Source: a virus
Direction: 5' to 3' (one strand)
Length of the DNA stretch: 64,000 bases
IMG/VR virus record: IMGVR_UViG_3300037067_022550
In this document: positions 1 through 64,000 of the stretch, in pieces
How the letters are laid out: every line of letters begins with the position of its first letter
How positions within the stretch are numbered: the first letter of the stretch is position 1
Translations under genes and position numbers: made by a program
Notes under the pieces: generated by a model
Seen by the model: the letters and a program-made list of their open reading frames with translations, nothing else
Databases searched by the model: none
What the model was told of the DNA's origin: nothing

Positions 1-652
1 TGGCATCTCTCATGCTACCTCGAGATATTTTTGCAATATTTGTAAGCACATTATCCACTATTTCTATTTTTTCTTTTTTAGCTATTTGTTTTAAGTGGTT
101 AAACATTTCTTGCGTAGATATTTGATTAAAAATAAAGCTCTGACATCTTGAAGTTATAGTGGATGGAACTTTTCTGTGATCTGTTGTACAAAATATAAAA
201 GTAACATAAGATGGTGGCTCTTCTATTATTTTAAGAAGAGAATTCCATGCTTCTGTAGTAAGCATATGACACTCATCTATGATATATATCTTCTTTTTTA
301 ACTCTTGAGGAGCATAATTGGCAGTTTCTTTTATTTTCCTGGCATCATCTATGCCTCTCTTGCTTGCAGCATCTACTTCATAAACATCAACACAATAACC
401 GTTATGTATACTAGTACACGACCTACATTTACCACATGCAAGATACCCTTCTCTATGTTCGCAAGTCATCAAGGCAGAAATAATTCTTGCAATACTAGTC
501 TTACCAGAACCAAATTGACCAGCAAAAAGATAAGCATGACAAAACTTATCTTTTTCAGCTTGTTTTTTTATTGCAGAAACTATTTTATGCTGACCAACAA
601 TATCAGTAATTTGTATTGGACGCCATTTAGTATATAACGGTATGTTATTCAT
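1..652 (-). CDS. dnaX: DNA polymerase III gamma/tau clamp-loader subunit (DnaX-like), 3' end truncated by window start
   Basis: Minus-strand ORF starting at ATG at 652 (MNNIPLYTKWRP...), running off position 1. It has the YTKWRP...VGQ motif, a Walker A motif (AGQFGSGKTS) and a CxxC...C zinc module followed by DVYEVDAAS. The ORF track does not list it because it has no stop in the window. Confidence 0.7.
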   Translation of the reverse strand, partial: MNNIPLYTKWRPIQITDIVGQHKIVSAIKKQAEKDKFCHAYLFAGQFGSGKTSIARIISALMTCEHREGYLACGKCRSCTSIHNGYCVDVYEVDAASKRGIDDARKIKETANYAPQELKKKIYIIDECHMLTTEAWNSLLKIIEEPPSYVTFIFCTTDHRKVPSTITSRCQSFIFNQISTQEMFNHLKQIAKKEKIEIVDNVLTNIAKISRGSMRDA

Positions 653-660
653 AATATTTT

Positions 661-1185
661 TTATTTTTTCTTATCTTTATTTTTAATTGTCGTTTTTTCA
701 TTATACAATATGTTTATTAAATCATCAATTTTATTTTCAAAATTATCTAAAGATCCATCATTTGAGATGAAATAATTATAATTAAGGTCATCAATTGGTT
801 TTTCTTTATAAAAACCTATCCTTTCTACATAAATTAAAAAACCATTATTTACAATGAATTCGGATTCGTTTTTAAAATATACATTATCAAAAACAATTTT
901 ATCTACATTTTTTGGAATAGATGCTAATGATATATTAAGCCAATAGTTTTCATTTATTTTTCTTCCACTTTCACAAACTTGATTTAAAATAGACAAACCA
1001 TTTTTATCTTTTTTCCCATCCCAATTGCACAATTTCATTGCAGATTCTTCAACAGGATTCAATAAGTCACATAAATAAAAATTGTGTTTTTTTACTAAAA
1101 AGTTAGCAGCCGTGGTTTTACCAGCACAATGGGAGCAAAAATTTCCTCCACAAAAACCAACAACCATATTTGAAATTTTTGTCAT
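661..1185 (-). CDS. P-loop NTPase, possible (d)NMP kinase
   Basis: GxxxxGKTT P-loop near the N-terminus (CAGKTTAANFL); size about 170 aa. Confidence 0.35.
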   Translation of the reverse strand: MTKISNMVVGFCGGNFCSHCAGKTTAANFLVKKHNFYLCDLLNPVEESAMKLCNWDGKKDKNGLSILNQVCESGRKINENYWLNISLASIPKNVDKIVFDNVYFKNESEFIVNNGFLIYVERIGFYKEKPIDDLNYNYFISNDGSLDNFENKIDDLINILYNEKTTIKNKDKKK

Positions 1186-1625
1186 TTTGGTTTAATCTTT
1201 TGATTAATATTATTCCACCATTTTTTTGTATCTTCATCCATATCCTTTTCATTAATATAACATGGCATATCATACATATCTTTAGGCCAAAGTTCTCTTT
1301 GTATCATTTCTTCTCCGTGTAAAGCTGCATGAAGATTCCAAAAAGCTTGTCCAAGATGATCTTCATCTCTTTTACCTTCAATATATTGAGTTAGATGTCT
1401 AGTAGCAGAATCAATATATCTTGAAATTGGCATACCCTTTTCCCAATTCCTTTCAGAATATTTAATTGCCCCCTTTTCCGAAATGTCTGCTATTCTCTTT
1501 AAAGCAATTGGAGAAATTAAATCATATCTTCCTTTACCTATTTGTCTGTCTCTTTGAGCACCAGTACCGAAGACTTGTCTTTGACCAGAATCTTTAAGTT
1601 TAAACTCATTTTCATTTGATGGCAT
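1182..1625 (-). CDS. dATP/dGTP pyrophosphohydrolase-domain (MazG-like, phage-type) protein
   Basis: TGAQRD...KGRYDLISPIALKRIADISEKGAIKY..RNWEKGMP...DEDHL pattern, typical of the phage dATP/dGTP diphosphohydrolase domain. Confidence 0.55.
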   Translation of the reverse strand: MPSNENEFKLKDSGQRQVFGTGAQRDRQIGKGRYDLISPIALKRIADISEKGAIKYSERNWEKGMPISRYIDSATRHLTQYIEGKRDEDHLGQAFWNLHAALHGEEMIQRELWPKDMYDMPCYINEKDMDEDTKKWWNNINQKIKPK

Positions 1626-1733
1626 TTTTCCTCCTATATTAATTTAATATGTTTTTATTAATGCAATATTTATTTTTCAACAAATATAAAAATACAAATT
1701 AATTATACATTTTTTTTAAAATTAATGAAATAA

Positions 1734-2636
1734 TTAATTGTTAGCTATCCATACAGCACTATCACTTGCTCCTACAAAGGGAGTGGTAGCAACATAAGGC
1801 TCATTAGAACCACTTGCAGAACTTGGAGTAGGATTGTATAATACTTTTAATGACCACTCATCATCCCCTAATTTAAATTTTAATGTATCACTACTTGTAT
1901 TGTTCCAAGTATTAAAACCATATGTCCCTATACTTCCTGTAACTTCTTGCATTCCCAACCTTAATGCTTTTGGCCCATAATAATTACTATTTGTAACATA
2001 GTCGCTTTCAGGACCAGAAACATAAATAGGCAAAACATTGTTTTTAATATTAATTGAAAATGCCTGTATATCACCGTTTAAACTAGACGTAATAACGCAT
2101 TGATCCCAAGTTAACAATTTAGTGCATGAACTTTTTTTATAAGCAGTAGGAGTTCCTTCATTTTTCTTTGCAACCACGCCAACTTCAAAACTAGAAACAT
2201 CACCAGCATTTATAGTTAAAGTTAATGATTCAACTACTGCATTTTTAATTTGATGACCTTCTTTGGTTCCTGATCCGTCTGGAGAAGAAAAATATATAAA
2301 ATCAATTTGAGAAATTTCCGTTCCTTTAATGGCATATTCTATAAGACTTTTTGCATTTAGTGTAGAACCATCTACTGACATGGGAGCTGAAAATTTCCCC
2401 TTAAATATAGATGGCGGGTATCTATATATTTTCTTTTGAATGTTGTTATATCCTCCAGCCTTATCGTTATCTGTTTCTGGACCTTTTATATTTGTTCCTG
2501 TGTAATTTGTATCTCTTAAACCAACAACATGATCATAAAATTGGATGCTGTTTTCTATTCCGGAATTCATAGATAAAACAGGGATAATAGTAGTATTATC
2601 TAATATACAACTGCCTATATATGCCATTCTAGCCAT
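1734..2636 (-). CDS. hypothetical protein
   Basis: 300-aa ORF with no recognisable motif; Gly/Ser/Thr/Asn-rich, possibly structural. Confidence 0.4.
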   Translation of the reverse strand: MARMAYIGSCILDNTTIIPVLSMNSGIENSIQFYDHVVGLRDTNYTGTNIKGPETDNDKAGGYNNIQKKIYRYPPSIFKGKFSAPMSVDGSTLNAKSLIEYAIKGTEISQIDFIYFSSPDGSGTKEGHQIKNAVVESLTLTINAGDVSSFEVGVVAKKNEGTPTAYKKSSCTKLLTWDQCVITSSLNGDIQAFSINIKNNVLPIYVSGPESDYVTNSNYYGPKALRLGMQEVTGSIGTYGFNTWNNTSSDTLKFKLGDDEWSLKVLYNPTPSSASGSNEPYVATTPFVGASDSAVWIANN

Positions 2637-2662
2637 AAAAATAATTCTCCACTATTATATGA

Positions 2663-3325
2663 TTAAATATTTTTGCCACAACATTTTTTATATTTAATTG
2701 GTTCACCATTTATTTTTTTAGCCCCACAAGGACAAGGATCATTTCTTCCAACCTTAATCTTATTTCTCTCAATTGGTATACTCTTAACACAAAATTCTGT
2801 AATTATTTTCCCTTTAAAATGGTCAAGTTCATGCTGAATTGCTATTGTAACAATCTTATTGTCAACTAAGAACTTTTCATCATCCTTTTCTGTGGGATAA
2901 TTTAAATATATTTTATCTGTTATTAATATGTCCCCATCTATTCTATCATTTTCAATTACTAAATGTTTATATCTGTAAGTATTAAAAAACTGACCAGGAA
3001 ATGATAAACAACCTTCATTGAAAAACAAAAATTCTTCTTCCGCTTCAATAATTTTGGGATTAATTAGGCAAAAGTACTCCTTGCTGTTAAAAAACTCCTT
3101 TTTTAATACTGCAATTGTTTTAGGAATACCTATTTGAATGGCCGCTAACCCAACTCCATTTGGTTCATTATCTAATGTTGATTTGATATTTTCAACGATT
3201 TCTAGGGCTTCCTGGGCTGTTCTAACTGGTTCAGAAACTTGCTTTAAAACATTAATATCTCTAACTATTTTATTGAATCTCCCCACGAATGAATTCTGGG
3301 GATTCCTGATTACTAAGCTACACAT
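2663..3325 (-). CDS. def: peptide deformylase with C-terminal SEC-C metal-binding motif; 5' end overlaps the IS605 right end
   Basis: PDF motifs GVGLAAIQIG, EGCLSFPG and QHELDH. C-terminal DPCPCGAKK...KCCGKN resembles the SEC-C motif. The first 17 codons are encoded by the IS end hairpin sequence. Confidence 0.7.
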   Translation of the reverse strand: MCSLVIRNPQNSFVGRFNKIVRDINVLKQVSEPVRTAQEALEIVENIKSTLDNEPNGVGLAAIQIGIPKTIAVLKKEFFNSKEYFCLINPKIIEAEEEFLFFNEGCLSFPGQFFNTYRYKHLVIENDRIDGDILITDKIYLNYPTEKDDEKFLVDNKIVTIAIQHELDHFKGKIITEFCVKSIPIERNKIKVGRNDPCPCGAKKINGEPIKYKKCCGKNI

Positions 3326-3480
3326 AGTATAGCCTTTCTTTCGAGGCTTATTCCAAGCCCAGCATTGATAACTACCACGGCAGAATTAATATCTCTGTCG
3401 TGATCCGCCCCACAAGCGGAACATACCCAATGCCTTACCTTGAGCCCGCCCAATCCTGTGGGGCCGGTCAAAGCTCCGCA
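3284..3480 (-). ncRNA. putative omega (right-end) guide RNA of TnpB
   Basis: By the architecture of IS200/605 TnpB systems, the omega RNA overlaps the 3' end of tnpB and ends at the RE boundary. Only about 30 nt separate the tnpB stop from the RE hairpin. This is inferred and not seen directly. Confidence 0.3.
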
Positions 3481-4374
3481 GTCCGAACAGGTCATAGTGG
3501 TCTTTCTTGAATTTACCGGAATTATATTCCTACCGCAGATACTGCCCTTGTAGGTTATAAACTTTGCCAACTGTCCCAACCCAGCTTCCGTTACTGACTT
3601 GCCAAAAATTCCTGCTGCCATACCCTTAAAGTTGTCGTCACTGTAGCAAATGGTCTTGTAGTTTTCCACCAGCTTCCTGCTTATCTTATGGTTACGATCC
3701 AGTCTTCTATTAGCTTGCCTTTCCTGCAACCTTGCTGTCAACGCTTTTCTATGTCCTCTTTGAGCTTGAGCAAGGCGTTCTGCCCCTTTATGAAGCTCTC
3801 TAGGATTTTCGATCTTAGTGCCGTTGGACAAGGTTAGCAAGGTATCAAATCCAGGGTCTATTCCAACAGCAGTATTAGTTTCTTTGACTGTGAAAATATG
3901 TATTGTATCTAACCAAAGGCAGAGATACCAACCGGAAGCTTTCTTAACTATTCTACCGCACTTGATTTCTGCATTTGGCAATTCCTGTTTGACGAAGCGA
4001 ACTTTCTTCAATCCAGGAATACTAATTTTACCGTCCTTTGGTGGATTAATTGGATCTGGAAAGGGAATGGAATTGAACTTGTTGTGTCTTCCCTTGAGAT
4101 GTGGTTTCTTGGCTTGCTTTCTAAAACACTTTTTCCAAGCATCATAAACTTGAGATAGAGTTCCCTGAATAGTATGAGAAGGAATGCCTAGTTTCTTTCC
4201 GTGGTCAGCCAGTAAGTTGTGGAATGTCTTCTCAGAAAAGTAGATATTGTCTTTAGCATTAAGTTCTATTTTTTTAAGACCAAAGTTATATACACCCGTT
4301 AAGTTATTAAGCCATCCGTTTAGTGTTTGCTCTTGCTTCTTGGTTGGTCTAAGTTTTAGGGTTCTTACTATCAT
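3313..4374 (-). CDS. tnpB: TnpB (OrfB) RNA-guided nuclease-family protein
   Basis: 353 aa. C-terminal RuvC-III plus zinc ribbon (CSDCGALTG...HWVCSACGADHDRDINSAVVV). N-terminal OrfB helix-turn-helix-like region. Confidence 0.8.
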   Translation of the reverse strand: MIVRTLKLRPTKKQEQTLNGWLNNLTGVYNFGLKKIELNAKDNIYFSEKTFHNLLADHGKKLGIPSHTIQGTLSQVYDAWKKCFRKQAKKPHLKGRHNKFNSIPFPDPINPPKDGKISIPGLKKVRFVKQELPNAEIKCGRIVKKASGWYLCLWLDTIHIFTVKETNTAVGIDPGFDTLLTLSNGTKIENPRELHKGAERLAQAQRGHRKALTARLQERQANRRLDRNHKISRKLVENYKTICYSDDNFKGMAAGIFGKSVTEAGLGQLAKFITYKGSICGRNIIPVNSRKTTMTCSDCGALTGPTGLGGLKVRHWVCSACGADHDRDINSAVVVINAGLGISLERKAILCVA

Positions 4375-4784
4375 GTTTTTTTCTGTGCCTCTACATATTT
4401 TTTAATGGAAGACAAAGGATCACCACCAACTGTAGACAGGAAATAAGAATTTGTCCAAAGAGTGGGCAATCTAGTTCTCATCCACTTATATTCCTGTCTA
4501 AGATACTTAGATGATCTTCCTTTTAACTGCTTAACAAGTTTGTGTATTCCATATTGCGGATTGACTTCCACAAGCATATGAACATACTCTGGTAAAACTT
4601 CTAATGCCAAAATATCAGCTTGGCGTTCTTGACAAACTCCAGAAAGAATACTTTTAAGTCTTTTTTCAGAACCGTCAACTAAAACTTTCCTTTTGTATTT
4701 CGTACACCAAACGATGTGGTACTTTGATGAATAAACTACATTAAAACTAGACTTATAACCTTTCATACCTACATTATACCACAA
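4371..4784 (-). CDS. tnpA: IS200/IS605 Y1 (HUH) transposase TnpA
   Basis: 137 aa. YHIVWCTKYKRKVL (HuH) and Y-containing C-terminal half typical of IS200 TnpA. Confidence 0.8.
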   Translation of the reverse strand: MWYNVGMKGYKSSFNVVYSSKYHIVWCTKYKRKVLVDGSEKRLKSILSGVCQERQADILALEVLPEYVHMLVEVNPQYGIHKLVKQLKGRSSKYLRQEYKWMRTRLPTLWTNSYFLSTVGGDPLSSIKKYVEAQKKT

Positions 4785-4876
4785 ATAACTGTATAATCCT
4801 TCTTTTTATTTAACTTATTTTGTTTTGCCTTACCCCACGAATGAATTCGGGAATGTAGTTCAAAAGACGGCTCATT

Positions 4877-5101
4877 TTATTTACCTGTATCAAATTTATA
4901 AAAATCTTCCTCAGCTGAATTATTTGTTACTGGAGATGAATAGTATATTGCACTAGAATAACCTTCTGGAACTATTTCTGGCAATTTAGCCCAATCATAT
5001 GCAGCTTTATAAGTACAACCACAATTCCAAACACCTATTACTGGCTTGTCTTTATTGGGTTTAATTTCCTGCCTACAAACTGAACAAACAAATTTAGCCA
5101 T
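4877..5101 (-). CDS. small zinc-ribbon protein
   Basis: CSVC...CGC cysteine pairs; 74 aa. Confidence 0.4.
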   Translation of the reverse strand: MAKFVCSVCRQEIKPNKDKPVIGVWNCGCTYKAAYDWAKLPEIVPEGYSSAIYYSSPVTNNSAEEDFYKFDTGK

Positions 5102-5122
5102 AATATTATCCTATCTTTAATT

Positions 5123-5830
5123 TTACACATATCTTATTCTTGTATTTTTTATCTTTTGTCTAGCTATATTTAATAATTTTTGAACATCTTCTTTTTCGTA
5201 TAACTTAATTTTATCAGACAAATTACATCCAAGTAGGTTATTTTTCATTCTAAATTTTTGTAAAAACCAATTAGAATTATTTTTAATCTTAGTTGATATA
5301 GAAATAATATCTTGTTCATCAACTAATTCAGGAAACAGTGTAGTTCTAAATTCATGATCGACATTTTCACTATTCAAAATATCTATAGATTCTAAAATTT
5401 CGTAAAATACACAAGATTTGTCGCTAACAATATCCCACTTTTTTAAATCACAAAACCCGGTTTTAACATCCATTGCCACAAAAGAAACCATTTTATGAAA
5501 TATTAAGTTTTGCAATATTACAGGAAAACTACCATTAGTAGAAATTCTTACCTGAAAACCGTTGTTTTTTAGTTTTTCAATATATTCATATATTCTTTCG
5601 TTATTAAGCGGCTCTCCACCAGATATAAGAATTTTTTCTTCTTTACCCTTATATTTTTCAATAATAAAATCAAGTGGTATTTTCTTGTTATTTTCTTTTC
5701 TTACCAATTTTGCGTTTAAACAATAAGGGCATTTGAAATTGCAACCTTCTAAAAAAATTACTGGACATAAAACGTCTGGGAAACCAGCTTCTGCAATATC
5801 ACCATAACCTGCTACAAAAAGAGTTTCCAT
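5123..5830 (-). CDS. radical SAM activating enzyme (anaerobic RNR activase NrdG / PflA-like)
   Basis: N-terminal GCNFKCPYCLN (CxxxCxxC) and ILISGGEPL; about 235 aa. Confidence 0.6.
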   Translation of the reverse strand: METLFVAGYGDIAEAGFPDVLCPVIFLEGCNFKCPYCLNAKLVRKENNKKIPLDFIIEKYKGKEEKILISGGEPLNNERIYEYIEKLKNNGFQVRISTNGSFPVILQNLIFHKMVSFVAMDVKTGFCDLKKWDIVSDKSCVFYEILESIDILNSENVDHEFRTTLFPELVDEQDIISISTKIKNNSNWFLQKFRMKNNLLGCNLSDKIKLYEKEDVQKLLNIARQKIKNTRIRYV

Positions 5831-5831
5831 A

Positions 5832-6092
5832 TTATTTTAAAAAATCCTTAATATCTCTTATGGTAATATTTTGATTGAAAATAATTTTATTATCATTAAA
5901 AATAGCAAAAGGAACAGTATTTATATTAAAGTTAATTGATAAATTCATAGCTTCGTCCGAAATAGAATTTATCTTTTCTATTTTTATATTAATTTTTTTT
6001 TGTTGAACATAATCTTTTATTAAATTAAACAAAATATTGCAATCTTTGCAGTTGTCTGCTCCTATAATTTTAATTATGTTATTTTTGAGCAT
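5832..6092 (-). CDS. glutaredoxin/NrdH-like redoxin
   Basis: CKDC active-site pair and TVP cis-Pro motif of the thioredoxin fold; 86 aa. Confidence 0.5.
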   Translation of the reverse strand: MLKNNIIKIIGADNCKDCNILFNLIKDYVQQKKINIKIEKINSISDEAMNLSINFNINTVPFAIFNDNKIIFNQNITIRDIKDFLK

Positions 6093-6652
6093 ATGTCTAT
6101 AGGGGTATTTTTTATTTTAATATCATAAACTTCTCGTACTTTATCTAAATCTTTTTCGTTTTTAATGTGCAGTAACCAATCATCTTTTTTTATTTCTTCT
6201 TCAATTACATCAATACAAAAGGTTATAGGCATGAATGGAAAAGATTTAATGTATTGGTTACTACTTATTCCAGAAGATGTTGTTCCGTGCCATGTCGTTC
6301 CTTTTTGGGTTTTCCAAGAAATGGCATGTATATAATATGCTTGTCCGTCTTTACCTTCTTTAAATACTGCTGAATTTCTATTATTTTGATAACAATTTGT
6401 TTCTACATTGATAAGATTCCATTCATCATCTTTTCCGTTTAGGGGAGTAATGGTTTCATAATTTGACAATTTATTAAATATTCTTCTAACCATGCTTGCC
6501 GAACCTCCGCTATGCCCTTGATTAGAAAAAACATCAATTAATTCTATAACTGCTTCTCCTATTCCGCCATTATAATCACTATCTTTGTCAAACAATCCTG
6601 CCACTTGCAATTCTTTTCTTGCATGTTTTAATAAATTCGATTCTTCTTTCAT
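6074..6652 (-). CDS. hypothetical protein
   Basis: 192-aa ORF, tiled with neighbours (4-nt overlap). Confidence 0.4.
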   Translation of the reverse strand: MKEESNLLKHARKELQVAGLFDKDSDYNGGIGEAVIELIDVFSNQGHSGGSASMVRRIFNKLSNYETITPLNGKDDEWNLINVETNCYQNNRNSAVFKEGKDGQAYYIHAISWKTQKGTTWHGTTSSGISSNQYIKSFPFMPITFCIDVIEEEIKKDDWLLHIKNEKDLDKVREVYDIKIKNTPIDICSKIT

Positions 6653-6900
6653 TTTATATCTCCTTGTTGTTTTTCTGGATCATATGCTATAGTAATTGAA
6701 TATTTGAATCGTTTAAATAATTCTGTAGTTTTTTCAAGTTCTGTGTCTACATCTTGCCCGGGTTTAAATTTGAAACTTTCCTCATATAATGCAATAGGCT
6801 TTAATATTTTGCCATTATTTTCATCCTTTAGCTTAATCATTATACATCTTGCTTGTGGAATATAAGTAGCATTTAAAATTTTACCTCTTATTTTTTTCAT
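6649..6900 (-). CDS. hypothetical protein
   Basis: 83-aa ORF in an operon-like tiling. Confidence 0.35.
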   Translation of the reverse strand: MKKIRGKILNATYIPQARCIMIKLKDENNGKILKPIALYEESFKFKPGQDVDTELEKTTELFKRFKYSITIAYDPEKQQGDIK

Positions 6901-6903
6901 ATT

Positions 6904-7695
6904 TCACATTACTTTCTTTTCTAATAATTGTGGTACAACATTTTTCTCTAATATTTTAATAAAATCTTCCAATGCATCTTTTTTGGCAGCTAAAGAAAAA
7001 CTAGTCAAGTTAGCTAACCATTCTTCCCCAAAGAAAAGAAATAATAACCAATCGTGAATCGTTCTATAGTTCCACCTTGCCCCTATCTTATGTTCAATGT
7101 CTTCTTTTAGTGTTAAGTCGTTTTTAATAAGTAAATGAAGATCTAATTTATCTAATGCGCTATACATACTATTTATTTGCTCAATAGACAATGTTTCCTT
7201 GTTTTTTCTTTTAACAAATTCACATTGGGTATTTAATGGAACTTGTTCTTTTGGTAGATGAAGGGCATTAGCAACAGTTTCTGCTCTTTTGTCATAGACA
7301 TCTTTAGGCCAAAGACCGTATAATCTGCAACCAAGCGGGCGTTTTGAATATAATAAACAATCTTTTTCTTTAATCATTGGGCAAGGTTTAATCAAACTCT
7401 TGGAAAAGAAATACTTAATAGCTGTTACCAATAGTTTTGTTTTATCTTCCTTACTCCAATTTGTCCAAATATCATCTATAACAGAAACGGCTTCAGAATA
7501 GTTCATTTGTGGACAAGCAACCCTGCAACAATTACATTGTCTTAAACAGGTGGTTGCTAAATCCCCATGTAAGTTATAAATACTATTAAGTTCTTCTTCT
7601 AGGGTTTTGTTGGAAGAAACTTTTACTTTAAGTTTTTTGGGTTGTTTCTTAGGGGGATGTTTATTGTAACTAAATACTTTTTTGCCTTTTTTCAT
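6904..7695 (-). CDS. Cys-rich protein (YkgJ-like putative Fe-S/Zn-binding domain)
   Basis: CLRQCNCCRVACPQ cluster near the N-terminal third. Confidence 0.35.
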   Translation of the reverse strand: MKKGKKVFSYNKHPPKKQPKKLKVKVSSNKTLEEELNSIYNLHGDLATTCLRQCNCCRVACPQMNYSEAVSVIDDIWTNWSKEDKTKLLVTAIKYFFSKSLIKPCPMIKEKDCLLYSKRPLGCRLYGLWPKDVYDKRAETVANALHLPKEQVPLNTQCEFVKRKNKETLSIEQINSMYSALDKLDLHLLIKNDLTLKEDIEHKIGARWNYRTIHDWLLFLFFGEEWLANLTSFSLAAKKDALEDFIKILEKNVVPQLLEKKVM

Positions 7696-7793
7696 ATTTT
7701 ACTCTCCAATTTATTGACATAATTTAAAAATACAAAATATATTATACATAAAAAAAATAATAATGTATAATATATTTAATAAGGAGAATATTA

Positions 7794-8780
7794 ATGCATC
7801 CAAATTATAAGAATTATGATTATAAAGATCCTCTATTTGTGACTAGTTCAAAAGCATGGTGCTCTGTTTGTAAAAATGAAGATCCTCAAAAACCAACTTG
7901 TACAAACTGTAAGGGAACTGGTTATCAACCGCTAAATCTGAATGGCTTATGGTATCCATCTTCTGGTTTTCTTGTTTGCGGAGGACCTAGTATCAATAAA
8001 TTGCCATATCAAAGATTAAGAGAAAGAGGAATTGTTTCTTTAGCCGTAAATAATGTTGCTGCTTATGTACCAGTAACAGCATTTTGCTTTAGCGATCCAC
8101 AAACTAAATTTCATCACGGATTATTTTTAGATCCAAAATGTTTAACTTTTGCCCCAATCCCAAAATTAAGGCATCATATTGTTGCAAAGTTGCCAAATAA
8201 AAAATTTCAAGGCATGGATGCTAGAATAAGACATTGCCCATCTTCTTTTGGATTTTCTAGGCAAACGACATTTTCTGCAGAAAGCTTTTTAACAAGCGAA
8301 ACTGCATATTGGGGAAGAGGAGGAAAACAACCTGGCAATGACAATCCCTTCCAATGCTTATGCACAATGCTCCTTGGTTTTAGATTAATGCATTATTTAG
8401 GTTGTCCTAGAATATATTTGTTAGGAGTTGATTTTTGGATGGAAGAAGGCAAGCAAAATTATGCTTTTAAACAAGAAAAGACAGCAAGAAATGGGAGATA
8501 TAAAAATGAAAACTCCTATTTAAATGAATTAAAACCAATATTTGATAAAGCAGGATTTGAAGTTTTTAATTGCAACAAAGAATCAAAATGCGATGCTTTT
8601 CAATATGTCCCCTTTGATGAAGCACTAGAAGATTGCAGGGGTGGAGTTCCGATAGAGCCATTTGATACCGAAAATTATTACTCCAAGAGCATTGCCGAGA
8701 AAGACATGAAGGAAAACCCCAAAACGATCAGTATCGCAGAATTAGCCGAAATACAACAAAAATACAAAATGTCATCTTAA
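7794..8780 (+). CDS. hypothetical protein, DUF115/MptE-like (LVCGGPS motif); target of HNH endonuclease insertion
   Basis: AGGAG RBS at 7778. N-terminal CxxC...CxxC and GGPS motif. The 3' end is duplicated at 9752-9814. Confidence 0.45.
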   Translation: MHPNYKNYDYKDPLFVTSSKAWCSVCKNEDPQKPTCTNCKGTGYQPLNLNGLWYPSSGFLVCGGPSINKLPYQRLRERGIVSLAVNNVAAYVPVTAFCFSDPQTKFHHGLFLDPKCLTFAPIPKLRHHIVAKLPNKKFQGMDARIRHCPSSFGFSRQTTFSAESFLTSETAYWGRGGKQPGNDNPFQCLCTMLLGFRLMHYLGCPRIYLLGVDFWMEEGKQNYAFKQEKTARNGRYKNENSYLNELKPIFDKAGFEVFNCNKESKCDAFQYVPFDEALEDCRGGVPIEPFDTENYYSKSIAEKDMKENPKTISIAELAEIQQKYKMSS

Positions 8781-8837
8781 TTTAATCCATTATGTATAAA
8801 TTAATGGGTTATAAAAAGTTTAATAATATTTATAAAA

Positions 8838-9659
8838 TTACACATCAAAAGAGCCATCTGGTTTAATATGTCCTCCCCATCCAGTTCCATCTGTTAGACC
8901 TTCATGTTCATCAATTCCTTCTCTACAACCAGGTGTTTTTAACAACAATTTATTAACCACAGAAATAATTTTAACATCGCGATGTTGTGCATGAATAATA
9001 CGATGACAATTAGAACATATTAAGATGCATTTATTGAGTTCATTTTTAAGAACTCTCCATTTGCCATTTAATACTTCACTTATTGGTCTGTCCTTATCTC
9101 CGTTGCAATGATGAAAATCAAAAACATCATAATTATCATTATTTGCTTTTAATTTACACACGAAACAAACTCCTCCTTTATAAGAAATTGCTCTAACTTT
9201 TGATAATAATCTGTGAATTTTACTATAACAAGTTTGACAAAATTTCCGTTTCCTTTTCTGGTCTATAGGGTATTGTTTTTGGCATAAACTACAAGCAGAT
9301 GGAACAACAACATTAGATTTTCTTGGATACCATCCTATCTCACTAATTGGTATTTTCCACTTGTCTATGCAAAAACGAACAAAAGATTCACCTAACCTAA
9401 GACGTTGCCTTGTTCCATGTATGCCATATTTTTTTAAATGTATTCTTAAAATATTTTCATTAACAGATCGAATGGCAGTTTCATATTTAATGCGAATAGC
9501 ACGTTTTTGACGTTCAATTCCTTTTTTATATTGTTGTTCGGGAGTTAATTTAATATCATTTGCATAATATTTGGCTCTACGTTCTGGAATACCAAGTATT
9601 TCTCCTATTTCTGCCATACCATATCCTTGTCTACGTAATTCTCTAGCTTTTTCTTTCAT
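8838..9659 (-). CDS. HNH homing endonuclease with N-terminal HTH
   Basis: HHCNGDKDRP...NLQ..CSNCHRIIH (HNH) and multiple CxxC. Confidence 0.65.
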   Translation of the reverse strand: MKEKARELRRQGYGMAEIGEILGIPERRAKYYANDIKLTPEQQYKKGIERQKRAIRIKYETAIRSVNENILRIHLKKYGIHGTRQRLRLGESFVRFCIDKWKIPISEIGWYPRKSNVVVPSACSLCQKQYPIDQKRKRKFCQTCYSKIHRLLSKVRAISYKGGVCFVCKLKANNDNYDVFDFHHCNGDKDRPISEVLNGKWRVLKNELNKCILICSNCHRIIHAQHRDVKIISVVNKLLLKTPGCREGIDEHEGLTDGTGWGGHIKPDGSFDV

Positions 9660-9751
9660 ATGTTCCCCTTCCTTATTGGTTCTGTAACATTTGCATATTA
9701 TTCTCTATTATGGGGACAAAATCCTTTAATAATTAGTTCTGAAATATATGA

Positions 9752-9814
9752 ATAAAAACCCCAAAAACGATTAGCATAGCAGAATTGGCAAAAATTCAAC
9801 AAATGAAATCATAG
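9752..9814 (+). pseudogene. duplicated 3'-terminal remnant of gene 7794-8780 (homing footprint)
   Basis: Encodes KTPKTISIAELAKIQQMKS*, which matches ENPKTISIAELAEIQQKYKMSS* at 8712-8780. Confidence 0.6.
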
Positions 9815-10519
9815 TTGATTAATATATTCTTCTGGAAGCAATCTTCTTTCCCCGCGATAATTTCCGTTTGGAGAATAAAAACAATGGGCTTTGGGATTAT
9901 ATTTATAACATTCGCAAGTTCTGAATAACCAGCTTTCATACCAAAATCTTTTTATTCTTTTCCTACACACTACTGCTTTATAATCTAATACTGGAGTTAA
10001 TTTCTTTATATAGTCACTATTTGCCCACCAGAAATTTCCTAAAAAGTTCTTCCTTTTTCTATAACAAATTCCACAACAATCTACCCCTTCATCTAATTTC
10101 TTAATACAATCTTGCCATTTTAAAATATTGAAATATTCCATGCATTTACGCCAATCTGTAACTAATATTCTATCTTCACTATAAAGTGGAGATGAAATCC
10201 CTTTTGAATGAAAATATAAAACATAACTATTGTTTAAATCACAAAATTCTTTTAACCAAAATAAAGTAACATATTCAAAACAATTTTCTGTAGAATTCCT
10301 CATTTCTATTTTATTAACAGATGTATATTTTTTAATCATTTGCGGAAACCATAAATAAAATTTATCAATTTCAGTTTTAGTTCCTACAACACCAATATGC
10401 ATTTTATTGCATCTGTCATATAACCCAGACTTATAAACGCTATTAAATTGTTCCTCACACAATTCCATCCAATTATTAACAGCATAAACATGATAAAAAA
10501 TATTTATATCCTTATACAT
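9809..10519 (-). CDS. hypothetical protein
   Basis: 236-aa ORF, Cys/Trp/Tyr-rich; sits in the sugar-modification neighbourhood. Confidence 0.4.
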   Translation of the reverse strand: MYKDINIFYHVYAVNNWMELCEEQFNSVYKSGLYDRCNKMHIGVVGTKTEIDKFYLWFPQMIKKYTSVNKIEMRNSTENCFEYVTLFWLKEFCDLNNSYVLYFHSKGISSPLYSEDRILVTDWRKCMEYFNILKWQDCIKKLDEGVDCCGICYRKRKNFLGNFWWANSDYIKKLTPVLDYKAVVCRKRIKRFWYESWLFRTCECYKYNPKAHCFYSPNGNYRGERRLLPEEYINQL

Positions 10520-10533
10520 TTATAATTCCACCT

Positions 10534-11043
10534 TTATTTTTTAAATACTCCCACCAAATCTCCCCATCTACTTGTTTCATCTCTCCATAATTCAATAAGG
10601 TTTACTTTAGCATATTTAGCAAGTGCAGTATAACTGTCTGGATAAAATCTATAACAATCAACTGGAAACCTATGAATTCCTCCAGACGAAGGAGATATTA
10701 AAAATAAATATCCTTCTTTTTTAAGAATCCTATTCATTTCTAAAAAAGATTCCCAAAAAAATTCGCAATGTTCAAACGTTTGTCCAGAAATAACAACATC
10801 AATTGAATTTGATGCAAATGGATAATGATATGGATCTTTTAAAACAACATCAACTCCTTTGCCACTAGATAAATCTATGCCTATATACTTTATTTTATCG
10901 TTTTTAAATATTGATCTGTATGAACCATTAATATTTGCAGATCCGACATCTACAAGAGTTATAGATTCTTTTTTATCTAAAAAATCACCCAGAACATATT
11001 TTTCGTAGCAAATTTTCATATTATTTAGGCTGGTTTTATGCAT
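10534..11043 (-). CDS. SAM-dependent methyltransferase (FkbM-like)
   Basis: LVDVGSANINGSY motif I-like; 169 aa. Confidence 0.45.
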   Translation of the reverse strand: MHKTSLNNMKICYEKYVLGDFLDKKESITLVDVGSANINGSYRSIFKNDKIKYIGIDLSSGKGVDVVLKDPYHYPFASNSIDVVISGQTFEHCEFFWESFLEMNRILKKEGYLFLISPSSGGIHRFPVDCYRFYPDSYTALAKYAKVNLIELWRDETSRWGDLVGVFKK

Positions 11044-11054
11044 TTTAAATATCC

Positions 11055-11540
11055 TTAAGTTATTTTATCTTTGTAAAGTGAAACAACAAAATCACTTTTA
11101 CTTAAGTAATCCACTATCTTATTCATTTCGTTTTTTTCTTCATCTGTTAGAGATATTTTTCCTATCAAAAGTTCATTTAATGTTTTTACTAAATCTTGCT
11201 TTACTAATTTAAATATTTCTGGGTTATTTTCTACTTCTACAGGAGCATCTAAATAGTTTAAAAACCATGTAGTTGGACGCTCTATTTTGTTTTTCCAAAA
11301 CCAATTATATTCTGGGGGACAATTTTTATTTTCAGCTGCATATCTAGAAACCTCGTTATCTTTTCCTCTTCTTAAAACTTCTGCTAATGCTTCTGGCGGA
11401 CAATTTGGATTTTGAACAGCATATATAGAAACCCAATCATCTTTTTCCCTTCTTAACACTTCAGCTAATATTTCAGGAGGGCGATTAGGATCTAGAACCA
11501 TCTCTGCAGTTATTTCTGTAGCTATTTTAATTATTTTCAT
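11055..11540 (-). CDS. leucine-rich-repeat-variant (LRV)-like repeat protein, paralog of 17848-18351
   Basis: Tandem NPNCPPEALAEVLRRGKD..VSRYAA repeats. The C-terminal half is collinear with the 17848 protein. Confidence 0.5.
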   Translation of the reverse strand: MKIIKIATEITAEMVLDPNRPPEILAEVLRREKDDWVSIYAVQNPNCPPEALAEVLRRGKDNEVSRYAAENKNCPPEYNWFWKNKIERPTTWFLNYLDAPVEVENNPEIFKLVKQDLVKTLNELLIGKISLTDEEKNEMNKIVDYLSKSDFVVSLYKDKIT

Positions 11541-11659
11541 AATGATATTACAATATTTAGTGTATATGACTTAATAATATATTTAAATGAAATTTATAAT
11601 TTTACCTGTTTTTAAAGAAATTAACAGGTTTTAAATAATATTGAAAGAATTAAAATATC

Positions 11660-12229
11660 ATGAATAGAACAGAAATTATAAATTTTATTATAAATAAATT
11701 TAATTATAAAAAATATCTTGAAATAGGATGTAGCCGAGATGGTAATTTTAAAAAAATAAATATTGAAAAGGTTGGGGTTGATCCTGTAAGAGGAGGCACA
11801 ATTAGAAAAACATCTGACGAGTTTTTTAAGGATAACAAAGATAATTTTGATGTTGTTTTTATTGACGGTCTACATCATTTTGAACAAGTTTATAGAGATA
11901 TTATTAATTCACTTGATGTTCTAAATGATAACGGAACAATTATAGTACATGATTGTAACCCCATTAGTTATTCATCTCAAGTAGTTCCTAAACCAAGATG
12001 GCCAAGAGCGTGGAATGGAAACGTTTGGAAGGGGTGGTTAAAGTTGAGATGTGAAAATAAAGAATTAGAAATGTTTGTGGTTAATGCAGATAATGGTTGC
12101 GGTATTATTAGAAGAGGAAAACAAGAACTAATTAAAAAATGGGATATGGAGTATAAAGAATTTGAGAAAGACAAAAATAAGTTGTTAAATCTGTTTTCTG
12201 TAGAAGAATTTATAAATTATTTCAAATAA
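11660..12229 (+). CDS. class I SAM-dependent methyltransferase
   Basis: YLEIGCSRDG ... VVFIDGLHHFEQVYRDI ... IIVHDC. Confidence 0.5.
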   Translation: MNRTEIINFIINKFNYKKYLEIGCSRDGNFKKINIEKVGVDPVRGGTIRKTSDEFFKDNKDNFDVVFIDGLHHFEQVYRDIINSLDVLNDNGTIIVHDCNPISYSSQVVPKPRWPRAWNGNVWKGWLKLRCENKELEMFVVNADNGCGIIRRGKQELIKKWDMEYKEFEKDKNKLLNLFSVEEFINYFK

Positions 12230-12231
12230 AT

Positions 12232-13113
12232 TTAGGTATATATCCTTCCTCCAACTGTTGCACCAGCTATTTCCATCCAATCTTTAACCTTACGTATTCT
12301 CAAGTTATAATCATTGACTTCTTCCAATAATTTACAATCAACACTAAGTTCCCTACATCTACCTATAGCTGCTCCCAAATCCTTCGGAAAGCACTTCCCA
12401 CCAAAACCTCTTTCTGTTGTTATATCCAAATGAGTTGATCCTATTCTTTTATCTGCTGCCACTCCTTTTTTAACATCTTCATAACAAACTTCTAAAGATT
12501 GGCATAGGTCATAAAAAACATTAGCTATTGAAACTTTAGTGGCCAGTAAAACATTGGATTGATATTTTACTATTTCAGCAGCTGTAGAACTCATTTTTAT
12601 AATATTTACGGCAGGAAAACAAGTTCTATATAAATCTATCACTCTCTGAGATATCCAATCATTATCTGCTCCTATAATAACTCTGTCTGGATTTATAAAA
12701 TCTTGAAAATAATTAGCCTCCGTCAAAAACTCAGGATTCATTGAAAAATTAACTTCATTAAATGTTTTGGCGTATCTTACTGTTGTACCTGGAGCAACTG
12801 TTGATTTTATAATAATAATTTTACCACTATTTTTTATCATAGGACACAATTTGCCCATTACATCATCATAAATTGTTAAATCTATATGCAATGTCTTTTC
12901 ATCATATGGGGTCGGTAAGCAAACAAAAATAAATTCGCTTTTAGCTGCTATTTCTTCCAGAGAACCAATTTTTTTATATTTATCATAAATAACCACATGA
13001 TGTTTTGGTTCAAATCCGTTTTCTTTATCATGTCCATAAAATCCATATTCTACTGATTTGCCAACATAACCGTGTCCAACAATTCCAAGTGTACTCATAA
13101 TATTTTTCTCCAT
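12232..13113 (-). CDS. nucleotide-sugar dehydrogenase (UDP-glucose 6-dehydrogenase family, short form)
   Basis: GIVGHGYVGK Rossmann motif, KSTVAPGTT, NPEFLTEANYFQD, and catalytic GGKCFPKD. It lacks most of the C-terminal domain. Confidence 0.65.
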   Translation of the reverse strand: MEKNIMSTLGIVGHGYVGKSVEYGFYGHDKENGFEPKHHVVIYDKYKKIGSLEEIAAKSEFIFVCLPTPYDEKTLHIDLTIYDDVMGKLCPMIKNSGKIIIIKSTVAPGTTVRYAKTFNEVNFSMNPEFLTEANYFQDFINPDRVIIGADNDWISQRVIDLYRTCFPAVNIIKMSSTAAEIVKYQSNVLLATKVSIANVFYDLCQSLEVCYEDVKKGVAADKRIGSTHLDITTERGFGGKCFPKDLGAAIGRCRELSVDCKLLEEVNDYNLRIRKVKDWMEIAGATVGGRIYT

Positions 13114-15584
13114 TAATTTGCTCTTTTAATTTCGCTCATACCCAAGTCTCCAGTTGCTTTTTCTATAATTATTTTTCTTTCTATTATTTCATTAATTTGT
13201 GGTTTATGAGATATAATTAACACTCTAGAAAATTTATTTTTAAGGACGTTCAACATTTTAAAAACTGCTCCAGTATGTTCATTATCTAGACTACCCAAAA
13301 CTTCGTCCAACATTATAATTTCAGGTTTATTAGCACATCTGGTAAATGATAATAATCCCAAACCGATACTAACGGCTAGCTTAACCAAAACCTTTTCTCC
13401 TCCGCTTAACATGGCAAAATTATCTGCTGTTCCTCCGTTTAGTAAAATATCAACTTTTGATTTTTCATTAATAAATACTTCAATTCCCATATTTCCATTT
13501 GTTAAAACATCAATAAATTCTTTAATATAAACATTTAATAGGGGTAGATATCTAGAAACTATTCTGGTTTGAATTCCGTCTAGCCCGTAAATATCTTCTA
13601 GCATTATTAGTCTTTTTAGTTCTTTTTCTAATAAGTCTTGCTGTTTTTTTAAAGCAGACATTTTAGTGCTTATTTCTTTTATCATTTCTATTTCTTTATT
13701 TAAAGAACCGATAGAAGAATCACAAGCTGATTTTTCTTTAATCAATCTATTTTTATCTTCTGTTAATTTAGATATTTCTTCCTTAACTGACTTAGCATTA
13801 TTTTCTGCATTCTTATACTGTTCGATTAAAGATTTTATTTGACATTCTAATTTCTCTATATCCTTATTGTGCTTATTTTCTACTTCCTGTTTTTTTAGCA
13901 ATAGGTTTTTTTTCTGTTCTTGATTTTTATTAATGTTAATAAGTATATCTTGTTTATTTTTTGTTTGTTCTTGTAGATTTGATTGGATTTCGACAAGACG
14001 ATTTTTATCCATTTCAAACTGTTTTATTTTTGAAGAAATTTCAGAAGAACTAATAATATTGACACCAATAGTTTCTATTTCCTTTTGCAAAGAATTGATT
14101 TTTTCTTTAATTTTATCTCTTTCTGATTTTTTTAAAATTATTATCTTTAAATCTTTTTTAGATTCATATTCCTTTATTTTATTTTCTATATGTTCTCTAG
14201 AAACAAGACTCTTACATTCGGAACATTCAAATTTACCATCATTGCCAATTTTGTTAAGTTTAGAATTAAGTTCTGATATAATAGTAATATTTTGATTGTA
14301 TAGTGTTTCAAGACTACTAATATCTGATATTAACTGAGTATGATGCTCTCTTAGTTTTTGAATATTTAATTCTTTTTCTTTCTTGAACAATTTCTGATTT
14401 TCAATTTCTTTTAATTTATCTTCACATTCCTTTAAATTGAATTTAGCTATGCTTTCTTTCTTGAATTTTATTTGTTCATTGGTTTGCAAAATTTTACTGT
14501 CAAGTTCTAAAGATTTTTTATCATCTTCTTTTATGGAGTTTTCTGTTTTTTCTATGAGATCTTGCCACTCTTTTGTTTGGTTAGTAAGACCGTCTTTTTT
14601 ATTCTTAAGATCTTCTCTAACCCTCTTACCTTCCTGTTTAACTCTATCAATTTCTATTAATTTTTCAGATTTTGCTAAAAATTCAAGCTTGGAATCAATT
14701 CCATTAGTTGTAAGAATAATTTCTGTCAACTTTATTTTTAATCTATCTATTTGCCTTTGAATTTCTTCCTGAGACTGTTTTCCGGAAGTGTTTTCATTTA
14801 AAATAATTATTTGTGATTTTATATTTGATATTTCTCTATCTTTTTCATTTTTCTTAACTCTAATACTTTCAAGACATCCATCAACAACATGTTCAAGCCT
14901 CAATAATGAAACTATCATTTCTTTTTTAATTTTATCTGTTCCAGAAACAAATTTACCGGCATCGTTTTGGCCAAAAAGAACACTATTACAAAAAACATCA
15001 TATTCCATACCAATAACTTCTTTAATGGCATCTTGTGTATCTATTTTCCTATGAGAAGACTGACTATCATTATCATTTAAACATCTAAACTCGTGTATAG
15101 GTGAACTGTTATTATGAGTTTTAGTAAATGTTCTGCCTCTTTTGAGAATATAAATTTTATTATTAGATTCAAATATAACTTCTACATAAGATTCCTTCAT
15201 CCCCTTGATATATTTTTTATTAATTCTTGTTACAACTGCAAGACCGGCGTCAGACGCCTTATTGGTATTAACATTCTCTCTAACAATTCTATCATAAAGA
15301 GCATAAGAAACGCCTTCTAAAACAGTAGATTTACCAGTACCGTTAGAACTATCAAAATTGTTGTTTCTCATTCCGCAAATACTGATCAATCCATCAATTC
15401 CTCTTTTCTTTATTTTTTCAATTCTTTCAATAGGATTTTCCTTAAAATTATCATAGACCTGATCTATGGTTAATTTATTTTTGTTGATTAAATCTATTTC
15501 ATCATCGAATAAATCAAAGACAATTGAATTGTTCTTGTCTCCTAATCTCATGAAATAATTATATTTTATGGCATATATTTGCAT
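13113..15584 (-). CDS. sbcC: SbcC/Rad50-like ATPase
   Basis: N-terminal Walker A (SSNGTGKST), long coiled coil, C-terminal signature LSGGEKVLV and Walker B IIMLDEVLGSLD. Confidence 0.8.
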   Translation of the reverse strand: MQIYAIKYNYFMRLGDKNNSIVFDLFDDEIDLINKNKLTIDQVYDNFKENPIERIEKIKKRGIDGLISICGMRNNNFDSSNGTGKSTVLEGVSYALYDRIVRENVNTNKASDAGLAVVTRINKKYIKGMKESYVEVIFESNNKIYILKRGRTFTKTHNNSSPIHEFRCLNDNDSQSSHRKIDTQDAIKEVIGMEYDVFCNSVLFGQNDAGKFVSGTDKIKKEMIVSLLRLEHVVDGCLESIRVKKNEKDREISNIKSQIIILNENTSGKQSQEEIQRQIDRLKIKLTEIILTTNGIDSKLEFLAKSEKLIEIDRVKQEGKRVREDLKNKKDGLTNQTKEWQDLIEKTENSIKEDDKKSLELDSKILQTNEQIKFKKESIAKFNLKECEDKLKEIENQKLFKKEKELNIQKLREHHTQLISDISSLETLYNQNITIISELNSKLNKIGNDGKFECSECKSLVSREHIENKIKEYESKKDLKIIILKKSERDKIKEKINSLQKEIETIGVNIISSSEISSKIKQFEMDKNRLVEIQSNLQEQTKNKQDILININKNQEQKKNLLLKKQEVENKHNKDIEKLECQIKSLIEQYKNAENNAKSVKEEISKLTEDKNRLIKEKSACDSSIGSLNKEIEMIKEISTKMSALKKQQDLLEKELKRLIMLEDIYGLDGIQTRIVSRYLPLLNVYIKEFIDVLTNGNMGIEVFINEKSKVDILLNGGTADNFAMLSGGEKVLVKLAVSIGLGLLSFTRCANKPEIIMLDEVLGSLDNEHTGAVFKMLNVLKNKFSRVLIISHKPQINEIIERKIIIEKATGDLGMSEIKRAN

Positions 15585-15586
15585 AT

Positions 15587-15835
15587 TTATTTTTCCGTAT
15601 AGATGTTGTATAACGGTTTTTTAATACTTATTTTTTGAGGCTGTAAGGGTTTATCGAAAGACATAATCTGTACCCAAACTTTACCAGTTATTAAAAAAAT
15701 TATTCTTTCTACAAAGGAAGCTTTCCAACATGAAGTAATTATATTGCTTTTATCTTTATGTGCTGGCAAGGGCAAATATTCTTGCTGATTTTGGGCATAG
15801 ACACAGTTTTGTTGTTTAAATTTAATTGGTTTCAT
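15587..15835 (-). CDS. hypothetical protein
   Basis: 82-aa ORF between sbcD and sbcC. Confidence 0.35.
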   Translation of the reverse strand: MKPIKFKQQNCVYAQNQQEYLPLPAHKDKSNIITSCWKASFVERIIFLITGKVWVQIMSFDKPLQPQKISIKKPLYNIYTEK

Positions 15836-15839
15836 ATTT

Positions 15840-17204
15840 TTATATCATCCCCATTTTTTCTTCTTTTACTTCATCTCTAATCTTCTTATCTAATAAAAGA
15901 ATTTGTTTTTGTTCTTCTGGATCTTGTTCTCTTTCTTTTATCATTTCAGTAACAACAGATTCAACATCTGAAGCTTCAAGATTGCCTTTTTCAAGCATTT
16001 CTTTCTCTATTTTTAGAGCTTTTAACTCTTGTTCTTTGTCAGTTACCTTTTGGGTATGATATATATGTATGGGATCTATTGTTTTTGAAATTTGCGACTT
16101 CAATTCATCCAGCTTTATGTTAAAGTCATTAAGTTCTGATTTATCTCCACTAAAAGATAACTTGACTACTGAATTTTTTAATTTTTCTGGATTTATATTT
16201 TCTATGGCTTTTCTTATTTCTTGTAAATTTCCTTTGAATTCAATCATTGGTCTTGTATTGGGGTATTCTATAAATCTACATTTACCAAATTTAGGATCAG
16301 TTGTACTATCAGAATCATATAAGATGAATCCCTTTTCAGAATCTTTTTCTGACATATCTGTTTTCTCTAAACTACCAGAATAAAAAGACAAACATTTCTT
16401 TGTTGGCAGTATTTGAAATCTATGATAATCTCCCAAAAAAACATAATCGGAACCAATTAAATCTAAATCTGCAACAGAAATATCATCCTTCTTTTTGTTG
16501 AAAAAAGATTTCTTTATTATTTCAACTTCACCGTCGTCTTCATCAGAAGAAACTTCTTCAAATTCATTTATTTTTCCACCAGAAACACCAAAATGACCAA
16601 AAAATAATGAATTTTTTTCTTGCTTTTTATCATGTACTTCCTTAATAAATTTGTAAAATTCATCTTTTATGGTTATGTTCTTTTGCTCAACATCCATAGT
16701 ATAGGGGAATAGTATGAGATTCTTATCTTTAAATTTCATGACAGTTGGTGAAGAAACTACAGTAATATTATCCAAATGCAATTTTTGAATATCTAATAGA
16801 CCGTGATTTTTTCTGCAAATGTCATGATTACCTATTAACATAATAATGGGTATTTTATTACTAGATATTTTATAAATTTGGCTACTAAAAAAACCTCTTA
16901 TTTCATTGGAGGGATTATGATTATCATAAGAATCTCCATTAATAATCATTAAATCTGGTGAATTTTCTACAGTTTTATCACATACATAACTAAACGCTTT
17001 CATAAAATCAACATTTCTAAAAGGGAGAATGGGTTGATCTTTATCCATGATACCCTTATAAACCGACTTATTTAAATGCAAATCACCTGTAATTACTATT
17101 TTCATTTTTTTTAAAATTAATATGTTACAAAATAAAGTTTTTGTCAACTTTTTATAATTATACAACAAAATATGAAAATTGGTAGACAAACCATTAGATG
17201 CCAC
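15840..17204 (-). CDS. sbcD: SbcD/Mre11-like nuclease
   Basis: Calcineurin-like phosphoesterase motifs ITGDLHL, INGDSYDNH and GNHD. Confidence 0.75.
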   Translation of the reverse strand: MASNGLSTNFHILLYNYKKLTKTLFCNILILKKMKIVITGDLHLNKSVYKGIMDKDQPILPFRNVDFMKAFSYVCDKTVENSPDLMIINGDSYDNHNPSNEIRGFFSSQIYKISSNKIPIIMLIGNHDICRKNHGLLDIQKLHLDNITVVSSPTVMKFKDKNLILFPYTMDVEQKNITIKDEFYKFIKEVHDKKQEKNSLFFGHFGVSGGKINEFEEVSSDEDDGEVEIIKKSFFNKKKDDISVADLDLIGSDYVFLGDYHRFQILPTKKCLSFYSGSLEKTDMSEKDSEKGFILYDSDSTTDPKFGKCRFIEYPNTRPMIEFKGNLQEIRKAIENINPEKLKNSVVKLSFSGDKSELNDFNIKLDELKSQISKTIDPIHIYHTQKVTDKEQELKALKIEKEMLEKGNLEASDVESVVTEMIKEREQDPEEQKQILLLDKKIRDEVKEEKMGMI

Positions 17205-17231
17205 AAAAATGTTTGAATTGTGAAATAAATT

Positions 17232-17268
17232 AAAAAAGGCACTGCTTTTTTAAACAGTGCCTTTTTTA
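17232..17268 (-). terminator. rho-independent terminator (bidirectional hairpin)
   Basis: GGCACTG-N10-CAGTGCC stem flanked by A-run and T-run. Confidence 0.6.
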
Positions 17269-17288
17269 ATCCCGTCATTTAATCTGTT

Positions 17289-17684
17289 TTATTCTACTTT
17301 TTTTGAATCTGTTTTGTTAGTAAAACATTCGTAACATATACCTGTTTTCATCTGTCCACCCATGTCTGTCTCAATGAAAGAACAGATTGTAAACAGATCA
17401 AACCCCTGAACGGCCACAAAACCCCTAGCTATGGCTATAGCTTTGGAAGCCTTAAAACATGTGGCTGGGCTAAAACATCTAACATAGACAACTCCAAATT
17501 GTCTTAATCCGTGAGCTATCGCTCCTGCAAGATTTTTGACTCTTCTTTTTCTTTCTTCTGGATCTATGTCTTTGTCATCAGCTTTGACCTTTAGGATATT
17601 GCTAAATTCCTTATGGTCTTTTGTTTCAAGCTTTTTTTCAACTTCTTCTTTTTCAATCTCTGTGTTTTCCATTTTTTCCTCCAT
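17289..17684 (-). CDS. hypothetical protein
   Basis: 131-aa ORF followed by a terminator. Confidence 0.4.
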   Translation of the reverse strand: MEEKMENTEIEKEEVEKKLETKDHKEFSNILKVKADDKDIDPEERKRRVKNLAGAIAHGLRQFGVVYVRCFSPATCFKASKAIAIARGFVAVQGFDLFTICSFIETDMGGQMKTGICYECFTNKTDSKKVE

Positions 17685-17847
17685 TGTTTAATAACGTTTT
17701 GTAATTACATTATACACCAAAAATAAATAAAATACCTTTTTATTTGCTTTTTTTAAAAGATATATTATTATATAATGGGGATGTATCATTAAAATTTTTA
17801 AAAAAAACACAAAAGGTAAAATGATTAAAAGTTTAGAACAATGTTGA

Positions 17848-18351
17848 ATGAACTGGTATAAAATATCCCAAGCAGAAACATCTCAATCAAAAATAACACT
17901 AGAAATGGTCAACAATCCTAACTGTCCACCAGAAATATTAGTAGAAGTTTTAAGAATGGGAAAAGATGATTGGGTGTCTAGGTATGCAGCTAAAAATCAT
18001 AACTGCCCACCTGAAACATTAGCAGAAGTTTTAAGAAGGGGAAATGATGATGGCGTTTCTTATTCTGCTTACAATAATGATAACTGTCCCATAGAAGAAA
18101 AGTGGATATGGAAAAACACTGTAATAGATCCATTAGGATTTTTAAACTATGTAGATGATCCACCGGAAATAAAAAATAATCCAAAAATAGTAAAAGTAGT
18201 AAAAATATATTTAATAGAAATTTTAAATGAGTATATTAGAAAACATTTATTTACTATTAGAGATAAAGTTAAAATAAAAAAACTGATAGACCTATTTAGT
18301 GATAAAGACTTTATAATTTCTTTATATAAAAATAAAATAGAAGAGCTATAA
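17848..18351 (+). CDS. LRV-like repeat protein with MNWYKISQ N-terminus
   Basis: NPNCPPEILVEVLRMGKDDWVSRYAAKNHNCPPETLAEVLRRG repeats; paralog of 11055-11540. Confidence 0.5.
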   Translation: MNWYKISQAETSQSKITLEMVNNPNCPPEILVEVLRMGKDDWVSRYAAKNHNCPPETLAEVLRRGNDDGVSYSAYNNDNCPIEEKWIWKNTVIDPLGFLNYVDDPPEIKNNPKIVKVVKIYLIEILNEYIRKHLFTIRDKVKIKKLIDLFSDKDFIISLYKNKIEEL

Positions 18352-18374
18352 TATTTAATTTTTACCACAAAAAA

Positions 18375-19370
18375 TTAAATTGATGTTTTAGCTTCTAGCT
18401 TCTGCCTGTATCTTTTTAATGCCTTAACTGTTTTTCTTAATATTTTAGTATCTTTTCTCTTAACTTCAAAAGTAATAACATTGCTTTTGTCATCAAATCT
18501 AAAATTTAATAATTTATATCCCCTAGAATATTTATTAGACTCATCTATAATATTCTTTAGTCTCTTTTTAGCAGTTCCCTTATGCCCCTTAAATATTTTA
18601 GCATCATTTACACAAACATTTATTTGCTCAACAACATTCTGACAAGCATTAGATATTTTCTTTACGTGTGGATCACTAACAAATCTTCTTAATGCATCTC
18701 TAATATCATTGTCACCCCTAGAAATATCTTCTATCATAGTATCTGTTGCATATTTAGACCTTGTACATGGCTCTTGACTAACTAATGTATCCTTTAAGCA
18801 AACTTTTTTTGAATCACTTTTATTTGTATTATATTCATAATCAAGACTCATCAAATTCAATTCTTGGGGCTTGCCATTACTATCAACTCTTTTTTTACTA
18901 TGCTGTCTTTTAGCAATGTTAGACATGTAATGCCTTAAAGAAGTATATAAGAAAGTATTAAAAGGAGTTCTTTTAAAAACTGTTTTTTTCTTGCCATTAC
19001 TTCCTAAAACAAGATTACCATTTTTTGTTTTAACTATTCTTTTTTTAGGTTTATATTCATAATGATCAACGCATTTTTGCCATATCATTGTTATATCTGA
19101 AAGCAAATCTTCTTCACTCATACGTAAATATGCATATTTTTTTGCCCATATTTTAAGAGTTTGTTGCCTTATTTCATACAATTTAGTTAAAGTTGCCATA
19201 TTTTTTGTTTTTTGATATTTATTTACAAGAGCATCTTCTGTATCTCTATCAATTGCTTTGAAATTTGTTTGTGGCAAATTTAAGTTTATTCCATTTTTAT
19301 CTTCTATTTTATTTTCAACATCATTGTCTAAAACAAGATCCTTTAATATCACGGATGAATTATAAACCAT
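18375..19370 (-). CDS. hypothetical protein
   Basis: 331-aa ORF. Confidence 0.4.
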   Translation of the reverse strand: MVYNSSVILKDLVLDNDVENKIEDKNGINLNLPQTNFKAIDRDTEDALVNKYQKTKNMATLTKLYEIRQQTLKIWAKKYAYLRMSEEDLLSDITMIWQKCVDHYEYKPKKRIVKTKNGNLVLGSNGKKKTVFKRTPFNTFLYTSLRHYMSNIAKRQHSKKRVDSNGKPQELNLMSLDYEYNTNKSDSKKVCLKDTLVSQEPCTRSKYATDTMIEDISRGDNDIRDALRRFVSDPHVKKISNACQNVVEQINVCVNDAKIFKGHKGTAKKRLKNIIDESNKYSRGYKLLNFRFDDKSNVITFEVKRKDTKILRKTVKALKRYRQKLEAKTSI

Positions 19371-19381
19371 ACTTATTTCTC

Positions 19382-20041
19382 CTATACTTTTTTAATACAC
19401 CTATTGTTACACTTTTTATTTTCATAACCCCGACACTTTTCTGGAACATTTTTATTGATTAAAAACATATTTATTTTATTGCACTTATCTATTATTGAAT
19501 CTGAAACTTCTTTTGAACTCTTAACATGATAAACTAAAGGAGTTTTGTGATGATATATTAAAATTCCGTCATGAAGTTGAGAAAGAAACAAACAGCATAT
19601 CATATCAATTATGTCCTTCCTAATTGCCCCATTCTGATTAACATTTTCAAATTCTTTTTTATTTAAATATCTAAATAAAAAGACAAAAGGCTCCATACCT
19701 ACTCTAATTATTGCATCTATTGAACAAGATAAGTTAATTGAAGAGTCATTAAAACAAATATCTCTGTTCATTATAATGTAGTTTTCGTTTTCAGACAACA
19801 AATCAATCCAAATGTTTTTTATAAAATTATCCATTATTATTCTTTTTTTTTCTTCTATAGAAATAGTTTTCCCATATAACTTTTGACAAACCAATAGCCT
19901 TGAACATTTTGATATTTCTTTGGAATTTAAAAGAAATGGATTATATTTTTTTGAAAATAAATATTCTTTATCTTCAAAAACTCTACCAATAAAATTAATT
20001 TGATCAACAAAATTATCTGAATTGAAAACTATTTGTTTCAT
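19382..20041 (-). CDS. hypothetical protein
   Basis: 219-aa ORF; 4-nt overlap with the downstream primase gene. Confidence 0.4.
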   Translation of the reverse strand: MKQIVFNSDNFVDQINFIGRVFEDKEYLFSKKYNPFLLNSKEISKCSRLLVCQKLYGKTISIEEKKRIIMDNFIKNIWIDLLSENENYIIMNRDICFNDSSINLSCSIDAIIRVGMEPFVFLFRYLNKKEFENVNQNGAIRKDIIDMICCLFLSQLHDGILIYHHKTPLVYHVKSSKEVSDSIIDKCNKINMFLINKNVPEKCRGYENKKCNNRCIKKV

Positions 20042-20814
20042 TTTCCCGTATATTTTCTGTATTTTGAAGCAACTCTTATAATATCTTCTTGAGTAAGTTT
20101 TCTTTCTAAAGCAAGAAACCTATCTTTGCCATTATTTATAACAAACTCATCAGGATCAATTCCTAATGGAACAGAAATAACTGAAATATCTTTCCAACCA
20201 TATTGATAAAGTTCATTAATTGCCCTTGCCCTAGCTAATTGACCAGCAGCAACTTGAGTGTTCTTATTTTTTTCGTCAGTATCATAACATAAACAAATCT
20301 TATCACAGTACCTTGCCAAAATACCAATTTTTCTATGCCCCAAAGCAACACCCATTAAAGCACAAACATTTTTGATTCCAAATTGGTAAAGAGTAATTGC
20401 ATCAAAATATCCTTCAACAATATAAATTTTGCTACTGTTTATGACATCATCTCTAGATTTGTTTAACAGAAACAAATTATTATTTTTTTCAAATGTTTGA
20501 TTCCACCAATCTCCTTTTATTTCTGCTGAAGGGCTTCTAGATGCAAATGCTAAAAATTCATCACAATCTGATTTGATGGGGACTACTATCTTACCATTAA
20601 GCATCCTGTTTAAGTATTTTTCTTCTTTTGTTATTCCTGGAACTTCTGATTTATGTCCACAATAACCAATTTCAAGAAATTTAATAATATTTTCTGACAA
20701 CCCTCTATTAATTTTCAAATAATTTAAGGCAGTATGGCTTTCCTGTTCATTAGAAAATAAAAGATTGGCATATTCCTGTATATAGGCATTATAATCCATA
20801 CTAATAAAATACAA
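20038..20814 (-). CDS. Toprim-domain DNA primase-like protein
   Basis: IYIVEGYFDAITL and YDTDE (Toprim E and DxD motifs). Confidence 0.55.
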   Translation of the reverse strand: MYFISMDYNAYIQEYANLLFSNEQESHTALNYLKINRGLSENIIKFLEIGYCGHKSEVPGITKEEKYLNRMLNGKIVVPIKSDCDEFLAFASRSPSAEIKGDWWNQTFEKNNNLFLLNKSRDDVINSSKIYIVEGYFDAITLYQFGIKNVCALMGVALGHRKIGILARYCDKICLCYDTDEKNKNTQVAAGQLARARAINELYQYGWKDISVISVPLGIDPDEFVINNGKDRFLALERKLTQEDIIRVASKYRKYTGK

Positions 20815-20842
20815 CTTAACAATAAATTATGCAATATAAAAA

Positions 20843-22036
20843 TTAACCTTTTGTTTCTTGTGATATAATTTCAGAGGCTTCTTTTGGCAACTCGTCACTA
20901 TCTTGGGTTGTATTTAATTCAGCATCAATTGCTTGAATGTTTAAGATTTCTTCTGATAAAGTAATTCCTTTTTCTTCTGCCTTTTCTTTCATAACCCCAA
21001 TTAATTCCAATACCTTGTTGTTCTTAGTAAACCACTCTGCCAATGAAATAAAGTCAGTACAACCAGTAACTTCTTGATCTTTACCCTTACCAAATACATA
21101 TGTCATCTTTTCTTCTATATTTTTTCTGCTAACTGCTTTAATTTCATAAGCATATTTTACAAGATTAACTATAGGATTATTTGCTCCTTCATTAAACTGC
21201 ACTTCAAATTCCCCTTCTCCAAATGGGGCTGCAACCTTATTTTTTACAACCTTAATTTTACTATTAATAGCTACTACCTTACTATCATCTTCAGTTGCTC
21301 CTTTTTCTTTGACATTTCCAGTCCTAACAACTCTTAGCCTCATGTGAGAATAAAATTTCAAAGCTCTGCCACCAGGAGTAGTTTCTGAATCTCCCCATGC
21401 AGGTTTATTAATACTTAATTTCTCTCTGATTTGATTTACCCAAACAACTGTAGTATTTGTTTTTGAGCTTGAATCCATAATTTGTCTAACAGCTTTTGAC
21501 ATCATTCTAGCAGCAATACCTGGATTAGAATCTATAATATCACCATCAATTTCAGTTTTAGGTATTAAAGCTGCAGTAGAATCAACCACAACAAGAGATA
21601 CTATTCCGGATGCACATAGTTTACTGACATATTCCAAGGCTTGTTCTCCATAATCAAAATCAGCACCATACAGAAGGTTGCCTATGTCTACTCCGTTTGA
21701 AGATGCCCATTGTGGTACAAAACTGTGTTCTATATCAATGAGTGCAGCTTTTTGTCCCATCTTTTGGGCAGAAGCTATTAATTTTAAAGTTAAATAGCTT
21801 TTACCACCAGATTCCGGACCAAAAAGCTCTATCATTCTACCTCTTGGAACACCGCCAATATTTGTGGCATCATCAACAGATTTAATTCCGAAAGGTATGA
21901 CTTCGATGTTCATCCTATTGTCTTTATCCATATAAGATGAAAACAACTGAATTTTAGGTCTACCATCTTTATTTCCAAGACCTTTTTCAAGATTTTCCAA
22001 TGCAACGCTAATATCTTGTCCTTTTTTTTCTTTCAT
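20843..22036 (-). CDS. recA: RecA/UvsX-family recombinase
   Basis: GGVPRGRMIELFGPESGGKSYLTL Walker A region and L1/L2 region; 397 aa. Confidence 0.8.
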   Translation of the reverse strand: MKEKKGQDISVALENLEKGLGNKDGRPKIQLFSSYMDKDNRMNIEVIPFGIKSVDDATNIGGVPRGRMIELFGPESGGKSYLTLKLIASAQKMGQKAALIDIEHSFVPQWASSNGVDIGNLLYGADFDYGEQALEYVSKLCASGIVSLVVVDSTAALIPKTEIDGDIIDSNPGIAARMMSKAVRQIMDSSSKTNTTVVWVNQIREKLSINKPAWGDSETTPGGRALKFYSHMRLRVVRTGNVKEKGATEDDSKVVAINSKIKVVKNKVAAPFGEGEFEVQFNEGANNPIVNLVKYAYEIKAVSRKNIEEKMTYVFGKGKDQEVTGCTDFISLAEWFTKNNKVLELIGVMKEKAEEKGITLSEEILNIQAIDAELNTTQDSDELPKEASEIISQETKG

Positions 22037-22074
22037 TTTTATTTCCTTTGTGTTATTACTAATTTACTTTATTG

Positions 22075-22953
22075 TTAGAAGGGTAAATTGTCTTGATCGT
22101 CGTCTGTTTCTGTGTTAATATGATCAGGTTCGTTTTTTACAACTGGATCTTTTTTGGCAGGTTGTTCTGGCAGACTATTATCTTCTTTTTTAAGTGAATT
22201 ATTTTCTGGCGTTGTCTTTTCTTCTATCTTGCCATATCTTTTTTCAAAATCATCCTTATTAAAAGTTGTACCAGCCTTATACTTGCTTTTAGGGTTGTAT
22301 TTTTGAGAATCATCAAGTTGCAACCACATTTTTTTTATTTCTTCTGGAGTTTTTATCTTGATAACTTTATCCAGATCAAACGGAGGATTAGCTAATATCT
22401 TTTTTTCATCTTCTGTGAAAGGAGAAGACTTAATATCTGGAGTTGCTGAATATTCAGTAGTTCCCCCATTATTTTTAACCCAAATAAACCAATCTGTACC
22501 CTCAGATGATGACGGATTTACTCCGGTTGCCTTATACCAATTCCCAAAATGTGAGAAAACGCTGTCACCAGCTTCTAATACTTTTAATTTATTGCCGTCG
22601 TCTCTGTCAAAAACTTTACAAGAATGTCTTCTTTGCGGCAACCAATCTCCTTCTGACCAAGCGATATCTAAAACTTTTTCATCTATAGAATATGCTGGAC
22701 TTCTTACTGGAGCTTTGGAAATAGATTTAAAGGCACCCCAATGTGATCTAAAATTTTTGGGATTACTAGCAATTCTAACTCTGAATGGATTTTCTTGGGC
22801 TTTTAGTTTAACAAAAATATTATATTCTACTTTTGTATATTGAGCTGTTTGCTTCTGAGTTTTATTTTTTTCTTTATCGAAATTCCAACTAGCACCATCA
22901 TTAACTTTGTTTTCTTCTGACATATTATACCTCCTTATGTTTGGCTCAATCAA
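22075..22953 (-). CDS. single-stranded DNA-binding protein (acidic C-terminal tip)
   Basis: C-terminus TDDDQDNLPF resembles the SSB DDDIPF tail. Located directly downstream of the recombinase. Confidence 0.45.
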   Translation of the reverse strand: MIEPNIRRYNMSEENKVNDGASWNFDKEKNKTQKQTAQYTKVEYNIFVKLKAQENPFRVRIASNPKNFRSHWGAFKSISKAPVRSPAYSIDEKVLDIAWSEGDWLPQRRHSCKVFDRDDGNKLKVLEAGDSVFSHFGNWYKATGVNPSSSEGTDWFIWVKNNGGTTEYSATPDIKSSPFTEDEKKILANPPFDLDKVIKIKTPEEIKKMWLQLDDSQKYNPKSKYKAGTTFNKDDFEKRYGKIEEKTTPENNSLKKEDNSLPEQPAKKDPVVKNEPDHINTETDDDQDNLPF

Positions 22954-23046
22954 GAACCTTTTGGTTTATAATGTCATTTATATTATACAACAAAAAAATA
23001 TTTTTACCTTTTTATTTTTTAAAAATATTTTTCATAATTAAAATAA

Positions 23047-23685
23047 TTATTTTTCTCCCCAATTATACAAATCTTCATCATCTTTTTTTTCTCCAAAGTC
23101 TTGATCATCTTTTAAATCGTTGCTAATGCTTTTTTGAGCATTAAATACAGCACCAGCAACTTGTTTATTCCTATCAAAAGAACCACTAGAAAAATCATTT
23201 AACCTTAATGCTAAGTTATATACCGTAACTTGTCTAGATAAACTTTCGTGTTTATCATCTAGATTCTTCATGATGTGAGCAGTTGATTTGTAAAGAGATT
23301 CTGCTTCTGATGCAGATTCAATAAATTGACGCATTTTTAAAAAGGATTCGCCTTTTCTTTTTTCTGCAGAAGCTTGTGTAGAAAAAGTTAACCATCCTTC
23401 TCTAAGTAATTCACATACTCTTTTTCTTACTATAAAATTTCTATGAACATCAACTAATATTTGAGAAACCCTGTCTTTTGCAGATTGAACTTTTTGAATT
23501 TCTATACTAATTTGTTGTAAACTTGGATTAGGTGATATAGAAATATTTAGGTTTCTGAGTTCATTATAAACATTAGAATAATCTTCTTCTACTGGGTGTA
23601 ATGATTTAAGAAGATCCGTAGACTTGTCAACAATTCTTTGAAAATCATCTACGGATTCAACTTTTTCTACAACTGGGAATGCCAT
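23047..23685 (-). CDS. hypothetical protein
   Basis: 212-aa ORF. Confidence 0.4.
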   Translation of the reverse strand: MAFPVVEKVESVDDFQRIVDKSTDLLKSLHPVEEDYSNVYNELRNLNISISPNPSLQQISIEIQKVQSAKDRVSQILVDVHRNFIVRKRVCELLREGWLTFSTQASAEKRKGESFLKMRQFIESASEAESLYKSTAHIMKNLDDKHESLSRQVTVYNLALRLNDFSSGSFDRNKQVAGAVFNAQKSISNDLKDDQDFGEKKDDEDLYNWGEK

Positions 23686-23726
23686 ATTTATCTATCCCCT
23701 ACTACTTTTATTTAAAACATCAAATA

Positions 23727-24077
23727 TTATTCGTTAACATAAACCAAAACATAATCATTTGTGTTCAAGTCGTATGAACTATCAAATTTAAAAGAATAAT
23801 TTCCAACTTTTATCTTGTTAAATCCTTCTATGACTTTGCCTGTTTTTTTATTATGGAACTTAGATTTTGAAGTGGTTCCTGCCAAACCATAAACAGTAAC
23901 ATTTACTTTAACAATTTCTGCAATTATGTCTTTTTCAACAGCACATTCTAATTCGTCCATAGAGACTGCACCCCTACTATCGTTAACGGCTTCCTTAAAA
24001 GAATGTGTAAATAGATCTTCTATCTTTTCACTTTCAACCTTAAATACATTTGAAGTTTTACTAACTTGTTTTTTCAT
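23727..24077 (-). CDS. hypothetical protein
   Basis: 116-aa ORF. Confidence 0.4.
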   Translation of the reverse strand: MKKQVSKTSNVFKVESEKIEDLFTHSFKEAVNDSRGAVSMDELECAVEKDIIAEIVKVNVTVYGLAGTTSKSKFHNKKTGKVIEGFNKIKVGNYSFKFDSSYDLNTNDYVLVYVNE

Positions 24078-24097
24078 TTTGTTCTCCTTTTGTTTTT

Positions 24098-24379
24098 TTA
24101 TTTATTAATTCTATTTAATGCCCAAGTCTCTTCCCCACCAGCATCTTCTATATCTTTATCAATTTCTGCCTCAATTTCTTCTATGGCCGTCATTTCTTCT
24201 TCTGAAAGTTCAAAGTGCAACCTTGGATCCCAACAGGCACCTTCTGCTTCAATCCAGCTCTCCATACATTTTTTTAATAATTTTCTATAATCTATAAAAT
24301 TGTTTTCTATTTTGTTGGTTTGATTCATTTTAATATCCTCTTTAATATTATACATTGTTTTGATTGTTTTCAGAAACAT
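24098..24379 (-). CDS. hypothetical protein
   Basis: 93-aa acidic ORF. Confidence 0.35.
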   Translation of the reverse strand: MFLKTIKTMYNIKEDIKMNQTNKIENNFIDYRKLLKKCMESWIEAEGACWDPRLHFELSEEEMTAIEEIEAEIDKDIEDAGGEETWALNRINK

Positions 24380-24965
24380 TTTCTACTTTTTTAACAGTTA
24401 ATTTTTGTTTACATAATTCAGAAAATTTTTCAGCAGCATCGGTCTTCTTACCAAGAGAATCAAAAAATAGAACCATACAACCTTCTATATCTTCTGCTAT
24501 TTCGTCCCATTTTTCAGACTCTATTTTCTTTCTTTCCCCTTCTGATGCGTATTCAATAGACCACTCCTTACCACTCGAAAACTTTGAACTTTGATATTGG
24601 CCTTTAGCATTTAATATCTCTACTGTTATTTCACAACTTTTTCTGATGATTGCTGACAAAGATTTTTCTTTTTGTTCTTCATTATTTATTTTAAGTTGAG
24701 GCTTTTCCATTTTGGCTATTTTTCTCAAGCAGCACTTTAAGCCATATTTTAAATCATCTCCTCTATCAACCCATATTTTTTTATTCAATTTGATTTCTTC
24801 TTCTTTTGTCAACCCTTCTGCCACAGTAGAATAAGAACTATATAATTTAATATTTTGATATTTAGCCAGGTCCACAGTAATCACTGCTGACTTATAAATG
24901 TTAGTATTACAAGATCCGCTTTTAACATCACCAACATTAGTCATTAAATCTTCATTATTTTCCAT
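24348..24965 (-). CDS. hypothetical protein
   Basis: 205-aa ORF. Confidence 0.4.
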   Translation of the reverse strand: MENNEDLMTNVGDVKSGSCNTNIYKSAVITVDLAKYQNIKLYSSYSTVAEGLTKEEEIKLNKKIWVDRGDDLKYGLKCCLRKIAKMEKPQLKINNEEQKEKSLSAIIRKSCEITVEILNAKGQYQSSKFSSGKEWSIEYASEGERKKIESEKWDEIAEDIEGCMVLFFDSLGKKTDAAEKFSELCKQKLTVKKVENVSENNQNNV

Positions 24966-25060
24966 CGTATTTCTCCTTTGTTTTTTGGTATATCATCAAT
25001 CCTCAATTTCATTACTATTGGTTTTTACATATTGAGACTTCATATTAACATTATACAAAG

Positions 25061-25687
25061 TTAAAACAAATCTCCGTCAAATTCTTTGTTTTTCTTTTCT
25101 TTTTTGTTTTTAGCTAAAACCAATTCCTTAGTCTTAACAAAACTTTCCAATAATTTCTTTTTATCTCCCCAATCTCTCATACAACCGCAATCAACTAATG
25201 TTTCAAATACATTTTTGTTCAAAGAACGTCCGCTATTATTAGTTATCAAATCTTCTAAATTTTTATATGGTTGTCTACTAATAATTTCTTTTATAACAAC
25301 ATCCCCTAGTCCTTTTAAAACTGAAAGAGGACGCCTAATTCCACCATTTTCAATTGTATAAACATCTTTGCTTAAATTAATGTCATAAGGGAGTAATTCT
25401 ATCCCATATCTTGGTAAAGAATCCTCATATGGTTCTCTTTTTTCTCTTTGTTGCTCTGACATAACAGAAGACAATAATGAACACATAAATTCTATTGTAT
25501 AATGATTTTTAAGCCATGCTGTTTGATAAGCAAGCATAGCATAGGCTGCCGAATGGCTGTTTGATGTATAAATGCCTAAATCATAATCGTTTACAATTTT
25601 ATAGTTGTGTTGATTAGATTTCATGGTTAAATTATAGGCTTCTTCAACACCTAACGGTTTTATTGATTTTATTTTGCACTTTAGCAT
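25061..25687 (-). CDS. dnaE: DNA polymerase III alpha (DnaE) C-terminal fragment with N-terminal C-intein half (43 aa)
   Basis: Own ATG with AAGGAG RBS. MLKCKIKSIK...IYTSN resembles the split DnaE IntC (MIKIATRKYLGK...ASN). It is followed by SHSAAYAMLAYQTAWLKNHY, which matches the DnaE KSHSAAYA motif. Confidence 0.7.
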   Translation of the reverse strand: MLKCKIKSIKPLGVEEAYNLTMKSNQHNYKIVNDYDLGIYTSNSHSAAYAMLAYQTAWLKNHYTIEFMCSLLSSVMSEQQREKREPYEDSLPRYGIELLPYDINLSKDVYTIENGGIRRPLSVLKGLGDVVIKEIISRQPYKNLEDLITNNSGRSLNKNVFETLVDCGCMRDWGDKKKLLESFVKTKELVLAKNKKEKKNKEFDGDLF

Positions 25688-26783
25688 ATTTTCTCCTTAA
25701 AAATAAATCTTTTTTATTAGAATATATCCATTTTAAGAAACTTATACAAGCTTTTCTTCCCCCCAACAAATATAAATTATAATAAATATTACCATTTTTA
25801 TGTATACTATTATGTATGTGAAATTTAAATTTGCTTTTAATATGACTTAAATCTTCTAAAAATTTAACAGATGCACTTGACAACTGTATTTGGTATCTTC
25901 CACTATTACTTCTATAAATACATCCGTCTCCATCTATCAAACCTCTAAAAAATGAATTAATGAATTTTTTAGGAACACAACCATTATACCTTAATACTTT
26001 TGATTTATTCCTTAATACTCCTAATTTTTTTAAGTCCATAGCAATTTTTTTATTAAACACACAAAGCCTAGCCATATCTTTTGCGTTTGGCATGTTTTTT
26101 CTTCTTGTAGAACAGTTTATATGTGTTATTGGATTACTTCCTCCAATTAAATTTCTTATTTTCTTAAGTATATATCCGTCATTTTTTGTTAATTGTATTC
26201 CAAAACCATCATATTTTTTTATAATATAACCGTCTGTCATAATTAAGCCAAATATATATGCTTTTTCAGAAGAATCTATTTTTTTAAAAAAATCTTCTTT
26301 GTAATGTGTTTGTATTTTGGGTTCTCTTCTTTTAATTCCTCTTTTTTTCAAACACGCATATACTGTTTCTTTTCTTTTAAATCCATATTTTTTGGCAATT
26401 TTATTGGCAACTCCACCATTTATATATTCTTTGATAATCTTTTTTTCAATATCATCTGTAATTTTTTTATTCCAAGAGCATTTTATTGGCAATGGAATTT
26501 TGTTTTTTTTATGAATTCTACATATGGCATAATATTTTGCCCCTGTTTTTTTAGATATTTTAGCCAATGAAATATTGTTACGATAAGCGTAATATGCAAG
26601 ATATTTTAAATATCTTTCTCTTTTTAACATCCATTTATTCTCATTAATTATTCTTCTAATTATTCTTTCTGTTAGTTTTGTTTCTTTTTCTATATTTTTC
26701 ATTTCTTCTTGTCTAAAAAACATAGAACGTATTATTTTTTTTGTTTTTTTATCAACATTTATTTTATTATATGCCATTCTCAT
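25644..26783 (-). CDS. free-standing LAGLIDADG homing endonuclease (two motifs) with N-terminal HTH repeats
   Basis: YIFGLIMTDGYI and RGLIDGDGCI motifs. Lies between the two dnaE halves, in a different frame from both. Confidence 0.75.
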   Translation of the reverse strand: MRMAYNKINVDKKTKKIIRSMFFRQEEMKNIEKETKLTERIIRRIINENKWMLKRERYLKYLAYYAYRNNISLAKISKKTGAKYYAICRIHKKNKIPLPIKCSWNKKITDDIEKKIIKEYINGGVANKIAKKYGFKRKETVYACLKKRGIKRREPKIQTHYKEDFFKKIDSSEKAYIFGLIMTDGYIIKKYDGFGIQLTKNDGYILKKIRNLIGGSNPITHINCSTRRKNMPNAKDMARLCVFNKKIAMDLKKLGVLRNKSKVLRYNGCVPKKFINSFFRGLIDGDGCIYRSNSGRYQIQLSSASVKFLEDLSHIKSKFKFHIHNSIHKNGNIYYNLYLLGGRKACISFLKWIYSNKKDLFLRRKYAKVQNKINKTVRC

Positions 26784-26853
26784 TCTGTTTCCTCTTTTAA
26801 TAGTATATATTCAGCAACATATGCTATTATTCAAAAAGAAACAGATAAAACCT

Positions 26854-29541
26854 TTATTTTATATTTTCTTCATATAAAATATTCATGTCTTTTTCAATAA
26901 TTTCGCTAACAGTATGAGCTTTTCCATCTTCACAAATAAATTTATGATTTAAGGTGCATTTAATTATCATTCCGTTTGATAATTCAATTTCATAAACTTC
27001 TTTTTTACCTGTTTTAAAAACTTTAACAACTTCGTCATCTATTGTATTGCCATCAACATAACTGTCTAAAACAACCTTTATATTACTATTACAAAGTTCT
27101 TCTAATGAATATCTTTTTTTATCAATTTTATTAAAAACTTTGGTTGAACCTAGTAAGCATTCATTGAATCCATATCCTCCAAAATACTGACATAGAGAAA
27201 ACACCCTTTCAGCAATATCCTTTTCAACTCCATGGTTAATGCACCCCTTAATAAACTTATCTTTTAATTTCATTATCTTTTCTGGCTCTTTTTTTCCTAT
27301 ACCTTTTCTTAAAGTATCAGCTTCTGATGCACTGAAGCCAGCCATTTTTATTGAAACTAACATTATTTGTTCCTGAAAAATCATATTGCCATAAGTTTTA
27401 CTAAGCAATTCTTTCATTATTGGATGTATATATTCTACTTGCTTTCTGTTATGCTTATAATCACAATAATCTGTATGGATGTCTGCATTAAGCACCCCTG
27501 GTCTATAAAGAGCATTTGCAACTACTATATCATTAAATGTATCTATTCTTAAATCTCCAATTAATTTGGTCATTCCTGTACTTTCAAGTTGGAATACCCC
27601 TCCTGTATCTCCATTAGTTAGCATATCAAAAACTTTCTGATCATTTGGTTCTAATGAATTAATATCAATGTCTTTATTATGCCTCTTTTTTATTAAGTCT
27701 AAACATTGCTCAACAAGAGTTAGAGTTTTTAATGCAAGAAAATCGAACTTTAGTAATCCCAATTCCTCTACTTCTTTAAGGTTATATTGAGTACAAATTA
27801 CATCTTTAGCTAATCTTAGTGGAACGTGTTGAACTACAGGATCTTTGCAAACAATTATTCCTGCAGGATGAACTCCCGCTGCTGAAAGCTTACCTTCTAT
27901 TTTTTTTGCATAACTAAAAACATCTTTATATTTATCAACATATTCTTTCAAGTTGCTAATATATCTGTTTTTTTTGTATGTAGTAAGTTTATCAATTTCA
28001 ATATTTGGACCATTGGGAATTGATTTGCATATCTCATTGGCAAGCTGTAATGTTTTTTCTCCTGATTCCCAATTGCCCTTAAAATCACCCTTCATGTTTT
28101 CAAAATCATTTCCTATATCTAAAACCTTGCAGACTCTCCTAACAGCGTCTTTTGCCTTCAAACTAGTATATGTTCCTATTCTTGTTGTGCATTCAACTCC
28201 ATATTTATGAGTTAAATATTGAAAAACTTGCTCTTGTTTTGTATAATCAAAATCCAAATCAACATCAGGAGGGCTAACTCTATCTTTATTTAAAAATCTT
28301 GAAAAAAGTAAATTGTATTTTACAGGATCTACGTGGGTAATTCCAAGACAATATAAACATAACGAAGCCACACCACTTCCTCTTCCAGGCCCAGTCCTTA
28401 TCCCTTCTCTTTTAGAGTAGGCAATAACATCCCAAAGTATTAAAAAATATTTTGCATATTTAAGACTTACAATAACATCCCATTCTTCTGCTATCCTTTC
28501 CTCATATTCTGGTTTACCTTTTAAACCCCTATTTACCATACCGTCATCAATTAAACTCTTTAAATATACTTGTTCTGATGATTCTCCAGGTGGCAATTTG
28601 AAATCAGGTAACAAATCTTTTTCAATTTCAATAAGATTATCTTCAATTTTATCAGATATAATAATACTATTGCTTAATAACTCTGGAAGATTTTTATATA
28701 CTTTCTCTAATTCTTCAAAAGGTTTAATATAAAAATCACTAGATTCAAAAGAAAACCTCTTTGGATTTTTAATAGTATCTTTAGTTGCTATACTTAAGAG
28801 AACATCTTGAGCTAAATAATCTTCCTTATCAGCATAATGAGAGTCACATGTAGCTACAGGAAGAATGTGCAGTTCCTTAGCTAATTTATATAACTTATGC
28901 ATAACAATTTTAAATTCACTGGTAGTCTTTTCGTCGTTATATTTGTGAACCATTATTTCAACAAAAAAATCATCACCATATATTTCTTTAAACAATAATA
29001 AGTTTTTTCTAGCAGTTTCCATGTCGTTTTTTAATATATAATGAGCTGCCAAACCATTAATACAAGCAGATCCACAAATAATACCGTCTTTATGCTTCTT
29101 TAACAAATCAACATCAATCCTTGGACGACTATAAAACCCCTTTAAATAGGCCACAGAGCTAAGAGCTATTAAATTCTTATAGCCAACCTTATTTTTAGCT
29201 AATAAGGTCACGTGAAGCCTTTTGTCATCTTTATTCTTAATATTTATATCATCAACTAAATATAATTCTGTTCCCAATATTGGCTTAATCTTTTCTTTTA
29301 TCTCTTCTTTGTTGCCATGATGAACTTTTTGTTCTTTACAAGCATTATAGAACCTATATAAACCAGCACAAGTACCATGATCTGTTAACGCAATTGCTCT
29401 AAAGCGGTTTTTCCTAGCAGTGTTAGCCATATCTTCAGGAGAGCAAAAACCATCTAATAGAGAGAAATAACTATGGCAATGAAGAGGGACATAACCTGCC
29501 CATTGTTTATTTACTGTAGATATAGATGTTTCTTCAGACAT
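26854..29541 (-). CDS. dnaE: DNA polymerase III alpha (DnaE) N-terminal fragment ending in N-intein half (101 aa, 26857-27159)
   Basis: PHP domain HCHSYFSLLDG and pol III alpha core. ...YFGGYGFNE|CLLGSTKV... begins a Hint N-terminal block that runs 101 aa to a stop codon. Confidence 0.8.
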   Translation of the reverse strand: MSEETSISTVNKQWAGYVPLHCHSYFSLLDGFCSPEDMANTARKNRFRAIALTDHGTCAGLYRFYNACKEQKVHHGNKEEIKEKIKPILGTELYLVDDINIKNKDDKRLHVTLLAKNKVGYKNLIALSSVAYLKGFYSRPRIDVDLLKKHKDGIICGSACINGLAAHYILKNDMETARKNLLLFKEIYGDDFFVEIMVHKYNDEKTTSEFKIVMHKLYKLAKELHILPVATCDSHYADKEDYLAQDVLLSIATKDTIKNPKRFSFESSDFYIKPFEELEKVYKNLPELLSNSIIISDKIEDNLIEIEKDLLPDFKLPPGESSEQVYLKSLIDDGMVNRGLKGKPEYEERIAEEWDVIVSLKYAKYFLILWDVIAYSKREGIRTGPGRGSGVASLCLYCLGITHVDPVKYNLLFSRFLNKDRVSPPDVDLDFDYTKQEQVFQYLTHKYGVECTTRIGTYTSLKAKDAVRRVCKVLDIGNDFENMKGDFKGNWESGEKTLQLANEICKSIPNGPNIEIDKLTTYKKNRYISNLKEYVDKYKDVFSYAKKIEGKLSAAGVHPAGIIVCKDPVVQHVPLRLAKDVICTQYNLKEVEELGLLKFDFLALKTLTLVEQCLDLIKKRHNKDIDINSLEPNDQKVFDMLTNGDTGGVFQLESTGMTKLIGDLRIDTFNDIVVANALYRPGVLNADIHTDYCDYKHNRKQVEYIHPIMKELLSKTYGNMIFQEQIMLVSIKMAGFSASEADTLRKGIGKKEPEKIMKLKDKFIKGCINHGVEKDIAERVFSLCQYFGGYGFNECLLGSTKVFNKIDKKRYSLEELCNSNIKVVLDSYVDGNTIDDEVVKVFKTGKKEVYEIELSNGMIIKCTLNHKFICEDGKAHTVSEIIEKDMNILYEENIK

Positions 29542-29593
29542 TTTACTTCTTCGTTTGTTAGTTTATTTGTTTTAATATTATACAACGATTTTA

Positions 29594-30139
29594 TTAACTA
29601 ATTGCATTTTCAATAGCTTCTTTTCTTCTATATGAAGATTTATGTATTACATCTTCAACATACAAAGTAAATTCTTTCCAATTGAATTCATCATTTAAAA
29701 CATTGCTAAACTTTTTCGTTTGATCATTTTGAGACCAAACCAAAAAAGACAAGTTGCCAGGATGTCCAAGTGCTACTCCTTCATAAATAAAAACATTTCT
29801 TCCGTAATTTAGCATATAAACAAAAGATGTCCCATAATCTACAGTAAGAGCTATAGACCTAAGAAAAGAAGTTCCTTCAACAATTACTTCGATTTCTTTA
29901 TAATTGCTAATTACTTTTGCATCTTTAAGTATTTTTGCTATAAAAGACAATTTAGCATAGGTTAAATCAACTTCCATTTTAAAATCTGATAAAGCTTTTT
30001 CTATAGAACTAGAAAACTTACCAATAAATTTATCATGTTTTTCTTTAACTGATTCTAAAACATCTTGATAATCAATTACATTTTGTAATCTATTCATCTT
30101 TTTTTTGTACTCCTTTGCTTTCTGAATTTTTAAATTCAT
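29594..30139 (-). CDS. hypothetical protein
   Basis: 181-aa ORF. Confidence 0.4.
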   Translation of the reverse strand: MNLKIQKAKEYKKKMNRLQNVIDYQDVLESVKEKHDKFIGKFSSSIEKALSDFKMEVDLTYAKLSFIAKILKDAKVISNYKEIEVIVEGTSFLRSIALTVDYGTSFVYMLNYGRNVFIYEGVALGHPGNLSFLVWSQNDQTKKFSNVLNDEFNWKEFTLYVEDVIHKSSYRRKEAIENAIS

Positions 30140-30674
30140 CTCCTCCTTTAAAAAGATGGACAGGGAATTTAAGAGTTGAATTCTTGATAAGAACAGGATT
30201 TTGATAAAATCCTCTTGCTTCTTCTGAATAATATGGCTTAAATATTGGAAAATTATTAATAATTATGTCATCTTCTATTTTTATTTCTGTACCAATTAAA
30301 TTAGTGCTTTCTATATATGGAAAAGGGGCTTCTTCAATTAAACCTATATTATCATAAGGAATAATTACAATTCTTGGAATCAAAATAAAAGCTCTGGTAA
30401 CTTCAACAATATTAATCTCTTTATTGTTTTCAATTTGTCTTTCAAGCTTTTGCTCACTTTCACAAAAACCAAACTCGCATTTTGGTTGATTTTTCTTATC
30501 AAACATATACATAAGACGCTCTAATGAAACATTGCCAATAAGATTTTGTTCTCCTTTTTCGTCAACAACAATATTATGTGTAGATCCACCTTTTTTAAGA
30601 ACAATAGAATATCCTTTATCTATATTAATTTTATCAATCATTTCTCCATATGGTGCTGAAAAAGTTTTGTTCAT
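30090..30674 (-). CDS. hypothetical protein
   Basis: 194-aa ORF. Confidence 0.4.
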   Translation of the reverse strand: MNKTFSAPYGEMIDKINIDKGYSIVLKKGGSTHNIVVDEKGEQNLIGNVSLERLMYMFDKKNQPKCEFGFCESEQKLERQIENNKEINIVEVTRAFILIPRIVIIPYDNIGLIEEAPFPYIESTNLIGTEIKIEDDIIINNFPIFKPYYSEEARGFYQNPVLIKNSTLKFPVHLFKGGDEFKNSESKGVQKKDE

Positions 30675-30828
30675 AATGTTTTCTCCTTATTTATTATTAA
30701 TTTTATTATCACTTCATAAAACTATTATTTTTCTATTTGCAACCTACATTATACAACAAAAAAATATTTGCAAGGGTTTTTAAAATAAAAAAAGAATTAT
30801 ATAATTAAGTTAAGTAAAACGAAATATT

Positions 30829-31767
30829 TTGATAAGGAGATATATGCCTAATATAATACAACTTTTAATCAATTTATTCAGAAATATAAATAAAAAAGAA
30901 GAAGATTTAATACCACAAGGCACTAACACACCTTCAGTTCAAATTATTGTTCCTGCACCAATTACTCTCCCAGTATTAACGGCTGGTAAGAAAAGGGGAC
31001 TATTTCTCGGGATTAATGACTATCCTGGCTCATCAAATGACTTGAGGGGTTGCTTAAATGATGATATTGAATGGATTTCATTGCTAAAAGATTGTTATAA
31101 ACTTGATGAGATTACTAATTTAACAAACAGCCAATGTACTATAGCAAATGTTAAAAAATATATGACGGAAATAATTAATGTTTCTATGCCCAACGACGTA
31201 TTAATTATTCAATATAGTGGACACGGATCTTATAGAGCAGACATGCATAATGATGAAATTGATGGTAAAGACGAAGCCATTGTTATGTATGATGGTTTTA
31301 TAATAGATGATGAAATTGAAGAAATGTTATCAAAAATAAAAAATGGCGTAAGAACAACTATTATACTTGATTCATGCTTTAGCGGTAGCGGAACTAGATC
31401 ATTTAACTTTAATGATGAAAGCTTTTATAGAGTAGGAAGATTCATGCCTCCAAAGGATAATGGTAAAATAATGGGTCTAAAAATAAAAAGCAGGGTATTT
31501 AGATCTATTGGAAAAACAGAAGAAGAAATGAATCATATTTTAATTTCTGGTTGTTCTGATTCAGAAGTAAGCTATGATGCTGAATTTAATGGAAAATATT
31601 ATGGTGCCATGAGTTATTATGCCACAAAAGTTTTAAGAGAAAATCCCATGATTACATATACTGAATTTTATAAAAAGTTAAGAGAAAAACTACCTAGTTC
31701 CATGTACCCTCAAACTCCCCAACTTGAAGGAAAATCTGAGTTTAAGAACATAATAATGTTTAGTTAA
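30829..31767 (+). CDS. caspase-family (peptidase C14, metacaspase-like) protein
   Basis: AAGGAG RBS. KRGLFLGINDYPGSSNDLRGCLND, catalytic His in IQYSGHGSY, and catalytic Cys in ILDSCFSGSG. Confidence 0.6.
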   Translation: MIRRYMPNIIQLLINLFRNINKKEEDLIPQGTNTPSVQIIVPAPITLPVLTAGKKRGLFLGINDYPGSSNDLRGCLNDDIEWISLLKDCYKLDEITNLTNSQCTIANVKKYMTEIINVSMPNDVLIIQYSGHGSYRADMHNDEIDGKDEAIVMYDGFIIDDEIEEMLSKIKNGVRTTIILDSCFSGSGTRSFNFNDESFYRVGRFMPPKDNGKIMGLKIKSRVFRSIGKTEEEMNHILISGCSDSEVSYDAEFNGKYYGAMSYYATKVLRENPMITYTEFYKKLREKLPSSMYPQTPQLEGKSEFKNIIMFS

Positions 31768-32327
31768 TCCAACATTTTTGCCATATCTGTAAGTTCTTTT
31801 GAAATTTTTAAAAAACTGTTTTTAGAATTAACTTTGCCAATGTTTCTGATCTTTATTCTAGACACCCTTGCCATATGTAGAGTCGGTTTCCAATCATATT
31901 CTATCGTATTGGTATCAATAATATCTGTTAAAACAATTTCTTTAATACCTGATTGAATAATTGTTTTCATACACTCGTTACATGGTAAATACTTGCGTTC
32001 AGAATAAACATACATTGTAGAACCGTTCAAATCTCTCGTAGCATTAAGAATGGCATTTATTTCGCAATGTATGACATATGGATATTTTGTTTTATATCTT
32101 TCTTTAGAATCTTTTGACCAAGGGTAATTATCATCATCTCCTAATGGCATTCCAGAATATCCCATAGATATAAGTCTACGATTAATAGGATTAACAATAG
32201 CTGCTCCATGTTTAGTAGATGGGTCTTTAGATCTCATAGATGCTAAAGCTGCAATTCCCATAAATAATTCATCCCAATTCAATTTTGCTTCAATTATTTT
32301 CATTTTTTCTCCTATCTTGAGGGGCAT
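31764..32327 (-). CDS. dCMP deaminase (cytidine/deoxycytidylate deaminase family)
   Basis: HCEINAI zinc-binding motif and PCNECMKTIIQSGI. Confidence 0.75.
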   Translation of the reverse strand: MPLKIGEKMKIIEAKLNWDELFMGIAALASMRSKDPSTKHGAAIVNPINRRLISMGYSGMPLGDDDNYPWSKDSKERYKTKYPYVIHCEINAILNATRDLNGSTMYVYSERKYLPCNECMKTIIQSGIKEIVLTDIIDTNTIEYDWKPTLHMARVSRIKIRNIGKVNSKNSFLKISKELTDMAKMLD

Positions 32328-32673
32328 CTATATTGTCTAACCTAATAGCTTCTGCTAAAATTAACAAGGCGTTTCTAACTCTAGGAGATTGCCATCCTCC
32401 AATTAAAGGCATTCTAAATCTCATAGATAAATGATAATCTTCCTCATCAGGTTTACTCAAAATAGTTATCCAACCGTCACCATCCTGAGTAAATTGAACA
32501 GAAATATTACCGTTATAACTATCATCTTCAAACCTAGAATACGAATTTTGAGTTTCTATAGTATCTATCCAAAAAGGTTTTTCAAGTAATTTTTTAACAA
32601 TTTTTGCAATCTTTTTATTTTCTGATTTTTCATCCATATAACCATCCAAGTTCTTTGTTCTTCTATATAACAC
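32290..32673 (-). CDS. hypothetical protein
   Basis: 127-aa ORF. Confidence 0.35.
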   Translation of the reverse strand: MLYRRTKNLDGYMDEKSENKKIAKIVKKLLEKPFWIDTIETQNSYSRFEDDSYNGNISVQFTQDGDGWITILSKPDEEDYHLSMRFRMPLIGGWQSPRVRNALLILAEAIRLDNIDAPQDRRKNENN

Positions 32674-32811
32674 TAAATGTTCTATTTGATATAATAACTT
32701 ATCTTTCAGTTATTTCTCTTGACAATATTTGGCTACTTGGTATATTTAATTGTGTTTTTGAAAAGAAAGATTTATAAATTTCAACTATAATTATACATAA
32801 AAATAATAAAA

Positions 32812-33879
32812 ATGGCAAAAAACATGGAAACAAAAGATTATATAAATGAATTAAAAAAGATATTTTCACAAGAAAACGAAAAAGTAGTTATTTTTATAGG
32901 TCATCCAGACCCGGATTCTATTGGTTCTGGCATGGGAATTAAATTGCTATTGCAAAACATAAGTAAGTCTGATTGCACCATTGTTTATTCTGGGGAAATT
33001 TCTCATCCTCAAAATAGAACATTAGTCAATGTTCTCAATATAGATTTAATAGAGCAAGAAAAATTCTTTCTCGATAATAAAAATGAAATCTGTAAAAAAT
33101 ATTCAAAATTTGTATGGGTAGATAGCGTTCCGAGAGAAAAATTTTCAGAAGAAATAAAGCCATCATTAGTTATTGATCACCATAAAACTAATTATGACAA
33201 AAATGGTTCTATTGTTGATATAAGAAATGTTGGAGCTTGTTGCTCTATCGTTTGGGAATACATTAAAAATTCCGGTTATAAACTATCTCCAGATAAAGAA
33301 TCTGACACAAAAATAGCTATTGCAATGCTTTTCGGAATTAAAACAGATACTGGAGATTTAATTTCAGATAACACAACTGATCTAGACTTTATAGCATATC
33401 AAGATTTAGCAGTTATAGTTAAAGAAAACAATATATCAGATATTATTAATTATAAATATCCTGCTTACTTTTTTGAAGTTAGATCAAGATTAGATGAAGA
33501 AGGTAATTCAGTTATAAAAGATTCTTTTTTTATTGGAGGAATAGAATTTATCTCCCCAGTAAGACGAGATTGTTTGCCAATGCTAGCTGATGAAAGGGTT
33601 AGGATGGAAGGCATTTCAACATCCATTTTGTATGCCATTGTTGGAGACAATCTAGAGGTAAGTATTAGAAGCAATAATCCGGCTATTGATGTAAATAAAT
33701 TGTGTAAAGATATTTTTGGAGAAGACTATGCTGGTGGAAGAACAGGAGCAGGAGCAGCAAGAGTTCCATTAGGTATTTTAAGTGCTAGTACCATGTCAGA
33801 CGACGATAAGAAAATTATATGGGGAGCATATCGTTCAATTATACTACATAAAATATTACATTATTGTGGCGGTCATTAA
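32812..33879 (+). CDS. DHH-family phosphoesterase (NrnA-like nanoRNase/pAp phosphatase)
   Basis: GHPDPDSIGSG, VIDHHKT (DHH), and C-terminal GGH, which is DHHA1-like. Confidence 0.6.
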   Translation: MAKNMETKDYINELKKIFSQENEKVVIFIGHPDPDSIGSGMGIKLLLQNISKSDCTIVYSGEISHPQNRTLVNVLNIDLIEQEKFFLDNKNEICKKYSKFVWVDSVPREKFSEEIKPSLVIDHHKTNYDKNGSIVDIRNVGACCSIVWEYIKNSGYKLSPDKESDTKIAIAMLFGIKTDTGDLISDNTTDLDFIAYQDLAVIVKENNISDIINYKYPAYFFEVRSRLDEEGNSVIKDSFFIGGIEFISPVRRDCLPMLADERVRMEGISTSILYAIVGDNLEVSIRSNNPAIDVNKLCKDIFGEDYAGGRTGAGAARVPLGILSASTMSDDDKKIIWGAYRSIILHKILHYCGGH

Positions 33880-34406
33880 GGAGTCAAGGAGCTTAAACTA
33901 GATTCTGAACTTTGACTGCTTGGGCTACTTAAACTTGACTCTGAACTTTGACTTGATACTGAGCTTATACTTGAACTGCTTGCACTAGACTGAGAAACTA
34001 TAGAACTTGAACTTCCAGAACTTGCAGAACTTATACTACTTGATGAAAGACTTTGCGAACTAGAACTTGCCGAACTTTGAGTTGTTCTAGAACTACTAGA
34101 AGAACTTGACCCTGTAGATTCAGAACTTGAACTAGAAGACAACATTCTTCCTCCAGAAACTTCATCCATGATAACTACAGCCCGTGCTTTAAGTTCTTCT
34201 GTTACATCATAATTTGGAGCAGGTAGATTAAGAACTATTTCTGCAGGAACAGCAACACCAGTACCAAAAACCTTTTGCCCTGTTGAACATCTTATATAGT
34301 AATTTGGATACCCGGAATGACTTTGATTAACAACAGCATTTTCAACAGTAAAATCAATATTATAATTTATATCATAAATTTCATCATAAACTTGAATTGT
34401 TGCCAT
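33876..34406 (-). CDS. protein with serine-rich low-complexity C-terminal tail
   Basis: The C-terminal roughly 90 aa are almost pure S/T/Q repeats (SSSSSESTGSSSSSSSRTTQSS...). Confidence 0.4.
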   Translation of the reverse strand: MATIQVYDEIYDINYNIDFTVENAVVNQSHSGYPNYYIRCSTGQKVFGTGVAVPAEIVLNLPAPNYDVTEELKARAVVIMDEVSGGRMLSSSSSSESTGSSSSSSSRTTQSSASSSSQSLSSSSISSASSGSSSSIVSQSSASSSSISSVSSQSSESSLSSPSSQSSESSLSSLTP

Positions 34407-34552
34407 ATTTTATTCTCCTTTTAAGAATATTTACATATTATTCTTACTTCATTTAAATTTAACCTTTTTATTTGGTTATATTTATTAAATATTTCTTTTT
34501 ATTGAAATATTATTAACTAAGAATATGGCAAAATCCTTTATTTAATAAAAAG

Positions 34553-34624
34553 AGCACCTTGAGGGAATCGAACCCCCGTCTGAAAGTTTGCAGCTTTCTG
34601 CCTGAACCACTCGACCAAAGGTGC
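34553..34624 (-). tRNA. tRNA-Cys (GCA)
   Basis: Cloverleaf fits. Anticodon stem GAAAG/CTTTC with loop CTGCAAA, and T-arm GGGGGTTCGATTCCC. Confidence 0.65.
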
Positions 34625-34631
34625 TTGAAAA

Positions 34632-34710
34632 TGGTGGGGGAGAAGGGAGTTGAACCCATATTTTCGGATTTTCAGTCCGTTTCCGATTGACCGCGTTGGA
34701 ACACTCCCCC
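34632..34710 (-). tRNA. tRNA-Phe (GAA), somewhat irregular D-arm
   Basis: Acceptor GGGGGAG/CTCCCCC, anticodon loop CTGAAAA, T-loop TTCAACT, and CCA encoded. Confidence 0.55.
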
Positions 34711-34724
34711 ATTACAAGTAAAAC

Positions 34725-34800
34725 TGGTAGTGTCGGTGGGATTCAAACCCACAATTTCAAGCTTCGGAGGCTTGTGCCCTATTCATTAGGCTACAACACT
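34725..34800 (-). tRNA. tRNA-Arg (CCG)
   Basis: Anticodon stem CAAGC/GCTTG with loop CTCCGAA; T-arm GTGGGTTTGAATCCCAC. Confidence 0.65.
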
Positions 34801-34803
34801 ATT

Positions 34804-34884
34804 GGTAGCCCTGACAGGATTTGAACCTGCATTTTCATTTCCATTATGCACTTGACGGGTAGAAACCGCCGCCACTACAGGGCT
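34804..34884 (-). tRNA. tRNA, anticodon undetermined (irregular anticodon/variable region)
   Basis: Acceptor AGCCCTG/CAGGGCT, T-arm GCAGGTTCAAATCCTGT and CCA are clear. No clean 5-7-5 anticodon arm was found. Confidence 0.45.
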
Positions 34885-34891
34885 ATAAAAA

Positions 34892-34982
34892 TGGTGGCGT
34901 CGGATGGATTTGAACCACCAGCGTTTAGCCATAGGCACCTGATTTACAGTCAGGCGGTTTCAGCCAATTCACCCACGACGCC
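34892..34982 (-). tRNA. tRNA-Tyr (GTA), class II long variable arm
   Basis: Anticodon stem CCTGA/TCAGG with loop CTGTAAA; long variable arm; T-arm GGTGGTTCAAATCCATC. Confidence 0.65.
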
Positions 34983-35044
34983 ATAAACTAAATTTTTCAA
35001 AGAGCAATCAACACTTTATATCAATTTCCATAAGCCATCCACAC

Positions 35045-35088
35045 GCAAAAAACCCTTCATCCAGCAGTTGCCCAGATGAAGGGTTGTT
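35045..35088 (-). terminator. rho-independent terminator
   Basis: CCCTTCATC-N13-GATGAAGGG stem followed by a T6 run on the minus strand. Confidence 0.65.
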
Positions 35089-35213
35089 TAAGTGCTATTA
35101 TCTATGAACAGACTCCAGCAACCACGCCTTCAACGGGCATGTTTCTAAAGTAACAATAATATCTGTTCCGTAATGTGTTCATAATTCTTTCTTATTCCTT
35201 ATTTATTCTTATA

Positions 35214-35241
35214 TTTATACAACAAATCCTTTATTTGTCAA
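35214..35241 (-). promoter_or_regulatory. sigma70-type promoter (TTGACA-N16-TATAAA), copy 1 of a thrice-repeated promoter cassette
   Basis: Minus strand reads TTGACAAATAAAGGATTTGTTGTATAAAT with an AT-rich UP element. Nearly identical cassettes are at 56781-56809 and 56943-56970. Confidence 0.6.
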
Positions 35242-35289
35242 GATTTATTTTAAAAAACTTTTCACATATGTTTTTTTAACCTACATTTA

Positions 35290-35679
35290 TTAATATAAAG
35301 ATTTTATTTTTTTATCTTTTTTACCATCAATAACAAAAGAAGAAATAATTGATGGCCTATTAACAAGTACACCAAATTTTTTTCCTATTAAATAAACAGC
35401 TAAATCAAATGTTGTTTTGTTTCCAGATATAAATTTATTTTCATTAACCATTTTTTGTAATTGATCATATAGATTTGCTTCTTTTAGGAACGGAATTAAA
35501 CTTAGATATAACTTTTTATAATATTTACTTCTACTACATATTACTGTTGCTTTTAGATTTCTAAACAATTTTGGTTGGTTTTGTTTAGCACAAGGTTTGC
35601 TGCATGAAGTATTCAATTCACTATTCATAGATTCCATCATAATTTCATTCAATTTTACTCTTAATTTTGATGTTCTCAT
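35290..35679 (-). CDS. hypothetical protein
   Basis: 129-aa ORF. Confidence 0.4.
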   Translation of the reverse strand: MRTSKLRVKLNEIMMESMNSELNTSCSKPCAKQNQPKLFRNLKATVICSRSKYYKKLYLSLIPFLKEANLYDQLQKMVNENKFISGNKTTFDLAVYLIGKKFGVLVNRPSIISSFVIDGKKDKKIKSLY

Positions 35680-35718
35680 TTAACTTTCTCCTTGTCTTTT
35701 TTATATTATACAAAATAA

Positions 35719-36162
35719 TTAACACAATTTAATTTTTTTTAAATTTTCCTTAGTCCAAGCAAAGGGTATACGTACAGCATTGGGTAAAGCATCATTAATA
35801 TTTTTTGCCCCAACTGAATTCAAACTATGTACAACAATATTCCGTGGCATAAATTGTTGGTTTTCTTCAAGGAATTTGGCAACTTCATACCCTGTGTTTT
35901 CTCCAGAAGGAACATAAGCTTCACCACCTAAATCGTGGTCTAGAAACAGAATATCCCATTTTTCATTTGATAGTTTTTGTATTGCTGTTTTAGATGAATC
36001 AGTTATTTCAACATCATAATTTATAAGATTTTTATAAAATTGTTCTTGTCTCTCAACACTATCTTCTAGTATAAGTATTCTCATTATATTTTTTTCCCAT
36101 AAGTTTCTACTAAACAATAAAGTGACAAAAATAATGCATTCATTGTAGCCAAGAAGGGGCAC
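35719..36162 (-). CDS. stand-alone response-regulator receiver (CheY-like REC) domain protein
   Basis: MRILILEDS..., the phospho-acceptor context DILFLDHDLGG, and NIVVHSLNSVGA. Confidence 0.55.
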   Translation of the reverse strand: MPLLGYNECIIFVTLLFSRNLWEKNIMRILILEDSVERQEQFYKNLINYDVEITDSSKTAIQKLSNEKWDILFLDHDLGGEAYVPSGENTGYEVAKFLEENQQFMPRNIVVHSLNSVGAKNINDALPNAVRIPFAWTKENLKKIKLC

Positions 36163-36230
36163 AAGTTTTTTAATGAAGGATAATAGTAACCATAGAAAAG
36201 ATCTTTCTCTAATTTTAATATATTCATTAT

Positions 36231-36665
36231 TTACCTCGTTTTTATAATTTTATTAAAAATTGTTTTTATAATTTTATTAAAAAGTTTCATGATTTGATGA
36301 TCTTGTATATTATCTTGATTTGAAATTAATTTACCACTAAAATCCCATTCATCATTTGAGTTTTTTATCATTGGTTCAAAAAAATCGTATTCTTTTCCAT
36401 ATTGATCTTTTACATCTTTAAAAGACGACCCCTTAACAACTATAACTCTTCCTGTTTTCTTTTTCTTTAAATAGAAAGTTAAAGATTTACCAATATTATC
36501 TATTTTTGTTTTGTTTTTTTTATTAATGAAAGAAGAACAGCTATTCATTGCAAATTTGTTTATGTTTTCAAGTTCTTTTCTTTGTATATACAATTTATAT
36601 TTTACTGGGAAAAATATCTTAAAAAGAAACATTAATTTATTTTTTAATATCTTCATAAAACTCAA
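36231..36665 (-). CDS. hypothetical protein with duplicated C-terminal heptad
   Basis: FNKIIKT is repeated because of a 22-nt tandem duplication at 36240-36290. Confidence 0.35.
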   Translation of the reverse strand: MSFMKILKNKLMFLFKIFFPVKYKLYIQRKELENINKFAMNSCSSFINKKNKTKIDNIGKSLTFYLKKKKTGRVIVVKGSSFKDVKDQYGKEYDFFEPMIKNSNDEWDFSGKLISNQDNIQDHQIMKLFNKIIKTIFNKIIKTR

Positions 36666-36966
36666 ATTTTAATTGTTTTTTATCTAATTCTTCTCTATTT
36701 TTTATTAATTTATCTGTTTCTATAATTTCTTTAATAATTTCACTACAAGTTTTATAACTACATAAATAATTATTACTATAAGGAATAACATCTTTCCAAC
36801 TATCATCTATATATGGGTAGGAAGGAAGTATTTCTTCTACATCAATATGAAAACTACAAACGTCTTCACAGATTATACTTTTTCTTGCTATTTCTTTTGC
36901 TTCTTGTTGATCCTCAGCCATAACATAAATCAAATTTTTAGCATCAGCTCTAAATAATTTTTTCAT
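36637..36966 (-). CDS. hypothetical protein
   Basis: 109-aa acidic ORF. Confidence 0.35.
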   Translation of the reverse strand: MKKLFRADAKNLIYVMAEDQQEAKEIARKSIICEDVCSFHIDVEEILPSYPYIDDSWKDVIPYSNNYLCSYKTCSEIIKEIIETDKLIKNREELDKKQLKFEFYEDIKK

Positions 36967-36973
36967 TTTTATC

Positions 36974-37402
36974 CTATTTTAATTCTTTTGAACAATAAAT
37001 AAATTTTTTACCTTTACAATAATTTCTTTTTTGAACAAAATTTAGCATATTTTTATTGGTTGATTCTACAAACATTTCTATTTCTCCTATATTTTTTGAT
37101 ATGGCAAATTTTTCAATAAATGCCAAAAGTTCATTTCCTATTCCACAATTTCTGTATTTTGAGTCAACAACAAAATCTGCAACATAAATATAACACTTGT
37201 GAATCTCAACATATATTAATCCTAAAACCTTTTTGTCAGACTCATAAACTACTATCATATTCGATTTGTTCTTGATATAGTCTTTAATATCATTAACAGT
37301 GTATTTATCATTTTTACCACCAATTAAATATTCAGAACTATTAAAAAGATCAAATAGTATTTCTGAGTCTTTGATGTTAGCAGGTCTTATTTTATTTGTC
37401 AT
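36974..37402 (-). CDS. GNAT-family N-acetyltransferase
   Basis: Motif A RNCGIGNELLAFIEKFA. Confidence 0.6.
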   Translation of the reverse strand: MTNKIRPANIKDSEILFDLFNSSEYLIGGKNDKYTVNDIKDYIKNKSNMIVVYESDKKVLGLIYVEIHKCYIYVADFVVDSKYRNCGIGNELLAFIEKFAISKNIGEIEMFVESTNKNMLNFVQKRNYCKGKKFIYCSKELK

Positions 37403-38667
37403 AAAAACAAACTACCTTTCTCTTTTGCCAATGATTCTATTCTTTTCCTACTTATTTTACAATATATTAATTCTTGATCTATACCTATGAATTTTCTATT
37501 TTCACTAATACAAGCAAGAGCCATTGATCCAGACCCCATAAAAGGATCTAATACAGTACCACCTGTTGGTGTTTTAGAAAGTTTAGTTAAAAATTTCAAA
37601 ATTCCTTGTGGTTTTACGGCAGGATGATAAATTAAATGTTTAATATCCCCTTCAGGATTGCCGTGCATGTGTTCTTTTTCTTCGGTTCTGGGATAAGCAT
37701 CATTACATATTGTACAATAAAAGAACCTATCATCAGAACTAGCTTTTGCACAATAAAAGAATCTAGATGCAGTTCCAACGTCTCCATAAGTTGTTTGAAC
37801 ATCTCCTGATTTACCTAGCCCTCCATGTTCAAGAAACTTACCTTCTCTTCTCCTTACACAATTATTGCCGCTTTTTAATATCCCACTTTGATCATCCAAT
37901 ATTTTTATAGGACAATCTGGATGGCAATCCCCCTTTTCAACTGTTTCTAATCCAGACATTTTACAATCAGGATGATGAGTTAATATTGTGTTAGATGGGA
38001 ATCTACCTTTTGAAGAACTACTTATTTCATTTCCTGCTAATCCTCCACCGTATACCTTTTTCATGCCCTTATCTGTTTTCCAACTTCCTCTTCCACCCAA
38101 TCTTGAATCTTCCCCTTCTTTTTGCAATTCAATTCTGCACTCGTCTATATTAAAACCACAAACACCCCATTTCAAAGCATTCTCAACAAAACCACCTTCA
38201 CAAGGTTTCATTGCTACAGTAATAGGTTCCCAACTAGGCTTAAGAGTAGTAGCCCAACCGTTCCATTTGTTAATTTCTTCTTCTAAATTGATATTGTCTT
38301 TTTTAGCAACTTTTTTCAAAGCATTGCAAATATTTAAACCTTTAGGCATTCCTTTCCCATACATCCACGAAATAGTGTCTATTAGTTCCCATCCAGCATC
38401 TTCTATTAAACAAGCCAACCTATGATAGGTTCTGGTATGCCCAAATGCCATTAAGATTGCACCTGGTTTACTAACCCTTAATAGTTCTTTCCAAATGTCT
38501 ATTGAAGGAAGGGCTTTGTCCCAATTATTATTCATGATTGCAAGAAGATATGGAGGATCTGTAATTACTGTATCTATCACATTATCATCCCAAGTTTTCA
38601 TAACTTCTAAACAATCTTTGTTATATAAAGAAACAAATTCGTTTTTAAAAAATAAATTATTTTCCAT
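37399..38667 (-). CDS. DNA methyltransferase (N6-adenine/N4-cytosine class, DPPY motif)
   Basis: VITDPPY motif IV near the N-terminus; C-terminal SAM-binding region FMGSGS. Confidence 0.6.
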   Translation of the reverse strand: MENNLFFKNEFVSLYNKDCLEVMKTWDDNVIDTVITDPPYLLAIMNNNWDKALPSIDIWKELLRVSKPGAILMAFGHTRTYHRLACLIEDAGWELIDTISWMYGKGMPKGLNICNALKKVAKKDNINLEEEINKWNGWATTLKPSWEPITVAMKPCEGGFVENALKWGVCGFNIDECRIELQKEGEDSRLGGRGSWKTDKGMKKVYGGGLAGNEISSSSKGRFPSNTILTHHPDCKMSGLETVEKGDCHPDCPIKILDDQSGILKSGNNCVRRREGKFLEHGGLGKSGDVQTTYGDVGTASRFFYCAKASSDDRFFYCTICNDAYPRTEEKEHMHGNPEGDIKHLIYHPAVKPQGILKFLTKLSKTPTGGTVLDPFMGSGSMALACISENRKFIGIDQELIYCKISRKRIESLAKEKGSLFL

Positions 38668-38776
38668 AAATTTGATAATTTTCTAGTTAAAACACAGTTT
38701 TTTTTAAATTATACAACAAAAAGGTATTTATACTTAAAATTTGGAATAATTAATTATATTTAATTATGGAGAAAAT

Positions 38777-40540
38777 ATGAAAAAAATAGAAATTAAATTT
38801 GCCCAACCAACAATTAAATTAGCTATGCCTGTACAAATGACTCCAGAAACCAAAGAAAAAATGAAAGGATCAAATTGGTTTTTTGCTCCAGAAGTATCCA
38901 CTACTCCTCAAGACCTAAGCATCGTAAGAAAATTAAAAGAACAAGGAATAGAATCCGAAATAACTTTACCAAAAATATACAAATATAAACCTAAAAACGC
39001 TAGAAATATTAATGGTCAACCCTATTTAATTTTTGAAATAGAAGAACCTTATTTATATTCATCATTAGGTAGAGTTCCTAAAAATAAAAAAAATTTAGTT
39101 TCTATAACTTCTGAAGGAAAATTTTCATATCCCGGTAAAATAAGAGCCATTAATATTAATACTGGCAACGTTGAAGTTTTTACTTACCAAGAAGCTTTTG
39201 ATTCTATTAAAACTCAATCTATTCAATTTAGTGAAAAAACAAGATTAGAAATTAATAAAGCAGTAAATAGATATAATGAAAAAATTTCTAAAATTGATGC
39301 AGCAGCTGCAGATTTAACTAGATTGCCCTTACAACTATCCAGTGCTAAAAACATTGTGGATGAAAGAATTCAAACACTAGATGAAATGATTAATGCATTA
39401 AATCAAGAAATAAATTCTAATAAACCATCTGGAATATCAGAATATGAACAGGAAATTGAAGAAAAAATTAATTCTGGTCAATTAGGAGAAAGAGATTTTA
39501 AAGAATATGCATTAGCTAAATACCCATATCATTATGACCAGCTTGTAAAAGACTTAAAAGATGGCAAATTAATAATTCCTAATAACATACCTAACCCAGA
39601 AGAATATAAGCAAAAACTAATATCAATGGGGCAAATAGCTTTTGATAAATATATGGAAGAAAGATCCAAAAGACTTCAGGAAGATGATGAAGAAGAAGAA
39701 ATTAAAGAACCTTTCGATATAAGTCAACAAGAAATTAAAGATCTTAAAGAACTTGCAGAGGGAGAAGTACCTGTTTCTTTAAAAACAAAGGGATATCCAT
39801 CTTATGAAGGCTATATCAAAACTCAATTTGCAGCACTCAAAGGATGCGAAAGAGATAAAAAAGAGTTATCAAAAATGTCTTCTATGTTAGACGGCATAGC
39901 TAATGAAATAGGCAGATTGGGTGCTGGTCAAAGATCTATTGAATATCTTAAAACACAAGAAGGACAAAAAATAGTGGGGTATTTAAAAACACTATGTAAT
40001 GAAGGATTGAAAAGGTTTACAGAAAGATATTCTAGAAAAATAGTAGACGAACAAGGAAGAATAGATCCATCTAAATTTGGCAGAGAAGGCAGTATGGGGA
40101 ACGCTTTGTTGATAGTTGTATTTACTAGAATTTATACTGTTATATCGGAATTGTTTAAAAAAGCTGGATTACCTAATCCTATCGTTCCAACCCCTTCTAT
40201 ATCTATTGAACAAACAAAAGATCCAACATCTTTACCACAAAAACAAAATCCATCTCCTGTTCAAGCAAATTCCATAAAAACAATAAAAATTGCCCAGTCC
40301 TCTGATCCATTAAAAAATGAAATAGAAGAACATGAAGAAAATAACATAATTAATAATGAAGAAGAAACAGACCCAAACTATTTAATTGAAGATCTTCATA
40401 AAGCTATTTTTGATCTTCTAAACAATAATGTTATTGGACATAATATAACAGCTGAAAAATTATCTAATTTGACTGGTTTATCAGAAGAAAGATGTCAAGA
40501 AATCATAGATCTATCAAAAACAAAACATGCAATTTATTAA
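38777..40540 (+). CDS. hypothetical protein (coiled-coil rich)
   Basis: 587-aa ORF with GGAG RBS. Confidence 0.45.
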   Translation: MKKIEIKFAQPTIKLAMPVQMTPETKEKMKGSNWFFAPEVSTTPQDLSIVRKLKEQGIESEITLPKIYKYKPKNARNINGQPYLIFEIEEPYLYSSLGRVPKNKKNLVSITSEGKFSYPGKIRAININTGNVEVFTYQEAFDSIKTQSIQFSEKTRLEINKAVNRYNEKISKIDAAAADLTRLPLQLSSAKNIVDERIQTLDEMINALNQEINSNKPSGISEYEQEIEEKINSGQLGERDFKEYALAKYPYHYDQLVKDLKDGKLIIPNNIPNPEEYKQKLISMGQIAFDKYMEERSKRLQEDDEEEEIKEPFDISQQEIKDLKELAEGEVPVSLKTKGYPSYEGYIKTQFAALKGCERDKKELSKMSSMLDGIANEIGRLGAGQRSIEYLKTQEGQKIVGYLKTLCNEGLKRFTERYSRKIVDEQGRIDPSKFGREGSMGNALLIVVFTRIYTVISELFKKAGLPNPIVPTPSISIEQTKDPTSLPQKQNPSPVQANSIKTIKIAQSSDPLKNEIEEHEENNIINNEEETDPNYLIEDLHKAIFDLLNNNVIGHNITAEKLSNLTGLSEERCQEIIDLSKTKHAIY

Positions 40541-40591
40541 TGGAGCATAAAACCCCAACATCTTTAGTGATTCAGTAGTTGACAAATAAAA

Positions 40592-41848
40592 TTATTGGGG
40601 CATCATAACAGCCCAATTATATGAACGATTTAATAAGTTAGAAGCAACCTTATTGCAATCTCCTATTGTTGTCTTTTCAATACCGCTGATAATATCTTCA
40701 ACCGTTTTGTTATTATCGAATAATAAAGATTTCATAACTGTGCTAGCCATTCCAAACGATGTTTCTGTATTTCTAAATATTTGAGACAACAAATCAGTTT
40801 TTGCACATTCAAAAACTTTATTGGCTAAACCGTTATGTTTAATTTTGTGTAATTCGTTTTCACATTCTTCAATAAATAAATTAACGTTTTTAGGTGAAGT
40901 ATTGCCATAAATCATAGGAAGAATACAATTAGGATAAGATATATCTGTTACTTGAGAACCTACAGAATAACATAAACCCAATTGCTCTCTTATTCTAGAG
41001 AATAGAATTGAATACATACCACCTCCAATACACTTAAAAAGTATCTTTTGAGCAAAATAATAAAGATCATTTGCCCCTAACCCTAATAGTGGCAAACAAA
41101 CCTGAGACTGAGTTATTTTATTTCTTTTGACAAGTAATTTAATTTTCTTGTTGTTTATAAAATCCTTTTTCCAAAGCTTATTATCACAAATGTTTTTAGT
41201 TCCATGTTTTAAAAAAGAATGCTGTTTTGGGAAATTTAATTTAATGTATTCTATTATATCTTCTGTTTTTGTTGGTCCACAAAAAACAAATAATATATTT
41301 TCATAACAATTGTTTTTATGGAGATATTGAATGATTTTGTCTCTATTAATCCCTTTTATGGTTTTAACAGTGCCAATTATAGAATGACCCTTTTCTTCTG
41401 TGAACATTTTGTTTCCAATGTTTTCATAAAAGAAAGACGTATGGTCATCATTATATCCTTTTCTTTCTTCAATAATAACATTTCTTTCTTTCTCAATCTC
41501 TTCTACTGGAAACAGAGAATTAAAAAACATATCTGTCATTAAACTAATTGCATTTTTTATATTTTTGGCTGGAAAAGTACAATGATATAAAACTTCTGTA
41601 TTATCAGTATAAGCATTTTGACTTGCTCCAATAGATGCAAATTCTTCATTAATTTGTTTCCAGTCTCTATTTTTTGTACCTTTAAAAAACATATGCTCTG
41701 CAAAATGAGAAATTCCGTAAATATCGGGGGTTTCAAAATTGCTTCCACAAATAGTGCAAATTCCCATAAAATTTATATTGCTATTATTATAAATGTTTGC
41801 TACTCTTAATCCATTGACATTTGATATTTCTATGTTTCCGTTTTTCAT
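40592..41848 (-). CDS. M16-family (pitrilysin/insulinase-like) zinc peptidase
   Basis: Inverted zinc motif HFAEHMFFKGT (HxxEH). Confidence 0.6.
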   Translation of the reverse strand: MKNGNIEISNVNGLRVANIYNNSNINFMGICTICGSNFETPDIYGISHFAEHMFFKGTKNRDWKQINEEFASIGASQNAYTDNTEVLYHCTFPAKNIKNAISLMTDMFFNSLFPVEEIEKERNVIIEERKGYNDDHTSFFYENIGNKMFTEEKGHSIIGTVKTIKGINRDKIIQYLHKNNCYENILFVFCGPTKTEDIIEYIKLNFPKQHSFLKHGTKNICDNKLWKKDFINNKKIKLLVKRNKITQSQVCLPLLGLGANDLYYFAQKILFKCIGGGMYSILFSRIREQLGLCYSVGSQVTDISYPNCILPMIYGNTSPKNVNLFIEECENELHKIKHNGLANKVFECAKTDLLSQIFRNTETSFGMASTVMKSLLFDNNKTVEDIISGIEKTTIGDCNKVASNLLNRSYNWAVMMPQ

Positions 41849-41893
41849 TTTTTTGTTTCTCCTAATATAATTAAACTATAAGGATATTATACA

Positions 41894-42934
41894 ATGGAAC
41901 AATTATTTACAAGAAAAGAATTTAGAGAAAAAGTTTTTCAAAGAGACGGCAATAAATGCGTAATATGCAATGAAACCAAAAATCTGGATGCTCATCATAT
42001 TGTTGATCGTAGACTTTGGGATGATGGAGGGTACTATCTTTCCAATGGCGTAACCTTGTGTTCAACTCATCATATTCAAGCAGAGCAAACGGTATTAAGT
42101 TGTAATAATGTCAGAGATGCTGCTAAAATTAAAACGATACTGCTGCCGCCTACTTTTTATAATGATGAACAAATAGACAAATGGGGTAACATAATACTTC
42201 CAAATGGCCAAAGATTTATAGGAGAACTTTTCTTTGATGAATCTGTTCACAAAATATTAGAACTTGGAGGGGTTTTAAATCAATTTACTAAGTTCATAAA
42301 ATACCCCAAAACCCAACACCTGCCTTGGTCTCCTGGAATAACTAAAGATGATAGGGTTATGAAAATTCAAGACTTAGAAAAAAACTTTGGGGGCAAGGAA
42401 GTTGTTATAAGTGAAAAAGTTGATGGGGAAAACACAACATGCTACAACAATTATATTCATGCTCGTTCAATTGATGGCAGAAATCATGTTTCTAGAAATT
42501 GGATCAAGAATTTACACTCCAAAATAAAATATGACATACCTGAAGGATGGAGAATTTGCGGTGAAAACCTTTATGCAAAACATACAATAGCATATTCTAA
42601 TCTTCCATCTTATTTCTTGGTTTTTGCAATATTTAATGAAAAAAACACTTGTTTGAGCTTTTTAGAAACAGTTGAATATTGTAAATTGCTGGGTTTAAGT
42701 TGGGTACAACCAAAATTTATTATGAAATATGATGAAAAATTTATAAAAGAAAACTGTTATACCGGCAATTCAATGTATGGGGGAGAACAAGAAGGTTATG
42801 TGATTAGATTGTCTTCTGAAATTCCATTTACAAATTATAAAAATAGTATTGCCAAATATGTTAGAAAGAATCATGTTCAAACAAATCAAAATTGGATGTA
42901 TCAACCAATAATAAAAAACAAATTGTCAATTTAA
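41894..42934 (+). CDS. HNH-motif / Rnl2-like RNA ligase fusion protein
   Basis: N-terminus CVICNETKNLDAHHIV...CSTHH (HNH). Ligase motif I EKVDGEN, motif III-like RICGENLYAKH, and motif IV EGYVIR. Confidence 0.6.
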   Translation: MEQLFTRKEFREKVFQRDGNKCVICNETKNLDAHHIVDRRLWDDGGYYLSNGVTLCSTHHIQAEQTVLSCNNVRDAAKIKTILLPPTFYNDEQIDKWGNIILPNGQRFIGELFFDESVHKILELGGVLNQFTKFIKYPKTQHLPWSPGITKDDRVMKIQDLEKNFGGKEVVISEKVDGENTTCYNNYIHARSIDGRNHVSRNWIKNLHSKIKYDIPEGWRICGENLYAKHTIAYSNLPSYFLVFAIFNEKNTCLSFLETVEYCKLLGLSWVQPKFIMKYDEKFIKENCYTGNSMYGGEQEGYVIRLSSEIPFTNYKNSIAKYVRKNHVQTNQNWMYQPIIKNKLSI

Positions 42935-42935
42935 A

Positions 42936-44015
42936 TTATTTCTTCTTTTTGGTTTTAGTTGCCTGTTTAGGTTGCAATTTTTCTTTTAAAGATTGTAACT
43001 TTTTATATGCCATATTTCCAAATTGATATGGTTCAAAATCTTCTTGTAATTCTATTTCTTGTTTATCACGTTCTTCTTTTGCATCATTATATTCTTTAAC
43101 AGCTTTATTATAAGCTTCTTCATTGAAAAATACATTTTTGGATTTTTCAAAATCTTCATTTTCAAACTCTTGTTGATTAGGAGATTTTTTATATTCCATA
43201 GTAAAATCTTCTTTGGATGGCTCTTCTGGAATTTGGGGCAATGATTCTCCCCAATCAGAAGTTGCCCAAGAATCAAAAGCCCATTCTTCTAAAGATTGAA
43301 CAGCAGAATCTAATAATCCTATTTCTTCTCTGACATTAGCAAATGAAAATATATCATCAATAAGTTCACTAGCTTTTCCGCTATAATAATATTGACCACC
43401 CCATGCTTCTGAAAAAGCCTGCCTTAAGGCTTCATAATAAGAATCAGAATCTCCCCCAATTTTAAAAGATTGTCTTTTGTCATCTTCACCATAAACCAAA
43501 GGGGGAACTCCCATTTCATCAACAATATAATCCTTTAAATCTTTTATTTCTATCTTTCCGATATCCTGTCTATCATTTATCCACTTTGGTTTTAAACCCA
43601 ATGTTTTTAAGTAATCAAAAAATTCTTTTAATAAGGTATTACAATATTTTTCATTATCAAGATTTTGTTCTGGAACATAATCATAATTAACTTCTAGTAT
43701 ACCAAAAAAAGAAGGATCTTTTGTAGACATCTGAACAACAAAATTAGCTCTAGGAAAGTTATATTCGTTTCTTAATGAATAAACATGTTCTCCATGCTTT
43801 TCATCTGCATAAGTATCAATTTTTAAAAGATTACTTTCAATATCATAATCTTTTTCTACTTTTTGTATCGTCCATCCATTATTAAAACGAAATATAACAT
43901 AATGCTCGGTAAATTCTTTTGCAGCATCAATTTCGTCAGGAGATGTTACTAAGTCTGGTTTTGGTGGGACAGCAGGATCTGTTTTATTTTGTTGTGATAT
44001 TTTATACCAATTCAT
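42936..44015 (-). CDS. hypothetical protein with MNWYKISQ N-terminus (shared with 17848 protein)
   Basis: Identical first 8 residues, MNWYKISQ; acidic and Trp-rich. Confidence 0.4.
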   Translation of the reverse strand: MNWYKISQQNKTDPAVPPKPDLVTSPDEIDAAKEFTEHYVIFRFNNGWTIQKVEKDYDIESNLLKIDTYADEKHGEHVYSLRNEYNFPRANFVVQMSTKDPSFFGILEVNYDYVPEQNLDNEKYCNTLLKEFFDYLKTLGLKPKWINDRQDIGKIEIKDLKDYIVDEMGVPPLVYGEDDKRQSFKIGGDSDSYYEALRQAFSEAWGGQYYYSGKASELIDDIFSFANVREEIGLLDSAVQSLEEWAFDSWATSDWGESLPQIPEEPSKEDFTMEYKKSPNQQEFENEDFEKSKNVFFNEEAYNKAVKEYNDAKEERDKQEIELQEDFEPYQFGNMAYKKLQSLKEKLQPKQATKTKKKK

Positions 44016-44060
44016 ACATTAATAATTCAAGAAAACAATATAAAAACCTATAGAAAAAAT

Positions 44061-44336
44061 TTATTGGTTTCTAATTCTTTTTGCAATATCAATCAAAAAG
44101 TCACTTTCTTTAATATCTAATGCCAATATGCAACTAATTTTTTCTAATATTTTTTTATTTTCTTTTTTATTTTCTTTTTTATTTCCAAAATGAGATAAAA
44201 AATCCCATATAGTAGATTCATCTGAAACCAATGCATCAGGATGTCCAAGAATTTTTAATATTTTTTTGATTTCCTTTGTGTATTGATCTACTTTAATAGT
44301 CGCTGCCATTACCATCTCTATTTTATTTTTTTTCAT
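44061..44336 (-). CDS. hypothetical protein
   Basis: 91-aa ORF. Confidence 0.35.
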   Translation of the reverse strand: MKKNKIEMVMAATIKVDQYTKEIKKILKILGHPDALVSDESTIWDFLSHFGNKKENKKENKKILEKISCILALDIKESDFLIDIAKRIRNQ

Positions 44337-44758
44337 TTTTTTACAATATTATGATCCTTATCATAAATAGGAACAAAATTATTAGTGTTCCATTTAGACA
44401 ACTTTATTAGTTCTTTAACGGATTTATTTTCATTATCAAATCTACAATCCATTTCTCTCAAAACATAAAATGTTGTTTTTAATTCATTAGCAATTTTAAT
44501 AAGTATAGGTGCATCTTTAGTCAAATCCAAGTCTCCAAACCAAACCTTGCCTAGTTTTTCGTCAATTAAATTAGCATTAAAAAAAACAATGTTTTGCGGA
44601 TTACTTATACAATAAAAAGATTTAGACCCCCCAATTAAACGAGAAAAACAAAATCCGTTTTCTGCCAGTTTGTTAGTTATTGTTTCTGGAGTTAGTTTTT
44701 TATTAATAGTGTTTTTCATTTTTAATCCTTTATAGGGCATAAGCAAACTACCTAACAA
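44333..44758 (-). CDS. hypothetical protein
   Basis: 141-aa ORF. Confidence 0.35.
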   Translation of the reverse strand: MLGSLLMPYKGLKMKNTINKKLTPETITNKLAENGFCFSRLIGGSKSFYCISNPQNIVFFNANLIDEKLGKVWFGDLDLTKDAPILIKIANELKTTFYVLREMDCRFDNENKSVKELIKLSKWNTNNFVPIYDKDHNIVKK

Positions 44759-44954
44759 TTTTAGTTCCGCATTTTATGCAAATATCAAAAAGATAGGTTT
44801 TACTTTTTGTTTTTTCATCTAACTTAAAAGAAATTCCTCCATTTTCTATTAAAAGTTTAATACCTTTGTCTAATGCCTGATGGTCTATCTTATCTTCCTC
44901 ATCATATCTTGGCTCAAATTTATGTTCATTATATGTACCGCAACACATACTCAT
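44748..44954 (-). CDS. hypothetical small Cys-containing protein
   Basis: 68-aa ORF. Confidence 0.3.
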   Translation of the reverse strand: MSMCCGTYNEHKFEPRYDEEDKIDHQALDKGIKLLIENGGISFKLDEKTKSKTYLFDICIKCGTKIVR

Positions 44955-45002
44955 AATATTTATCCTTTTGTTTTATAAATTATTTAATAACTTTTATATA
45001 GA

Positions 45003-45077
45003 TGGTGGACCCAGGGAGAATCGAACTCCCACTAAAAGCTTGCAAAGCTCCCGTGCTACCATTATCACTATGAGCCC
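45003..45077 (-). tRNA. tRNA-Ala (UGC), solitary
   Basis: G3:U70 pair, anticodon loop TTTGCAA, T-arm GGGAGTTCGATTCTCCC, and CCA encoded. Confidence 0.65.
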
Positions 45078-45095
45078 ATTATTTTATTATTTGTT

Positions 45096-45305
45096 TTAAA
45101 CAACACTATCAGAAACAGTCTCTTTATCAGTTATATTTTGCCATACCGGATAATTTTCCTTGCATGGGCAGATACGATTTCTGAACCTAGTCGCTTTTAA
45201 ATGTTCAGGAATCTTATCATCACTATAAGTAATTTCAATTTTACATGGAGATCCACATATTGAACACTCCCACTTTTCTGTAAATAAAGCATCTTTTTCA
45301 TTCAT
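45096..45305 (-). CDS. small Cys-rich protein
   Basis: CSICGSPC ... CPC; 69 aa. Confidence 0.35.
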   Translation of the reverse strand: MNEKDALFTEKWECSICGSPCKIEITYSDDKIPEHLKATRFRNRICPCKENYPVWQNITDKETVSDSVV

Positions 45306-45525
45306 ACAGCTTTACTGAGTCCTTTCTAATATTTTCATCTTTAATAGAATCTATAATTTTAAAACCATTGCATTTACCGTCTTCTCCAATTACAGCAATT
45401 GAAGGAACTGTACATTTAAAACTTATATTATATTGGCACAGTTTTGCTAAACAATCTATATCTTCCCAATCACGACTTAAATATGGGAAACCGTCGTTGT
45501 GAGGCATTAAATTATTTTTTTCCAT
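45298..45525 (-). CDS. small hypothetical protein
   Basis: 75-aa ORF. Confidence 0.3.
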   Translation of the reverse strand: MEKNNLMPHNDGFPYLSRDWEDIDCLAKLCQYNISFKCTVPSIAVIGEDGKCNGFKIIDSIKDENIRKDSVKLYE

Positions 45526-45705
45526 TATTTTAATTCCTTTACATCTTTATATTTGCATTCTTTTTCATCATGCATTTCCCATTTCAACCCGTAGCAATAA
45601 CTATTTTTACATTTAGAACAAATATAACAAACAGATCATCCACCATCAGCAACCTTATAAATAGTAGAGTCGCACTTTGGACAAATTAATTTATCTAATT
45701 TACTT

Positions 45706-46140
45706 TTAGATCTTGCAACCATGGTCTTTTCCTATTAACTCCTTATCTTTTAAATGTTTTTTAAATTCATCCAAATGTTCTTCACACGAATTCATTTCAC
45801 AATAGTAAGGCCACAAATGGTCTAATCTAACAGCAGGTTTTTCACAAAAAAAACATTTAATGATGTCTTTTTCTTTAGCCTTATTTATATCAACCCTTTT
45901 CCAAGAATCAAATTCTTCAATATTTCCATCAGTAAATTTATGCTTATATGTATATTTAATAAAAACCTTACCATTAGAATCATATGGCATACTTACATGT
46001 AAAAATCCGCCAATTCCCAAACCAGAATTACCAACAATACCATATTTGCCAATTTGATTAGCATTTTTAGCTTTTTCTATCATTGATTTAAATTTTGATT
46101 TAATTTTTTTAATTTCTTTTTTATTGCTTTTTTTTATCAT
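45706..46140 (-). CDS. hypothetical Cys-rich protein
   Basis: 144-aa ORF. Confidence 0.35.
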   Translation of the reverse strand: MIKKSNKKEIKKIKSKFKSMIEKAKNANQIGKYGIVGNSGLGIGGFLHVSMPYDSNGKVFIKYTYKHKFTDGNIEEFDSWKRVDINKAKEKDIIKCFFCEKPAVRLDHLWPYYCEMNSCEEHLDEFKKHLKDKELIGKDHGCKI

Positions 46141-46326
46141 TTTTATTCTCCTCTAACTATAGCCAAAATCATGCAAAATGGACAAAAAACAAAATTTATA
46201 AGTGAAATTAATATAACTCTTGATCTTGCCAAACTATTTGACCATCCGTGTATTTTTAACTGTCTGCGTGCAGTATAAATACTCCAAAGTAAACACAAAA
46301 ATAAAAATTTAAGCATGTTCTAATCC

Positions 46327-46656
46327 TTAACCGTCATTAACTTCTACTTTTGCTTCATAATCCGAATTTAATAATACTGTTTTCCATTTGGGATATGAAT
46401 CTGTTGTGTATTTTTCTAGGTTTTCAAAAGTAACTTCCAAAAAACTTTTGTCTTTGGTTTTAATTACATGCATACCCATGATAATGTTGCCATCTTTTAC
46501 TTTTACTTTTTTATTAATTTCAGTTTTAGAAATTCCATTATACCAATTTTCTACTTCCTGAATTTCTTTTTTGCCTAGTTTAACGCAATTTGGTTCATCA
46601 CGATTAATTGCCACAAATTGTTCTTGTAACTTTTTAATTTCTTCTATTATATTCAT
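46327..46656 (-). CDS. hypothetical protein
   Basis: 109-aa ORF. Confidence 0.35.
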   Translation of the reverse strand: MNIIEEIKKLQEQFVAINRDEPNCVKLGKKEIQEVENWYNGISKTEINKKVKVKDGNIIMGMHVIKTKDKSFLEVTFENLEKYTTDSYPKWKTVLLNSDYEAKVEVNDG

Positions 46657-47435
46657 TTTTTTAATCTCCCTTCATTATACTCCTTGATTGCTTTTAACCA
46701 TGTTGGAGAAATAAGATTTTTATCAACATTGGCTTTGTAATAAGCATATAAACCACATTTAGGGCAAAGTGGTGCATACTGTTCTATAAGTCTTTTAACT
46801 GTTATTTCTGCTACCGTTTTAATGGCTACATCTAGTTTAAAAATTCTAGCTATGGCTGCTCCAACTGGACAACAATAAAAACCTGTTATATCATATCCTA
46901 ATCCGCACAATCTTGAACCATCGTTACAACCATGGTATAGATGATCTTTATTATATTTATCTGGTTCCATATCTACCGGAGCTTGGAACTGAGCTATTTT
47001 ATGAACTCTTGCTTTTTGTTTCATTGTATCTTTAACTTCAAAATCAGGATACTTTTTCATAACATTTTCTATCTTATAATAAAATTTTGGATGATGATAT
47101 GTATAAGTTCCGACATTACACTCCTGGTTATATTTTCTTTTATAATACATTAATATATCAACAATTTCTTCAAAATTTTCATGCATTGTCGGTTCGCCAC
47201 CAGTTAAAGTTATTCTTGTCCAAGACTTGTTATTTTTGACACAATCGTTTAACATGTTTTCTATTTGTTTTGGACTTAAATCTTCTTTTTTTGATGAAGG
47301 ACACAATCCTGTTGCCCTATTACAATTTGTACACCCCCTATCACAACGATATGTTACATTAATTTTTAAATGTTGAATTCTTGGCAAAAACACTCTAACA
47401 TCTACTCCATATAAATCTGCTTCTCTTTGTTTCAT
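46653..47435 (-). CDS. radical SAM enzyme with C-terminal Cys-rich (SPASM/twitch-like) extension; QueE-like core
   Basis: YRCDRGCTNCN (CxxxCxxC) and LTGGEPT; C-terminal CNDGSRLCGLG...CCPVG...CPKCG. Confidence 0.55.
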   Translation of the reverse strand: MKQREADLYGVDVRVFLPRIQHLKINVTYRCDRGCTNCNRATGLCPSSKKEDLSPKQIENMLNDCVKNNKSWTRITLTGGEPTMHENFEEIVDILMYYKRKYNQECNVGTYTYHHPKFYYKIENVMKKYPDFEVKDTMKQKARVHKIAQFQAPVDMEPDKYNKDHLYHGCNDGSRLCGLGYDITGFYCCPVGAAIARIFKLDVAIKTVAEITVKRLIEQYAPLCPKCGLYAYYKANVDKNLISPTWLKAIKEYNEGRLKK

Positions 47436-47456
47436 AATGTTTAATATTTCCTTTAA

Positions 47457-47639
47457 CTATATCTCTATTATAAATCTTTTTTTAACAATAATCTTTGCTT
47501 TCTCCTTTTTTAACATCTCAATTCTATCTAATAAGTTCTTTTTGTCAGCAACTGGTTCATCACAAAAACATATTTGTGTTTCAGGTTTAAAGTGATATAA
47601 AACGTATTCCTTTTTAAAAACTAAATTTCCAATTTTCAT
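47457..47639 (-). CDS. hypothetical small protein
   Basis: 60-aa ORF. Confidence 0.25.
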   Translation of the reverse strand: MKIGNLVFKKEYVLYHFKPETQICFCDEPVADKKNLLDRIEMLKKEKAKIIVKKRFIIEI

Positions 47640-47660
47640 TGTTTTAATTCCTCCAAAAAA

Positions 47661-48095
47661 TCATAATGAAACAATTATTACTCTATCATCTAAAATTGGT
47701 TCTATTATTTTTTTAACATCTTTCCAGTCTAACCCCCCATTAGCGCAACCTGGTCTAGGAAGAACAACTTTTTTATAGTTATTTTTATTAATTAATTCCA
47801 TTAATTCTTCTGTAGATTTTTCTATTAATCTTATATCAGAAGGATCTTTCCAGTGATATTTTGTTGGAAAAGATATTAAATCTGTTAAATCTGCCGTATA
47901 GAAAACTCCAACATTATGTCCCATTTTTTTAATACGAATACCCAAATACTTATCACAGCCAGGAAACTTTTTAACAGCAGCCAAAGCAACTCCTGCACCC
48001 ATTACTGCACAACCATTTGCCTTAATAATACCGTTCGTGGTAATACAATAAGCATTAGCAAGTATATCCCACATATTTCCAGTTAATTCTTTCAT
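47661..48095 (-). CDS. macro-domain-like protein (ADP-ribose binding/processing)
   Basis: NGCAVMGAGVALAA glycine-rich loop and PRPGCANGG. Confidence 0.4.
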   Translation of the reverse strand: MKELTGNMWDILANAYCITTNGIIKANGCAVMGAGVALAAVKKFPGCDKYLGIRIKKMGHNVGVFYTADLTDLISFPTKYHWKDPSDIRLIEKSTEELMELINKNNYKKVVLPRPGCANGGLDWKDVKKIIEPILDDRVIIVSL

Positions 48096-48197
48096 TTTTT
48101 ATATTTTCTTTCTCTATAATGTTTACAATAATAATGTTTTGCACGTGGTTGTTCTGCATGACAACTCAATGGTTCAGAACAATTATCGCAACATTTT

Positions 48198-48701
48198 TTA
48201 CTTTTTGCTATTTTTTTCTTTATCCCATTTTTCATAAAAACTATTAATTTCTTTGTTTAATATATAAAGAAATGACTCAACTTCTTTCTTTAAATAACAA
48301 CGCCTAACTTTATCAGATATATTTATAACATCAGATAATTTTGGATGAGAATAAATTTCACTTAATGCTTCTGCTTTTTTTTCTTTCCTATACCTATAAA
48401 AATCTCCCCTGCCACAAAACCATTCGTGACCAAACACCGTGTCATCCCACAAATATCTTCTTAAAATAGAACATCCATCCGTTGAATAATTTTCTTCAAC
48501 AATTTCAAATATATCTTTTTTAATTTTAGATTTAGTTTTCCATTGTTCTAATGAATTATAAACAATATTTAAAACACAATCAGCTGCAGGAATATAATAA
48601 TCATATTTTAATTCTTTTGTAAATGCAGTTAAAATTAAATTAGATAGGATATCTTGATAATTTAATTTATTATTAAAACAAGATGCACTTGTTTTTTTCA
48701 T
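48198..48701 (-). CDS. hypothetical protein
   Basis: 167-aa ORF. Confidence 0.35.
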   Translation of the reverse strand: MKKTSASCFNNKLNYQDILSNLILTAFTKELKYDYYIPAADCVLNIVYNSLEQWKTKSKIKKDIFEIVEENYSTDGCSILRRYLWDDTVFGHEWFCGRGDFYRYRKEKKAEALSEIYSHPKLSDVINISDKVRRCYLKKEVESFLYILNKEINSFYEKWDKEKNSKK

Positions 48702-48704
48702 TAT

Positions 48705-48983
48705 TTATCCTCTTGTTTTATTTACCTTTGGATTTGATGGGCATGGTCCAAATGGGTCTACTGGCCCGCTTGAAGAATATCCTCCCATATAACATCCACA
48801 TGGACATTCATGGGGATTATTATAATTTATCATATAAGTATGTGGTCCGTACTTTTTTTTATTTACAGACCTTGCTTTATACCAAATACCATTCTCAATC
48901 CATAATGACCAACCCTTACCAACCTTAGGATTTTTATGTACTCCAGAATCTCCAATTTTTATTTTCATATTAAATTTCCTCAC
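48705..48983 (-). CDS. hypothetical Cys/Gly/Pro-rich protein
   Basis: 92-aa ORF. Confidence 0.3.
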   Translation of the reverse strand: MRKFNMKIKIGDSGVHKNPKVGKGWSLWIENGIWYKARSVNKKKYGPHTYMINYNNPHECPCGCYMGGYSSSGPVDPFGPCPSNPKVNKTRG

Positions 48984-49065
48984 GTTCTATATAATGTTTC
49001 CAATAAGTTTTACAATGTTTACAATCCACATATAAGTGGTCATATTTTATTATACAATGTTTGTT

Positions 49066-49464
49066 TTATTTGTACAATTTTAAAGATTTGAAAAATGGCT
49101 CAAAATTATCTCTAGGCTTAAATACTATGGCGACTTCCATCCCGCCTAGGCCAGACTCCACCATAATTCTGTAGTCCTTCATATTGGTTCCGTAGGTCTT
49201 GGCCTTCTCAAATTCCGTCGCAGATACCTTGCAGACAACCTTGCGAAAGGAGTTCATTGACCAATCTTGGGTTGGACATTCAACAAACACAGGCTTTTCG
49301 TCATCCTCTTTGTCATCAAAGGCATGTATTTCATTGCTTATAAACGTCAAATACCCGCTCAAGGAAGCGTGAGCAGCTGCAAGAATGGCATGACCTAAAT
49401 CAACATCGTCTCTAATAAGAATATACATTTTAGATTTATTTACACTAATATTTTGATATTTCAT
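49066..49464 (-). CDS. peptidyl-tRNA hydrolase, PTH2 family
   Basis: MYILIRDDVDLGHAILAAAHASLSGYL matches the PTH2 core (VVRxDLxMxxGKxxAQxxHA); 132 aa. Confidence 0.55.
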   Translation of the reverse strand: MKYQNISVNKSKMYILIRDDVDLGHAILAAAHASLSGYLTFISNEIHAFDDKEDDEKPVFVECPTQDWSMNSFRKVVCKVSATEFEKAKTYGTNMKDYRIMVESGLGGMEVAIVFKPRDNFEPFFKSLKLYK

Positions 49465-49483
49465 ATTTTTTAAATTATTAGTA

Positions 49484-49729
49484 TTATTTCTTTTCTACTT
49501 TTGATTTTTTTAAAATTCCATTAATCATTAATAAAGTTAAATCAGCAATAAATGTTGTTAATATTATCAATATTAGAGTTAAACTTAAATTGCATAATAA
49601 ATAATACAAAATATAAGGAAAAGAAATATCTACTTTAAAAAACGCTATTGAAAGTATTTGTCCTATAAAAATACCTACATAAATTCCACTACTTGTAAAA
49701 ACTCTTCTAATCATCGTTTTTTGGAACAT
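49484..49729 (-). CDS. small membrane protein
   Basis: Two hydrophobic helices; 81 aa. Confidence 0.35.
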   Translation of the reverse strand: MFQKTMIRRVFTSSGIYVGIFIGQILSIAFFKVDISFPYILYYLLCNLSLTLILIILTTFIADLTLLMINGILKKSKVEKK

Positions 49730-49749
49730 AGTAACTCCTTATTTATTAT

Positions 49750-50280
49750 TCAAACATAATTACCTGCATCAGTATCTTTTTTCATAGTTTTATATTTTGC
49801 ATCAGAACATGTCTTTTTAGAATTTTTATTGTGCAGAAACATATGGTCTTTATGAGATAGTAAAACACCATTAGATATTAATTTTTTTTCTGTGTCTGAT
49901 TTAGAATTAAAATAGTCAATTAAATCATCTTGACGCTCCTCATGACATTTTTTATTAGTACATTCCCATCCAATGGCATGAACATATTCTAAACTTTTTT
50001 TACCGCATTCAGGGCATTTTCTTTTTTCGTTTTTGCTATTTACACAAAGTTTACAATTGCACTCTTCTGGATACTTTTTGCCATAATTTGTTGGAGTTGA
50101 AGTAACATATAAAGGAGTATATATAATAGATAATCCGCACTTATCTATTGTTATATCTATTCCTTTTTTACGAAACCATTCTTTAGTTTCTGCCCTTAAC
50201 TTTGCAGAACCAGCCAATTCATTCATTGTCTTAAATAAATCTTTAGCTGTACAACCAATCATTTTTTTGTTTTTATTCAT
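49750..50280 (-). CDS. hypothetical Cys-rich protein
   Basis: CNCKLC...CPECGKK. Confidence 0.35.
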   Translation of the reverse strand: MNKNKKMIGCTAKDLFKTMNELAGSAKLRAETKEWFRKKGIDITIDKCGLSIIYTPLYVTSTPTNYGKKYPEECNCKLCVNSKNEKRKCPECGKKSLEYVHAIGWECTNKKCHEERQDDLIDYFNSKSDTEKKLISNGVLLSHKDHMFLHNKNSKKTCSDAKYKTMKKDTDAGNYV

Positions 50281-50366
50281 AATTCGGTCTAATCAGCTCT
50301 TTTTTATGCTTCATAAAACCATATGGTTTTTTCCACTTCTGCTTGCTTATTTTTATAGTCGCCATA

Positions 50367-50759
50367 TTATCTTCTTGTTTGATAAAATGCCCGCTCGTTT
50401 GCCTTGAATCTTTCAACATGATCGCTTGTGTCAAGACCATCGGTATTAGCAATTGTATCGTAATACCTTGTCATCTTTTCCAACAACTCTTCCTTGGTTG
50501 CAGCAAAAATAAGTTCCCCGTTTCGCATCCTGAATTGGTACAGACCATTATCGCTTGAACTCTGATTGCCACTCCAGAAACAACAACTTTCTGTTCCTGG
50601 CGTGTGGCTTGTTCCGAGAGACGAATTGATGCGACTTTCCATCACATTCAACTTTCGGTCAATTTCTGGTTCATCCCAGCCAGCCTTTCTTCCGATCAGT
50701 TCCCACTGCTGTTTGTTTATTTTTATGGCTGTCATGGTTGTTTTATCTATGCTTTTCAA
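50367..50759 (-). CDS. hypothetical protein on a GC-rich compositional island
   Basis: 130-aa ORF; local GC clearly above the window average between about 50290 and 50800. Confidence 0.4.
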   Translation of the reverse strand: MKSIDKTTMTAIKINKQQWELIGRKAGWDEPEIDRKLNVMESRINSSLGTSHTPGTESCCFWSGNQSSSDNGLYQFRMRNGELIFAATKEELLEKMTRYYDTIANTDGLDTSDHVERFKANERAFYQTRR

Positions 50760-50804
50760 TTTATTCGTATCCCAAGATTGACTAAATGTTCCTTAAAAAT
50801 ATTT

Positions 50805-51035
50805 TTAATTTGCTGGGACAACAACGCAAGTGTTTTTTTCTGTATCAATCTCAATAGTCACATATTCTCCCCATTTAATCCACCTTTTTGTTGATTCTTC
50901 AATCAACATCTTACGGCTTTCTGTTAATTCTTCAAACTCGTTTTCATCTAAGTCTTTTGGCAAATCATTATTAATTGCTTCTTGGATACTATCAGAAACT
51001 CCATCCGGATCTTTAAAAGATATTTGAAATTTCAT
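50805..51035 (-). CDS. hypothetical small acidic protein
   Basis: 76-aa ORF. Confidence 0.3.
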   Translation of the reverse strand: MKFQISFKDPDGVSDSIQEAINNDLPKDLDENEFEELTESRKMLIEESTKRWIKWGEYVTIEIDTEKNTCVVVPAN

Positions 51036-51483
51036 CTTCTACTCCTTTTATGATTACAATTAAATGCCCATGACATAGGGTAACTGTAATTTATATAGAT
51101 AGCAATTCTATATAACACAACCACTTTGTCCCATGAGTTTACTCACTTCGGAATGGAGCTGCGAAACTATAACAGAAGCTACTCTGCTAATTGTAACCAG
51201 TGCCCATTCACCCTTCTTAGTTGTTTCGATTATCATGGTCATTTTAAATTATAGACATTTTTTATTAAAAACAACCTTTTTATTTAATTTTATTTAAATA
51301 TTTGGATGTTTTCTTATTAAGTCTTTTATCAAGTCTTTTATCAACTTCTTCTTTTAACCACAATAAACCCATTGTTCCTGTGGCATCAATAAGTTTTCTA
51401 GTGCTTTCTATAATATCCTGTAAAGCAGCCTTGGTCTCTTTTGTATTTAACTTTCCCATATGTGCCTCCTTTTTTGTTATAGC

Positions 51484-52254
51484 TTAAATATGACAATCAA
51501 CACCAATAATATAATAATCTGGATATTTTTTAATAATTCTAGTTGCTTCATATAACCATTTTTCTTCATCCTTTTCATCAGAAACAATTGCCCACCATCC
51601 CATTCTTCCTTTTTCGCACCATTCCCCGTCTGGAGTAACTATTGCAAAAGGAATAATGTCTTCTGCATGATCCTGTGCGATTTTTAAATATTCCTTAACA
51701 GAAATAATATTATTACCTAATATATGATGATCTTCAGAAAAATTAAACCCACCATCATTGCTTTGCCTTCTATTATTCATTATAACACCATCATATCTAC
51801 CTCCAACCACATACCAATCCCATTTTGATTTAGGATTATATGTGCTAGACCTTTTGCCAGTTCCATTACATTCTTCACACGCAACGTTTGCCTTATTAAT
51901 GTCTGGATGACTTTCTTTTAGTAATTCTTCAGCATCAGACCTTGGTTTCATTTCTTTCTTCCATGCATTATCTATATATTTTCTGCCTTCTTTACTAAAT
52001 TGCCATTCTTTATCTTTCATCTGCGATAAAGAATTGACCCTTTCCCAAAAAATCTTTCTGTAACTTTCAATTGATCCAAATTTTTCATCCAATGTTTTAT
52101 AGATTTCTTCTTCTGCCTTTTCTCCAATACAATAGCACTCTTCATCATACGGAGCAACACTAATATTTTCATTATATGGTGACATAAGATTTTTCAACTC
52201 TTCGTCAGCATTATTAATGTCCTTAACAATAACCCCAACAAGAAAATGACTCAT
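51484..52254 (-). CDS. hypothetical protein
   Basis: 256-aa ORF. Confidence 0.4.
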   Translation of the reverse strand: MSHFLVGVIVKDINNADEELKNLMSPYNENISVAPYDEECYCIGEKAEEEIYKTLDEKFGSIESYRKIFWERVNSLSQMKDKEWQFSKEGRKYIDNAWKKEMKPRSDAEELLKESHPDINKANVACEECNGTGKRSSTYNPKSKWDWYVVGGRYDGVIMNNRRQSNDGGFNFSEDHHILGNNIISVKEYLKIAQDHAEDIIPFAIVTPDGEWCEKGRMGWWAIVSDEKDEEKWLYEATRIIKKYPDYYIIGVDCHI

Positions 52255-52307
52255 AATTTGATCTCCTTATTTGATACTATTTTTAAAAAAAATCCACCAA
52301 TTAAACA

Positions 52308-52817
52308 TTATATCATATCTGCTCTTGCTGCTAAAGCATAATGAGCTAAACGATATTTGTCCTTTAAAGAACATTCCTTAAGATTGAACATGTTATCTTC
52401 CAAATCAAAAATTTTTATTTCCCGATATGGAGTTTGTTTTATTCTCATAATAAAATCATAATAGTTTTCATGTTCCCTTCTTGTAAGAGCCTCAAATCCT
52501 TCAATAATATATGAAGTAAAAAACTCCTTAACATCTTCTATTTTCGTTTTTGTATCTTCAAAAACATCGTGGCACAAAGCAATAGCAATATTTTCATCAA
52601 GCCTATCAAACATTTCAGCAGTAGGTAATGCATACATAGGTTGAATAAAAATCTTCCAAGCTACTCTAACAGGATGATTAATATAATCTTCATTTATAAA
52701 TTTTCTTTTTTGTCCTCTATGAGAGATGTCTGCAATAGAAAGAGCTTTTAAACTATATTTAAACTTTTGCTCTTTTTTCTTTAACTCTTCGTAAAAATCT
52801 GTTGTTTTTTTATTCAA
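52308..52817 (-). CDS. HD-domain small alarmone hydrolase (SpoT/Mesh1-like (p)ppGpp pyrophosphohydrolase)
   Basis: HRGQKRKFINEDYINHPVRVA...AIALCHDVFEDT parallels the SpoT HD motif RKGSGEPYITHPLAVA...ALLHDVIEDT. Confidence 0.55.
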   Translation of the reverse strand: MNKKTTDFYEELKKKEQKFKYSLKALSIADISHRGQKRKFINEDYINHPVRVAWKIFIQPMYALPTAEMFDRLDENIAIALCHDVFEDTKTKIEDVKEFFTSYIIEGFEALTRREHENYYDFIMRIKQTPYREIKIFDLEDNMFNLKECSLKDKYRLAHYALAARADMI

Positions 52818-53220
52818 TTATTTTTCCTTTATAAAAGTTTTTTATATAATTTTCAAGATCTTTTGCAACATCAAATAGCTTAGTTGCAGATGCCCCAAAA
52901 CATGATGATGAATCAGACCAATTTGCTAAATCAATTACTTGTTTATGCTTCTCTTTTAAAATATTCAATGTTTTTTGACAATCATGATTTTTCCATCTGG
53001 CGATAGCACGATCAGCAACAACAGGATGAGACTGACATAAAACGATAACATCCTCAGAATCAACATCTTCCCAAAGCATATCCCCTTCAACTGATACAAG
53101 AATAAAAGGTTTTATGTTTGCAATAATAGCACAAGGATATAAATTACTACCACTATGAAGTATTAAGGATTCACTAATACCGCTTATTCTACGTGGAATA
53201 ACAACATCTCCAATTTCCAT
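52810..53220 (-). CDS. hypothetical protein
   Basis: 136-aa ORF. Confidence 0.35.
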   Translation of the reverse strand: MEIGDVVIPRRISGISESLILHSGSNLYPCAIIANIKPFILVSVEGDMLWEDVDSEDVIVLCQSHPVVADRAIARWKNHDCQKTLNILKEKHKQVIDLANWSDSSSCFGASATKLFDVAKDLENYIKNFYKGKIIE

Positions 53221-53425
53221 AATATTTCCCTTTCCTTCATTTATTTACTACAAAATAACATGCTATATAAAATTGTCAAGAAAAAAGTTACAATTTTAAA
53301 AAAAACTATTCTTCGGACATAATGTTCCATTGTTATGCCAAAAATATGTTCTAAAATGACCGTGGAAGAGCTAAAACTAGTCAATATAGACATAATATGA
53401 TAATTGAATATTTTGTATTTAAACC

Positions 53426-53896
53426 TTATCTAACTCTATTTTTGTGAGAATCTTTATGACAACGTAAACAAAGCGTTCTATAATTTTCTAAACCACAGCA
53501 TCCACCACCTTGTGATACAGGAATTATGTGGTCTGCTTCCCAAAATACATAATTTTTAGTATGCCACGGACCCCAATATTTCTTGAACTCAAAATAATTC
53601 CAAGACAACCTTTTTATGTTTATAGCCTCTTTTCTAATTTCGTTGGTGTCAATTCCACACAAAGAGCATATTCCGTGGTCTCTATTAAAAACATAATAAC
53701 TAACATATGAGCCAGTATACCTAATATTGGCTTCTTCTTGGCAAGCATCTGAACAATACTTAAGCCCTTTGCGACCTTTTCCACCACACCAAGCACAAGA
53801 ATCTGGATACCTAATTAGATCTTTTAACGGCTTCAAAAACCTTTGAAATCTCAACTTGTATAGAATATCTTTTACTTCTGGACGTGGAGTAATCAT
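53426..53896 (-). CDS. HNH endonuclease
   Basis: ADHIIPVSQGG...NYRTLCLRCH plus upstream CxxC pairs. Confidence 0.6.
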   Translation of the reverse strand: MITPRPEVKDILYKLRFQRFLKPLKDLIRYPDSCAWCGGKGRKGLKYCSDACQEEANIRYTGSYVSYYVFNRDHGICSLCGIDTNEIRKEAINIKRLSWNYFEFKKYWGPWHTKNYVFWEADHIIPVSQGGGCCGLENYRTLCLRCHKDSHKNRVR

Positions 53897-53941
53897 ATGT
53901 TCATTATACTACAAAACATAAATAATTGATATTTTTTAAAT

Positions 53942-54018
53942 TGGTGGAACCAGTGGAAGTTGAATCCACACTTACAGGGTGCAGACCTGTCGTGCTATCC
54001 GTTGAACACTATGGCCCC
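53942..54018 (-). tRNA. tRNA-Ala (UGC) with G3:U70; unusual C at position 33
   Basis: Acceptor GGGGCCA/TGGTTCC, anticodon stem ACAGG/CCTGT with loop TCTGCAC, and T-arm GTGGATTCAACTTCCAC. Confidence 0.55.
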
Positions 54019-54028
54019 AAAATTAAAC

Positions 54029-54105
54029 TGGAGCGGGAAACGGGAGTCGAACCCGTACCTGAACTTAGGCAAAGTCCCATGCTAACCATTGAACACCATT
54101 CCCGC
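54029..54105 (-). tRNA. tRNA-Gly (GCC)
   Basis: Anticodon loop TTGCCTA; T-arm ACGGGTTCGACTCCCGT. Confidence 0.6.
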
Positions 54106-54114
54106 ACTAAAAAT

Positions 54115-54197
54115 TGGTGGGCGGAGTGGGACTCGAACCCACGACGCTTACGCAACAGGGTGTAGACCTGTCCTCCTAGCCACTAGAGTACCCGCCC
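54115..54197 (-). tRNA. tRNA, anticodon UAC (Val?) with C33 and an extended variable region
   Basis: Acceptor GGGCGGG/CCCGCCC, anticodon arm ACAGG-TCTACAC-CCTGT, variable region about 12 nt, and T-arm GTGGGTTCGAGTCCCAC. Confidence 0.45.
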
Positions 54198-54250
54198 AAA
54201 AATTGTTTTATCATTATGTATTATACAAAAAAACATTTATTTCTTCATGA

Positions 54251-54324
54251 AGCCCAAGGAGGGATTTGAACCCCCAACATTCTCAGTACGAAAGAGATGT
54301 TCTACCAATTAGAACTACTTGGGC
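54251..54324 (-). tRNA. tRNA-Thr (CGU)
   Basis: D-arm GTTC/GAAC, anticodon loop TTCGTAC, T-arm GGGGGTTCAAATCCCTC; CCA not encoded. Confidence 0.55.
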
Positions 54325-54331
54325 AAAAAAA

Positions 54332-54406
54332 TGGAGCCGCAAATTGGATTTGAACCAATGACCCCGATCTTACCAAGATCGTATTCTGCCCCTGAACTAT
54401 TGCGGC
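54332..54406 (-). tRNA. tRNA-Thr (GGU)
   Basis: Anticodon stem CGATC/GATCG with loop TTGGTAA. Confidence 0.6.
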
Positions 54407-54432
54407 ATTAAATTATTTCATTTCAATTTGTA

Positions 54433-54469
54433 GCTGAAGTCTGGAATTGAACCCACAAGCATCTTCAGC
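54433..54469 (-). other. tRNA-like minihelix / truncated tRNA remnant (acceptor-like 7-bp stem + T-arm-like loop)
   Basis: GCTGAAG-(TCTGGAATTGAACCCACAAGCAT)-CTTCAGC; too short for a full tRNA. Confidence 0.3.
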
Positions 54470-54474
54470 AAAAT

Positions 54475-54549
54475 TGGTACTCCCATCGGGACTCGAACCC
54501 GCTTCACCAGATTAAAAGTCTGGTACTTCACCATAAAAGCTTTGGGAGC
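54475..54549 (-). tRNA. tRNA-Lys (UUU)
   Basis: Anticodon stem CCAGA/TCTGG with loop CTTTTAA; G1:U72. Confidence 0.6.
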
Positions 54550-54555
54550 AAAAAA

Positions 54556-54631
54556 TGGTGATTGCGGGGGGACTTGAACCCCCAGCGTCCAGGGTAAGAA
54601 CCTGGCACTCTGCCAATTGAGTTACGCAACC
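54556..54631 (-). tRNA. tRNA-Lys (CUU)
   Basis: Anticodon stem CCAGG/CCTGG with loop TTCTTAC; T-arm GGGGGTTCAAGTCCCCC. Confidence 0.65.
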
Positions 54632-54636
54632 GAAAA

Positions 54637-54714
54637 TGGTGGGTGCTGTGGGATTTTGACCCACGACTCCCAGGGTAAAAACCTGGTACTCTGTTCATGC
54701 TGAGTTAAGCACCC
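54637..54714 (-). tRNA. tRNA-Lys (UUU), paralog of preceding gene
   Basis: Same anticodon stem, with loop TTTTTAC. Confidence 0.65.
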
Positions 54715-54721
54715 GAAAAAT

Positions 54722-54795
54722 TGGAGCTGGCGGCGGGTACGAGACCGCATAATCCTCATTACAAGAGAGGCACATAACCTTTCTGTCACGCCAGC
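54722..54795 (-). tRNA. tRNA-Thr (UGU), irregular T-arm
   Basis: Perfect acceptor GCTGGCG/CGCCAGC; anticodon loop CTTGTAA; T-loop region non-canonical. Confidence 0.45.
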
Positions 54796-54799
54796 ATAA

Positions 54800-55429
54800 T
54801 TAATAACTTTTTTCACTTTGATATCTAAGTTTTCTATAAAATCTTCCGTTTCCTCTGTTCTTTCCTTTATATGTTGATGTTTGCATATCACAATTTCCGC
54901 ATATTAATCTTAAATTTAAAATACTCCAATTAGTAGAATTACCGTCTATGTGGTCTAACACTAAAGGAACTTCTTTTCCCATCCATTCTGTTGTTCCGCA
55001 TATTGTGCATTTTCCACCTTTAGTTTCTTTTAAATATCTTCTTGCAACTTTAGAATTAAAAATAGGATTTAAAAAAGCATTTCCTTTTGATTCTATTGCT
55101 TTCTTTTTTAAACTCCACTCAAAATCCTTTTGACATTTAATAGTACAATATTTTCTATTGGAAAATAATAATTTTTTACCACAAAATAAACAATTAGATG
55201 GTTCTTCTCCGTGTCTTCTTACTCCTTTGTTATTAAATGAAGCAGCACAAGAATGATTACAAAAAGTTAAACGTCTTTTTTTATATGATAAAACAGAATT
55301 GCAGAATTTACATATTTTGGGATTTGAAATATAATTTTCTCTAAACTTTTTAAATCTTTCTTGATTTTTAATATTAGATTTTTCTGATCCAATCTTACCA
55401 GCTTCCGAACAACTCATTCCTTTTCTCAT
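54800..55429 (-). CDS. HNH homing endonuclease embedded in tRNA array
   Basis: CTICGTTEWMGKEVPLVLDHIDGNSTNWSILNLRLICGNCD plus several CxxC. Confidence 0.6.
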   Translation of the reverse strand: MRKGMSCSEAGKIGSEKSNIKNQERFKKFRENYISNPKICKFCNSVLSYKKRRLTFCNHSCAASFNNKGVRRHGEEPSNCLFCGKKLLFSNRKYCTIKCQKDFEWSLKKKAIESKGNAFLNPIFNSKVARRYLKETKGGKCTICGTTEWMGKEVPLVLDHIDGNSTNWSILNLRLICGNCDMQTSTYKGKNRGNGRFYRKLRYQSEKSY

Positions 55430-55518
55430 TTTTGAACTCCTTATCAGTTGTTAATATACAACTGCTATATGGTTCAAAAATGATTTGTGGCTAACCTGCT
55501 TTTATTTTTCAACAAAAA

Positions 55519-55592
55519 TGGAGCGTCCCAACGGATTTGAACCGTCTCCCAGACCTTGGAAGGGTCTAATGCTACCGTTACACCAGGGACGC
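55519..55592 (-). tRNA. tRNA-Gly (UCC)
   Basis: Anticodon stem AGACC/GGTCT with loop CTTCCAA. Confidence 0.6.
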
Positions 55593-55618
55593 ATCTTTTC
55601 ATTATACAACAAAATAAT

Positions 55619-55697
55619 TGGAGCACCTAATGGGATTTGAACCCATACCATCAGCTTGGAAGGCTGTCATGCTAGATCCGTTGAACACCATAGGTGC
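55619..55697 (-). tRNA. tRNA-Gly (UCC), second copy with longer D-region
   Basis: Anticodon stem CAGC/GCTG with loop CTTCCAA; T-arm ATGGGTTCAAATCCCAT. Confidence 0.5.
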
Positions 55698-55706
55698 ATT
55701 TAAAAA

Positions 55707-55791
55707 TGGTAGGGGGGCGGTATTTATCCAATTATGTGCATTTAAAGCCTCTTGGTTATGAGCCAAGCGATAAAAGCTTTACCTACCCCGC
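55707..55791 (-). tRNA. aberrant tRNA-like element with CAU anticodon arm (possible pseudo-tRNA)
   Basis: Clean anticodon arm CTTGG-CTCATAA-CCAAG, but no canonical T-arm and an acceptor with a 5' extension. Confidence 0.3.
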
Positions 55792-55956
55792 TATAAACTT
55801 TTCAGGGATTTCACGAAATGTTCCACTGTTGGCGACCCGACCGCCATCTTCCTGGTGACCCAGGCGTGCTCCATACACCACGTAGCGTCTATCCTTTTTA
55901 GGTTACTGCCCTTTAGTTCGTCAACTTTCAGGCACACCTCTTGCAAGATTTCAAAT

Positions 55957-56033
55957 TGGTAACGGGGGCCGGATTTGAACCGGCGACCTACAGGTTATGA
56001 GCCTGCCGAGCTACCAGGCTGCTCCACCCCGTA
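55957..56033 (-). tRNA. initiator tRNA-fMet (CAU)
   Basis: Near-identity to bacterial tRNA-fMet (GGGGTGGAGCAGCCTGGTAGCTCG...CTCATAACC...GGTTCAAATCCGGCCCCCG) with a 1:72 mismatch. Confidence 0.8.
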
Positions 56034-56041
56034 ATATTAAA

Positions 56042-56118
56042 TGGTAGCAGGGATGGGACTTGAACCCACAACCTACGGGTTATGAGCCCGTGAAGCTTCC
56101 TATTGCTAGCACCCTGCA
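56042..56118 (-). tRNA. tRNA-Met or tRNA-Ile2 (CAU)
   Basis: Anticodon stem CGGG/CCCG with loop CTCATAA; T-arm GTGGGTTCAAGTCCCAT. Confidence 0.6.
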
Positions 56119-56129
56119 AATCAGTAAAA

Positions 56130-56205
56130 TGGTGCCGGGGAGGGGAATTGAACCCCTGATCTTTCGGGTATGAGCCGAACGTCTTGCACACTCGACCACC
56201 CCGGC
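56130..56205 (-). tRNA. tRNA-Met or tRNA-Ile2 (CAU)
   Basis: Anticodon stem TTCGG/CCGAA with loop CTCATAC; T-arm AGGGGTTCAATTCCCCT. Confidence 0.6.
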
Positions 56206-56320
56206 AAAAATATTCAATTATCAAAGAACTGCAAATCCATTTGTAAACTTTACCGTTAGGGAACTTTTTAAATATATTTTTCCAATTAGAACAAAATATT
56301 CCCGAAAGGCAACTAAAAGC

Positions 56321-56348
56321 AAAAAAGCCTCGCATTATCTGCGAGGCT
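56321..56348 (-). terminator. rho-independent terminator of the ncRNA transcript
   Basis: Minus strand reads GCCTCGCAGATAATGCGAGGC followed by TTTTTT. Confidence 0.7.
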
Positions 56349-56774
56349 GCTCTACTAAATTCTACTTTATCTGTTTGGGTTACAGCAAAGCAGAGAGCCC
56401 CGCGAGAGAACCGGCTGTGGTTCCCTTCGTTGCTTTCCCTTTTACTGTAACCATTAAGTACATTGAATGCTTCACCTATTTATTAATTGTAATTAAACTA
56501 AAGCAATCAGGGATGCTTTCGCACCATCAGCCGTACACTTACAACTGTCCCAACTGCACTAACCTTACTCTGCTGACCTACCTTGCTGAACTCTGCCTGT
56601 CAACCTACTCTGACTTGCACCGCCTTACTTTTCAACTGCGGGTTGCTAGGCATCCCTGTTGTCGCTTGGCGTTTTCTTTCATCTTCAAATACAGGTTGTC
56701 AACACCATTACATGTTGTCATCAGCCCCTTTTTCGATATTTGAAGACAATCATCTTTTCTTTACTAATTGTTAT
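56321..56774 (-). ncRNA. structured GC-rich non-coding RNA of about 450 nt (family unknown; GOLLD/ROOL-like context)
   Basis: No credible ORF on either strand. GC far above background. Consensus promoters immediately upstream and a terminator downstream on the minus strand. Long-range complementarity CAGGGATGC...GCATCCCTG. Confidence 0.5.
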
Positions 56775-56780
56775 ACTACA

Positions 56781-56809
56781 TTTATACAACAAAATCCTTT
56801 ATTTGTCAA
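56781..56809 (-). promoter_or_regulatory. sigma70-type promoter TTGACA-N17-TATAAA (cassette copy 2)
   Basis: Minus strand reads TTGACAAATAAAGGATTTTGTTGTATAAA with an upstream A/T UP element. Confidence 0.6.
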
Positions 56810-56942
56810 GATTTATTTTAAAATATTTTCAAATCAAATAATAATATAATTGATGGCGAATCTTATTTTTATGACCTTCTTTCTTATCTCTGGGAACGGT
56901 CAAGCCAGCGACCATCAATATTATTTACTCCTTTTGCTTTCA

Positions 56943-56970
56943 TTTATACCACAAAGCAATTCTTTGTCAA
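56943..56970 (-). promoter_or_regulatory. sigma70-type promoter TTGACA-N16-TATAAA (cassette copy 3)
   Basis: Minus strand reads TTGACAAAGAATTGCTTTGTGGTATAAAT. Confidence 0.55.
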
Positions 56971-56988
56971 GATTTATTTTAAAATATT

Positions 56989-64000: not shown

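Follow-up and report, generated by a model that had tools for sequence, protein, structure and literature searches.

Positions 3273–4870 of the 64,000-nucleotide viral DNA analysed here (the window, meaning that whole stretch) very likely hold, on the minus strand, an IS608-like member of the IS200/IS605 family with tnpA, tnpB, subterminal imperfect hairpins and an omega-RNA scaffold at its right end (RE). The element lies five nucleotides inside def, the peptide deformylase gene, 3' of ATGAG. As a mobile element it clearly belongs to a known type and does not change the current understanding of IS200/IS605. Its value is that of a resolved natural TnpA/TnpB/omega-RNA insertion in what is probably a large phage, with exact ends, a known empty site and hints of both alleles in one sample. 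It offers a convenient system for asking whether TnpB drives homing among co-infecting phages, which TAM is used by a compact TnpB family with a Ser-Asp-Asp RuvC-II, and whether the auxiliary phage gene def can survive with a transposon-derived start codon. The features discussed below are as follows (a slash marks a cleavage site or joint; LE, left end).

3273–4870, minus strand: complete IS200/IS605 (IS608-like) element of 1598 bp, in the order LE, tnpA, tnpB/omega RNA, RE
4871–4875, minus strand: target pentanucleotide ATGAG, predicted TnpB TAM, holding the orphaned def ATG (4875–4873); assigned from the site in L191 and L192 and from ten left ends
4852–4870, minus strand: LE linker of 19 nt, from cleavage site to hairpin foot, read off the sequence
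4833–4851, minus strand: LE subterminal imperfect hairpin CCCGAATTCATTCGTGGGG, with a 5' arm two C shorter than in relatives
4371–4766 (or 4784 from a TTG start), minus strand: tnpA, 131-aa Y1 HUH transposase (Pfam Y1_Tnp, E=3e-39)
3313–4374, minus strand: tnpB, 353 aa (Pfam OrfB_IS605 and Cas12f1-like_TNB)
3273–3434, minus strand: predicted omega-RNA scaffold overlapping the tnpB 3' end, from covariation among 11 right ends, with a provisional 5' limit
2663–3325, minus strand: fused def ORF of 220 aa, with residues 1–17 and two nucleotides of codon 18 derived from the IS
3281–3301, minus strand: RE subterminal hairpin CCCCAGAATTCATTCGTGGGG, preceded by GGAAT, with a C-to-A mismatch relative to relatives
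3273–3277, minus strand: RE terminus TTCAA/, the right cleavage site; identity among five relatives ends past TTCAA
3257–3272, minus strand: predicted omega-RNA guide and TnpB target TAAAATAGTTAGAGAT, def codons 2–7, the flank directly 3' of RE

A GC-richer insertion in a phage-like genome

The carrier of the element is an AT-rich, phage-like contig of about 264 kb, with 18 tRNAs, a DNA polymerase and RecA, and is probably a jumbo phage; this identity is based on a weak tail-tube match, the replication genes, the tRNAs and the contig size, the window itself containing no capsid or terminase gene. The first-pass annotation had implicitly taken the genome to be bacterial, for which the context gives no clear sign. 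Among isolated phages, a megablast search with 12 kb returned no match, and a sensitive blastn search with the element returned a 68-nt match only. The annotation had also put the GC content at 45% for the segment against 27% for its surroundings. The measured values are 39.5% for the element (42.1% for tnpB, 34.1% for tnpA and 45.5% for 3273–3900) and 30.0% for the remainder of the window. Just 5 of 297 windows of equal length reach the value of the element, and the only other 1-kb bins at or above 40% GC are those with tRNA clusters.

The empty site was found in two tiers of relatives. In the nearest one without the element (L191, 90% nucleotide identity), def is intact and begins with ATGATTAAAATAGTT; there and in L192 (also 90%), ORF74 is followed directly by def (MIKIVRD...) and the site reads ATGAT/TAAAATAG. 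When the flanks of the window are rejoined (ATGAG/TAAAATAGTT), they align to L191 with one mismatch and no gap. More distant relatives (L039–L042, 70–74% nucleotide identity) have a radical SAM gene with def immediately after it and no element. The earlier proposal of an insertion, for which related genomes lacking the segment were to define the empty site and the def start, is thus upheld by these relatives; the objection that the segment might be ancestral fails because such empty-site relatives exist.

The same evidence bears on the idea that there was no insertion at all, the segment being either ancestral, with a naturally long N-terminus on def, or an assembly chimera of bacterial IS reads and a phage contig. 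We consider this extremely improbable. It would agree with the single copy of the element in the window and with the lack of a near-identical donor in any database searched (the nearest tnpB has 86% amino acid identity, with dS about 0.9). Against it stand the empty sites with their gap-free rejoining, the Def homologues, all of which begin about three residues ahead of IVRD, and the junctions, which are identical in five contigs that come from independent assemblies and assemblers (ENA, JGI and Logan). The recurrence of the junctions shows that the insertion is not an assembly artefact.

In one sample, SRR8542065, the left-flank contig stops exactly at 4871, and a contig with the IS covers 4900–3243, that is, k-1 = 30 nt past each junction. 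This is the signature of a bubble in a k=31 graph, branching from the flanks. These contig break points suggest that the sample contains both the filled and the empty allele. The predicted protein of an isogenic empty allele (MSKIVRD...) was absent from a 15-billion-protein collection by exact look-up, the empty junction was absent from IMG/VR, and look-ups of right-flank Logan contigs found only the ENA contig. Matches to def in IMG/VR were limited to 28–32% identity, and it was the protein database that supplied the informative relatives.

Ends, hairpins and target

The ends of the element were fixed by relatives, by the gap-free rejoining of the flanks on the empty site of L191 and by the positions at which Logan contigs end (4871, 4900 and 3243). 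They lie at 3273 and 4870, and not at 3283 and 4872 as first annotated, the right end having been misplaced by 10 nt. The left junction reads ...AAAATGAG/CCGTC... and the right junction ...GATTCAA/TAAAATAG..., which predicts ...AAAATGAG/TAAAATAG... for the empty joint. In the window and five relatives, the RE has the form ...GGAAT-hairpin-AGRTTCAA/, followed by unrelated sequence. A second RE-like match at 21385–21398 lies within recA and was rejected as a chance occurrence. Scans for promoters and terminators gave nothing above the expectation from shuffled sequence.

As had been noticed earlier, exact copies of the 16-mer CCCCACGAATGAATTC occur in imperfect palindromes at both ends (3281–3296 and 4833–4848, plus strand). 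The LE and RE hairpins (minus strand, 4851–4833 and 3301–3281) share it as a direct repeat, in keeping with IS200/IS605 elements, which have same-strand subterminal palindromes and lack terminal inverted repeats. Among relatives, the hairpin shows covariation. The distances from hairpin to cleavage site are asymmetric, with a linker of 8 nt at RE and 19 nt at LE.

Ten independent left ends share the pattern of (W)TGAR/C, a linker of 17–21 nt and a hairpin, and define (W)TGAR/C as the target. The target of ISDra2 is TTGAT, and the TAM of a TnpB is expected to be identical to the transposon target; (W)TGAR is accordingly the predicted TAM here. The fit is imperfect because the window has G at -1, where 8 of 10 other sites have A and the relative with the empty site has T. 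A left boundary drawn from the string TGAGCCG, which is common to three relatives, was considered and discarded, since additional left ends show that the site of the relatives is TGAA/C, 17–21 nt upstream of the hairpin. The left-end comparison identifies the window-internal TTTTGAACTACATT as the homologue of the relatives' TTTTGAGCCGCATT, and the boundary at 4870 holds. As speculation, the target could derive from IS608-style pairing of guide and cleavage site (RCAT 5' of the hairpin with TGAR).

The overall design is that of IS608 (ISHp608 of Helicobacter pylori): tnpA precedes tnpB on the active strand, the subterminal imperfect palindromes have a bulged T, and the element integrates on the 3' side of a specific short motif that is not duplicated. 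In IS608 the LE linker is 19 nt, the RE linker 10 nt and the right cleavage site TCAA (PMC3201880). The first and last of these are shared, whereas the RE linker is 8 nt here. The two elements also differ in target (TTAC in IS608, (W)TGAR here), in the TnpA motif (H-V-H versus Y-V-H), in the phage-like host and in TnpB, which in the window is compact (353 aa) and has Ser where RuvC-II canonically has Glu.

A probably non-autonomous copy

Both proteins match the families named in the first-pass annotation by Pfam and NCBIfam models. TnpA scores 127 bits against transpos_IS200 (cut-off 55), and its closest solved structure is ISHp608 TnpA (phmmer E=6e-44, residues 4–129). Alignment to the latter shows that the catalytic Y124 and Q128 are retained but that the HUH motif is Y61-V-H63 and not H-V-H. 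The first His is present in 18 of 19 TnpA homologues; the one other family member with Y-V-H is P0363. Mutation of H64 inactivates the TnpA of IS608 (PMC3597680). TnpA belongs to the IS200/IS605 family by homology, and its catalytic competence appears doubtful, with the caveat that Y-V-H might be tolerated because P0363 has the same substitution. Both hairpins are, in addition, weaker than in every relative: the LE hairpin lacks two of five C and, by predicted folding energy, is not more stable than shuffled sequence (z = 0.29), and the mismatch in the RE stem is found in no relative. Because of the Tyr at the first HUH His and the weakening of both hairpins, this copy has probably lost its autonomy.

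An autonomous and fully active IS, for which the altered HUH motif and weak hairpins would be tolerated and the polymorphism would reflect ongoing excision and insertion by TnpA, is in our estimation unlikely. It would account for the exact coincidence of the SRR8542065 contig breaks with the junctions and for the intactness of both ORFs, which are under strong purifying selection in comparison with relatives (dN/dS 0.04–0.13, and 0.06–0.09 for tnpB), as well as for the retained catalytic residues and the occurrence of Y-V-H in P0363. The dN/dS values, however, are means across a long branch (dS about 1) and for that reason are blind to recent decay. The inactivating effect of the His mutation in IS608, the near-universal His among homologues, the defects in both hairpins and the single copy in 64 kb all weigh against such activity.

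TnpB and its predicted omega RNA

TnpB scores 185 bits against guided_TnpB (cut-off 100), and its closest solved structure is ISDra2 TnpB of Deinococcus radiodurans (8BF8/8EXA; phmmer E=4e-15). Among 50,697 phage records, no TnpB exceeds 32% identity to this family. The window protein has D173 (GIDPG) at RuvC-I, S245-D246-D247 at RuvC-II, D326-R-D328 at RuvC-III and zinc-finger cysteines C296, C299, C318 and C321. With ISDra2 TnpB it shares the RuvC-I Asp, the RuvC-III DRDxN and the C4 zinc finger, together with a structured RNA running from the tnpB 3' end to RE and a flank-supplied guide, the latter two being predicted here. It is about 55 aa shorter, with a deletion of about 20 aa between RuvC-I and RuvC-II, its RuvC-II reads Y-S-D-D-N in place of x-E-D/N-L-N, and its TAM is a prediction.

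The canonical RuvC-II Glu aligns to Ser (S245) throughout the family. The nuclease activity of TnpB is for this reason an assumption. D246 and D247 are adjacent, and D247 is invariant in the alignment, which suggests from the aligned residues that the acidic RuvC-II residue has been relocated in this family. A comparable situation is seen in TnpB clades with a rearranged RuvC-II, where the canonical Glu is replaced family-wide and the remainder of the protein is strongly conserved; the RIIr-5 clade, for example, has Gly in place of Glu (Altae-Tran et al. 2023, PMC10691335). The window family differs in having Ser followed by Asp-Asp, and it was matched to no named clade (RIIr-3, RIIr-4, RIIr-5 and others).

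The RNA prediction comes from an alignment of 11 right ends with 42 pairs, in which 96.7% of cells are paired and 23 pairs have compensatory changes; none of 500 shuffles attained this result, and slid controls gave 3–9. By this covariation, a structured RNA is conserved at the right end. The earlier suggestion of an omega RNA there therefore stands with respect to the structure, while a scan of 2500–5500 with Rfam models at E<=1 matched no family. The predicted guide occurs once in the window.

Since TnpA and both hairpins are degraded but tnpB and its omega-RNA scaffold are not, one may ask whether the locus has been domesticated or immobilised as a fixed phage cassette whose nuclease serves the phage and not transposition, for example by cutting IS-free competitors at def or by regulating def. 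Some viral contigs do have a close relative of this TnpB without tnpA (L006, and also L043/L046, where a zinc-ribbon ORF takes its place), the phage has a RecA and the guide matches a conserved phage gene. On the other hand, a guide equal to the flank is the default in any IS605 element and is therefore no sign of exaptation, and the element is missing from the closest relatives and is therefore no conserved phage feature. Given as well the non-canonical RuvC-II motif and a phage-serving role that is a prediction from sequence, we assign domestication a low probability.

A probable transposon-derived start for def

The body of def (2663–3272) is intact, with GVGLAAIQ, EGCLS, HELDH, a C-terminal SEC-C motif and a Pfam Pep_deformylase match at E=3e-27; the native N-terminus is absent in comparison with 12 homologues. 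The first 17 codons are indeed derived from the IS, as originally described, and the original start is now stranded across the element. Inside the IS, an ATG (3325) and a GTG (3286) are each in frame with the def body. The ORF had been said to start within the right-end hairpin, but the ATG lies upstream of it, within the last codons of tnpB, and only the alternative GTG (3286–3284) is inside. The ATG overlaps the tnpB stop and has AAAGG 7 nt upstream. Because the insertion cost def its start codon, translation would come solely from an element-internal start, and we infer that Def can be made only from ATG 3325 or GTG 3286, which would lengthen its N-terminus by 4 to 18 residues. Binding of TnpB could compete with Def translation because both starts lie within the omega-RNA scaffold.

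Insertion and a tentative homing model

The element inserted 3' of ATGAG in def with no duplication of the target, very likely in single-stranded form. TnpB with its omega RNA would then recognise the TAM (W)TGAR followed by TAAAATAGTTAGAGAT, which is the uninterrupted def allele, and cutting of that allele would favour retention or recombinational homing of the element, an effect established for TnpB in other systems; the phage has its own RecA. We tentatively propose, as a possibility of low probability, that this IS605 element, its transposase crippled, is maintained in a population of jumbo phages by RNA-guided homing: TnpB and omega RNA would cut the empty def of co-infecting sister phages, repair by phage RecA would copy the element, and the insertion would be tolerated through the new in-frame def start inside the omega-RNA scaffold, with TnpB binding also gating Def translation. 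A parallel exists in the homing endonucleases, free-standing or intron-encoded, of T4-like and jumbo phages. There too, a selfish nuclease gene occupies a conserved phage region, and the nuclease of the present element is likewise predicted to cut co-infecting relatives at the allele that lacks the insertion. The present system would differ in combining RNA-guided targeting with a past or present transposase route, homing being proposed by analogy. This analogy to phage homing endonucleases is discussed in PMC13565253.

An IS608-like element interrupts the peptide deformylase gene

Every gene in window 1.7-6.6 kb is carried on the minus strand, in the following order:

Genes in and around the element
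5830-5123, minus: radical-SAM gene
5101-4877, minus: 74-codon open reading frame (ORF74)
4766-4371, minus: tnpA, 131 aa
4374-3313, minus: tnpB, 353 aa, overlapping tnpA by ATGA
3325-2663, minus: ORF with a peptide deformylase (Def) body and a C-terminal SEC-C motif
2636-1734, minus: tail-tube-like gene

The tnpA product matched Pfam Y1_Tnp (E=3e-39) and the tnpB product OrfB_IS605 (E=5e-12) and Cas12f1-like_TNB (E=6e-16). TnpA and TnpB also exceeded the NCBIfam cut-offs for transpos_IS200 and guided_TnpB, both genes fell in 'transposase' PHROGs, and the def ORF matched Pep_deformylase (Pfam, E=3e-27). Given these matches and the presence of the 16-mer CCCCACGAATGAATTC at both 3281-3296 and 4833-4848, the IS200/IS605 element with a repeated 16-mer at its ends described in the first-pass annotation is real. 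The ORF74 product is Cys-rich and matched no family; both the window and the related contig L191 have ORF74, but the L041 lineage lacks it, its radical-SAM gene and def overlapping by ATGA. The Def C-terminus (2663-2760, minus) carries a SEC-C-like CPCG...KKCC tail that is unusual among peptide deformylases, and in the window lineage this tail has the insertion AKKINGEPIKY where other homologues have CPCGSGKKYKKCC.

Comparison with relatives showed that an IS608-like element is inserted 3' of ATGAG in def. Segment-free genomes, proposed in the first-pass annotation as the way to define the empty site, were found in two tiers. In the first (L039-L042, four contigs of 70-74% nucleotide identity), the radical-SAM gene is followed directly by def, starting MIQIVRDINVLKQ, and then by the tail-tube gene, and alignment with the window is interrupted between 5127 and 3270. 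The second consists of contigs L191 and L192, which encode the 204-aa members of the Def cluster with the N-terminus MIKIVRD; they are 90% identical to the window across 1.8 kb, with the ORF74 homologue directly followed by def. The uninterrupted L191 site (...GGTAAATAAAATGATTAAAATAGTTAGAGAC...) aligns without gaps to the window flanks joined at 4871|3272 (...GGTAAATAAAATGAG|TAAAATAGTTAGAGAT...), with a single mismatch at the base preceding the junction.

The exact ends were set by other copies of the element. Five relatives (86-72% TnpB identity) share the right end (RE) ...GGAAT-hairpin-AGRTTCAA and diverge directly after it, which places the right end at 3273. At ten left ends (LE), including two pairs of the same element at differing sites, (W)TGAR is followed by C, a 17-21 nt linker and the hairpin, with unrelated sequence upstream, so that the left end is 4870, after ATGAG. 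A TGAGCCG match was rejected as a basis for the left boundary because it is coincidental; the comparison of left ends used in its place leaves the coordinate unchanged. The element is 1598 bp long and made no target duplication. Its architecture is that of IS608, with a 19-nt linker at the LE, an 8-nt linker at the RE and TCAA at the right cleavage site, as compared with 19 nt, 10 nt and TTAC/TCAA in IS608 (PMC3201880, PMC3597680). It is richer in GC than its surroundings, as noted in the first-pass annotation, but the figures given there (about 45% versus 27%) were too far apart: we measured 39.5% (tnpB 42.1%, tnpA 34.1%) against 30.0% for the rest of the window, with 45.5% only within 3273-3900. 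Just 5 of 297 windows of equal length reach the element's value, and the only other 1-kb bins with at least 40% GC contain the tRNA clusters.

The element at def is not an assembly artefact, its junctions being reproduced at 100% or 99.99% identity in five contigs drawn from ENA, JGI and Logan assemblies. The Logan assembly of sample SRR8542065 has a left-flank contig that ends exactly at 4871 and a separate contig (4900-3243) that covers the element and exactly 30 nt on either side of it. This pattern is expected in a k=31 graph if the flanks, and not the element, have two continuations, and therefore filled and empty alleles with identical flanks possibly coexist in this sample. A co-occurring L191-like strain could also break the graph, but one base earlier on the left side and, on the right side, within the first 30 nt, while a circle joining RE to LE would put the break at 3273. 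The contig break points are indirect evidence for the two alleles; the predicted empty-allele protein was not in a collection of 15 billion proteins, nor was the empty junction in IMG/VR.

The insertion gives def a hybrid start

The original def ATG (4875-4873) and the next two bases remain on the left flank. All three catalytic motifs are preserved in the def body (3272-2663), whose reading frame continues upstream into the RE for 17 codons and 2 nt. Two candidate starts have been called:

Candidate def starts
3325, minus: ATG, 10 nt before the tnpB stop and preceded by AAAGG at a distance of 7 nt (ENA callers, 220 aa)
3286, minus: GTG, within the 3' arm of the hairpin at the RE (JGI, 207 aa)

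Because all 12 homologues begin about 3 residues ahead of IVRD, the hybrid start proposed in the first-pass annotation is correct. Both candidates lie within the predicted omega-RNA scaffold described below, so TnpB binding could conceivably interfere with Def translation start. The stranded start, with its native upstream region, opens a 21-codon ORF, MSRLLNYIPEFIRGVRQNKIS (4875-4810, minus), that traverses the LE hairpin and stops about 40 nt before tnpA.

This copy has probably lost its own mobility

TnpA aligned with ISHp608 TnpA over residues 4-129 (E=6e-44). Residues H66, Y127 and Q131 of IS608 are conserved as H63, Y124 and Q128, but the H64 position is occupied by Tyr (PEYVHML versus KDHIHIL). 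His is found there in 18 of 19 TnpA homologues, including the 92%-identical P0244 and P0245, and Tyr in P0363. Mutation of H64, H66 or Y127 inactivates IS608 TnpA (PMC3597680). The LE hairpin has three C residues, as opposed to five in every other left end compared, and folds no better than shuffled sequence; at the RE, a C-to-A change opens a base pair kept in all relatives. Together, these sequence changes suggest that this copy can no longer move itself. The dN/dS values against relatives are 0.04-0.13 for tnpA and 0.06-0.09 for tnpB. The nearest relative is separated by a dS of about 0.9-1.2; there is accordingly no known close donor, and decay of recent date would leave no trace in these ratios.

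Two relatives of the element (L043/L201 and L046/L194) have, in place of tnpA, a CxxC...CxxC zinc-ribbon ORF of 44-51 aa overlapping the start of tnpB; in L043/L201 this ORF lies about 60-215 nt after the LE hairpin. It matched no Pfam or NCBIfam family above cut-off and may encode an uncharacterised IS605 accessory protein.

TnpB and its predicted omega RNA

TnpB is intact and has D173 (GIDPG), a C4 zinc finger and the RuvC-III motif DRDIN. At RuvC-II, S245 aligns with the canonical Glu, within the motif Y-S-D-D-N (residues 244-248; 3631-3645, minus), which is family-wide, in contrast to x-E-D/N-L-N in canonical TnpBs; D247 is invariant in the alignment. The family, with more than 2000 database proteins at E<=0.001 (120 matches listed at >=66% identity), also has a deletion of about 20 aa between RuvC-I and RuvC-II. 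Conserved RuvC-II rearrangements thought to be compatible with activity occur in several TnpB clades (PMC10691335); comparison with the named clades gave no assignment for the family of the window. TnpB genes are common in phages and have dedicated PHROGs; all 337 isolated phage records with a match were at most 32% identical.

For 11 right ends (66-100% TnpB identity), the terminal 190 nt were aligned and folded with RNAalifold, giving five helices with 42 pairs. Cells were paired in 96.7% of cases, as compared with 38-49% for slid partners, and 23 pairs showed compensatory changes, against 10.5 ± 1.9 in shuffled alignments (0 of 500 reached 23) and 3-9 with slid partners. The terminal hairpin keeps its pairing in lineages whose sequences are wholly different (CCCCCGAATT.., CCCCCGGCTT.., CTGCGGGGCTT.., TTCTATTAC..), and an additional stem (GGCTATAC...GTAGCT in the window), outside the 42-pair count, covaries by eye. 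This covarying structure supports the omega RNA postulated at the right end in the first-pass annotation; the structure-model search suggested there added nothing, as no Rfam model matches the right end. The flank TAAAATAGTTAGAGAT, which occurs once in the window, would serve as the guide.

The terminal hairpin of the predicted omega RNA, CCCCCGAATTYATTCGTGGGG, is also found in many near-identical short repeats of cyanobacterial genomes, including Scytonema sp. PCC 10023 (L064, L068, L089, L090, L095, L117 and other loci) and Microcoleus (L066, L080, L091 and others), and at the right ends found in several further lineages of TnpB, with the endings AGTGTCAA, AGCGTCAC and AGTATGTCAA. Its distribution thus extends far outside this IS subgroup.

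From what is known of the family, the element would insert into single-stranded DNA, and the target-adjacent motif (TAM) of TnpB is predicted to be the insertion target (W)TGAR. A site that has been rejoined or was never occupied (ATGAG/TAAAATAGTTAGAGAT) would then be cut by TnpB and its omega RNA, and the element would be regained through recombination with a genome that carries it; RecA is encoded by the phage itself. The L191 site, ATGAT + TAAAATAGTTAGAGAC, departs from the predicted target at two positions, TAM -1 and guide 16, which makes homing between the lineages uncertain. Within the IS608-like group the element counts as a new member; it is not a new kind of system. Its particulars are a jumbo-phage-like host genome, an auxiliary gene split at its start codon, a probably dead transposase and a TnpB family with a non-canonical RuvC-II motif.

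The host genome

Exact copies of the TnpB and Def proteins are encoded by a 263,965-bp JGI contig. The window encodes a family-B-type phage DNA polymerase (phrog_405, E=2e-240), SbcC-like and SbcD-like proteins, a primase, a methyltransferase and RecA (20843-22036, minus; Pfam E=1e-79), whose gene adjoins that of a Toprim primase. A 12/14 match to the IS right-end motif within recA was dismissed as chance. The 18 tRNA genes of the window, three of them for tRNA-Met and three for tRNA-Lys, form three clusters:

tRNA clusters
34552-34982
45003-45077
53942-56205

The tail-tube match is weak (30 bits, cut-off 27). The 64-kb window contains no capsid or terminase gene, so that its reading as a jumbo-phage replication region is likely, not proven. 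The clusters at 34.5-35.0 kb (GC 0.38) and 53.9-56.2 kb (0.36-0.43) fall in the other GC-rich bins. A second mobile-element polymorphism of this phage group affects the clamp-loader gene, which is 734 aa with an intein and LAGLIDADG endonuclease in 70%-identity relatives (L039/L040, 3632-5836) and 370 aa without them in the window lineage (L188, 7723-8835; window 1-652 is the 5' part).

Follow-up and report, generated by a model that had tools for sequence, protein, structure and literature searches.

A free-standing HNH homing-endonuclease gene has probably entered a glycosyltransferase gene of a phage at its 3' end, by one-sided homing. The locus lies in a stretch of viral DNA of 64,000 nucleotides, called here the window (IMG/VR record IMGVR_UViG_3300037067_022550). 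The working 3' end of the glycosyltransferase gene recurs in diverged form beyond the HNH gene, while close relatives carry the same gene uninterrupted. An initial annotation of the window had proposed that the HNH gene was inserted between a working gene terminus and a degenerate copy of it; this is supported by the alignment of the two copies and by a relative with an empty site.

The target gene, the HNH gene and the empty site

The target gene (positions 7794..8780, plus strand) is intact and codes for a protein of 328 amino acids with a Cys4 zinc ribbon in its amino terminus. It is full length when compared to 283 homologues and keeps all residues that are invariant in the family. The protein is a putative glycosyltransferase of the Maf/GT42-like type (sialyl- or nonulosonate-transferase-like). 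The gene matches phrog_4603 ('alpha-2,3-sialyltransferase', 9.7e-7), and the AlphaFold model (pLDDT 90.4) has the Maf glycosyltransferase 5mu5 as best Foldseek hit (E 7.8e-4, prob 0.98) and also resembles CstII (1ro7, prob 0.99), at low TM values of 0.32-0.42. Searches gave no match in Pfam and just a weak sialyltransferase match in PDB sequences (E 0.2). The carboxyl terminus, which is the part affected by the insertion, is folded in the model as helices 298-307 and 314-327.

The HNH gene (8838..9659, minus strand) codes for 273 amino acids arranged as a helix-turn-helix in the amino terminus, a CxxC...CxxC zinc ribbon and a Cys4 HNH motif in the carboxyl terminus (FDFHHCNGDKD...N...CSNCHRIIH). 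The His...Asn...His motif with its two CxxC pairs for zinc (C-F-V-C ... FDFHH-C-N ... N-E-L-N-K-C ... C-S-N-C-H-R-I-I-H) is kept in the alignment of all full-length homologues. The gene matches the profiles phrog_2255 ('HNH endonuclease', 6.9e-19), phrog_3106 (1.4e-9) and phrog_35854 (2.3e-9), and a profile of its family matches the McrA HNH motif (6ghc, E 0.0018) and helix-turn-helix domains. Pfam yielded no HNH model at E <= 10, the combination of helix-turn-helix, zinc ribbon and carboxyl-terminal HNH being unmatched there. The structural model is of lower quality (pLDDT 75.5, pTM 0.41) and its top Foldseek hits, T4 endonuclease VII and the HNH domains of Cap5 and Cas9, are not significant (all E >= 0.3). 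Only five homologues besides the protein itself were found among 5.8 billion proteins, the nearest with 54% identity. Judged by these motifs, the product is an HNH nuclease with predicted DNA-binding modules; its distribution is very sporadic, and its gene is a putative free-standing homing endonuclease gene.

An uninterrupted version of the target gene, looked for in related genomes as the initial annotation had suggested, is present without an HNH gene in a relative found in three samples (L129, L130 and L131). Its orthologue has 91% nucleotide identity to the target gene and ends '...AELAKIQQIKS*' (allele sequence ...GCATGGCTGAAAAAGACATGAAAGAAAATCCTCAAACCATTAGTATCGCAGAGTTGGCAAAAATTCAACAAATAAAATCATAG...), running straight into a homologue of the window gene 9809-10519 with the same 6-nt stop overlap that is found in the window. 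This neighbour, a DUF8361 gene of 236 amino acids on the minus strand (precomputed Pfam PF27674), lies outside the insertion; its homologue P0127 (87% identical) converges on the uninterrupted gene with the 6-nt overlap in both L129 and L131. The window thus differs from L129 by exactly 1,042 extra bp, composed of a replacement gene end (8700-8780), a 57-nt spacer, the HNH gene and its 82-nt leader up to 9741. The extra sequence sits between the gene body and the original last 24 codons, which still abut the original neighbour gene. The HNH gene is present in the window and in its two identical copies, L009 and L010, and absent from L129, L130 and L131, at a flank identity of 86-92%. The more distant relatives L001-L008 also lack it. 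L129 and L087, which belong to the same phage, carry an additional small ORF upstream of the target gene when compared to the window, so that this phage is closely related to the window without being its exact ancestor.

The spacer (8781..8837), bracketed between the two converging stops, is absent from L129. It contains a 10-bp hairpin (8783-8811) that is no better than in shuffled sequences (z = -0.8), and no terminator-like sites were found at the locus, where promoter-like sites occur at shuffle expectation. The HNH start codon is directly preceded by a strong Shine-Dalgarno sequence (AAGGAAGGGG). Its leader (9660..9741, minus strand), which forms the right end of the insertion, has no similarity to L129, whereas the window is collinear with L129 from 9742 onward. 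No convincing minus-strand promoter was detected in this leader, and the HNH gene could therefore be transcribed by read-through from gene 9809-10519. The initial annotation placed the second gene end downstream of the HNH gene. On the HNH strand, however, it lies 82 nt 5' of the start codon, and it is the working gene end that is found 57 nt beyond the HNH stop codon.

Introns are where many HNH homing endonucleases of phages are encoded, and a pair of tails in phase could suggest that the HNH gene belongs to a self-splicing intron or that splicing or frameshifting gives the target protein alternative carboxyl termini. Such an arrangement is scarcely credible here, since the HNH ORF is read from the strand opposite to that of the target gene, which is complete and closed by its own stop codon (8778-8780), while the second tail is internally frameshifted and lacks a start codon. 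Scanned with Rfam at E <= 1, the region 7600-10000 returned neither a group I or II intron nor any other RNA family. The replacement '3' exon' of the initial annotation, said to be either carried in or regenerated, is thus a replacement gene end but no exon, carriage being the likelier of the two routes.

The two copies of the gene end

The working end of the target gene, copy A (8700-8780, plus strand), comprises its last 27 codons, in frame (...KDMKENPKTISIAELAEIQQKYKMSS*). It recurs at 9742-9814 as copy B with about 82% identity and one 1-nt indel; both copies thus start about 12 nt farther upstream than the initially annotated bounds of the repeat (8712-8780 and 9752-9814). Local alignment of 8690-8800 to 9730-9830 gives 63 columns, with the single indel, and a score of 64. 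When 8781-10100 was shuffled 1000 times with its dinucleotides preserved, the scores of the tail had a mean of 19.7 (sd 2.4) and a maximum of 31, which places the observed value at z = 18.7, and the next-best score of the tail elsewhere in the window, on both strands, is 28. Among about 100 loci of the gene family, a second tail within 3.5 kb downstream occurs only in the window, L009 and L010. The runner-up scores among these loci are 29 for nucleotides and 45 for protein, the latter in low-complexity sequence, compared to 64 and 62 in the window. Tail or head duplications were sought in the other family loci, including the region upstream of the HNH homologue in L011, and none was found. A genuine repeat is therefore present, with a score that chance does not approach, and the alignment check proposed in the initial annotation came out in its favour.

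A fortuitous similarity might still be suspected in a short repeat of AT-rich sequence (30% G+C), or copy B might be the end of a separate paralogous gene. Both readings are refuted by the shuffles, the family loci, the alignment to L129 and the window search, and their probability is practically nil. Homology of copy B to the target gene ends at 9742, stop codons precede both parts of its reading frame, no second copy of the target gene exists in the window, and copy B is orthologous to the gene end of L129.

Copy B (9742..9814, plus strand), a stub of 73 bases, is non-coding. It is frameshifted by a surplus base in its run 9760-9767, which reads CCCC AAAAA instead of the CCCC AAAA of copy A. 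The translations quoted in the initial annotation are correct, but the frame given for copy B (KTPKTISIAELAKIQQMKS*) holds only 3' of the indel, its 5' part KYMNKNP being in another frame. The copy-B sequence is identical in the two independent assemblies L009 and L010. It ends ...AELAKIQQMKS*. Over its last 30 nt it has a single mismatch to L129, and its collinearity with L129 continues past the stop codon and on into the neighbouring gene. The overlap of its stop with that of gene 9809-10519 (9809-9811) marks, to judge from L129, the ancestral gene junction. Both tails of the window map onto the single tail of L129: window 8182-8760 aligns to positions 1-579 of the L129 reverse complement (91.2% identity) and 9742-10524 to its positions 519-1297 (85.8%), so that 8700 and 9742 correspond to the same L129 position. 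In the first 60 nt of the tails, copy A, copy B and L129 all differ pairwise at 11 positions (18%). The resident status of copy B consequently rests on its collinearity and its last 30 nt. Copy B has five specific nucleotide changes, three of them in non-synonymous codons, in addition to the indel, while L129 has four synonymous changes and one non-synonymous. The comparison supports copy B as the displaced resident tail, apparently decaying through the frameshift and an excess of non-synonymous changes.

The 5' third of copy B agrees with copy A where L129 differs. This could result from later gene conversion between the repeats, or merely from changes specific to L129. The A-like and L129-like sites are spatially grouped within copy B, with p ~0.17 in a runs test by hand; the clustering was dropped as evidence for a mosaic copy B.

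Copy A has a different history. It ends KYKMSS*, differently from both L129 and copy B, and this A-type end contains the string GCCGAAATACAACAAAAATACAAAATGTCATCTTAA; the KYKMSS* ending was found in no other family member. The changes specific to copy A are four synonymous to one non-synonymous, which argues that it evolved as a working gene end. In the 14-codon core PKTISIAELAxIQQ, with the indel put in the A run, the two copies differ at seven positions, six of them synonymous. About 21% synonymous changes are expected there for random substitutions, giving a binomial probability of ~4e-4 (a hand calculation from that fraction). The 18% distance between the copies exceeds the flank divergence of the window from L129, which amounts to 7% for the gene body and 14% for the right flank, and equals the distance between separate lineages, pointing to copy A as the foreign one. 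The replacement end was most probably brought in from another lineage rather than regenerated.

A local tandem duplication of the last 80 nt of the gene, followed by divergence of the copies and independent insertion of the HNH gene between them, would also leave direct repeats of the same orientation about 1 kb apart. It is very unlikely. The copies would have to be older than the split from the L129 lineage, which has no duplication, since they differ more than the flanks. The synonymous bias in the core is unexpected if one copy drifted neutrally since a local duplication, and the sole amino acid difference there (E/K) is a polymorphism seen also in working orthologues. It also requires that two separate events struck the same place.

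A proposed one-sided route into the gene end

One-sided homing, with homologous invasion on the side of the target gene and illegitimate joining at 9741/9742, is the mechanism that we infer as best fitting the locus. On the gene side, the stretch 8681..8780, which includes copy A, is probably derived from the donor by co-conversion. Identity to L129 is 93.1% over 8182-8661 and 81.8% over 8662-8760, and the best single change point is 8681 (mismatches of 7.2% before and 21% after it; 2*delta lnL = 13). From about 8681 the divergence rises from 6.9% to 18.2%, a 2.6-fold increase (Fisher p = 8e-4) that becomes marginal after correction for site rates (binomial p = 0.06), because the tail region evolves naturally faster. 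This drop of identity fits a short co-conversion tract. The distant relatives without the HNH gene (L001, L006, L013, L016 and others) are uninformative on polarity, as sliding-window comparisons to them remain at about 80% identity throughout and display no visible breakpoint.

The first step would have been a cut at or close to codon 303 of the target gene, made in a genome without the HNH gene by the HNH endonuclease or by a related double-strand break. The left end of the break would have been resected by a few tens of bases and would then have invaded the genome of a co-infecting, more divergent donor phage that carried the HNH gene just after its homologous gene. Repair synthesis would have copied the end of the donor gene together with the HNH gene and the leader of the latter. 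Beyond the leader, the donor would have had no homology to the recipient, and the new strand would for this reason have been linked to the right end of the break by illegitimate or microhomology joining. Homology on the right side would have been missing since the region downstream of the target gene differs in every relative examined. The junction 9741/9742 is placed with an uncertainty of ~6 nt, as CTGAAA is shared with the empty-site allele. The incoming element would have supplied a complete, in-frame and structured carboxyl-terminal helix, and the host gene would thereby have stayed intact. The old end would have been left behind as a direct, diverged repeat, and the changed sequence at the former site presumably confers immunity to further cutting. 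No donor with an A-type tail was detected among the family members, 50,697 deposited phage genomes and IMG/VR. Blastn of 7000-11000 against the same deposited genomes gave no match. In IMG/VR, scanning for exact peptides of the window protein brought up no close relative, and a profile scan recovered only relatives of at most 54% identity.

The variability downstream of the target gene also makes the gene end a module boundary, and nuclease genes are known at boundaries of phage genetic exchange (PMC10448857). The repeat might accordingly be a scar of module exchange, in which an illegitimate crossover of two related phages at the edge of the variable sugar-modification module joined the gene and its HNH neighbour to a gene stub with its downstream genes, the HNH gene being a passive passenger and no endonuclease making a break. 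This origin is improbable, yet less so than a tandem duplication. Both flanks of the insertion are closest to one and the same relative, L087/L129, whose two contigs come from a single sample (91-92% on the left, 86-92% on the right), so that a simple insertion of 1,042 bp is more parsimonious than a join of two parents, and the divergent patch is limited to ~100 nt beside the HNH gene. In outcome, module exchange and one-sided homing differ only in who made the break.

Nuclease genes adjoin members of this glycosyltransferase family at other loci too. In L011 a homologue of the HNH gene directly adjoins another member of the family, at the 5' end of that gene. In L013 the position after the stop codon of the target gene is taken, as in the window, by a nuclease gene, here an unrelated one of the endonuclease VII-like type; whether a displaced tail follows there too does not show, as the contig ends 93 nt past the nuclease gene.

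Relation to known mobile elements

The locus is a clear case of a known process, and neither the element nor the mechanism is of a new kind. It is a natural record of a free-standing homing endonuclease gene that entered a lineage with one homologous flank only, as read under one-sided homing, and offers empty-site and filled alleles, a short probable co-conversion tract and an illegitimate right junction. The displaced gene end dates the event as recent, and the target of the enzyme is predicted to lie within the final 80 nt of the allele without HNH gene.

Free-standing homing endonuclease genes of T4-like phages (seg and mob genes such as mobE, SegG and SegF, which spread by 'intronless homing') likewise lie between genes and vary in presence from one close relative to the next. 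They adjoin a conserved gene that is presumably cut, their flanks are co-converted, and they may, as could hold here, be cassettes without promoter that are read through from an upstream gene. Unlike the HNH gene of the window, classical insertions of this group lie cleanly between genes and have no duplicated gene end, and mobE of Aeh1 splits nrdA without duplication. Elements that integrases insert into the 3' ends of tRNA or protein genes bring a replacement 3' end; they also restore the gene, and its old end persists on their distal side as a direct repeat (attL/attR). The window element has no integrase, measures 1 kb and is flanked by repeats that are 82% identical instead of an identical crossover core, as suits break repair rather than site-specific recombination.

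For the td intron of T4, experiments are described that document homing of the one-sided kind, the illegitimate junctions lying at microhomologies (PMC2988022, citing Parker et al. 1999). According to that account, homology on one side suffices for acquisition of the element and the other junction forms at a microhomology. This mechanism predicts retained recipient sequence as found at 9742-9814. The td experiments concern an engineered plasmid-phage system and an intron-borne GIY-YIG enzyme, whereas the present case would be a natural event that involved a free-standing HNH gene.

The closest parallels in layout are the 'gene hybrids' created by mobile ORFs in fungal mitochondria, found in atp6 of Allomyces macrogynus (Paquin, Laforest and Lang 1994) and in atp6, atp9, cox2 and nad3 of Glomus (PMC3630166). 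In Endoconidiophora, carboxyl-terminal duplications of cob and atp6 are flanked by LAGLIDADG or GIY-YIG ORFs (PMC6279837). Like them, the window has a gene core, a foreign carboxyl-terminal segment in phase, an endonuclease ORF and a displaced, untranslated native carboxyl terminus; the inserted and native ends differ in nucleotides but are nearly identical as protein, and a close relative has the uninterrupted gene. The host is a bacteriophage and not a mitochondrion, and the enzyme is of the HNH type instead of LAGLIDADG or GIY-YIG. Its ORF is encoded on the other strand and separated by 57 nt from the host stop codon, rather than co-oriented and fused in frame, and the duplicated piece is of ~80 nt. 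The kinship with the Allomyces atp6 type is, by this analogy, a resemblance in layout and logic and not strict membership.

A wider reading, put forward tentatively and with somewhat more doubt than confidence, is that the locus represents a phage counterpart of the fungal elements in which an endonuclease carries a gene end. The HNH gene would then travel with a surrogate carboxyl terminus for its target and use one-sided homing to enter lineages. The point of cleavage or resection would be recorded by the left edge of the stub (9742), and the 3' junction of the gene would be a recurrent landing site of unrelated nucleases, namely the HNH gene of the window, the endonuclease VII-like gene of L013 and, in L011, the HNH homologue that adjoins the gene at its 5' end. 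The locus indicates that the solution of carrying one's own replacement gene end, known from fungal mitochondria, occurs in large phages too.

The putative glycosyltransferase gene and its HNH neighbour

The window derives from a large phage and is rich in A+T (30% G+C); an identical copy of its HNH protein is found on a 264-kb contig. Among the genes near the HNH locus are one for a phage tube protein, sugar-modification genes and an anti-defence gene for a homologue of Tad3, the inhibitor of type I Thoeris. The Tad3 homologue (6074-6652, minus strand; Pfam PF25185, E 7.5e-37) is encoded upstream of the target gene, at a distance of two genes. An IS200/IS605-type pair (about 3313-4374 and 4371-4766, minus strand), coding for the Y1 transposase TnpA and for TnpB (OrfB_IS605 / Cas12f-like TNB), separates peptide deformylase and radical-SAM genes. 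These are adjacent and lack the pair in the related metagenome loci L006 and L007, showing that it is a second mobile-element insertion less than 5 kb from the HNH gene.

The target gene (7794-8780, plus strand) codes for a 328-amino acid protein with 283 metagenome homologues. The top fold matches of its AlphaFold model (pLDDT 90.4) are a Maf glycosyltransferase and the sialyltransferases CstII and Cst-I (probability 0.94-0.99, low TM), in agreement with a weak match to the PHROG 'sialyltransferase' annotation. On this evidence the gene product is a putative Maf/GT42-like glycosyltransferase. The HNH gene (8838-9659, minus strand) encodes a 273-amino acid protein that features an amino-terminal helix-turn-helix, a zinc ribbon and a carboxyl-terminal Cys4 HNH motif. 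It matches three HNH families in PHROG (best 6.9e-19) and, searched as a profile, the HNH motif of McrA; no Pfam model matched it and a fold search with its model gave no significant match. The gene is co-oriented with its upstream gene (9809-10519, minus strand) and has a strong ribosome-binding site, while a promoter scan gave no convincing candidate. By analogy, it may be expressed by read-through, as found for several T4 seg and mob genes (PMC2988022).

A repeated gene end and a relative lacking the HNH gene

The initial annotation proposed that an HNH gene had invaded the 3' end of its target within 7794-9814, leaving a degenerate duplicate of that end on its far side. The repeat is real. 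The working 3' end (copy A, 8700-8780) and the second tail (copy B, 9742-9814) align with a score of 64 and one 1-nt indel, against a best score of 31 when the downstream region was dinucleotide-shuffled 1000 times (z = 18.7 for the true repeat), 28 for the top match to the tail elsewhere in the window and 29 for the top second tail among ~100 loci of this family. These comparisons, together with a check of the window, exclude chance similarity or a second paralogue as the source of copy B. Homology begins ~12 nt farther upstream than first given. Copy B has one base more than copy A, within the run 9760-9767. With stop codons ahead of it and lacking a start codon, copy B is not part of any translated gene. 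An intron or alternative carboxyl termini are excluded by an Rfam scan, which detected no intron at the HNH locus, by the orientation of the HNH ORF, opposite to the target gene, and by the frameshift inside copy B.

A search with the protein encoded by the right-flank gene (DUF8361, 9809-10519) led to its homologue P0127 (87% identity), carried by the short contigs L129, L130 and L131, each from a different sample. In L129 the P0127 gene converges on a partial ORF, orthologous to the glycosyltransferase gene, which has 91.2% DNA identity to window 8182-8760 and ends in '...KENPQTISIAELAKIQQIKS*'. The two genes overlap stop to stop by 6 nt, as copy B does at 9809-14, and no HNH gene is present at the junction. 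In blastn, window 8182-8760 corresponds to positions 1-579 of the L129 reverse complement and window 9742-10524 to positions 519-1297. This overlap shows that both window copies correspond to the single L129 tail, with 1,042 bases extra in the window at this site. Contig L087, from the same sample as L129, covers the left neighbour together with codons 1-117 of the gene, at 90-97% nucleotide identity to the window; the same HNH-less phage is thus the closest relative on both sides. The structure could instead be the scar of passive recombination where two modules meet, a less parsimonious reading, since both flanks match the same relative. More distantly, the gene abuts a converging gene without an HNH gene in L001-L008, extending the set of relatives with an uninterrupted version.

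Origin of the two ends and nucleases at related loci

Collinearity between copy B and L129 extends past the stop codon into the neighbouring gene, with 1 difference in the last 30 nt, while the copy A ending KYKMSS* is absent from every other family member. This marks copy B as most likely the resident end, with copy A as the replacement. Over their common 60 nt, A, B and L129 are equidistant (11/60 for each pair). Changes were polarised site by site among the three: 4 synonymous and 1 non-synonymous are specific to A, the same numbers to L129, whereas B has 5 nt changes of its own, of which 3 fall in non-synonymous codons (D>Y, E>K), and in addition the frameshift. This bias shows that both A and the tail of L129 evolved under use as gene ends, and that copy B has begun to decay. 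Local duplication followed by divergence is disfavoured by the synonymous bias and by the distances between copies. The A-B distance (18%) is that between separate lineages and exceeds the window-L129 divergence in the flanks (6.9% in the gene body, 14% on the right), arguing that copy A most probably derives from another lineage.

Divergence between window and L129 rises from 6.9% over 8182-8661 to 18.2% over 8662-8760, with the best change point at 8681. The step would fit co-conversion over a short tract that extends ~20-40 nt into the body of the gene; the excess is only marginal (p = 0.06) when allowing for the faster evolution of the tail in all pairs. Sites of copy B (9757-9803) are also spatially sorted: codons NPKT (9757-9769) equal copy A, L129 differing at 4/12 nt, and from 9785 on B equals L129 and A differs. 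Gene conversion between the repeats after insertion, or changes private to L129, could account for this sorting (runs test computed by hand, p about 0.17).

The empty site in L129, the foreign copy A and the resident copy B support the proposed endonuclease-gene invasion. The simplest account, we infer, is a homing event in which just one flank was homologous. The HNH-less allele would have been broken near codon 303, and the left break end would have invaded a divergent donor in which the HNH gene directly followed the donor's copy of the gene. The donor tail, HNH gene and leader (to 9741) would then have been copied by synthesis, and illegitimate joining would have linked the product to the right break end, as the donor downstream region would have been unrelated; the region downstream of the gene differs in every relative examined. 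One-sided homing with microhomology junctions has been demonstrated by experiment for the T4 td intron (PMC2988022). With the incoming tail the host gene remains complete: in a high-confidence prediction, residues 303-328, the part replaced, make up the greater part of the final two helices (298-307, 314-327).

Two other loci give further support to the view that nucleases target this glycosyltransferase gene. In L011 (1176-2004 and 2011-2451) a glycosyltransferase gene of the family (54% identity) is preceded at 8 nt, on the same strand, by a frameshifted homologue of the window HNH gene (50-53% identity), linking the same nuclease family to the gene's 5' end in another phage. The G+C content of this contig falls from ~65% to ~40% near position 800. 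In L013, whose glycosyltransferase has 89% protein identity to that of the window, a 252-amino acid endonuclease VII-like / HNH-like gene (3534-4292, minus strand; phrog_1035, 4.8e-15), unrelated to the window HNH gene, occupies the same position 24 nt past the glycosyltransferase stop; the contig stops 93 nt past this nuclease gene.

Variation is also seen at the 5' junction of the glycosyltransferase gene. Three close relatives have 0.3-1.3 kb of extra small ORFs, absent from the window, separating the homologue of 6904-7695, which is the left neighbour, from the 5' end of the glycosyltransferase gene (L013 1484-2382, L038 901-2080, L087 1403-1726); an ORF of ~108 codons is common to L038 and L087. 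The sugar-modification module is likewise reshuffled among relatives: window 9809-11043 (minus strand) holds separate genes for DUF8361 (236 amino acids) and Methyltransf_11 (169 amino acids) proteins, while L001 has at the equivalent position (1236-2438, minus strand) one 400-codon methyltransferase-type ORF without detectable homology to either, its DUF8361 homologue being 3 kb away on the other strand.

Comparison with known systems

The layout of gene core, foreign in-phase carboxyl terminus, endonuclease ORF and displaced native carboxyl terminus is that of the 'gene hybrids' of fungal mitochondria, described first for Allomyces atp6, then for Glomus atp6, atp9, cox2 and nad3 (PMC3630166), and shared by Endoconidiophora cob and atp6 (PMC6279837). 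The window differs in its phage host, in the HNH enzyme family, in having the endonuclease ORF on the opposite strand and not fused, and in size (80 nt). In behaviour its HNH gene resembles the seg and mob genes, free-standing endonuclease genes of T4-type phages, for which no duplicated gene ends are reported. A limited literature library held no phage case described in this way, an absence that is no proof of novelty. The locus is a well-documented further case of an already known process, not a new kind.

Follow-up and report, generated by a model that had tools for sequence, protein, structure and literature searches.

Introduction

Fractured genes were described in 2009, including three DnaE loci named DnaE-1, DnaE-2 and DnaE-3 (Dassa, London, Stoddard and Pietrokovski; PMC2677866). 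Their endonucleases are GIY-YIG or Vsr-like and the word LAGLIDADG is absent from that paper, which reports a hairpin around the ribosome-binding site of the endonuclease gene and a 3′ overlap of this gene with IntC. It also proposed a model in which a homing endonuclease gene (HEG) invades an intein, the gene is fractured and the endonuclease is later lost. More recently, a survey of actinobacteriophages reported inteins carrying an out-of-frame or otherwise non-canonical HEG and argued for invasion by free-standing HEGs; the out-of-frame types were Vsr-like, endonuclease VII-like and antisense LAGLIDADG (bioRxiv 10.1101/2025.01.02.630785). The open question raised by natural split inteins, for which the cyanobacterial DnaE intein is the standard example, is how an essential gene can be broken without killing its owner. 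The two halves of cyanobacterial DnaE lie at separate loci (PMC2677866), and their junction is AEY/CFNK (PMC3759424; the slash marks the insertion point here and below).

The present analysis concerns a stretch of 64,000 nucleotides (the window) from IMG/VR virus record IMGVR_UViG_3300037067_022550, in which dnaE is split into two genes separated by an endonuclease gene. This locus is a fractured gene, an architecture already known in kind. It shares with the genes of Dassa and colleagues adjacent and co-oriented host halves bearing IntN and IntC, a free-standing HEG between them, an RNA hairpin upstream of the HEG start, a HEG 3′ end overlapping the IntC start, an origin in phage-like metagenomic DNA and, for their DnaE loci, the host protein and sites other than the cyanobacterial one (PMC2677866). 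It differs by its enzyme, which is a LAGLIDADG protein with three HTH-like modules whereas theirs are GIY-YIG or Vsr-like. It is a new and widespread example of that architecture.

Organization of the locus

ORF calling identified three minus-strand ORFs in three different frames that encode the split DnaE and the endonuclease. The features are as follows.

29541..26854, minus strand: ORF A, 895 aa, DnaE residues 1-794 plus IntN (101 aa)
27160..29541, minus strand: dnaE N-extein, 794 aa, with PHP, Pol III alpha and finger domains and the C-terminal end ...GGYGFNE
26854..27159, minus strand: IntN, 101 aa plus TAA, with block A (C1) and block B (T69-x-x-H72)
26784..26845, minus strand: 5′ UTR hairpin of the endonuclease gene, outer stem CUGUUUCUUUUU x AAAAGAGGAAACAG, inner stem TAGCATAT/ATATACTA
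26783..25644, minus strand: ORF B, 379 aa, free-standing LAGLIDADG homing endonuclease gene
25693..25698, minus strand: AAGGAG ribosome-binding site of the C-terminal dnaE gene, within endonuclease codons L-R-R-K
25644..25687, minus strand: dual-coding overlap of 44 nt, endonuclease tail YAKVQNKINKTVRC (followed by its stop codon) versus IntC head MLKCKIKSIKPLGV
25687..25061, minus strand: ORF C, 208 aa, IntC (43 aa) plus DnaE residues 795-959
25559..25687, minus strand: IntC, 43 aa, with block F (YNLTM..QHNY) and block G (...YTSN), then Ser at +1
25061..25558, minus strand: dnaE C-extein, 165 aa plus stop, starting SHSAAYAMLAYQ and containing HHH_6

The frames of the three start codons all differ (29541-26783 = 2758, remainder 1; 29541-25687 = 3854, remainder 2). 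A non-coding gap of 70 nt separates the ORF A stop from the ORF B start, ORFs B and C overlap, and the coding halves of the intein lie 1.2 kb apart. ORF A matches the Pfam domains PHP, DNA_pol3_alpha and finger, and ends with ...YFGGYGFNE, IntN (CLLGSTKV...EENIK) and the TAA codon. ORF C begins with TTAAGGAGAAAAT-ATG and the IntC ending ...GIYTSN, followed by SHSAAYAMLAYQTAWLKNHY and, further downstream, the HHH_6 domain. The two exteins add up to 959 aa (794 + 165), compared to 957-982 aa in uninterrupted relatives, and the N-extein shares 79-81% identity with P0002-P0004, relatives that lack the intein. The insertion site, GFNE/SHS, lies in the fingers motif of Pol III alpha. The two-gene dnaE with its split intein, the AAGGAG site, ATG and 43-aa IntC of the downstream ORF (25693..25698 and 25687..25559) and the double-motif LAGLIDADG gene with its own ribosome-binding site in a third frame had all been proposed in a preliminary description of this DNA, and our analysis found them as described.

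This three-gene layout is real and confirmed far beyond chance, since the intein matches that of Npu DnaE and both an independent assembly and dozens of diverged loci show the layout again. The ORFs are identical in an independent ENA assembly (L003, made with MEGAHIT and from another archive). The same layout is present in L004, L005, L007, L010 and the Qld7 contig and, according to tblastn, wherever flanks are long enough in L011-L025, L027, L034 and L091-L093, a set comprising every locus with an endonuclease identity of 36% or more. In total, the stop, the start, the hairpin and the overlap are common to over 25 diverged loci of metagenomic or viral origin, whose extein identities are 26-66%. 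The "phage" label is based on replication genes, 18 tRNAs and the IMG/VR relatives; phage structural genes were not seen in the window.

The two intein halves

IntN and IntC together match structures of the Npu DnaE intein (E 1.4e-10), and a profile of the intein family finds, across both halves, the DnaE inteins of Npu (5e-14), Cfa and Ssp. Among solved inteins, these cyanobacterial split DnaE inteins are the nearest relatives (E 5e-14 to 3e-8). The match of IntN to Pfam Intein_splicing (E 1e-6) scores 28.8 bits, under the Pfam cut-off of 35.8 bits. Furthermore, IntN plus IntC is colinear with contiguous inteins of 146-216 aa found at the same site in nine relatives, the break falling in a variable linker.

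Alignment of 11 family members, which covers the blocks A, B, F and G that the preliminary description had suggested to align, shows conservation of C1, T69 (nearly invariant), H72, H128, N144 and S+1. C1 of block A is invariant; block B (TLNH), in which H72 is invariant and T69 nearly so, aligns with TKDH of Npu. The His of block F (QHNY) is invariant, and the position of its Asp is occupied by an invariant Asn (YNLTM versus YDIGV in Npu). The terminal Asn of block G and Ser+1 are invariant, and the penultimate residue is variable, never His, and is Ser here. Two auxiliary catalytic positions, the residue before the terminal Asn and the Asp of block F, are therefore non-canonical family-wide. 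The break lies between blocks B and F, with the halves on separate polypeptides, in the loop that is also broken in Npu. The last 25 residues of IntN carry a net charge of -4, and the first 12 of IntC one of +4. With blocks A and B canonical, blocks F and G recognisable apart from these two positions and a break in the canonical loop, the locus is supported as carrying a true split intein (HINT, class 1), which is predicted to act by trans-splicing.

With the Ssp, Npu and Cfa DnaE inteins, the window intein shares the host protein, the break loop, Cys1, an acidic N half and a basic C half. The Npu DnaE IntN, 102 aa long, also has nearly the same length. However, the window intein differs from the cyanobacterial ones by its site four residues downstream, by Ser instead of Cys at +1 and by the lack of a penultimate His; its genes are adjacent with a HEG between them, whereas the cyanobacterial halves are at separate loci. 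It is homologous to the cyanobacterial DnaE split intein family without being a member of it. The site had already been placed a few residues from the cyanobacterial one, and the locus had been seen as an independent, non-canonical fractured gene. The differences in site and layout bear out its non-canonical character, but its independence is uncertain, since its nearest solved relatives are the DnaE inteins of cyanobacteria.

The LAGLIDADG endonuclease

ORF B, which has its own start (AAAAGAGGAAACAGA-ATG), matches LAGLIDADG_3 (Pfam, E 6e-15) and phrog_4645, annotated "endonuclease" (E 2e-43). Its residues 1-165 comprise three HTH-like helical modules and residues 172-375 a two-lobed nuclease core with the motifs GLIMTDGY (D184, at least 90% conserved) and RGLIDGDG (D286, invariant). 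Full-length free-standing homologues (n = 32) are 41-59% identical, and none of 64 homologues is embedded in a long protein. The AF2 model (pLDDT 89.7) displays a two-lobed alpha-beta-beta-alpha-beta-beta-alpha fold, and Foldseek matches of the core include PI-PfuI, the bI3 maturase, I-DmoI and I-OnuI (E 4e-7 to 1e-4). The best matches are, by a small margin, intein-embedded LAGLIDADG domains (TliVMA, 4e-7; PI-PfuI, 4e-6). ORF B thus has the features expected of a monomeric double-motif LAGLIDADG homing endonuclease, with putative cleavage activity.

A homologous endonuclease, gp36 of Bacillus phage 0305phi8-36 (29% identity over residues 144-368), also interrupts a phage dnaE. However, it is carried by an annotated mobile intron, which lies some 500 codons into dnaE instead of at GFNKSHS, and no intein is involved. 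Rfam did not find a group I intron at the gp36 locus.

States of the insertion site in relatives

The search for relatives with a contiguous dnaE, already advocated, revealed both empty sites and contiguous inteins. The closest relatives (about 80% identical) have an empty site. L008 is an empty allele, with the intein-free sequence GGATATGGCTTTAACGAATCGCATTCGGCAGCT. Contiguous mini-inteins of 146-216 aa occupy the GFNx/SHS site in other relatives; in a contiguous allele (L171), the junction DNA matches that of the window from 5 nt 5′ of the IntC ATG onward. The best 120 DnaE matches yielded nine contiguous inteins at this site, all of them mini-inteins and none with a LAGLIDADG domain; the LAGLIDADG-bearing inteins among these 120 matches occupy other sites. 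In L116 and L161, whose extein is cyanobacterial-like (YCFNK), the contiguous intein at this site harbours an out-of-frame homologue of the endonuclease. As in the inteins of the actinobacteriophage survey, the endonuclease frame of the window differs from that of the intein; however, those inteins are mostly encoded by a single ORF whereas the window intein is truly split, the single-ORF state being found only in the distant L116 and L161. Another homologue (L033) is located in a group I intron of dnaE a few codons upstream (RF00028, 58 bits). Finally, the endonuclease gene is truncated or reduced to a remnant in some split loci (284 aa in L010 and L020, only the last 109 aa in L034), showing that decay after the split does occur.

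Taken as a whole, this family preserves at a single DnaE site most of the states of the 2009 model: empty, mini-intein, nested out-of-frame HEG, split with an intact HEG and split with a decaying HEG. With these states present at one site, and with an intein related most closely, among solved ones, to that of cyanobacteria, this model becomes testable by phylogenetics and by splicing and cleavage assays.

Origin of the split and alternative explanations

The most likely origin of the split is the invasion of a mini-intein by a HEG, and the fractured dnaE of this AT-rich, jumbo-phage-like genome can with good confidence be attributed to such an invasion, with trans-splicing and homing as its predicted consequences. 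A mini-intein would have sat between GYGFNx and SHSAAYA in the Pol III alpha fingers motif, and a free-standing LAGLIDADG HEG with its own 5′ UTR and start would have entered the short linker loop, so that the intein and its host gene became split over two neighbouring genes. Co-transcription of all three genes is probable. Translation of the endonuclease would be held down by the hairpin burying its ribosome-binding site, and that of the C-terminal dnaE gene would start from the AAGGAG inside the last endonuclease codons. The acidic tail of IntN and the basic head of IntC could then bring the polymerase fragments together, to fold as one HINT domain. Trans-splicing by Cys1, the Thr and His of block B, the terminal Asn and Ser+1 would yield a 959-aa polymerase with GYGFNE-SHSAAYA restored. 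The endonuclease is expected to cut intein-free dnaE alleles of co-infecting relatives, so that repair would copy the whole IntN-HEG-IntC cassette into them. The L171 junction match and the endonuclease homologues of L033, L116 and L161 speak for the invasion. Against this explanation stand the two non-canonical catalytic positions, the IntN score under the Pfam cut-off and, for the phage attribution, the lack of structural genes in the window; moreover, no co-conversion tract marking recent homing was found between the window and the empty allele L008.

The preliminary description saw the locus as an intermediate between an endonuclease-bearing intein and a split intein. Such a route, in which a bifunctional in-frame LAGLIDADG intein gained stops and starts and its HEG became independent on the way to a domain-less split intein, is unlikely. 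The intein-embedded domains at the top of the Foldseek matches speak for it and against invasion, and the truncated or residual endonucleases of L010, L020 and L034 also fit it. However, none of the 64 endonuclease homologues is embedded in a long protein, the nine same-site contiguous inteins are all mini-inteins devoid of LAGLIDADG, and the endonuclease of L116 and L161 is out of frame. Invasion is favoured over in-frame decay because of the approximately 165 extra N-terminal residues (the three HTH-like modules), the regulated 5′ UTR, the failure to find a same-site in-frame LAGLIDADG among the best 120 DnaE matches and relatives that are intron-borne or free-standing phage genes. The evidence therefore points to a mini-intein invaded by a HEG, free-standing or of intron type, rather than to the proposed intermediate, although the junction sequence by itself fits either a HEG insertion into a mini-intein or a deletion from a split one and cannot prove the direction.

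Whether the halves splice can be questioned, since the penultimate His and the Asp of block F are missing and since there is a precedent: the phage enzyme Aeh1 NrdA is reported to be interrupted by an endonuclease gene and to reassemble unspliced (PMC3045599). It is nevertheless very unlikely that IntN and IntC are only a non-covalent dimerisation module, or that the gene is dead and the host polymerase used. C1, T69 (nearly), H72, N144 and S+1 are conserved in split and contiguous members, and the latter must splice, as they interrupt the conserved GFNKSHS motif with the same non-canonical residues. In addition, both extein halves stay conserved across deep divergence. As for a sequencing artefact, namely one in-frame dnaE with a canonical LAGLIDADG intein broken by two frameshift errors, it could be evoked because LAGLIDADG is the usual endonuclease type within inteins, AT-rich homopolymer runs are error-prone and the three ORFs occupy three frames. 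The check for frameshifts that had been recommended leaves it a negligible probability: the independent MEGAHIT assembly and the more than 25 diverged loci agree, which effectively refutes it, and the N-terminal region of the endonuclease is conserved, with its own ribosome-binding site after the non-coding gap. A canonical bifunctional intein is ruled out by the three frames, the stop codons and the 70-nt gap, and there is no in-frame endonuclease domain.

Possible relationship with the cyanobacterial DnaE intein

A broader and rather doubtful hypothesis is that one LAGLIDADG lineage colonised the GYGFNKSHSAAY-coding dnaE hotspot in a group I intron, an out-of-frame contiguous intein and a split intein, and that this phage family is perhaps a sister or the source of the cyanobacterial DnaE intein. 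The link to the latter is drawn from the closest solved relative, the shared break loop, the four-residue offset and the YCFNK extein of L116 and L161. If true, each stage on the path by which an essential gene is proposed to become naturally split would be kept at one site, where it could be tested. From a practical standpoint, dozens of natural candidate split-intein pairs whose +1 residue is Ser become available, along with a LAGLIDADG enzyme that bears additional DNA-binding modules and is expected to target a polymerase motif conserved universally.

Hairpin and overlap of the endonuclease gene

The hairpin upstream of the endonuclease gene has a dG of -24.8 kcal/mol (z -6.1), and none of 200 shuffles folds equally well. 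In its outer stem, CUGUUUCUUUUU is base-paired with AAAAGAGGAAACAG, the Shine-Dalgarno region, and its inner stem is the conserved palindrome TAGCATAT/ATATACTA. The late-promoter motif TATAAATA was not seen in the hairpin. Analogous hairpins are present in related loci, some with a different sequence. The overlap between the endonuclease gene and IntC is 29 nt in nearly all relatives compared to 44 nt in the window, where the usual stop codon is lost.

Organization of the dnaE locus

Our analysis of ORFs and domains bore out every element of the preliminary description of this locus, namely three ORFs, an N-terminal intein half (IntN) ended by a stop codon, a LAGLIDADG gene between the two dnaE halves and a C-terminal intein half (IntC) whose gene has its own ribosome-binding site:

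29541..26854, minus strand: ORF A, dnaE N-extein and IntN, 895 aa; PHP, Pol III alpha and finger domains (Pfam, E 1e-43 to 2e-72)
26783..25644, minus strand: ORF B, free-standing LAGLIDADG endonuclease, 379 aa; Pfam LAGLIDADG_3 (E 6e-15, two stretches), PHROG 4645 'endonuclease' (E 2e-43)
25687..25061, minus strand: ORF C, IntC and dnaE C-extein, 208 aa; HHH_6 domain; start preceded by an AAGGAG site

Past ...YFGGYGFNE, ORF A continues for 101 residues (CLLGSTKV...TLNHKF...ILYEENIK) before its stop codon. A 70-nt gap separates it from the start of ORF B, and ORF C, which reads MLKCKIKSIK...QHNYKIVNDYDLGIYTSN / SHSAAYAMLAYQTAWLK..., starts 44 nt ahead of the end of ORF B. The three starts lie in three different frames. 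Together, the extein parts amount to 959 aa, compared to 957-982 aa in uninterrupted relatives.

The same three ORFs, identical, are present in L003, an independent assembly from a different archive, and the layout recurs in L004, the Qld7 contig, L005/L006, L007 and L010, whose DnaE proteins are 46-66% identical. These relatives share a common order (N-half with IntN, LAGLIDADG gene of ~370 aa, C-half with IntC overlapped by the endonuclease gene) and keep the neighboring genes (RecA/UvsX downstream, a caspase-like gene and dCMP deaminase upstream). The check for frameshifts and assembly errors was thus settled by L003 and by diverged relatives: the layout is genuine and an artefact is ruled out. 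A wider survey, in which metagenome and viral contigs were scanned for the endonuclease family and the loci then searched by tblastn, found it in all loci with an endonuclease at least 36% identical where flanks suffice (L011-L025, L027, L034 and L091-L093). Megablast with the locus as query gave no match among 50,697 phage records; the yield of a protein search of these records was limited to one unannotated intein at the same site (MT835601) and to remote relatives of the endonuclease, none above 35% identity. When viral contigs were searched with ORF A for related loci, only two dnaE loci were found, both distant and intein-free.

Intein halves and their contiguous relatives

Relatives with a contiguous dnaE exist both without intein and with a contiguous intein at the same site. 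Of the 120 top-ranking DnaE homologues, P0002-P0004 are the closest (79-81% identical) and have an unbroken GYGFN[EQR][SA]H[SA] motif; about 20 are N-halves that stop where ORF A stops, and about 10 are interrupted by a contiguous intein at precisely this site (146-216 aa for the nine extracted). IntN and IntC of the window align end to end with these same-site mini-inteins, with the break inside their short variable linker; two of the homologues (P0011 and P0044) contain the IntC start MLKCKIKSIK internally.

The alignment to the canonical intein blocks (summarised in PMC7765530) gave a mixed answer: both halves align and the nucleophile and core residues are kept, but the penultimate His and the block F Asp are replaced. 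C1, H72, H128, N144 and Ser+1 are invariant in 11/11 family members and T69 nearly so; none of these 11 members has a His in front of the terminal Asn, and all have Asn in place of the block F Asp. Since the contiguous members share both non-canonical positions while interrupting a conserved polymerase motif, we infer that the family splices despite these two deviations. The net charge is -4 over the last 25 residues of IntN and +4 over the first 12 of IntC, with similar values in nine relatives, a pattern that fits the electrostatic pairing of split-intein halves discussed in PMC2677866. Four homologues (P0046, P0049, P0090 and P0119) carry at least one further intein with LAGLIDADG_3 at upstream DnaE site(s), together in P0046 with a split intein at GFNK/.

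In searches of all PDB sequences with the fused intein and the family profile, cyanobacterial split DnaE inteins ranked first (Npu, 1.4e-10 with the fused intein and 5e-14 with the profile; Cfa, 2e-13; Ssp, 3e-8), followed by Ssp DnaB (1e-7), gp41-1 (1e-4), NrdJ-1 and RecA. The alignment spans both halves, and the break in the window corresponds to the Npu split site. As the native Npu junction is AEY/CFNK (PMC3759424), the insertion site in the window lies four residues downstream, which agrees with the few residues claimed initially, and its nucleophile is the conserved Ser of SHS. Kinship with the cyanobacterial DnaE split inteins is a lead and no proof, the PDB being a small and biased sample of inteins. 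In two related loci, L116 and L161, the extein before the intein is RYCFNK/ or RYCFNA/ (usually GYGFNK/), with a Cys where cyanobacterial DnaE has its +1 Cys (AEY/CFNK); this Cys may be either a coincidence or the scar left by an intein at the cyanobacterial site.

The endonuclease and its vehicles

Proteins of the ORF B family are free-standing, measure ~320-400 aa and share 40-60% identity along their whole length; none of 64 matches was embedded in a longer protein. The family alignment shows conservation of both LAGLIDADG motifs with their acidic residues (GLIMTDGY and RGLIDGDG) and likewise of the N-terminal ~165 residues. An AlphaFold model built from it (mean pLDDT 89.7) has nine helices arranged as three HTH-like groups (12-147) and a two-lobed nuclease core (172-375). 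The core matches the TliVMA and PI-PfuI intein domains, bI3 maturase, PI-SceI, I-DmoI and I-OnuI (E 4e-7 to 1e-4). Pfam gave no match over residues 1-171, and the HTH assignment is a prediction from the modelled helices.

Related endonuclease genes are found in other vehicles within dnaE. In L033, a 319-aa homologue (31% identical), whose N-terminal extension includes a region aligning to the third HTH-like module of ORF B, lies inside a group I intron (RF00028, 58 bits, E 1e-13; L033 4087-5307) that interrupts a distant dnaE a few codons ahead of GFN, the exact splice junction being uncertain. This intron was recovered only by a focused E-value Rfam search; at the gathering threshold, Rfam detected none in six loci, among them phage 0305phi8-36, whose annotated intron was missed and in which a related gene is annotated as intron-borne elsewhere in dnaE. 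An intron in the window was rejected, as no Rfam family appeared at E up to 1 across 24500-30000. In L110, L111, L115 and similar loci, a related endonuclease gene interrupts dnaE ~35 codons upstream, with no intein detected.

In L116 (4188-5336) and L161/L163/L164 (4176-5336), the same-site intein (...CFN[KA]/CL...AN/SHA) forms one continuous ORF; read in a different frame, the central 822-825 nt of this ORF specify a 273-274-aa homologue of ORF B. Across this stretch, the intein frame is free of stops, compared to 11-17 on average in synonymous-codon shuffles, zero being reached in 0/5000. Between L116 and L161, conservation is 53% in the endonuclease frame versus 27% in the overprinted peptide. 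These inteins are truly dual-coding, with an out-of-frame nested homing endonuclease gene. The endonuclease gene is truncated to 284 aa, its first ~100 residues missing, in L010 (7731-8585) and L020, where dnaE is still split, and reduced to its last 109 codons in the split-intein dnaE of L034 (3469-4873). This suggests that the endonuclease decays while the split persists.

Origin and inheritance

The locus had been read as an intermediate between a mobile intein with an endonuclease domain and a split intein. Such decay of an in-frame domain finds no same-site example, as no intein with an in-frame endonuclease domain was found at this site. The alternative, the model of Dassa et al. (2009), is that a mini-intein was invaded by an endonuclease gene of free-standing or intron type. 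Starting 5 nt ahead of the IntC ATG, the DNA of L171, a contiguous mini-intein allele, matches that of the window, and upstream of this point the two diverge; a 1.2-kb cassette (UTR and endonuclease gene) therefore occupies the 5-8-codon mini-intein linker, and the last residues of the endonuclease are apparently read from pre-existing intein DNA. Combined with the other vehicles and the truncated endonuclease genes, this linker junction favours invasion of a mini-intein over decay of an in-frame domain.

Compared pairwise between loci, the extein, IntN, endonuclease and IntC are each ~45-65% identical; this comparison revealed no near-identical inteins in diverged hosts, and no co-conversion tract was detected against the empty allele L008 (GGATATGGCTTTAACGAA/TCGCATTCGGCAGCT around the site), identity being flat at ~81%. 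This arrangement is therefore old and mostly vertically inherited. Empty, mini and split alleles coexist across the wider lineage; cleavage specificity and homing are presumed. Only synonymous codons at the site itself stand out, as for Ser+1 (AGC in the window and TCG in L008), too little to interpret. The site codons (window 27157-27162 / 25556-25558) read GGA TTC AAT...AGC in the window and in L010, which bear the intein, versus GGC TTT AAC...TCG in the empty L008; in these three sequences, synonymous codons follow intein presence, which may reflect endonuclease target or immunity.

Regulatory anatomy

The 70-nt gap forms a long hairpin (dG -24.8 kcal/mol, z -6.1, 0/200 shuffles equally stable), presumably functional, whose outer stem pairs the Shine-Dalgarno region of the endonuclease gene. 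Its inner palindrome (TAGTATAT...ATATACTA) is kept in the closest relatives, and more distant loci (L012, L013, L017, L018 and L022) have hairpins of other sequence that likewise cover the ribosome-binding site. A role of the conserved hairpin motif ATATACTATTAAA as a general genome promoter was rejected, the 64 kb containing a single exact copy.

The endonuclease tail (...LYLRRKYAKVQN.I and stop) is nearly invariant across the family because it is dual-coding: its R-R codons double as the AGGAG site for the next gene, and its YAKVQNKI overlaps the M.KCKIKS of IntC. This overlap spans 29 nt in almost every locus and 44 nt in the window, as the usual stop codon is lost there. Scanning the locus for promoters and terminators gave nothing above shuffled expectation; the three genes are therefore likely co-transcribed.

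Relation to fractured genes

This architecture is already known as fractured genes, reported for 26 metagenomic loci, including three DnaE loci whose sites differ from the cyanobacterial one (PMC2677866). The hairpin before the endonuclease start and the overlap with IntC are likewise common to both. Their endonucleases are GIY-YIG or Vsr-like, LAGLIDADG being absent from that text, whereas that of the window is a LAGLIDADG enzyme; our searches of the literature uncovered no earlier description of either a fractured dnaE with LAGLIDADG or this family. Out-of-frame endonucleases in actinophage inteins are the subject of a 2025 preprint (bioRxiv 10.1101/2025.01.02.630785), whose authors likewise argue for invasion as the origin. 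This work adds a third endonuclease class for fractured genes, with predicted HTH-like modules, a large family keeping most of the predicted evolutionary states at one site, and what appears to be the closest kinship, among solved inteins, to cyanobacterial DnaE split inteins.

Genomic context

The window (GC ~30%) has SbcC-like, UvsX-like and methyltransferase genes, many ORFs without matches and 18 tRNA genes, mostly in two minus-strand clusters, with three genes each for tRNA-Met and tRNA-Lys. The window derives from a contig of 264 kb, and IMG/VR viral contigs contain relatives; replication genes, the tRNA genes and these relatives make a jumbo-phage-like origin likely. Other features are:

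3313-4374, minus strand: transposase-like protein (phrog_506, E 1e-70)
30829-31767, plus strand: caspase-like Peptidase_C14, adjoining dnaE in relatives too
34552-34982, 45003-45077 and 53942-56205: tRNA genes
40592-41848, minus strand: M16 peptidase
41894-42934, plus strand: RNA ligase
57591-60023, minus strand: vault-protein-like ORF, 810 aa; Major Vault Protein shoulder (E 4e-23), Vault_3 repeat (E 4e-8)

The 810-aa ORF has no PHROG match, and a vault-protein-like gene is unusual for a phage-like genome.

Follow-up and report, generated by a model that had tools for sequence, protein, structure and literature searches.

A gene carried in viral DNA encodes a metacaspase-type member of the C14 peptidases, with an intact active site and substrate pocket and a predicted caspase fold. 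It sits in a phage context of conserved synteny and bears a phage-specific N-terminal extension. The best explanation of these features, which we hold tentatively and at somewhat less than an even chance, is that the product is a competent single-chain metacaspase of a huge phage, held at a membrane and cleaving host or phage proteins for takeover of the cell; of this, we infer the membrane tethering and the biological role. The DNA analysed is a stretch of 64,000 nucleotides (64 kb), referred to below as the window.

The gene occupies the plus-strand open reading frame 30829-31767. The frame and the stop at 31767 in the initial annotation are retained, but its start is not: TTG 30829 is merely the first possible start codon, and ATG 30844 is almost certainly the true start, since it is preceded at 4 nt by AAGGAG and agrees with the public gene call for an identical protein (P0001). 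The gene and the signals upstream of it are as follows.
30844..31767, plus strand: metacaspase-type C14 peptidase gene, 307 aa and stop (PF00656, Yca1 match, AF2 and Foldseek).
30834..30839, plus strand: Shine-Dalgarno sequence AAGGAG, 4 nt upstream of ATG 30844 (read from the sequence).
30800..30805, plus strand: perfect TATAAT hexamer, some 38 nt ahead of the caspase start (read from the sequence).
30747..30755, minus strand: TGTATAATG, an extended -10-like element (block kept in relatives L002 and L004; motif over-represented in the window).

The TATAAT hexamer is a candidate -10 element of the caspase gene's own promoter; it is the same in the sister phage L002 and is not conserved in L004. 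In a scan for consensus promoters and terminators around the caspase gene, promoter-like sites were no commoner than expected by chance. The conserved upstream block CATTATACA was considered as the caspase promoter and rejected: it is the reverse complement of the extended -10 sequence TGTATAAT, which recurs upstream of minus-strand genes, and thus belongs to the divergent operon. It is this minus-strand operon, running from the ORF at 30090-30674 through DnaE, that TGTATAATG serves, and not the caspase gene. The extended -10-like motif was found 53 times in the window, against 33 +/- 5.5 matches expected, while a second conserved upstream block, CAAGGRTTTTT, showed no enrichment. The GC content of the caspase gene is 0.304, and both gene GC and GC3 are in line with the genome.

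The caspase ORF contains KRGLFLGINDYPG, YSGHGSY and LDSCFSGSG. From such motifs the initial annotation had proposed that a phage-like genome encodes a caspase-family peptidase (C14) whose His/Cys dyad is intact, and the proposal was borne out. Pfam profile PF00656 (Peptidase_C14) matched the protein over profile positions 3-227 of 233 with an E-value of 3.7e-24 and 86.1 bits (gathering cutoff 21.4), by its score a match far beyond chance, and no dyad substitution was found in an alignment of 39 relatives. The best sequence match in the PDB was yeast Yca1 (E 8e-29), with the SGHG and DSC motifs aligned. When an AF2 model (pLDDT 77.8) was submitted to Foldseek, AtMC4 was returned first (E 2e-16), followed by AtMC9, GSU0716, Yca1 and TbMCA2; metacaspases preceded a paracaspase, and the paracaspase preceded caspases, with probability 1.00 as calculated for a predicted structure. 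By both sequence and predicted fold, the closest solved relatives are metacaspases, namely Yca1, Arabidopsis MC4 and MC9, and Geobacter GSU0716. The following elements were located in the catalytic domain.
30991..31764, plus strand: caspase-fold catalytic domain, residues 50-307, made of a p20-like part, a loop and a p10-like part (AF2, Foldseek).
31051..31062, plus strand: Cys70 to Asp73 (GCLND), first half of the acidic S1 pocket, invariant, equivalent to TbMCA2 Cys92/Asp95.
31222..31224, plus strand: catalytic His127 in YSGHG, invariant in 39/39 relatives, aligned with the SGHG motif of Yca1.
31369..31371, plus strand: Asp176 in DSC, the S1-pocket Asp equivalent to TbMCA2 Asp211, invariant in phage and cellular groups.
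31375..31377, plus strand: catalytic Cys178 in DSCFSG, invariant in 39/39 relatives, aligned with the residue changed from Cys to Ala in PDB 4f6p.
31378..31512, plus strand: disordered inter-subunit loop, residues 179-223, with Arg199 in RFMPP (pLDDT below 50).

Outside the loop, the block-mean pLDDT of the catalytic domain was 76-98 and mostly above 90. His127, Cys178, Cys70, Asp73, Ser125, Asp176 and an acidic cluster were invariant among the 39 relatives, and the phage and cellular groups conserved the catalytic and pocket residues equally. In TbMCA2 the S1 pocket is formed by Cys92, Asp95, Ser156 and Asp211, and metacaspases prefer Arg or Lys (literature). When the S1 pocket was mapped to TbMCA2 from alignment coordinates and the literature, the acidic pocket of metacaspases (C14B) was found as Cys70, Asp73, Ser125 and Asp176. 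The p10 region is also recognizable: residues 236-302 align with the p10 region of Yca1, and Asp245, at the p10 start, is invariant. Membership of this metacaspase branch, with its acidic S1 pocket and p10, makes cleavage after Arg or Lys, rather than after Asp, the expected specificity. Given the invariant dyad, the pocket and the p10 region, the protein is probably an active Arg/Lys-specific metacaspase, and neither a decoy nor an Asp-specific caspase. Ca2+ dependence and autoprocessing may likewise be predicted, from the acidic cluster (D133-E144/D155/D156) and from Arg199, which is conserved at 85-99% in all three groups and makes the loop a candidate autoprocessing site.

Type-I-like metacaspases have p10 located C-terminal to p20 at an interdomain distance of 66 aa or less (PMC6426788), and the inter-subunit loop of about 45 aa falls within this limit. 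The Pro-rich or LSD1-type zinc-finger prodomain of eukaryotic type I enzymes was not found, the N-terminus giving no zinc-finger or other Pfam match. Orthocaspases are defined in the literature as prokaryotic enzymes that lack p10; the p10-like half therefore makes the phage protein a metacaspase and not an orthocaspase.

Ahead of the catalytic domain the protein carries two further elements.
30844..30882, plus strand: amphipathic, aromatic/Leu-rich N-terminal peptide MPNIIQLLINLFR, residues 1-13 (AF2 helix, hydrophobic moment).
30883..30990, plus strand: low-complexity, flexible linker of residues 14-49, whose last residues, GKK, immediately precede the domain (AF2 coil).

AF2 predicted a helix at residues 2-13, and the peptide has a hydrophobic moment of 0.73. 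The linker was modelled as low-confidence coil: pLDDT stayed under 50 for residues 17-23, and the other blocks of the linker averaged about 49-73. Across the family, the linker consists of 22% Thr, 11% Ser, 9% Asn and 8% Pro. Almost every member of the phage clade has a peptide analogous to MPNIIQLLINLFR, and cellular copies have none. With a conservative test based on the nearest ATG, 27 of 57 viral or metagenome loci had an extension of 15 aa or more, against 2 of 80 cellular ones (Fisher p 1e-10). About half of the copies in IMG/VR lack an extension, as does the sole phage copy in GenBank (LR745208.1). Phe and Trp make up 13.9% of the phage N-terminal peptides against 4.9% of background N-termini, the hydrophobic moment is above that background (p 1.4e-5), and the motif [FLIMVW][FLW]G is present in 32% of extensions versus 7% in shuffles.

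These peptides resemble the membrane-targeting sequence of MinD, KGFLKRLFGG, a short amphipathic helix rich in Phe, Leu and Lys. Like it, they often end in ...LFG(G), as seen in MSWLSEFFKRLFGGG, MCMSWLKKLFGGG and MKKIISFVKSFFGG, and the extensions often read ...KRLFGG. The likeness is one of resemblance only, the phage peptide being N-terminal and that of MinD C-terminal, and in the window protein the peptide (...LINLFRN) has no Gly at its end. The peptide may serve for targeting, most likely by anchoring the protein in the plane of the membrane as in MinD; it could also be a degron, an autoinhibitory N-terminal region like that of TbMCA2, or a signal for packaging into the capsid or for another compartment. 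A shared targeting signal would predict further proteins with the same peptide and linker; the window was searched for such proteins and none was found.

IMG/VR was scanned for relatives. The single sequence retrieved no relatives there and an alignment-based scan was required, which found them on 91 contigs. Relatives at 48% identity retain the gene order of the window, with DnaE followed by two small ORFs, the caspase and dCMP deaminase. In a second huge-phage lineage, on contigs of up to 525 kb, the caspase gene lies between FEN/SIS and sigma/RuvB-like genes, and a small-phage lineage carries it as well. Clade statements are approximate, the tree being a UPGMA on p-distances. No cultured phage in GenBank carries a member; several major papers on huge and jumbo phages, and the NAD+ jumbo-phage paper, make no mention of "caspase", and phage-linked metacaspases receive only passing mentions elsewhere.

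In the small-phage clade, which is all viral, the context differs from that of the window, and here a role in lysis has to be weighed. The gene directly follows tail-fibre genes, upstream of the portal gene, amid small proteins with 1-4 TM segments, a signal-peptide protein and a DUF5675/Tlde1-like protein, the last proposed to be a C82-like lysin (2026 preprint). This cluster resembles a lysis cassette in a membrane and envelope context, its holin and lysin identities being themselves predictions, and the small-phage copies begin with an aromatic/basic peptide, MC[WF]KK.... Lysis timing was among the functions suggested in the initial annotation, next to an anti-defence protease and a toxin, and this sister clade supports it indirectly. 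The enzyme might accordingly be a tethered, late-acting protease that is part of lysis or times it, with holin/antiholin, spanin-like or host envelope-anchoring proteins as targets. We consider this unlikely. In both huge-phage lineages, as in the window, replication, nucleotide-metabolism and transcription genes surround the caspase gene, and no TM or lysin genes are nearby. In the window, membrane and lysis genes were looked for near it and not found, so it is only another phage clade that supplies the envelope context.

The cellular homologs are common (at least 478 GTDB loci) and start directly at the domain (M-K-K-A-L-C-V-G-I-N-D-Y-P-G). At 34 of 80 cellular loci an alpha/beta-hydrolase-CHAT protein of about 1100 aa is encoded downstream, and at 8 of 80 a TPR-S protein. 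Such contexts are like those of conflict systems, caspase-like effectors are known in type IV Thoeris, and the window protein matches the PADLOC "caspase" model partially (36 bits, positions 6-130 of 453). The enzyme could therefore be a weapon carried by the phage, in the manner of other defence genes that huge phages have captured: an abortive-infection or superinfection-exclusion toxin against rival phages or mobile elements. This seems to us quite unlikely: the phage copies have no sensor or partner gene beside them, the NCBIfam model for EACC1-type caspases (caspase_w_EACC1) scored 20 bits against a cutoff of 140, and the gene is stably syntenic in core replication regions rather than lodged in a variable defence island. 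Gasdermin, NACHT and TIR partners were sought near the caspase gene and not found. Two neighbours put forward in the initial annotation as possible gasdermin or NACHT partners (29594-30674 and 32290-32673) turned out to match nothing in Pfam, PADLOC, PHROG or NCBIfam, and at 115-194 aa they do not reach the length of a NACHT protein.

Processing of the phage's own proteins, for maturation or regulation, was also considered. Maturation proteases are common in viruses, the gene is stably conserved in phage lineages, and the literature on giant eukaryotic viruses suggests that host metacaspase activity cleaves viral proteins in some infections. The huge-phage gene, however, does not adjoin head or virion genes, tailed phages normally use prohead proteases of the HK97, T4 or ClpP type, and no substrate motif was found; we regard this role as very unlikely.

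By its gene content the window resembles the replication region of a huge phage: it contains 18 clustered tRNA genes, a DnaE gene interrupted by intein/LAGLIDADG sequences, RecA/UvsX, SbcCD, primase and several HNH endonucleases, and it has many PHROG matches. Among the matches listed for its RNA ligase in the phage collection, the best are jumbo phages of 310-485 kb (44-50% identity), and the identical caspase, P0001, is encoded on a contig of 264 kb, above the 200 kb that, along with phage hallmark genes, defines a huge phage. The caspase gene lies within a region of replication and nucleotide-metabolism genes. A 24 kb part of the window had no megablast match among reference phages, and DnaE is at most 36% identical to that of any reference phage, which indicates a lineage without a close reference. 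No capsid, portal, terminase, tail or other virion gene lies within the 64 kb, and the assignment to a phage is thus strong but indirect. It is this absence, together with unusual cell-like genes such as those for a major-vault-protein homolog and an M16 peptidase, that would favour a reduced cellular genome or megaplasmid with an ordinary bacterial metacaspase. Such an origin is highly improbable in view of the tRNA cluster, inteins, homing endonucleases, PHROG matches and RNA ligase, the location of clade relatives on IMG/VR viral contigs, and an N-terminal extension typical of viral copies; no ribosomal or other housekeeping genes were seen in the window. A decoy was raised in the initial annotation, and the literature offers bacterial pseudo-orthocaspases as precedent; an enzyme without catalytic activity, titrating a host factor as decoy or scaffold, is hardly credible with His127, Cys178 and all pocket residues invariant in the 39 relatives and across phage groups.

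Comparison with the sister phage L002 revealed a sharp local drop in DNA identity.
30982..32300, no strand assigned: island divergent from L002 that takes in dCMP deaminase and the catalytic domain of the caspase (DNA identity drop).

Left of about position 30981, identity to L002 is mostly 88-98%; to the right, in the caspase gene, it is 55-80%. The left boundary coincides with the junction of linker and domain, and the proteins flanking the island are 93-99% identical. In L002 the two divergent genes are separated by an inserted DUF723 gene. Diversifying selection on the protease was set aside as the cause, because the island includes dCMP deaminase. Since the island spans this gene and flanks the homing-endonuclease-like DUF723 insert of L002, gene conversion associated with homing is the simpler reading.

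The membrane-held metacaspase that we favour would work as follows. During infection, the huge phage would make the enzyme from the gene's own start signals, within its replication and nucleotide-metabolism region. The product would be a catalytically competent single-chain metacaspase (clan CD, C14) with p20 and p10 halves and a predicted Arg/Lys specificity. Its domain would descend from stand-alone bacterial metacaspases, usually encoded beside the large alpha/beta-hydrolase-CHAT protein; the phage versions would have lost this partner and gained a flexible linker, about 35 residues long and rich in Thr, Ser and Pro, with an aromatic/amphipathic helix ahead of it at the N-terminus. Anchored by this peptide to the inner face of the cell membrane, the protease could cut host or phage proteins after Arg or Lys and so help to take over or dismantle the cell. 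A broader proposal, which we think unlikely as it stands, is that phage metacaspases with a MinD-like N-terminal anchor and flexible tether form an unrecognised class of effectors. Several phage lineages would have taken them from bacterial metacaspase/CHAT conflict systems and re-targeted them to cut host proteins close to the membrane, for example defence effectors, division proteins or envelope anchors; in small phages they would supply the lysis cassette with a protease.

Caspase-family proteases are central to eukaryotic cell death and immunity and are also effectors of bacterial anti-phage systems. Here, such a protease is carried by a virus and not by a cell, looks active from its sequence, and is stable in two huge-phage lineages and one small-phage lineage. 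If it is indeed membrane-tethered and cleaves host proteins, it would represent a new way for a phage to take over its host, counter defences or control lysis by proteolysis, and a prokaryotic parallel to the metacaspases of giant viruses.

Among known systems, the bacterial defence effectors with caspase-like domains (type IV Thoeris, gasdermin-activating proteases, TPR-CHAT/Craspase and EACC1-associated proteins) share the clan CD fold and its use in phage-host conflict. The phage gene differs from them in having no TIR, gasdermin, NACHT, CHAT or EACC1 partner nearby, and neither a full-length model match nor a partner gene of the known anti-phage caspase-like systems, STAND and Cas7-11 included, was found. 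Metacaspases of Nucleocytoviricota, the top matches in a viral structure library, are likewise virus-encoded and have the C14 metacaspase fold, but their hosts are eukaryotes, they are separate acquisitions, and identity over the structural alignment is 13-27%. Type I metacaspases (yeast Yca1, PDB 4f6o; T. brucei MCA2) share with the phage protein the SGHG/DSC dyad motifs, the acidic S1 pocket, the acidic cluster after His, and the single-chain p20-loop-p10 arrangement, in which the loop between the domains is short, about 45 aa; like it they have an N-terminal region, in their case with a regulatory or targeting role. The phage protein is set apart by being phage-encoded, by an identity of about 25% over the structure, and by a 13-residue amphipathic helix and low-complexity linker in place of a Pro/Gln-rich or zinc-finger prodomain. 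A further comparison is with the stand-alone bacterial metacaspases such as Geobacter GSU0716 (PDB 3bij). Although the phage copy differs from these in its N-terminal extension and in lacking the alpha/beta-hydrolase-CHAT partner, the catalytic domains are of the same size and 35-44% identical, with the dyad, the pocket, Arg185, Arg199 and a C-terminal QxPQLEG motif in common, and the stand-alone bacterial enzymes are the likely evolutionary source of the phage copies.

The initial annotation had placed a caspase-family (C14) gene at 30829-31767 on the plus strand. The open reading frame and the His and Cys motifs quoted for it are present there, and the family assignment was borne out by a Pfam search, in which the match to Peptidase_C14 (E = 3.7e-24, 86 bits, cutoff 21.4) spanned almost the entire profile. 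The earliest in-frame start codon is TTG 30829. An AAGGAG Shine-Dalgarno sequence lies 4 nt before ATG 30844, which is also the start in an identical database protein (P0001, 307 aa), and residues are therefore numbered from 30844. Both the GC content of the gene (0.304) and its GC3 (0.205) are like those of the surrounding genome; we therefore conclude that it is not a recent import.

Among solved structures (PDB), the closest relatives by sequence are metacaspases, with yeast Yca1 first (E = 8e-29), followed by Candida, Arabidopsis MC4/MC9, Geobacter GSU0716 and T. brucei MCA2 (TbMCA2) proteins. YSGHG and DSCFSG align with the dyad motifs of Yca1, and the catalytic Cys aligns with the residue changed to Ala in PDB entry 4f6p. 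When the window protein was aligned with 38 metagenomic relatives (40-66% identity), the dyad, H127 and C178, was invariant, as were C70, D73, S125, D176 and D245, and an acidic cluster of D137, E144, D155 and D156. By alignment coordinates, C70/D73/S125/D176 are the counterparts of the TbMCA2 S1 pocket (Cys92/Asp95/Ser156/Asp211); metacaspases cleave after Arg/Lys. The inactive form of the decoy considered in the initial annotation is unlikely, since catalytic and pocket residues are conserved in the relatives. The Yca1 p10 region aligns with window residues 236-302, and a loop of ~45 aa joins the two halves; by published criteria, these features class the protein as a predicted prokaryotic type-I-like metacaspase, not a p10-less orthocaspase.

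An AlphaFold2 model (mean pLDDT 77.8, pTM 0.73) contained the following parts:
residues 2-13, helix
residues 14-49, linker, mostly low-confidence and unstructured
residues 50-307, caspase fold, confident
residues 179-223, disordered loop immediately after the catalytic Cys

Foldseek ranked metacaspases first for this model (AtMC4, E = 2e-16), then MALT1, then caspases; in a viral structure library, the matches were giant eukaryotic-virus metacaspases, with almost no phage entries. Arg199 lies in the disordered loop, within an RFMPP motif; it is 85-99% conserved across all groups and is a candidate autoprocessing site.

The window very probably comes from a phage. Its GC content is 29-30%, the majority of genes lie on one strand, and 18 tRNA genes are clustered at 34552-34982, 45003-45077 and 53942-56205, with Met (3), Lys (3), Gly (3), Thr (2) and Ala (2) in multiple copies. 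Its genes include those for DnaE, RecA/UvsX, SbcCD, primase, a DNA methylase, dCMP deaminase and a DHH phosphoesterase, along with several for HNH endonucleases and one that is TnpB-like. No virion genes were found within the 64-kb window, which is therefore a replication region. For the RNA ligase, the best among the matches listed from a phage collection were jumbo phages of 310-485 kb (44-50% identity), and a 264 kb contig carries an identical caspase. Megablast against reference phages gave no match, and no reference phage has a DnaE more than 36% identical to that of the window; the lineage thus has no close reference. The initial annotation had suggested checking whether the neighbouring ORFs 29594-30674 and 32290-32673 resemble partners such as gasdermin or NACHT; in profile searches they resembled neither of these, nor TIR.

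Several other features of the window were recorded. DnaE (pol III alpha; 25061-29541, minus strand) is interrupted: an 895-aa piece terminates in an intein fragment; a LAGLIDADG endonuclease ORF (25644-26783) comes next, and the C-terminal part, with HHH_6, is encoded separately (25061-25687). The relative L004 has this layout too. The TnpB/IS200-605-type transposase-like gene (3313-4374, minus strand) matches phrog_506 (E = 1e-70). A second protease in the window is an insulinase-like (M16) peptidase in which both domains are present (40592-41848, minus strand). A 176-aa protein (33876-34406, minus strand), whose C-terminal half is ~100 aa of Ser-rich low complexity, is 99% identical in the sister phage L002. 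An 810-aa protein (57591-60023, minus strand) has Pfam MVP_shoulder (82 bits) and Vault_3 domains, and its residues 454-744 align with residues 458-761 of the eukaryotic major vault protein in the PDB (E = 4e-12). The huge-phage-like genome thus encodes a vault-protein homolog, on which a preprint of 2026 about TIR-like NADases and 'the RNA vault' (10.64898/2026.05.01.722283) may bear. The reverse complement of TGTATAAT, an extended -10 element, occurs 53 times window-wide (33 ± 5.5 expected; e.g., at 30747-30755, 6838, 17708, 25049 and 55600). This over-representation, frequently upstream of minus-strand genes, suggests that host sigma-70-type promoters may serve much of the region.

The caspase family comprises 885 database proteins at E <= 1e-3. 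Relatives are carried by 91 IMG/VR viral contigs of 2-476 kb and by at least 478 loci in bacterial and archaeal genomes, isolates included; out of 50,697 GenBank phage records, a homolog was found in one, an uncultured 485 kb phage. In a rough UPGMA tree, the window protein clusters with all top metagenome matches and two IMG/VR contigs of 161 and 476 kb. The gene occurs in four contexts. In lineage A (the window and loci L001-L004), the order DnaE, two small ORFs, caspase (opposite strand) and dCMP deaminase is preserved at 48% identity. Lineage B (L005/L007, L008, L033 and L167-L169; contigs up to 525 kb) has NAD-ligase (LigA), FtsH-like, NAPRTase, FEN, SIS, caspase, sigma factor and RuvB-like genes, in that order, with an additional T4-type RNA ligase in L168/L169. 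L168 also has an OrfB_IS605/Cas12f-like gene similar to the TnpB-like gene of the window. L167 (ENA k141_1203199), labelled 'MAG: Synergistaceae bacterium' at NCBI, shares the order LigA, FtsH-like, NAPRTase, FEN, SIS, caspase, and is probably a phage contig mis-binned as a bacterial MAG. In an all-viral clade of small phages (28-29 IMG/VR loci), the caspase gene comes after tail-fibre genes and is surrounded by genes for small 1-4-TM proteins, a DUF5675/Tlde1-like protein and a signal-peptide protein, with portal and Mu-F head genes immediately downstream in several loci. DUF5675 has been proposed to be a C82-like lysin (2026 preprint), which makes the cluster resemble a lysis cassette. Finally, in 34 of 80 bacterial/archaeal loci (L087-L166), the metacaspase neighbours a ~1100-aa protein with an LCAT/PGAP1-like alpha/beta-hydrolase and a C-terminal CHAT domain, almost always immediately downstream on the same strand (e.g., L164, 8836-12186), in what looks like a conserved two-protease system. 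A TPR-S protein is nearby in 8/80, mainly upstream.

Cellular copies start at the domain itself (M-K-K-A-L-C-V-G-I-N-D-Y-P-G), and nearly all seemingly longer cellular ORFs have a Met 2-5 residues ahead of it. An extension of ~20-59 aa is present in 37 of 39 aligned window-clade sequences. In a conservative test, with the nearest upstream in-frame ATG taken as the start, extensions of at least 15 aa were found in 27/57 viral/metagenome loci versus 2/80 cellular loci (Fisher p = 1e-10). The extension consists of a short Phe/Leu/Trp/Lys-rich peptide and a linker in which Thr (22%), Ser, Asn and Pro are abundant. Phe and Trp make up 13.9% of the peptide versus 4.9% of the N-termini of neighbouring phage proteins, whose hydrophobic moments are also lower (p = 1.4e-5). 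Endings in LFG(G) are common (MSWLSEFFKRLFGGG, MCMSWLKKLFGGG, MKKIISFVKSFFGG); motifs of this type occur in 32% of unique extensions versus 7 ± 3% in shuffles, and peptides carrying them resemble in sequence the membrane-targeting sequence of E. coli MinD, KGFLKRLFGG. The window protein's own peptide, MPNIIQLLINLFR, has a hydrophobic moment of 0.73. Small-phage copies (L012-L086), and also the database proteins P0003/P0005/P0008, have a conserved MC[WF]KK N-terminus, some with two Cys; the context of the conserved Cys2 is not a lipobox.

DNA identity to L002 is mostly 88-98% up to ~30981; where the catalytic domain begins it drops to 55-80%, and it stays in this range until the caspase gene ends. 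The divergent island (30982-32300) covers the catalytic domain (59-70% amino acid identity) and dCMP deaminase (62%), while proteins of the flanking genes are 93-99% identical. Its left breakpoint coincides with the linker/domain junction. In L002, the two divergent genes are separated by an inserted DUF723 homing-endonuclease-like gene; together with the similar flanks, this makes homing-linked gene conversion the likely origin of the island. The comparison also indicates that the catalytic domain is exchangeable separately from the peptide-plus-linker module.

The phage enzyme has an intact metacaspase active site and pocket, a phage context and a conserved position, and phage copies have lost the cellular partner and gained a peptide plus tether. 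Such an enzyme would cleave after Arg/Lys and would be targeted by its N-terminal helix, with the inner face of the membrane as the most plausible destination; during infection it would cut host or phage proteins. We put forward this combined reading tentatively. The peptide could alternatively be an autoinhibitory region, for which TbMCA2 provides a precedent, or else a degron or a packaging signal. In huge phages, the replication genes around the protease gene suggest a part in takeover or counter-defence; in small phages, the lysis-like gene context suggests one at the envelope or in lysis.

The metacaspase family itself is already well known, and virus-encoded members are known from giant eukaryotic viruses. 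In the literature searched, phage-linked metacaspases receive passing mentions only and are absent from the major huge-phage papers examined. That literature also appears not to describe the extension specific to phage copies, the stable gene order in huge phages or the lysis-cassette-like placement in small phages.
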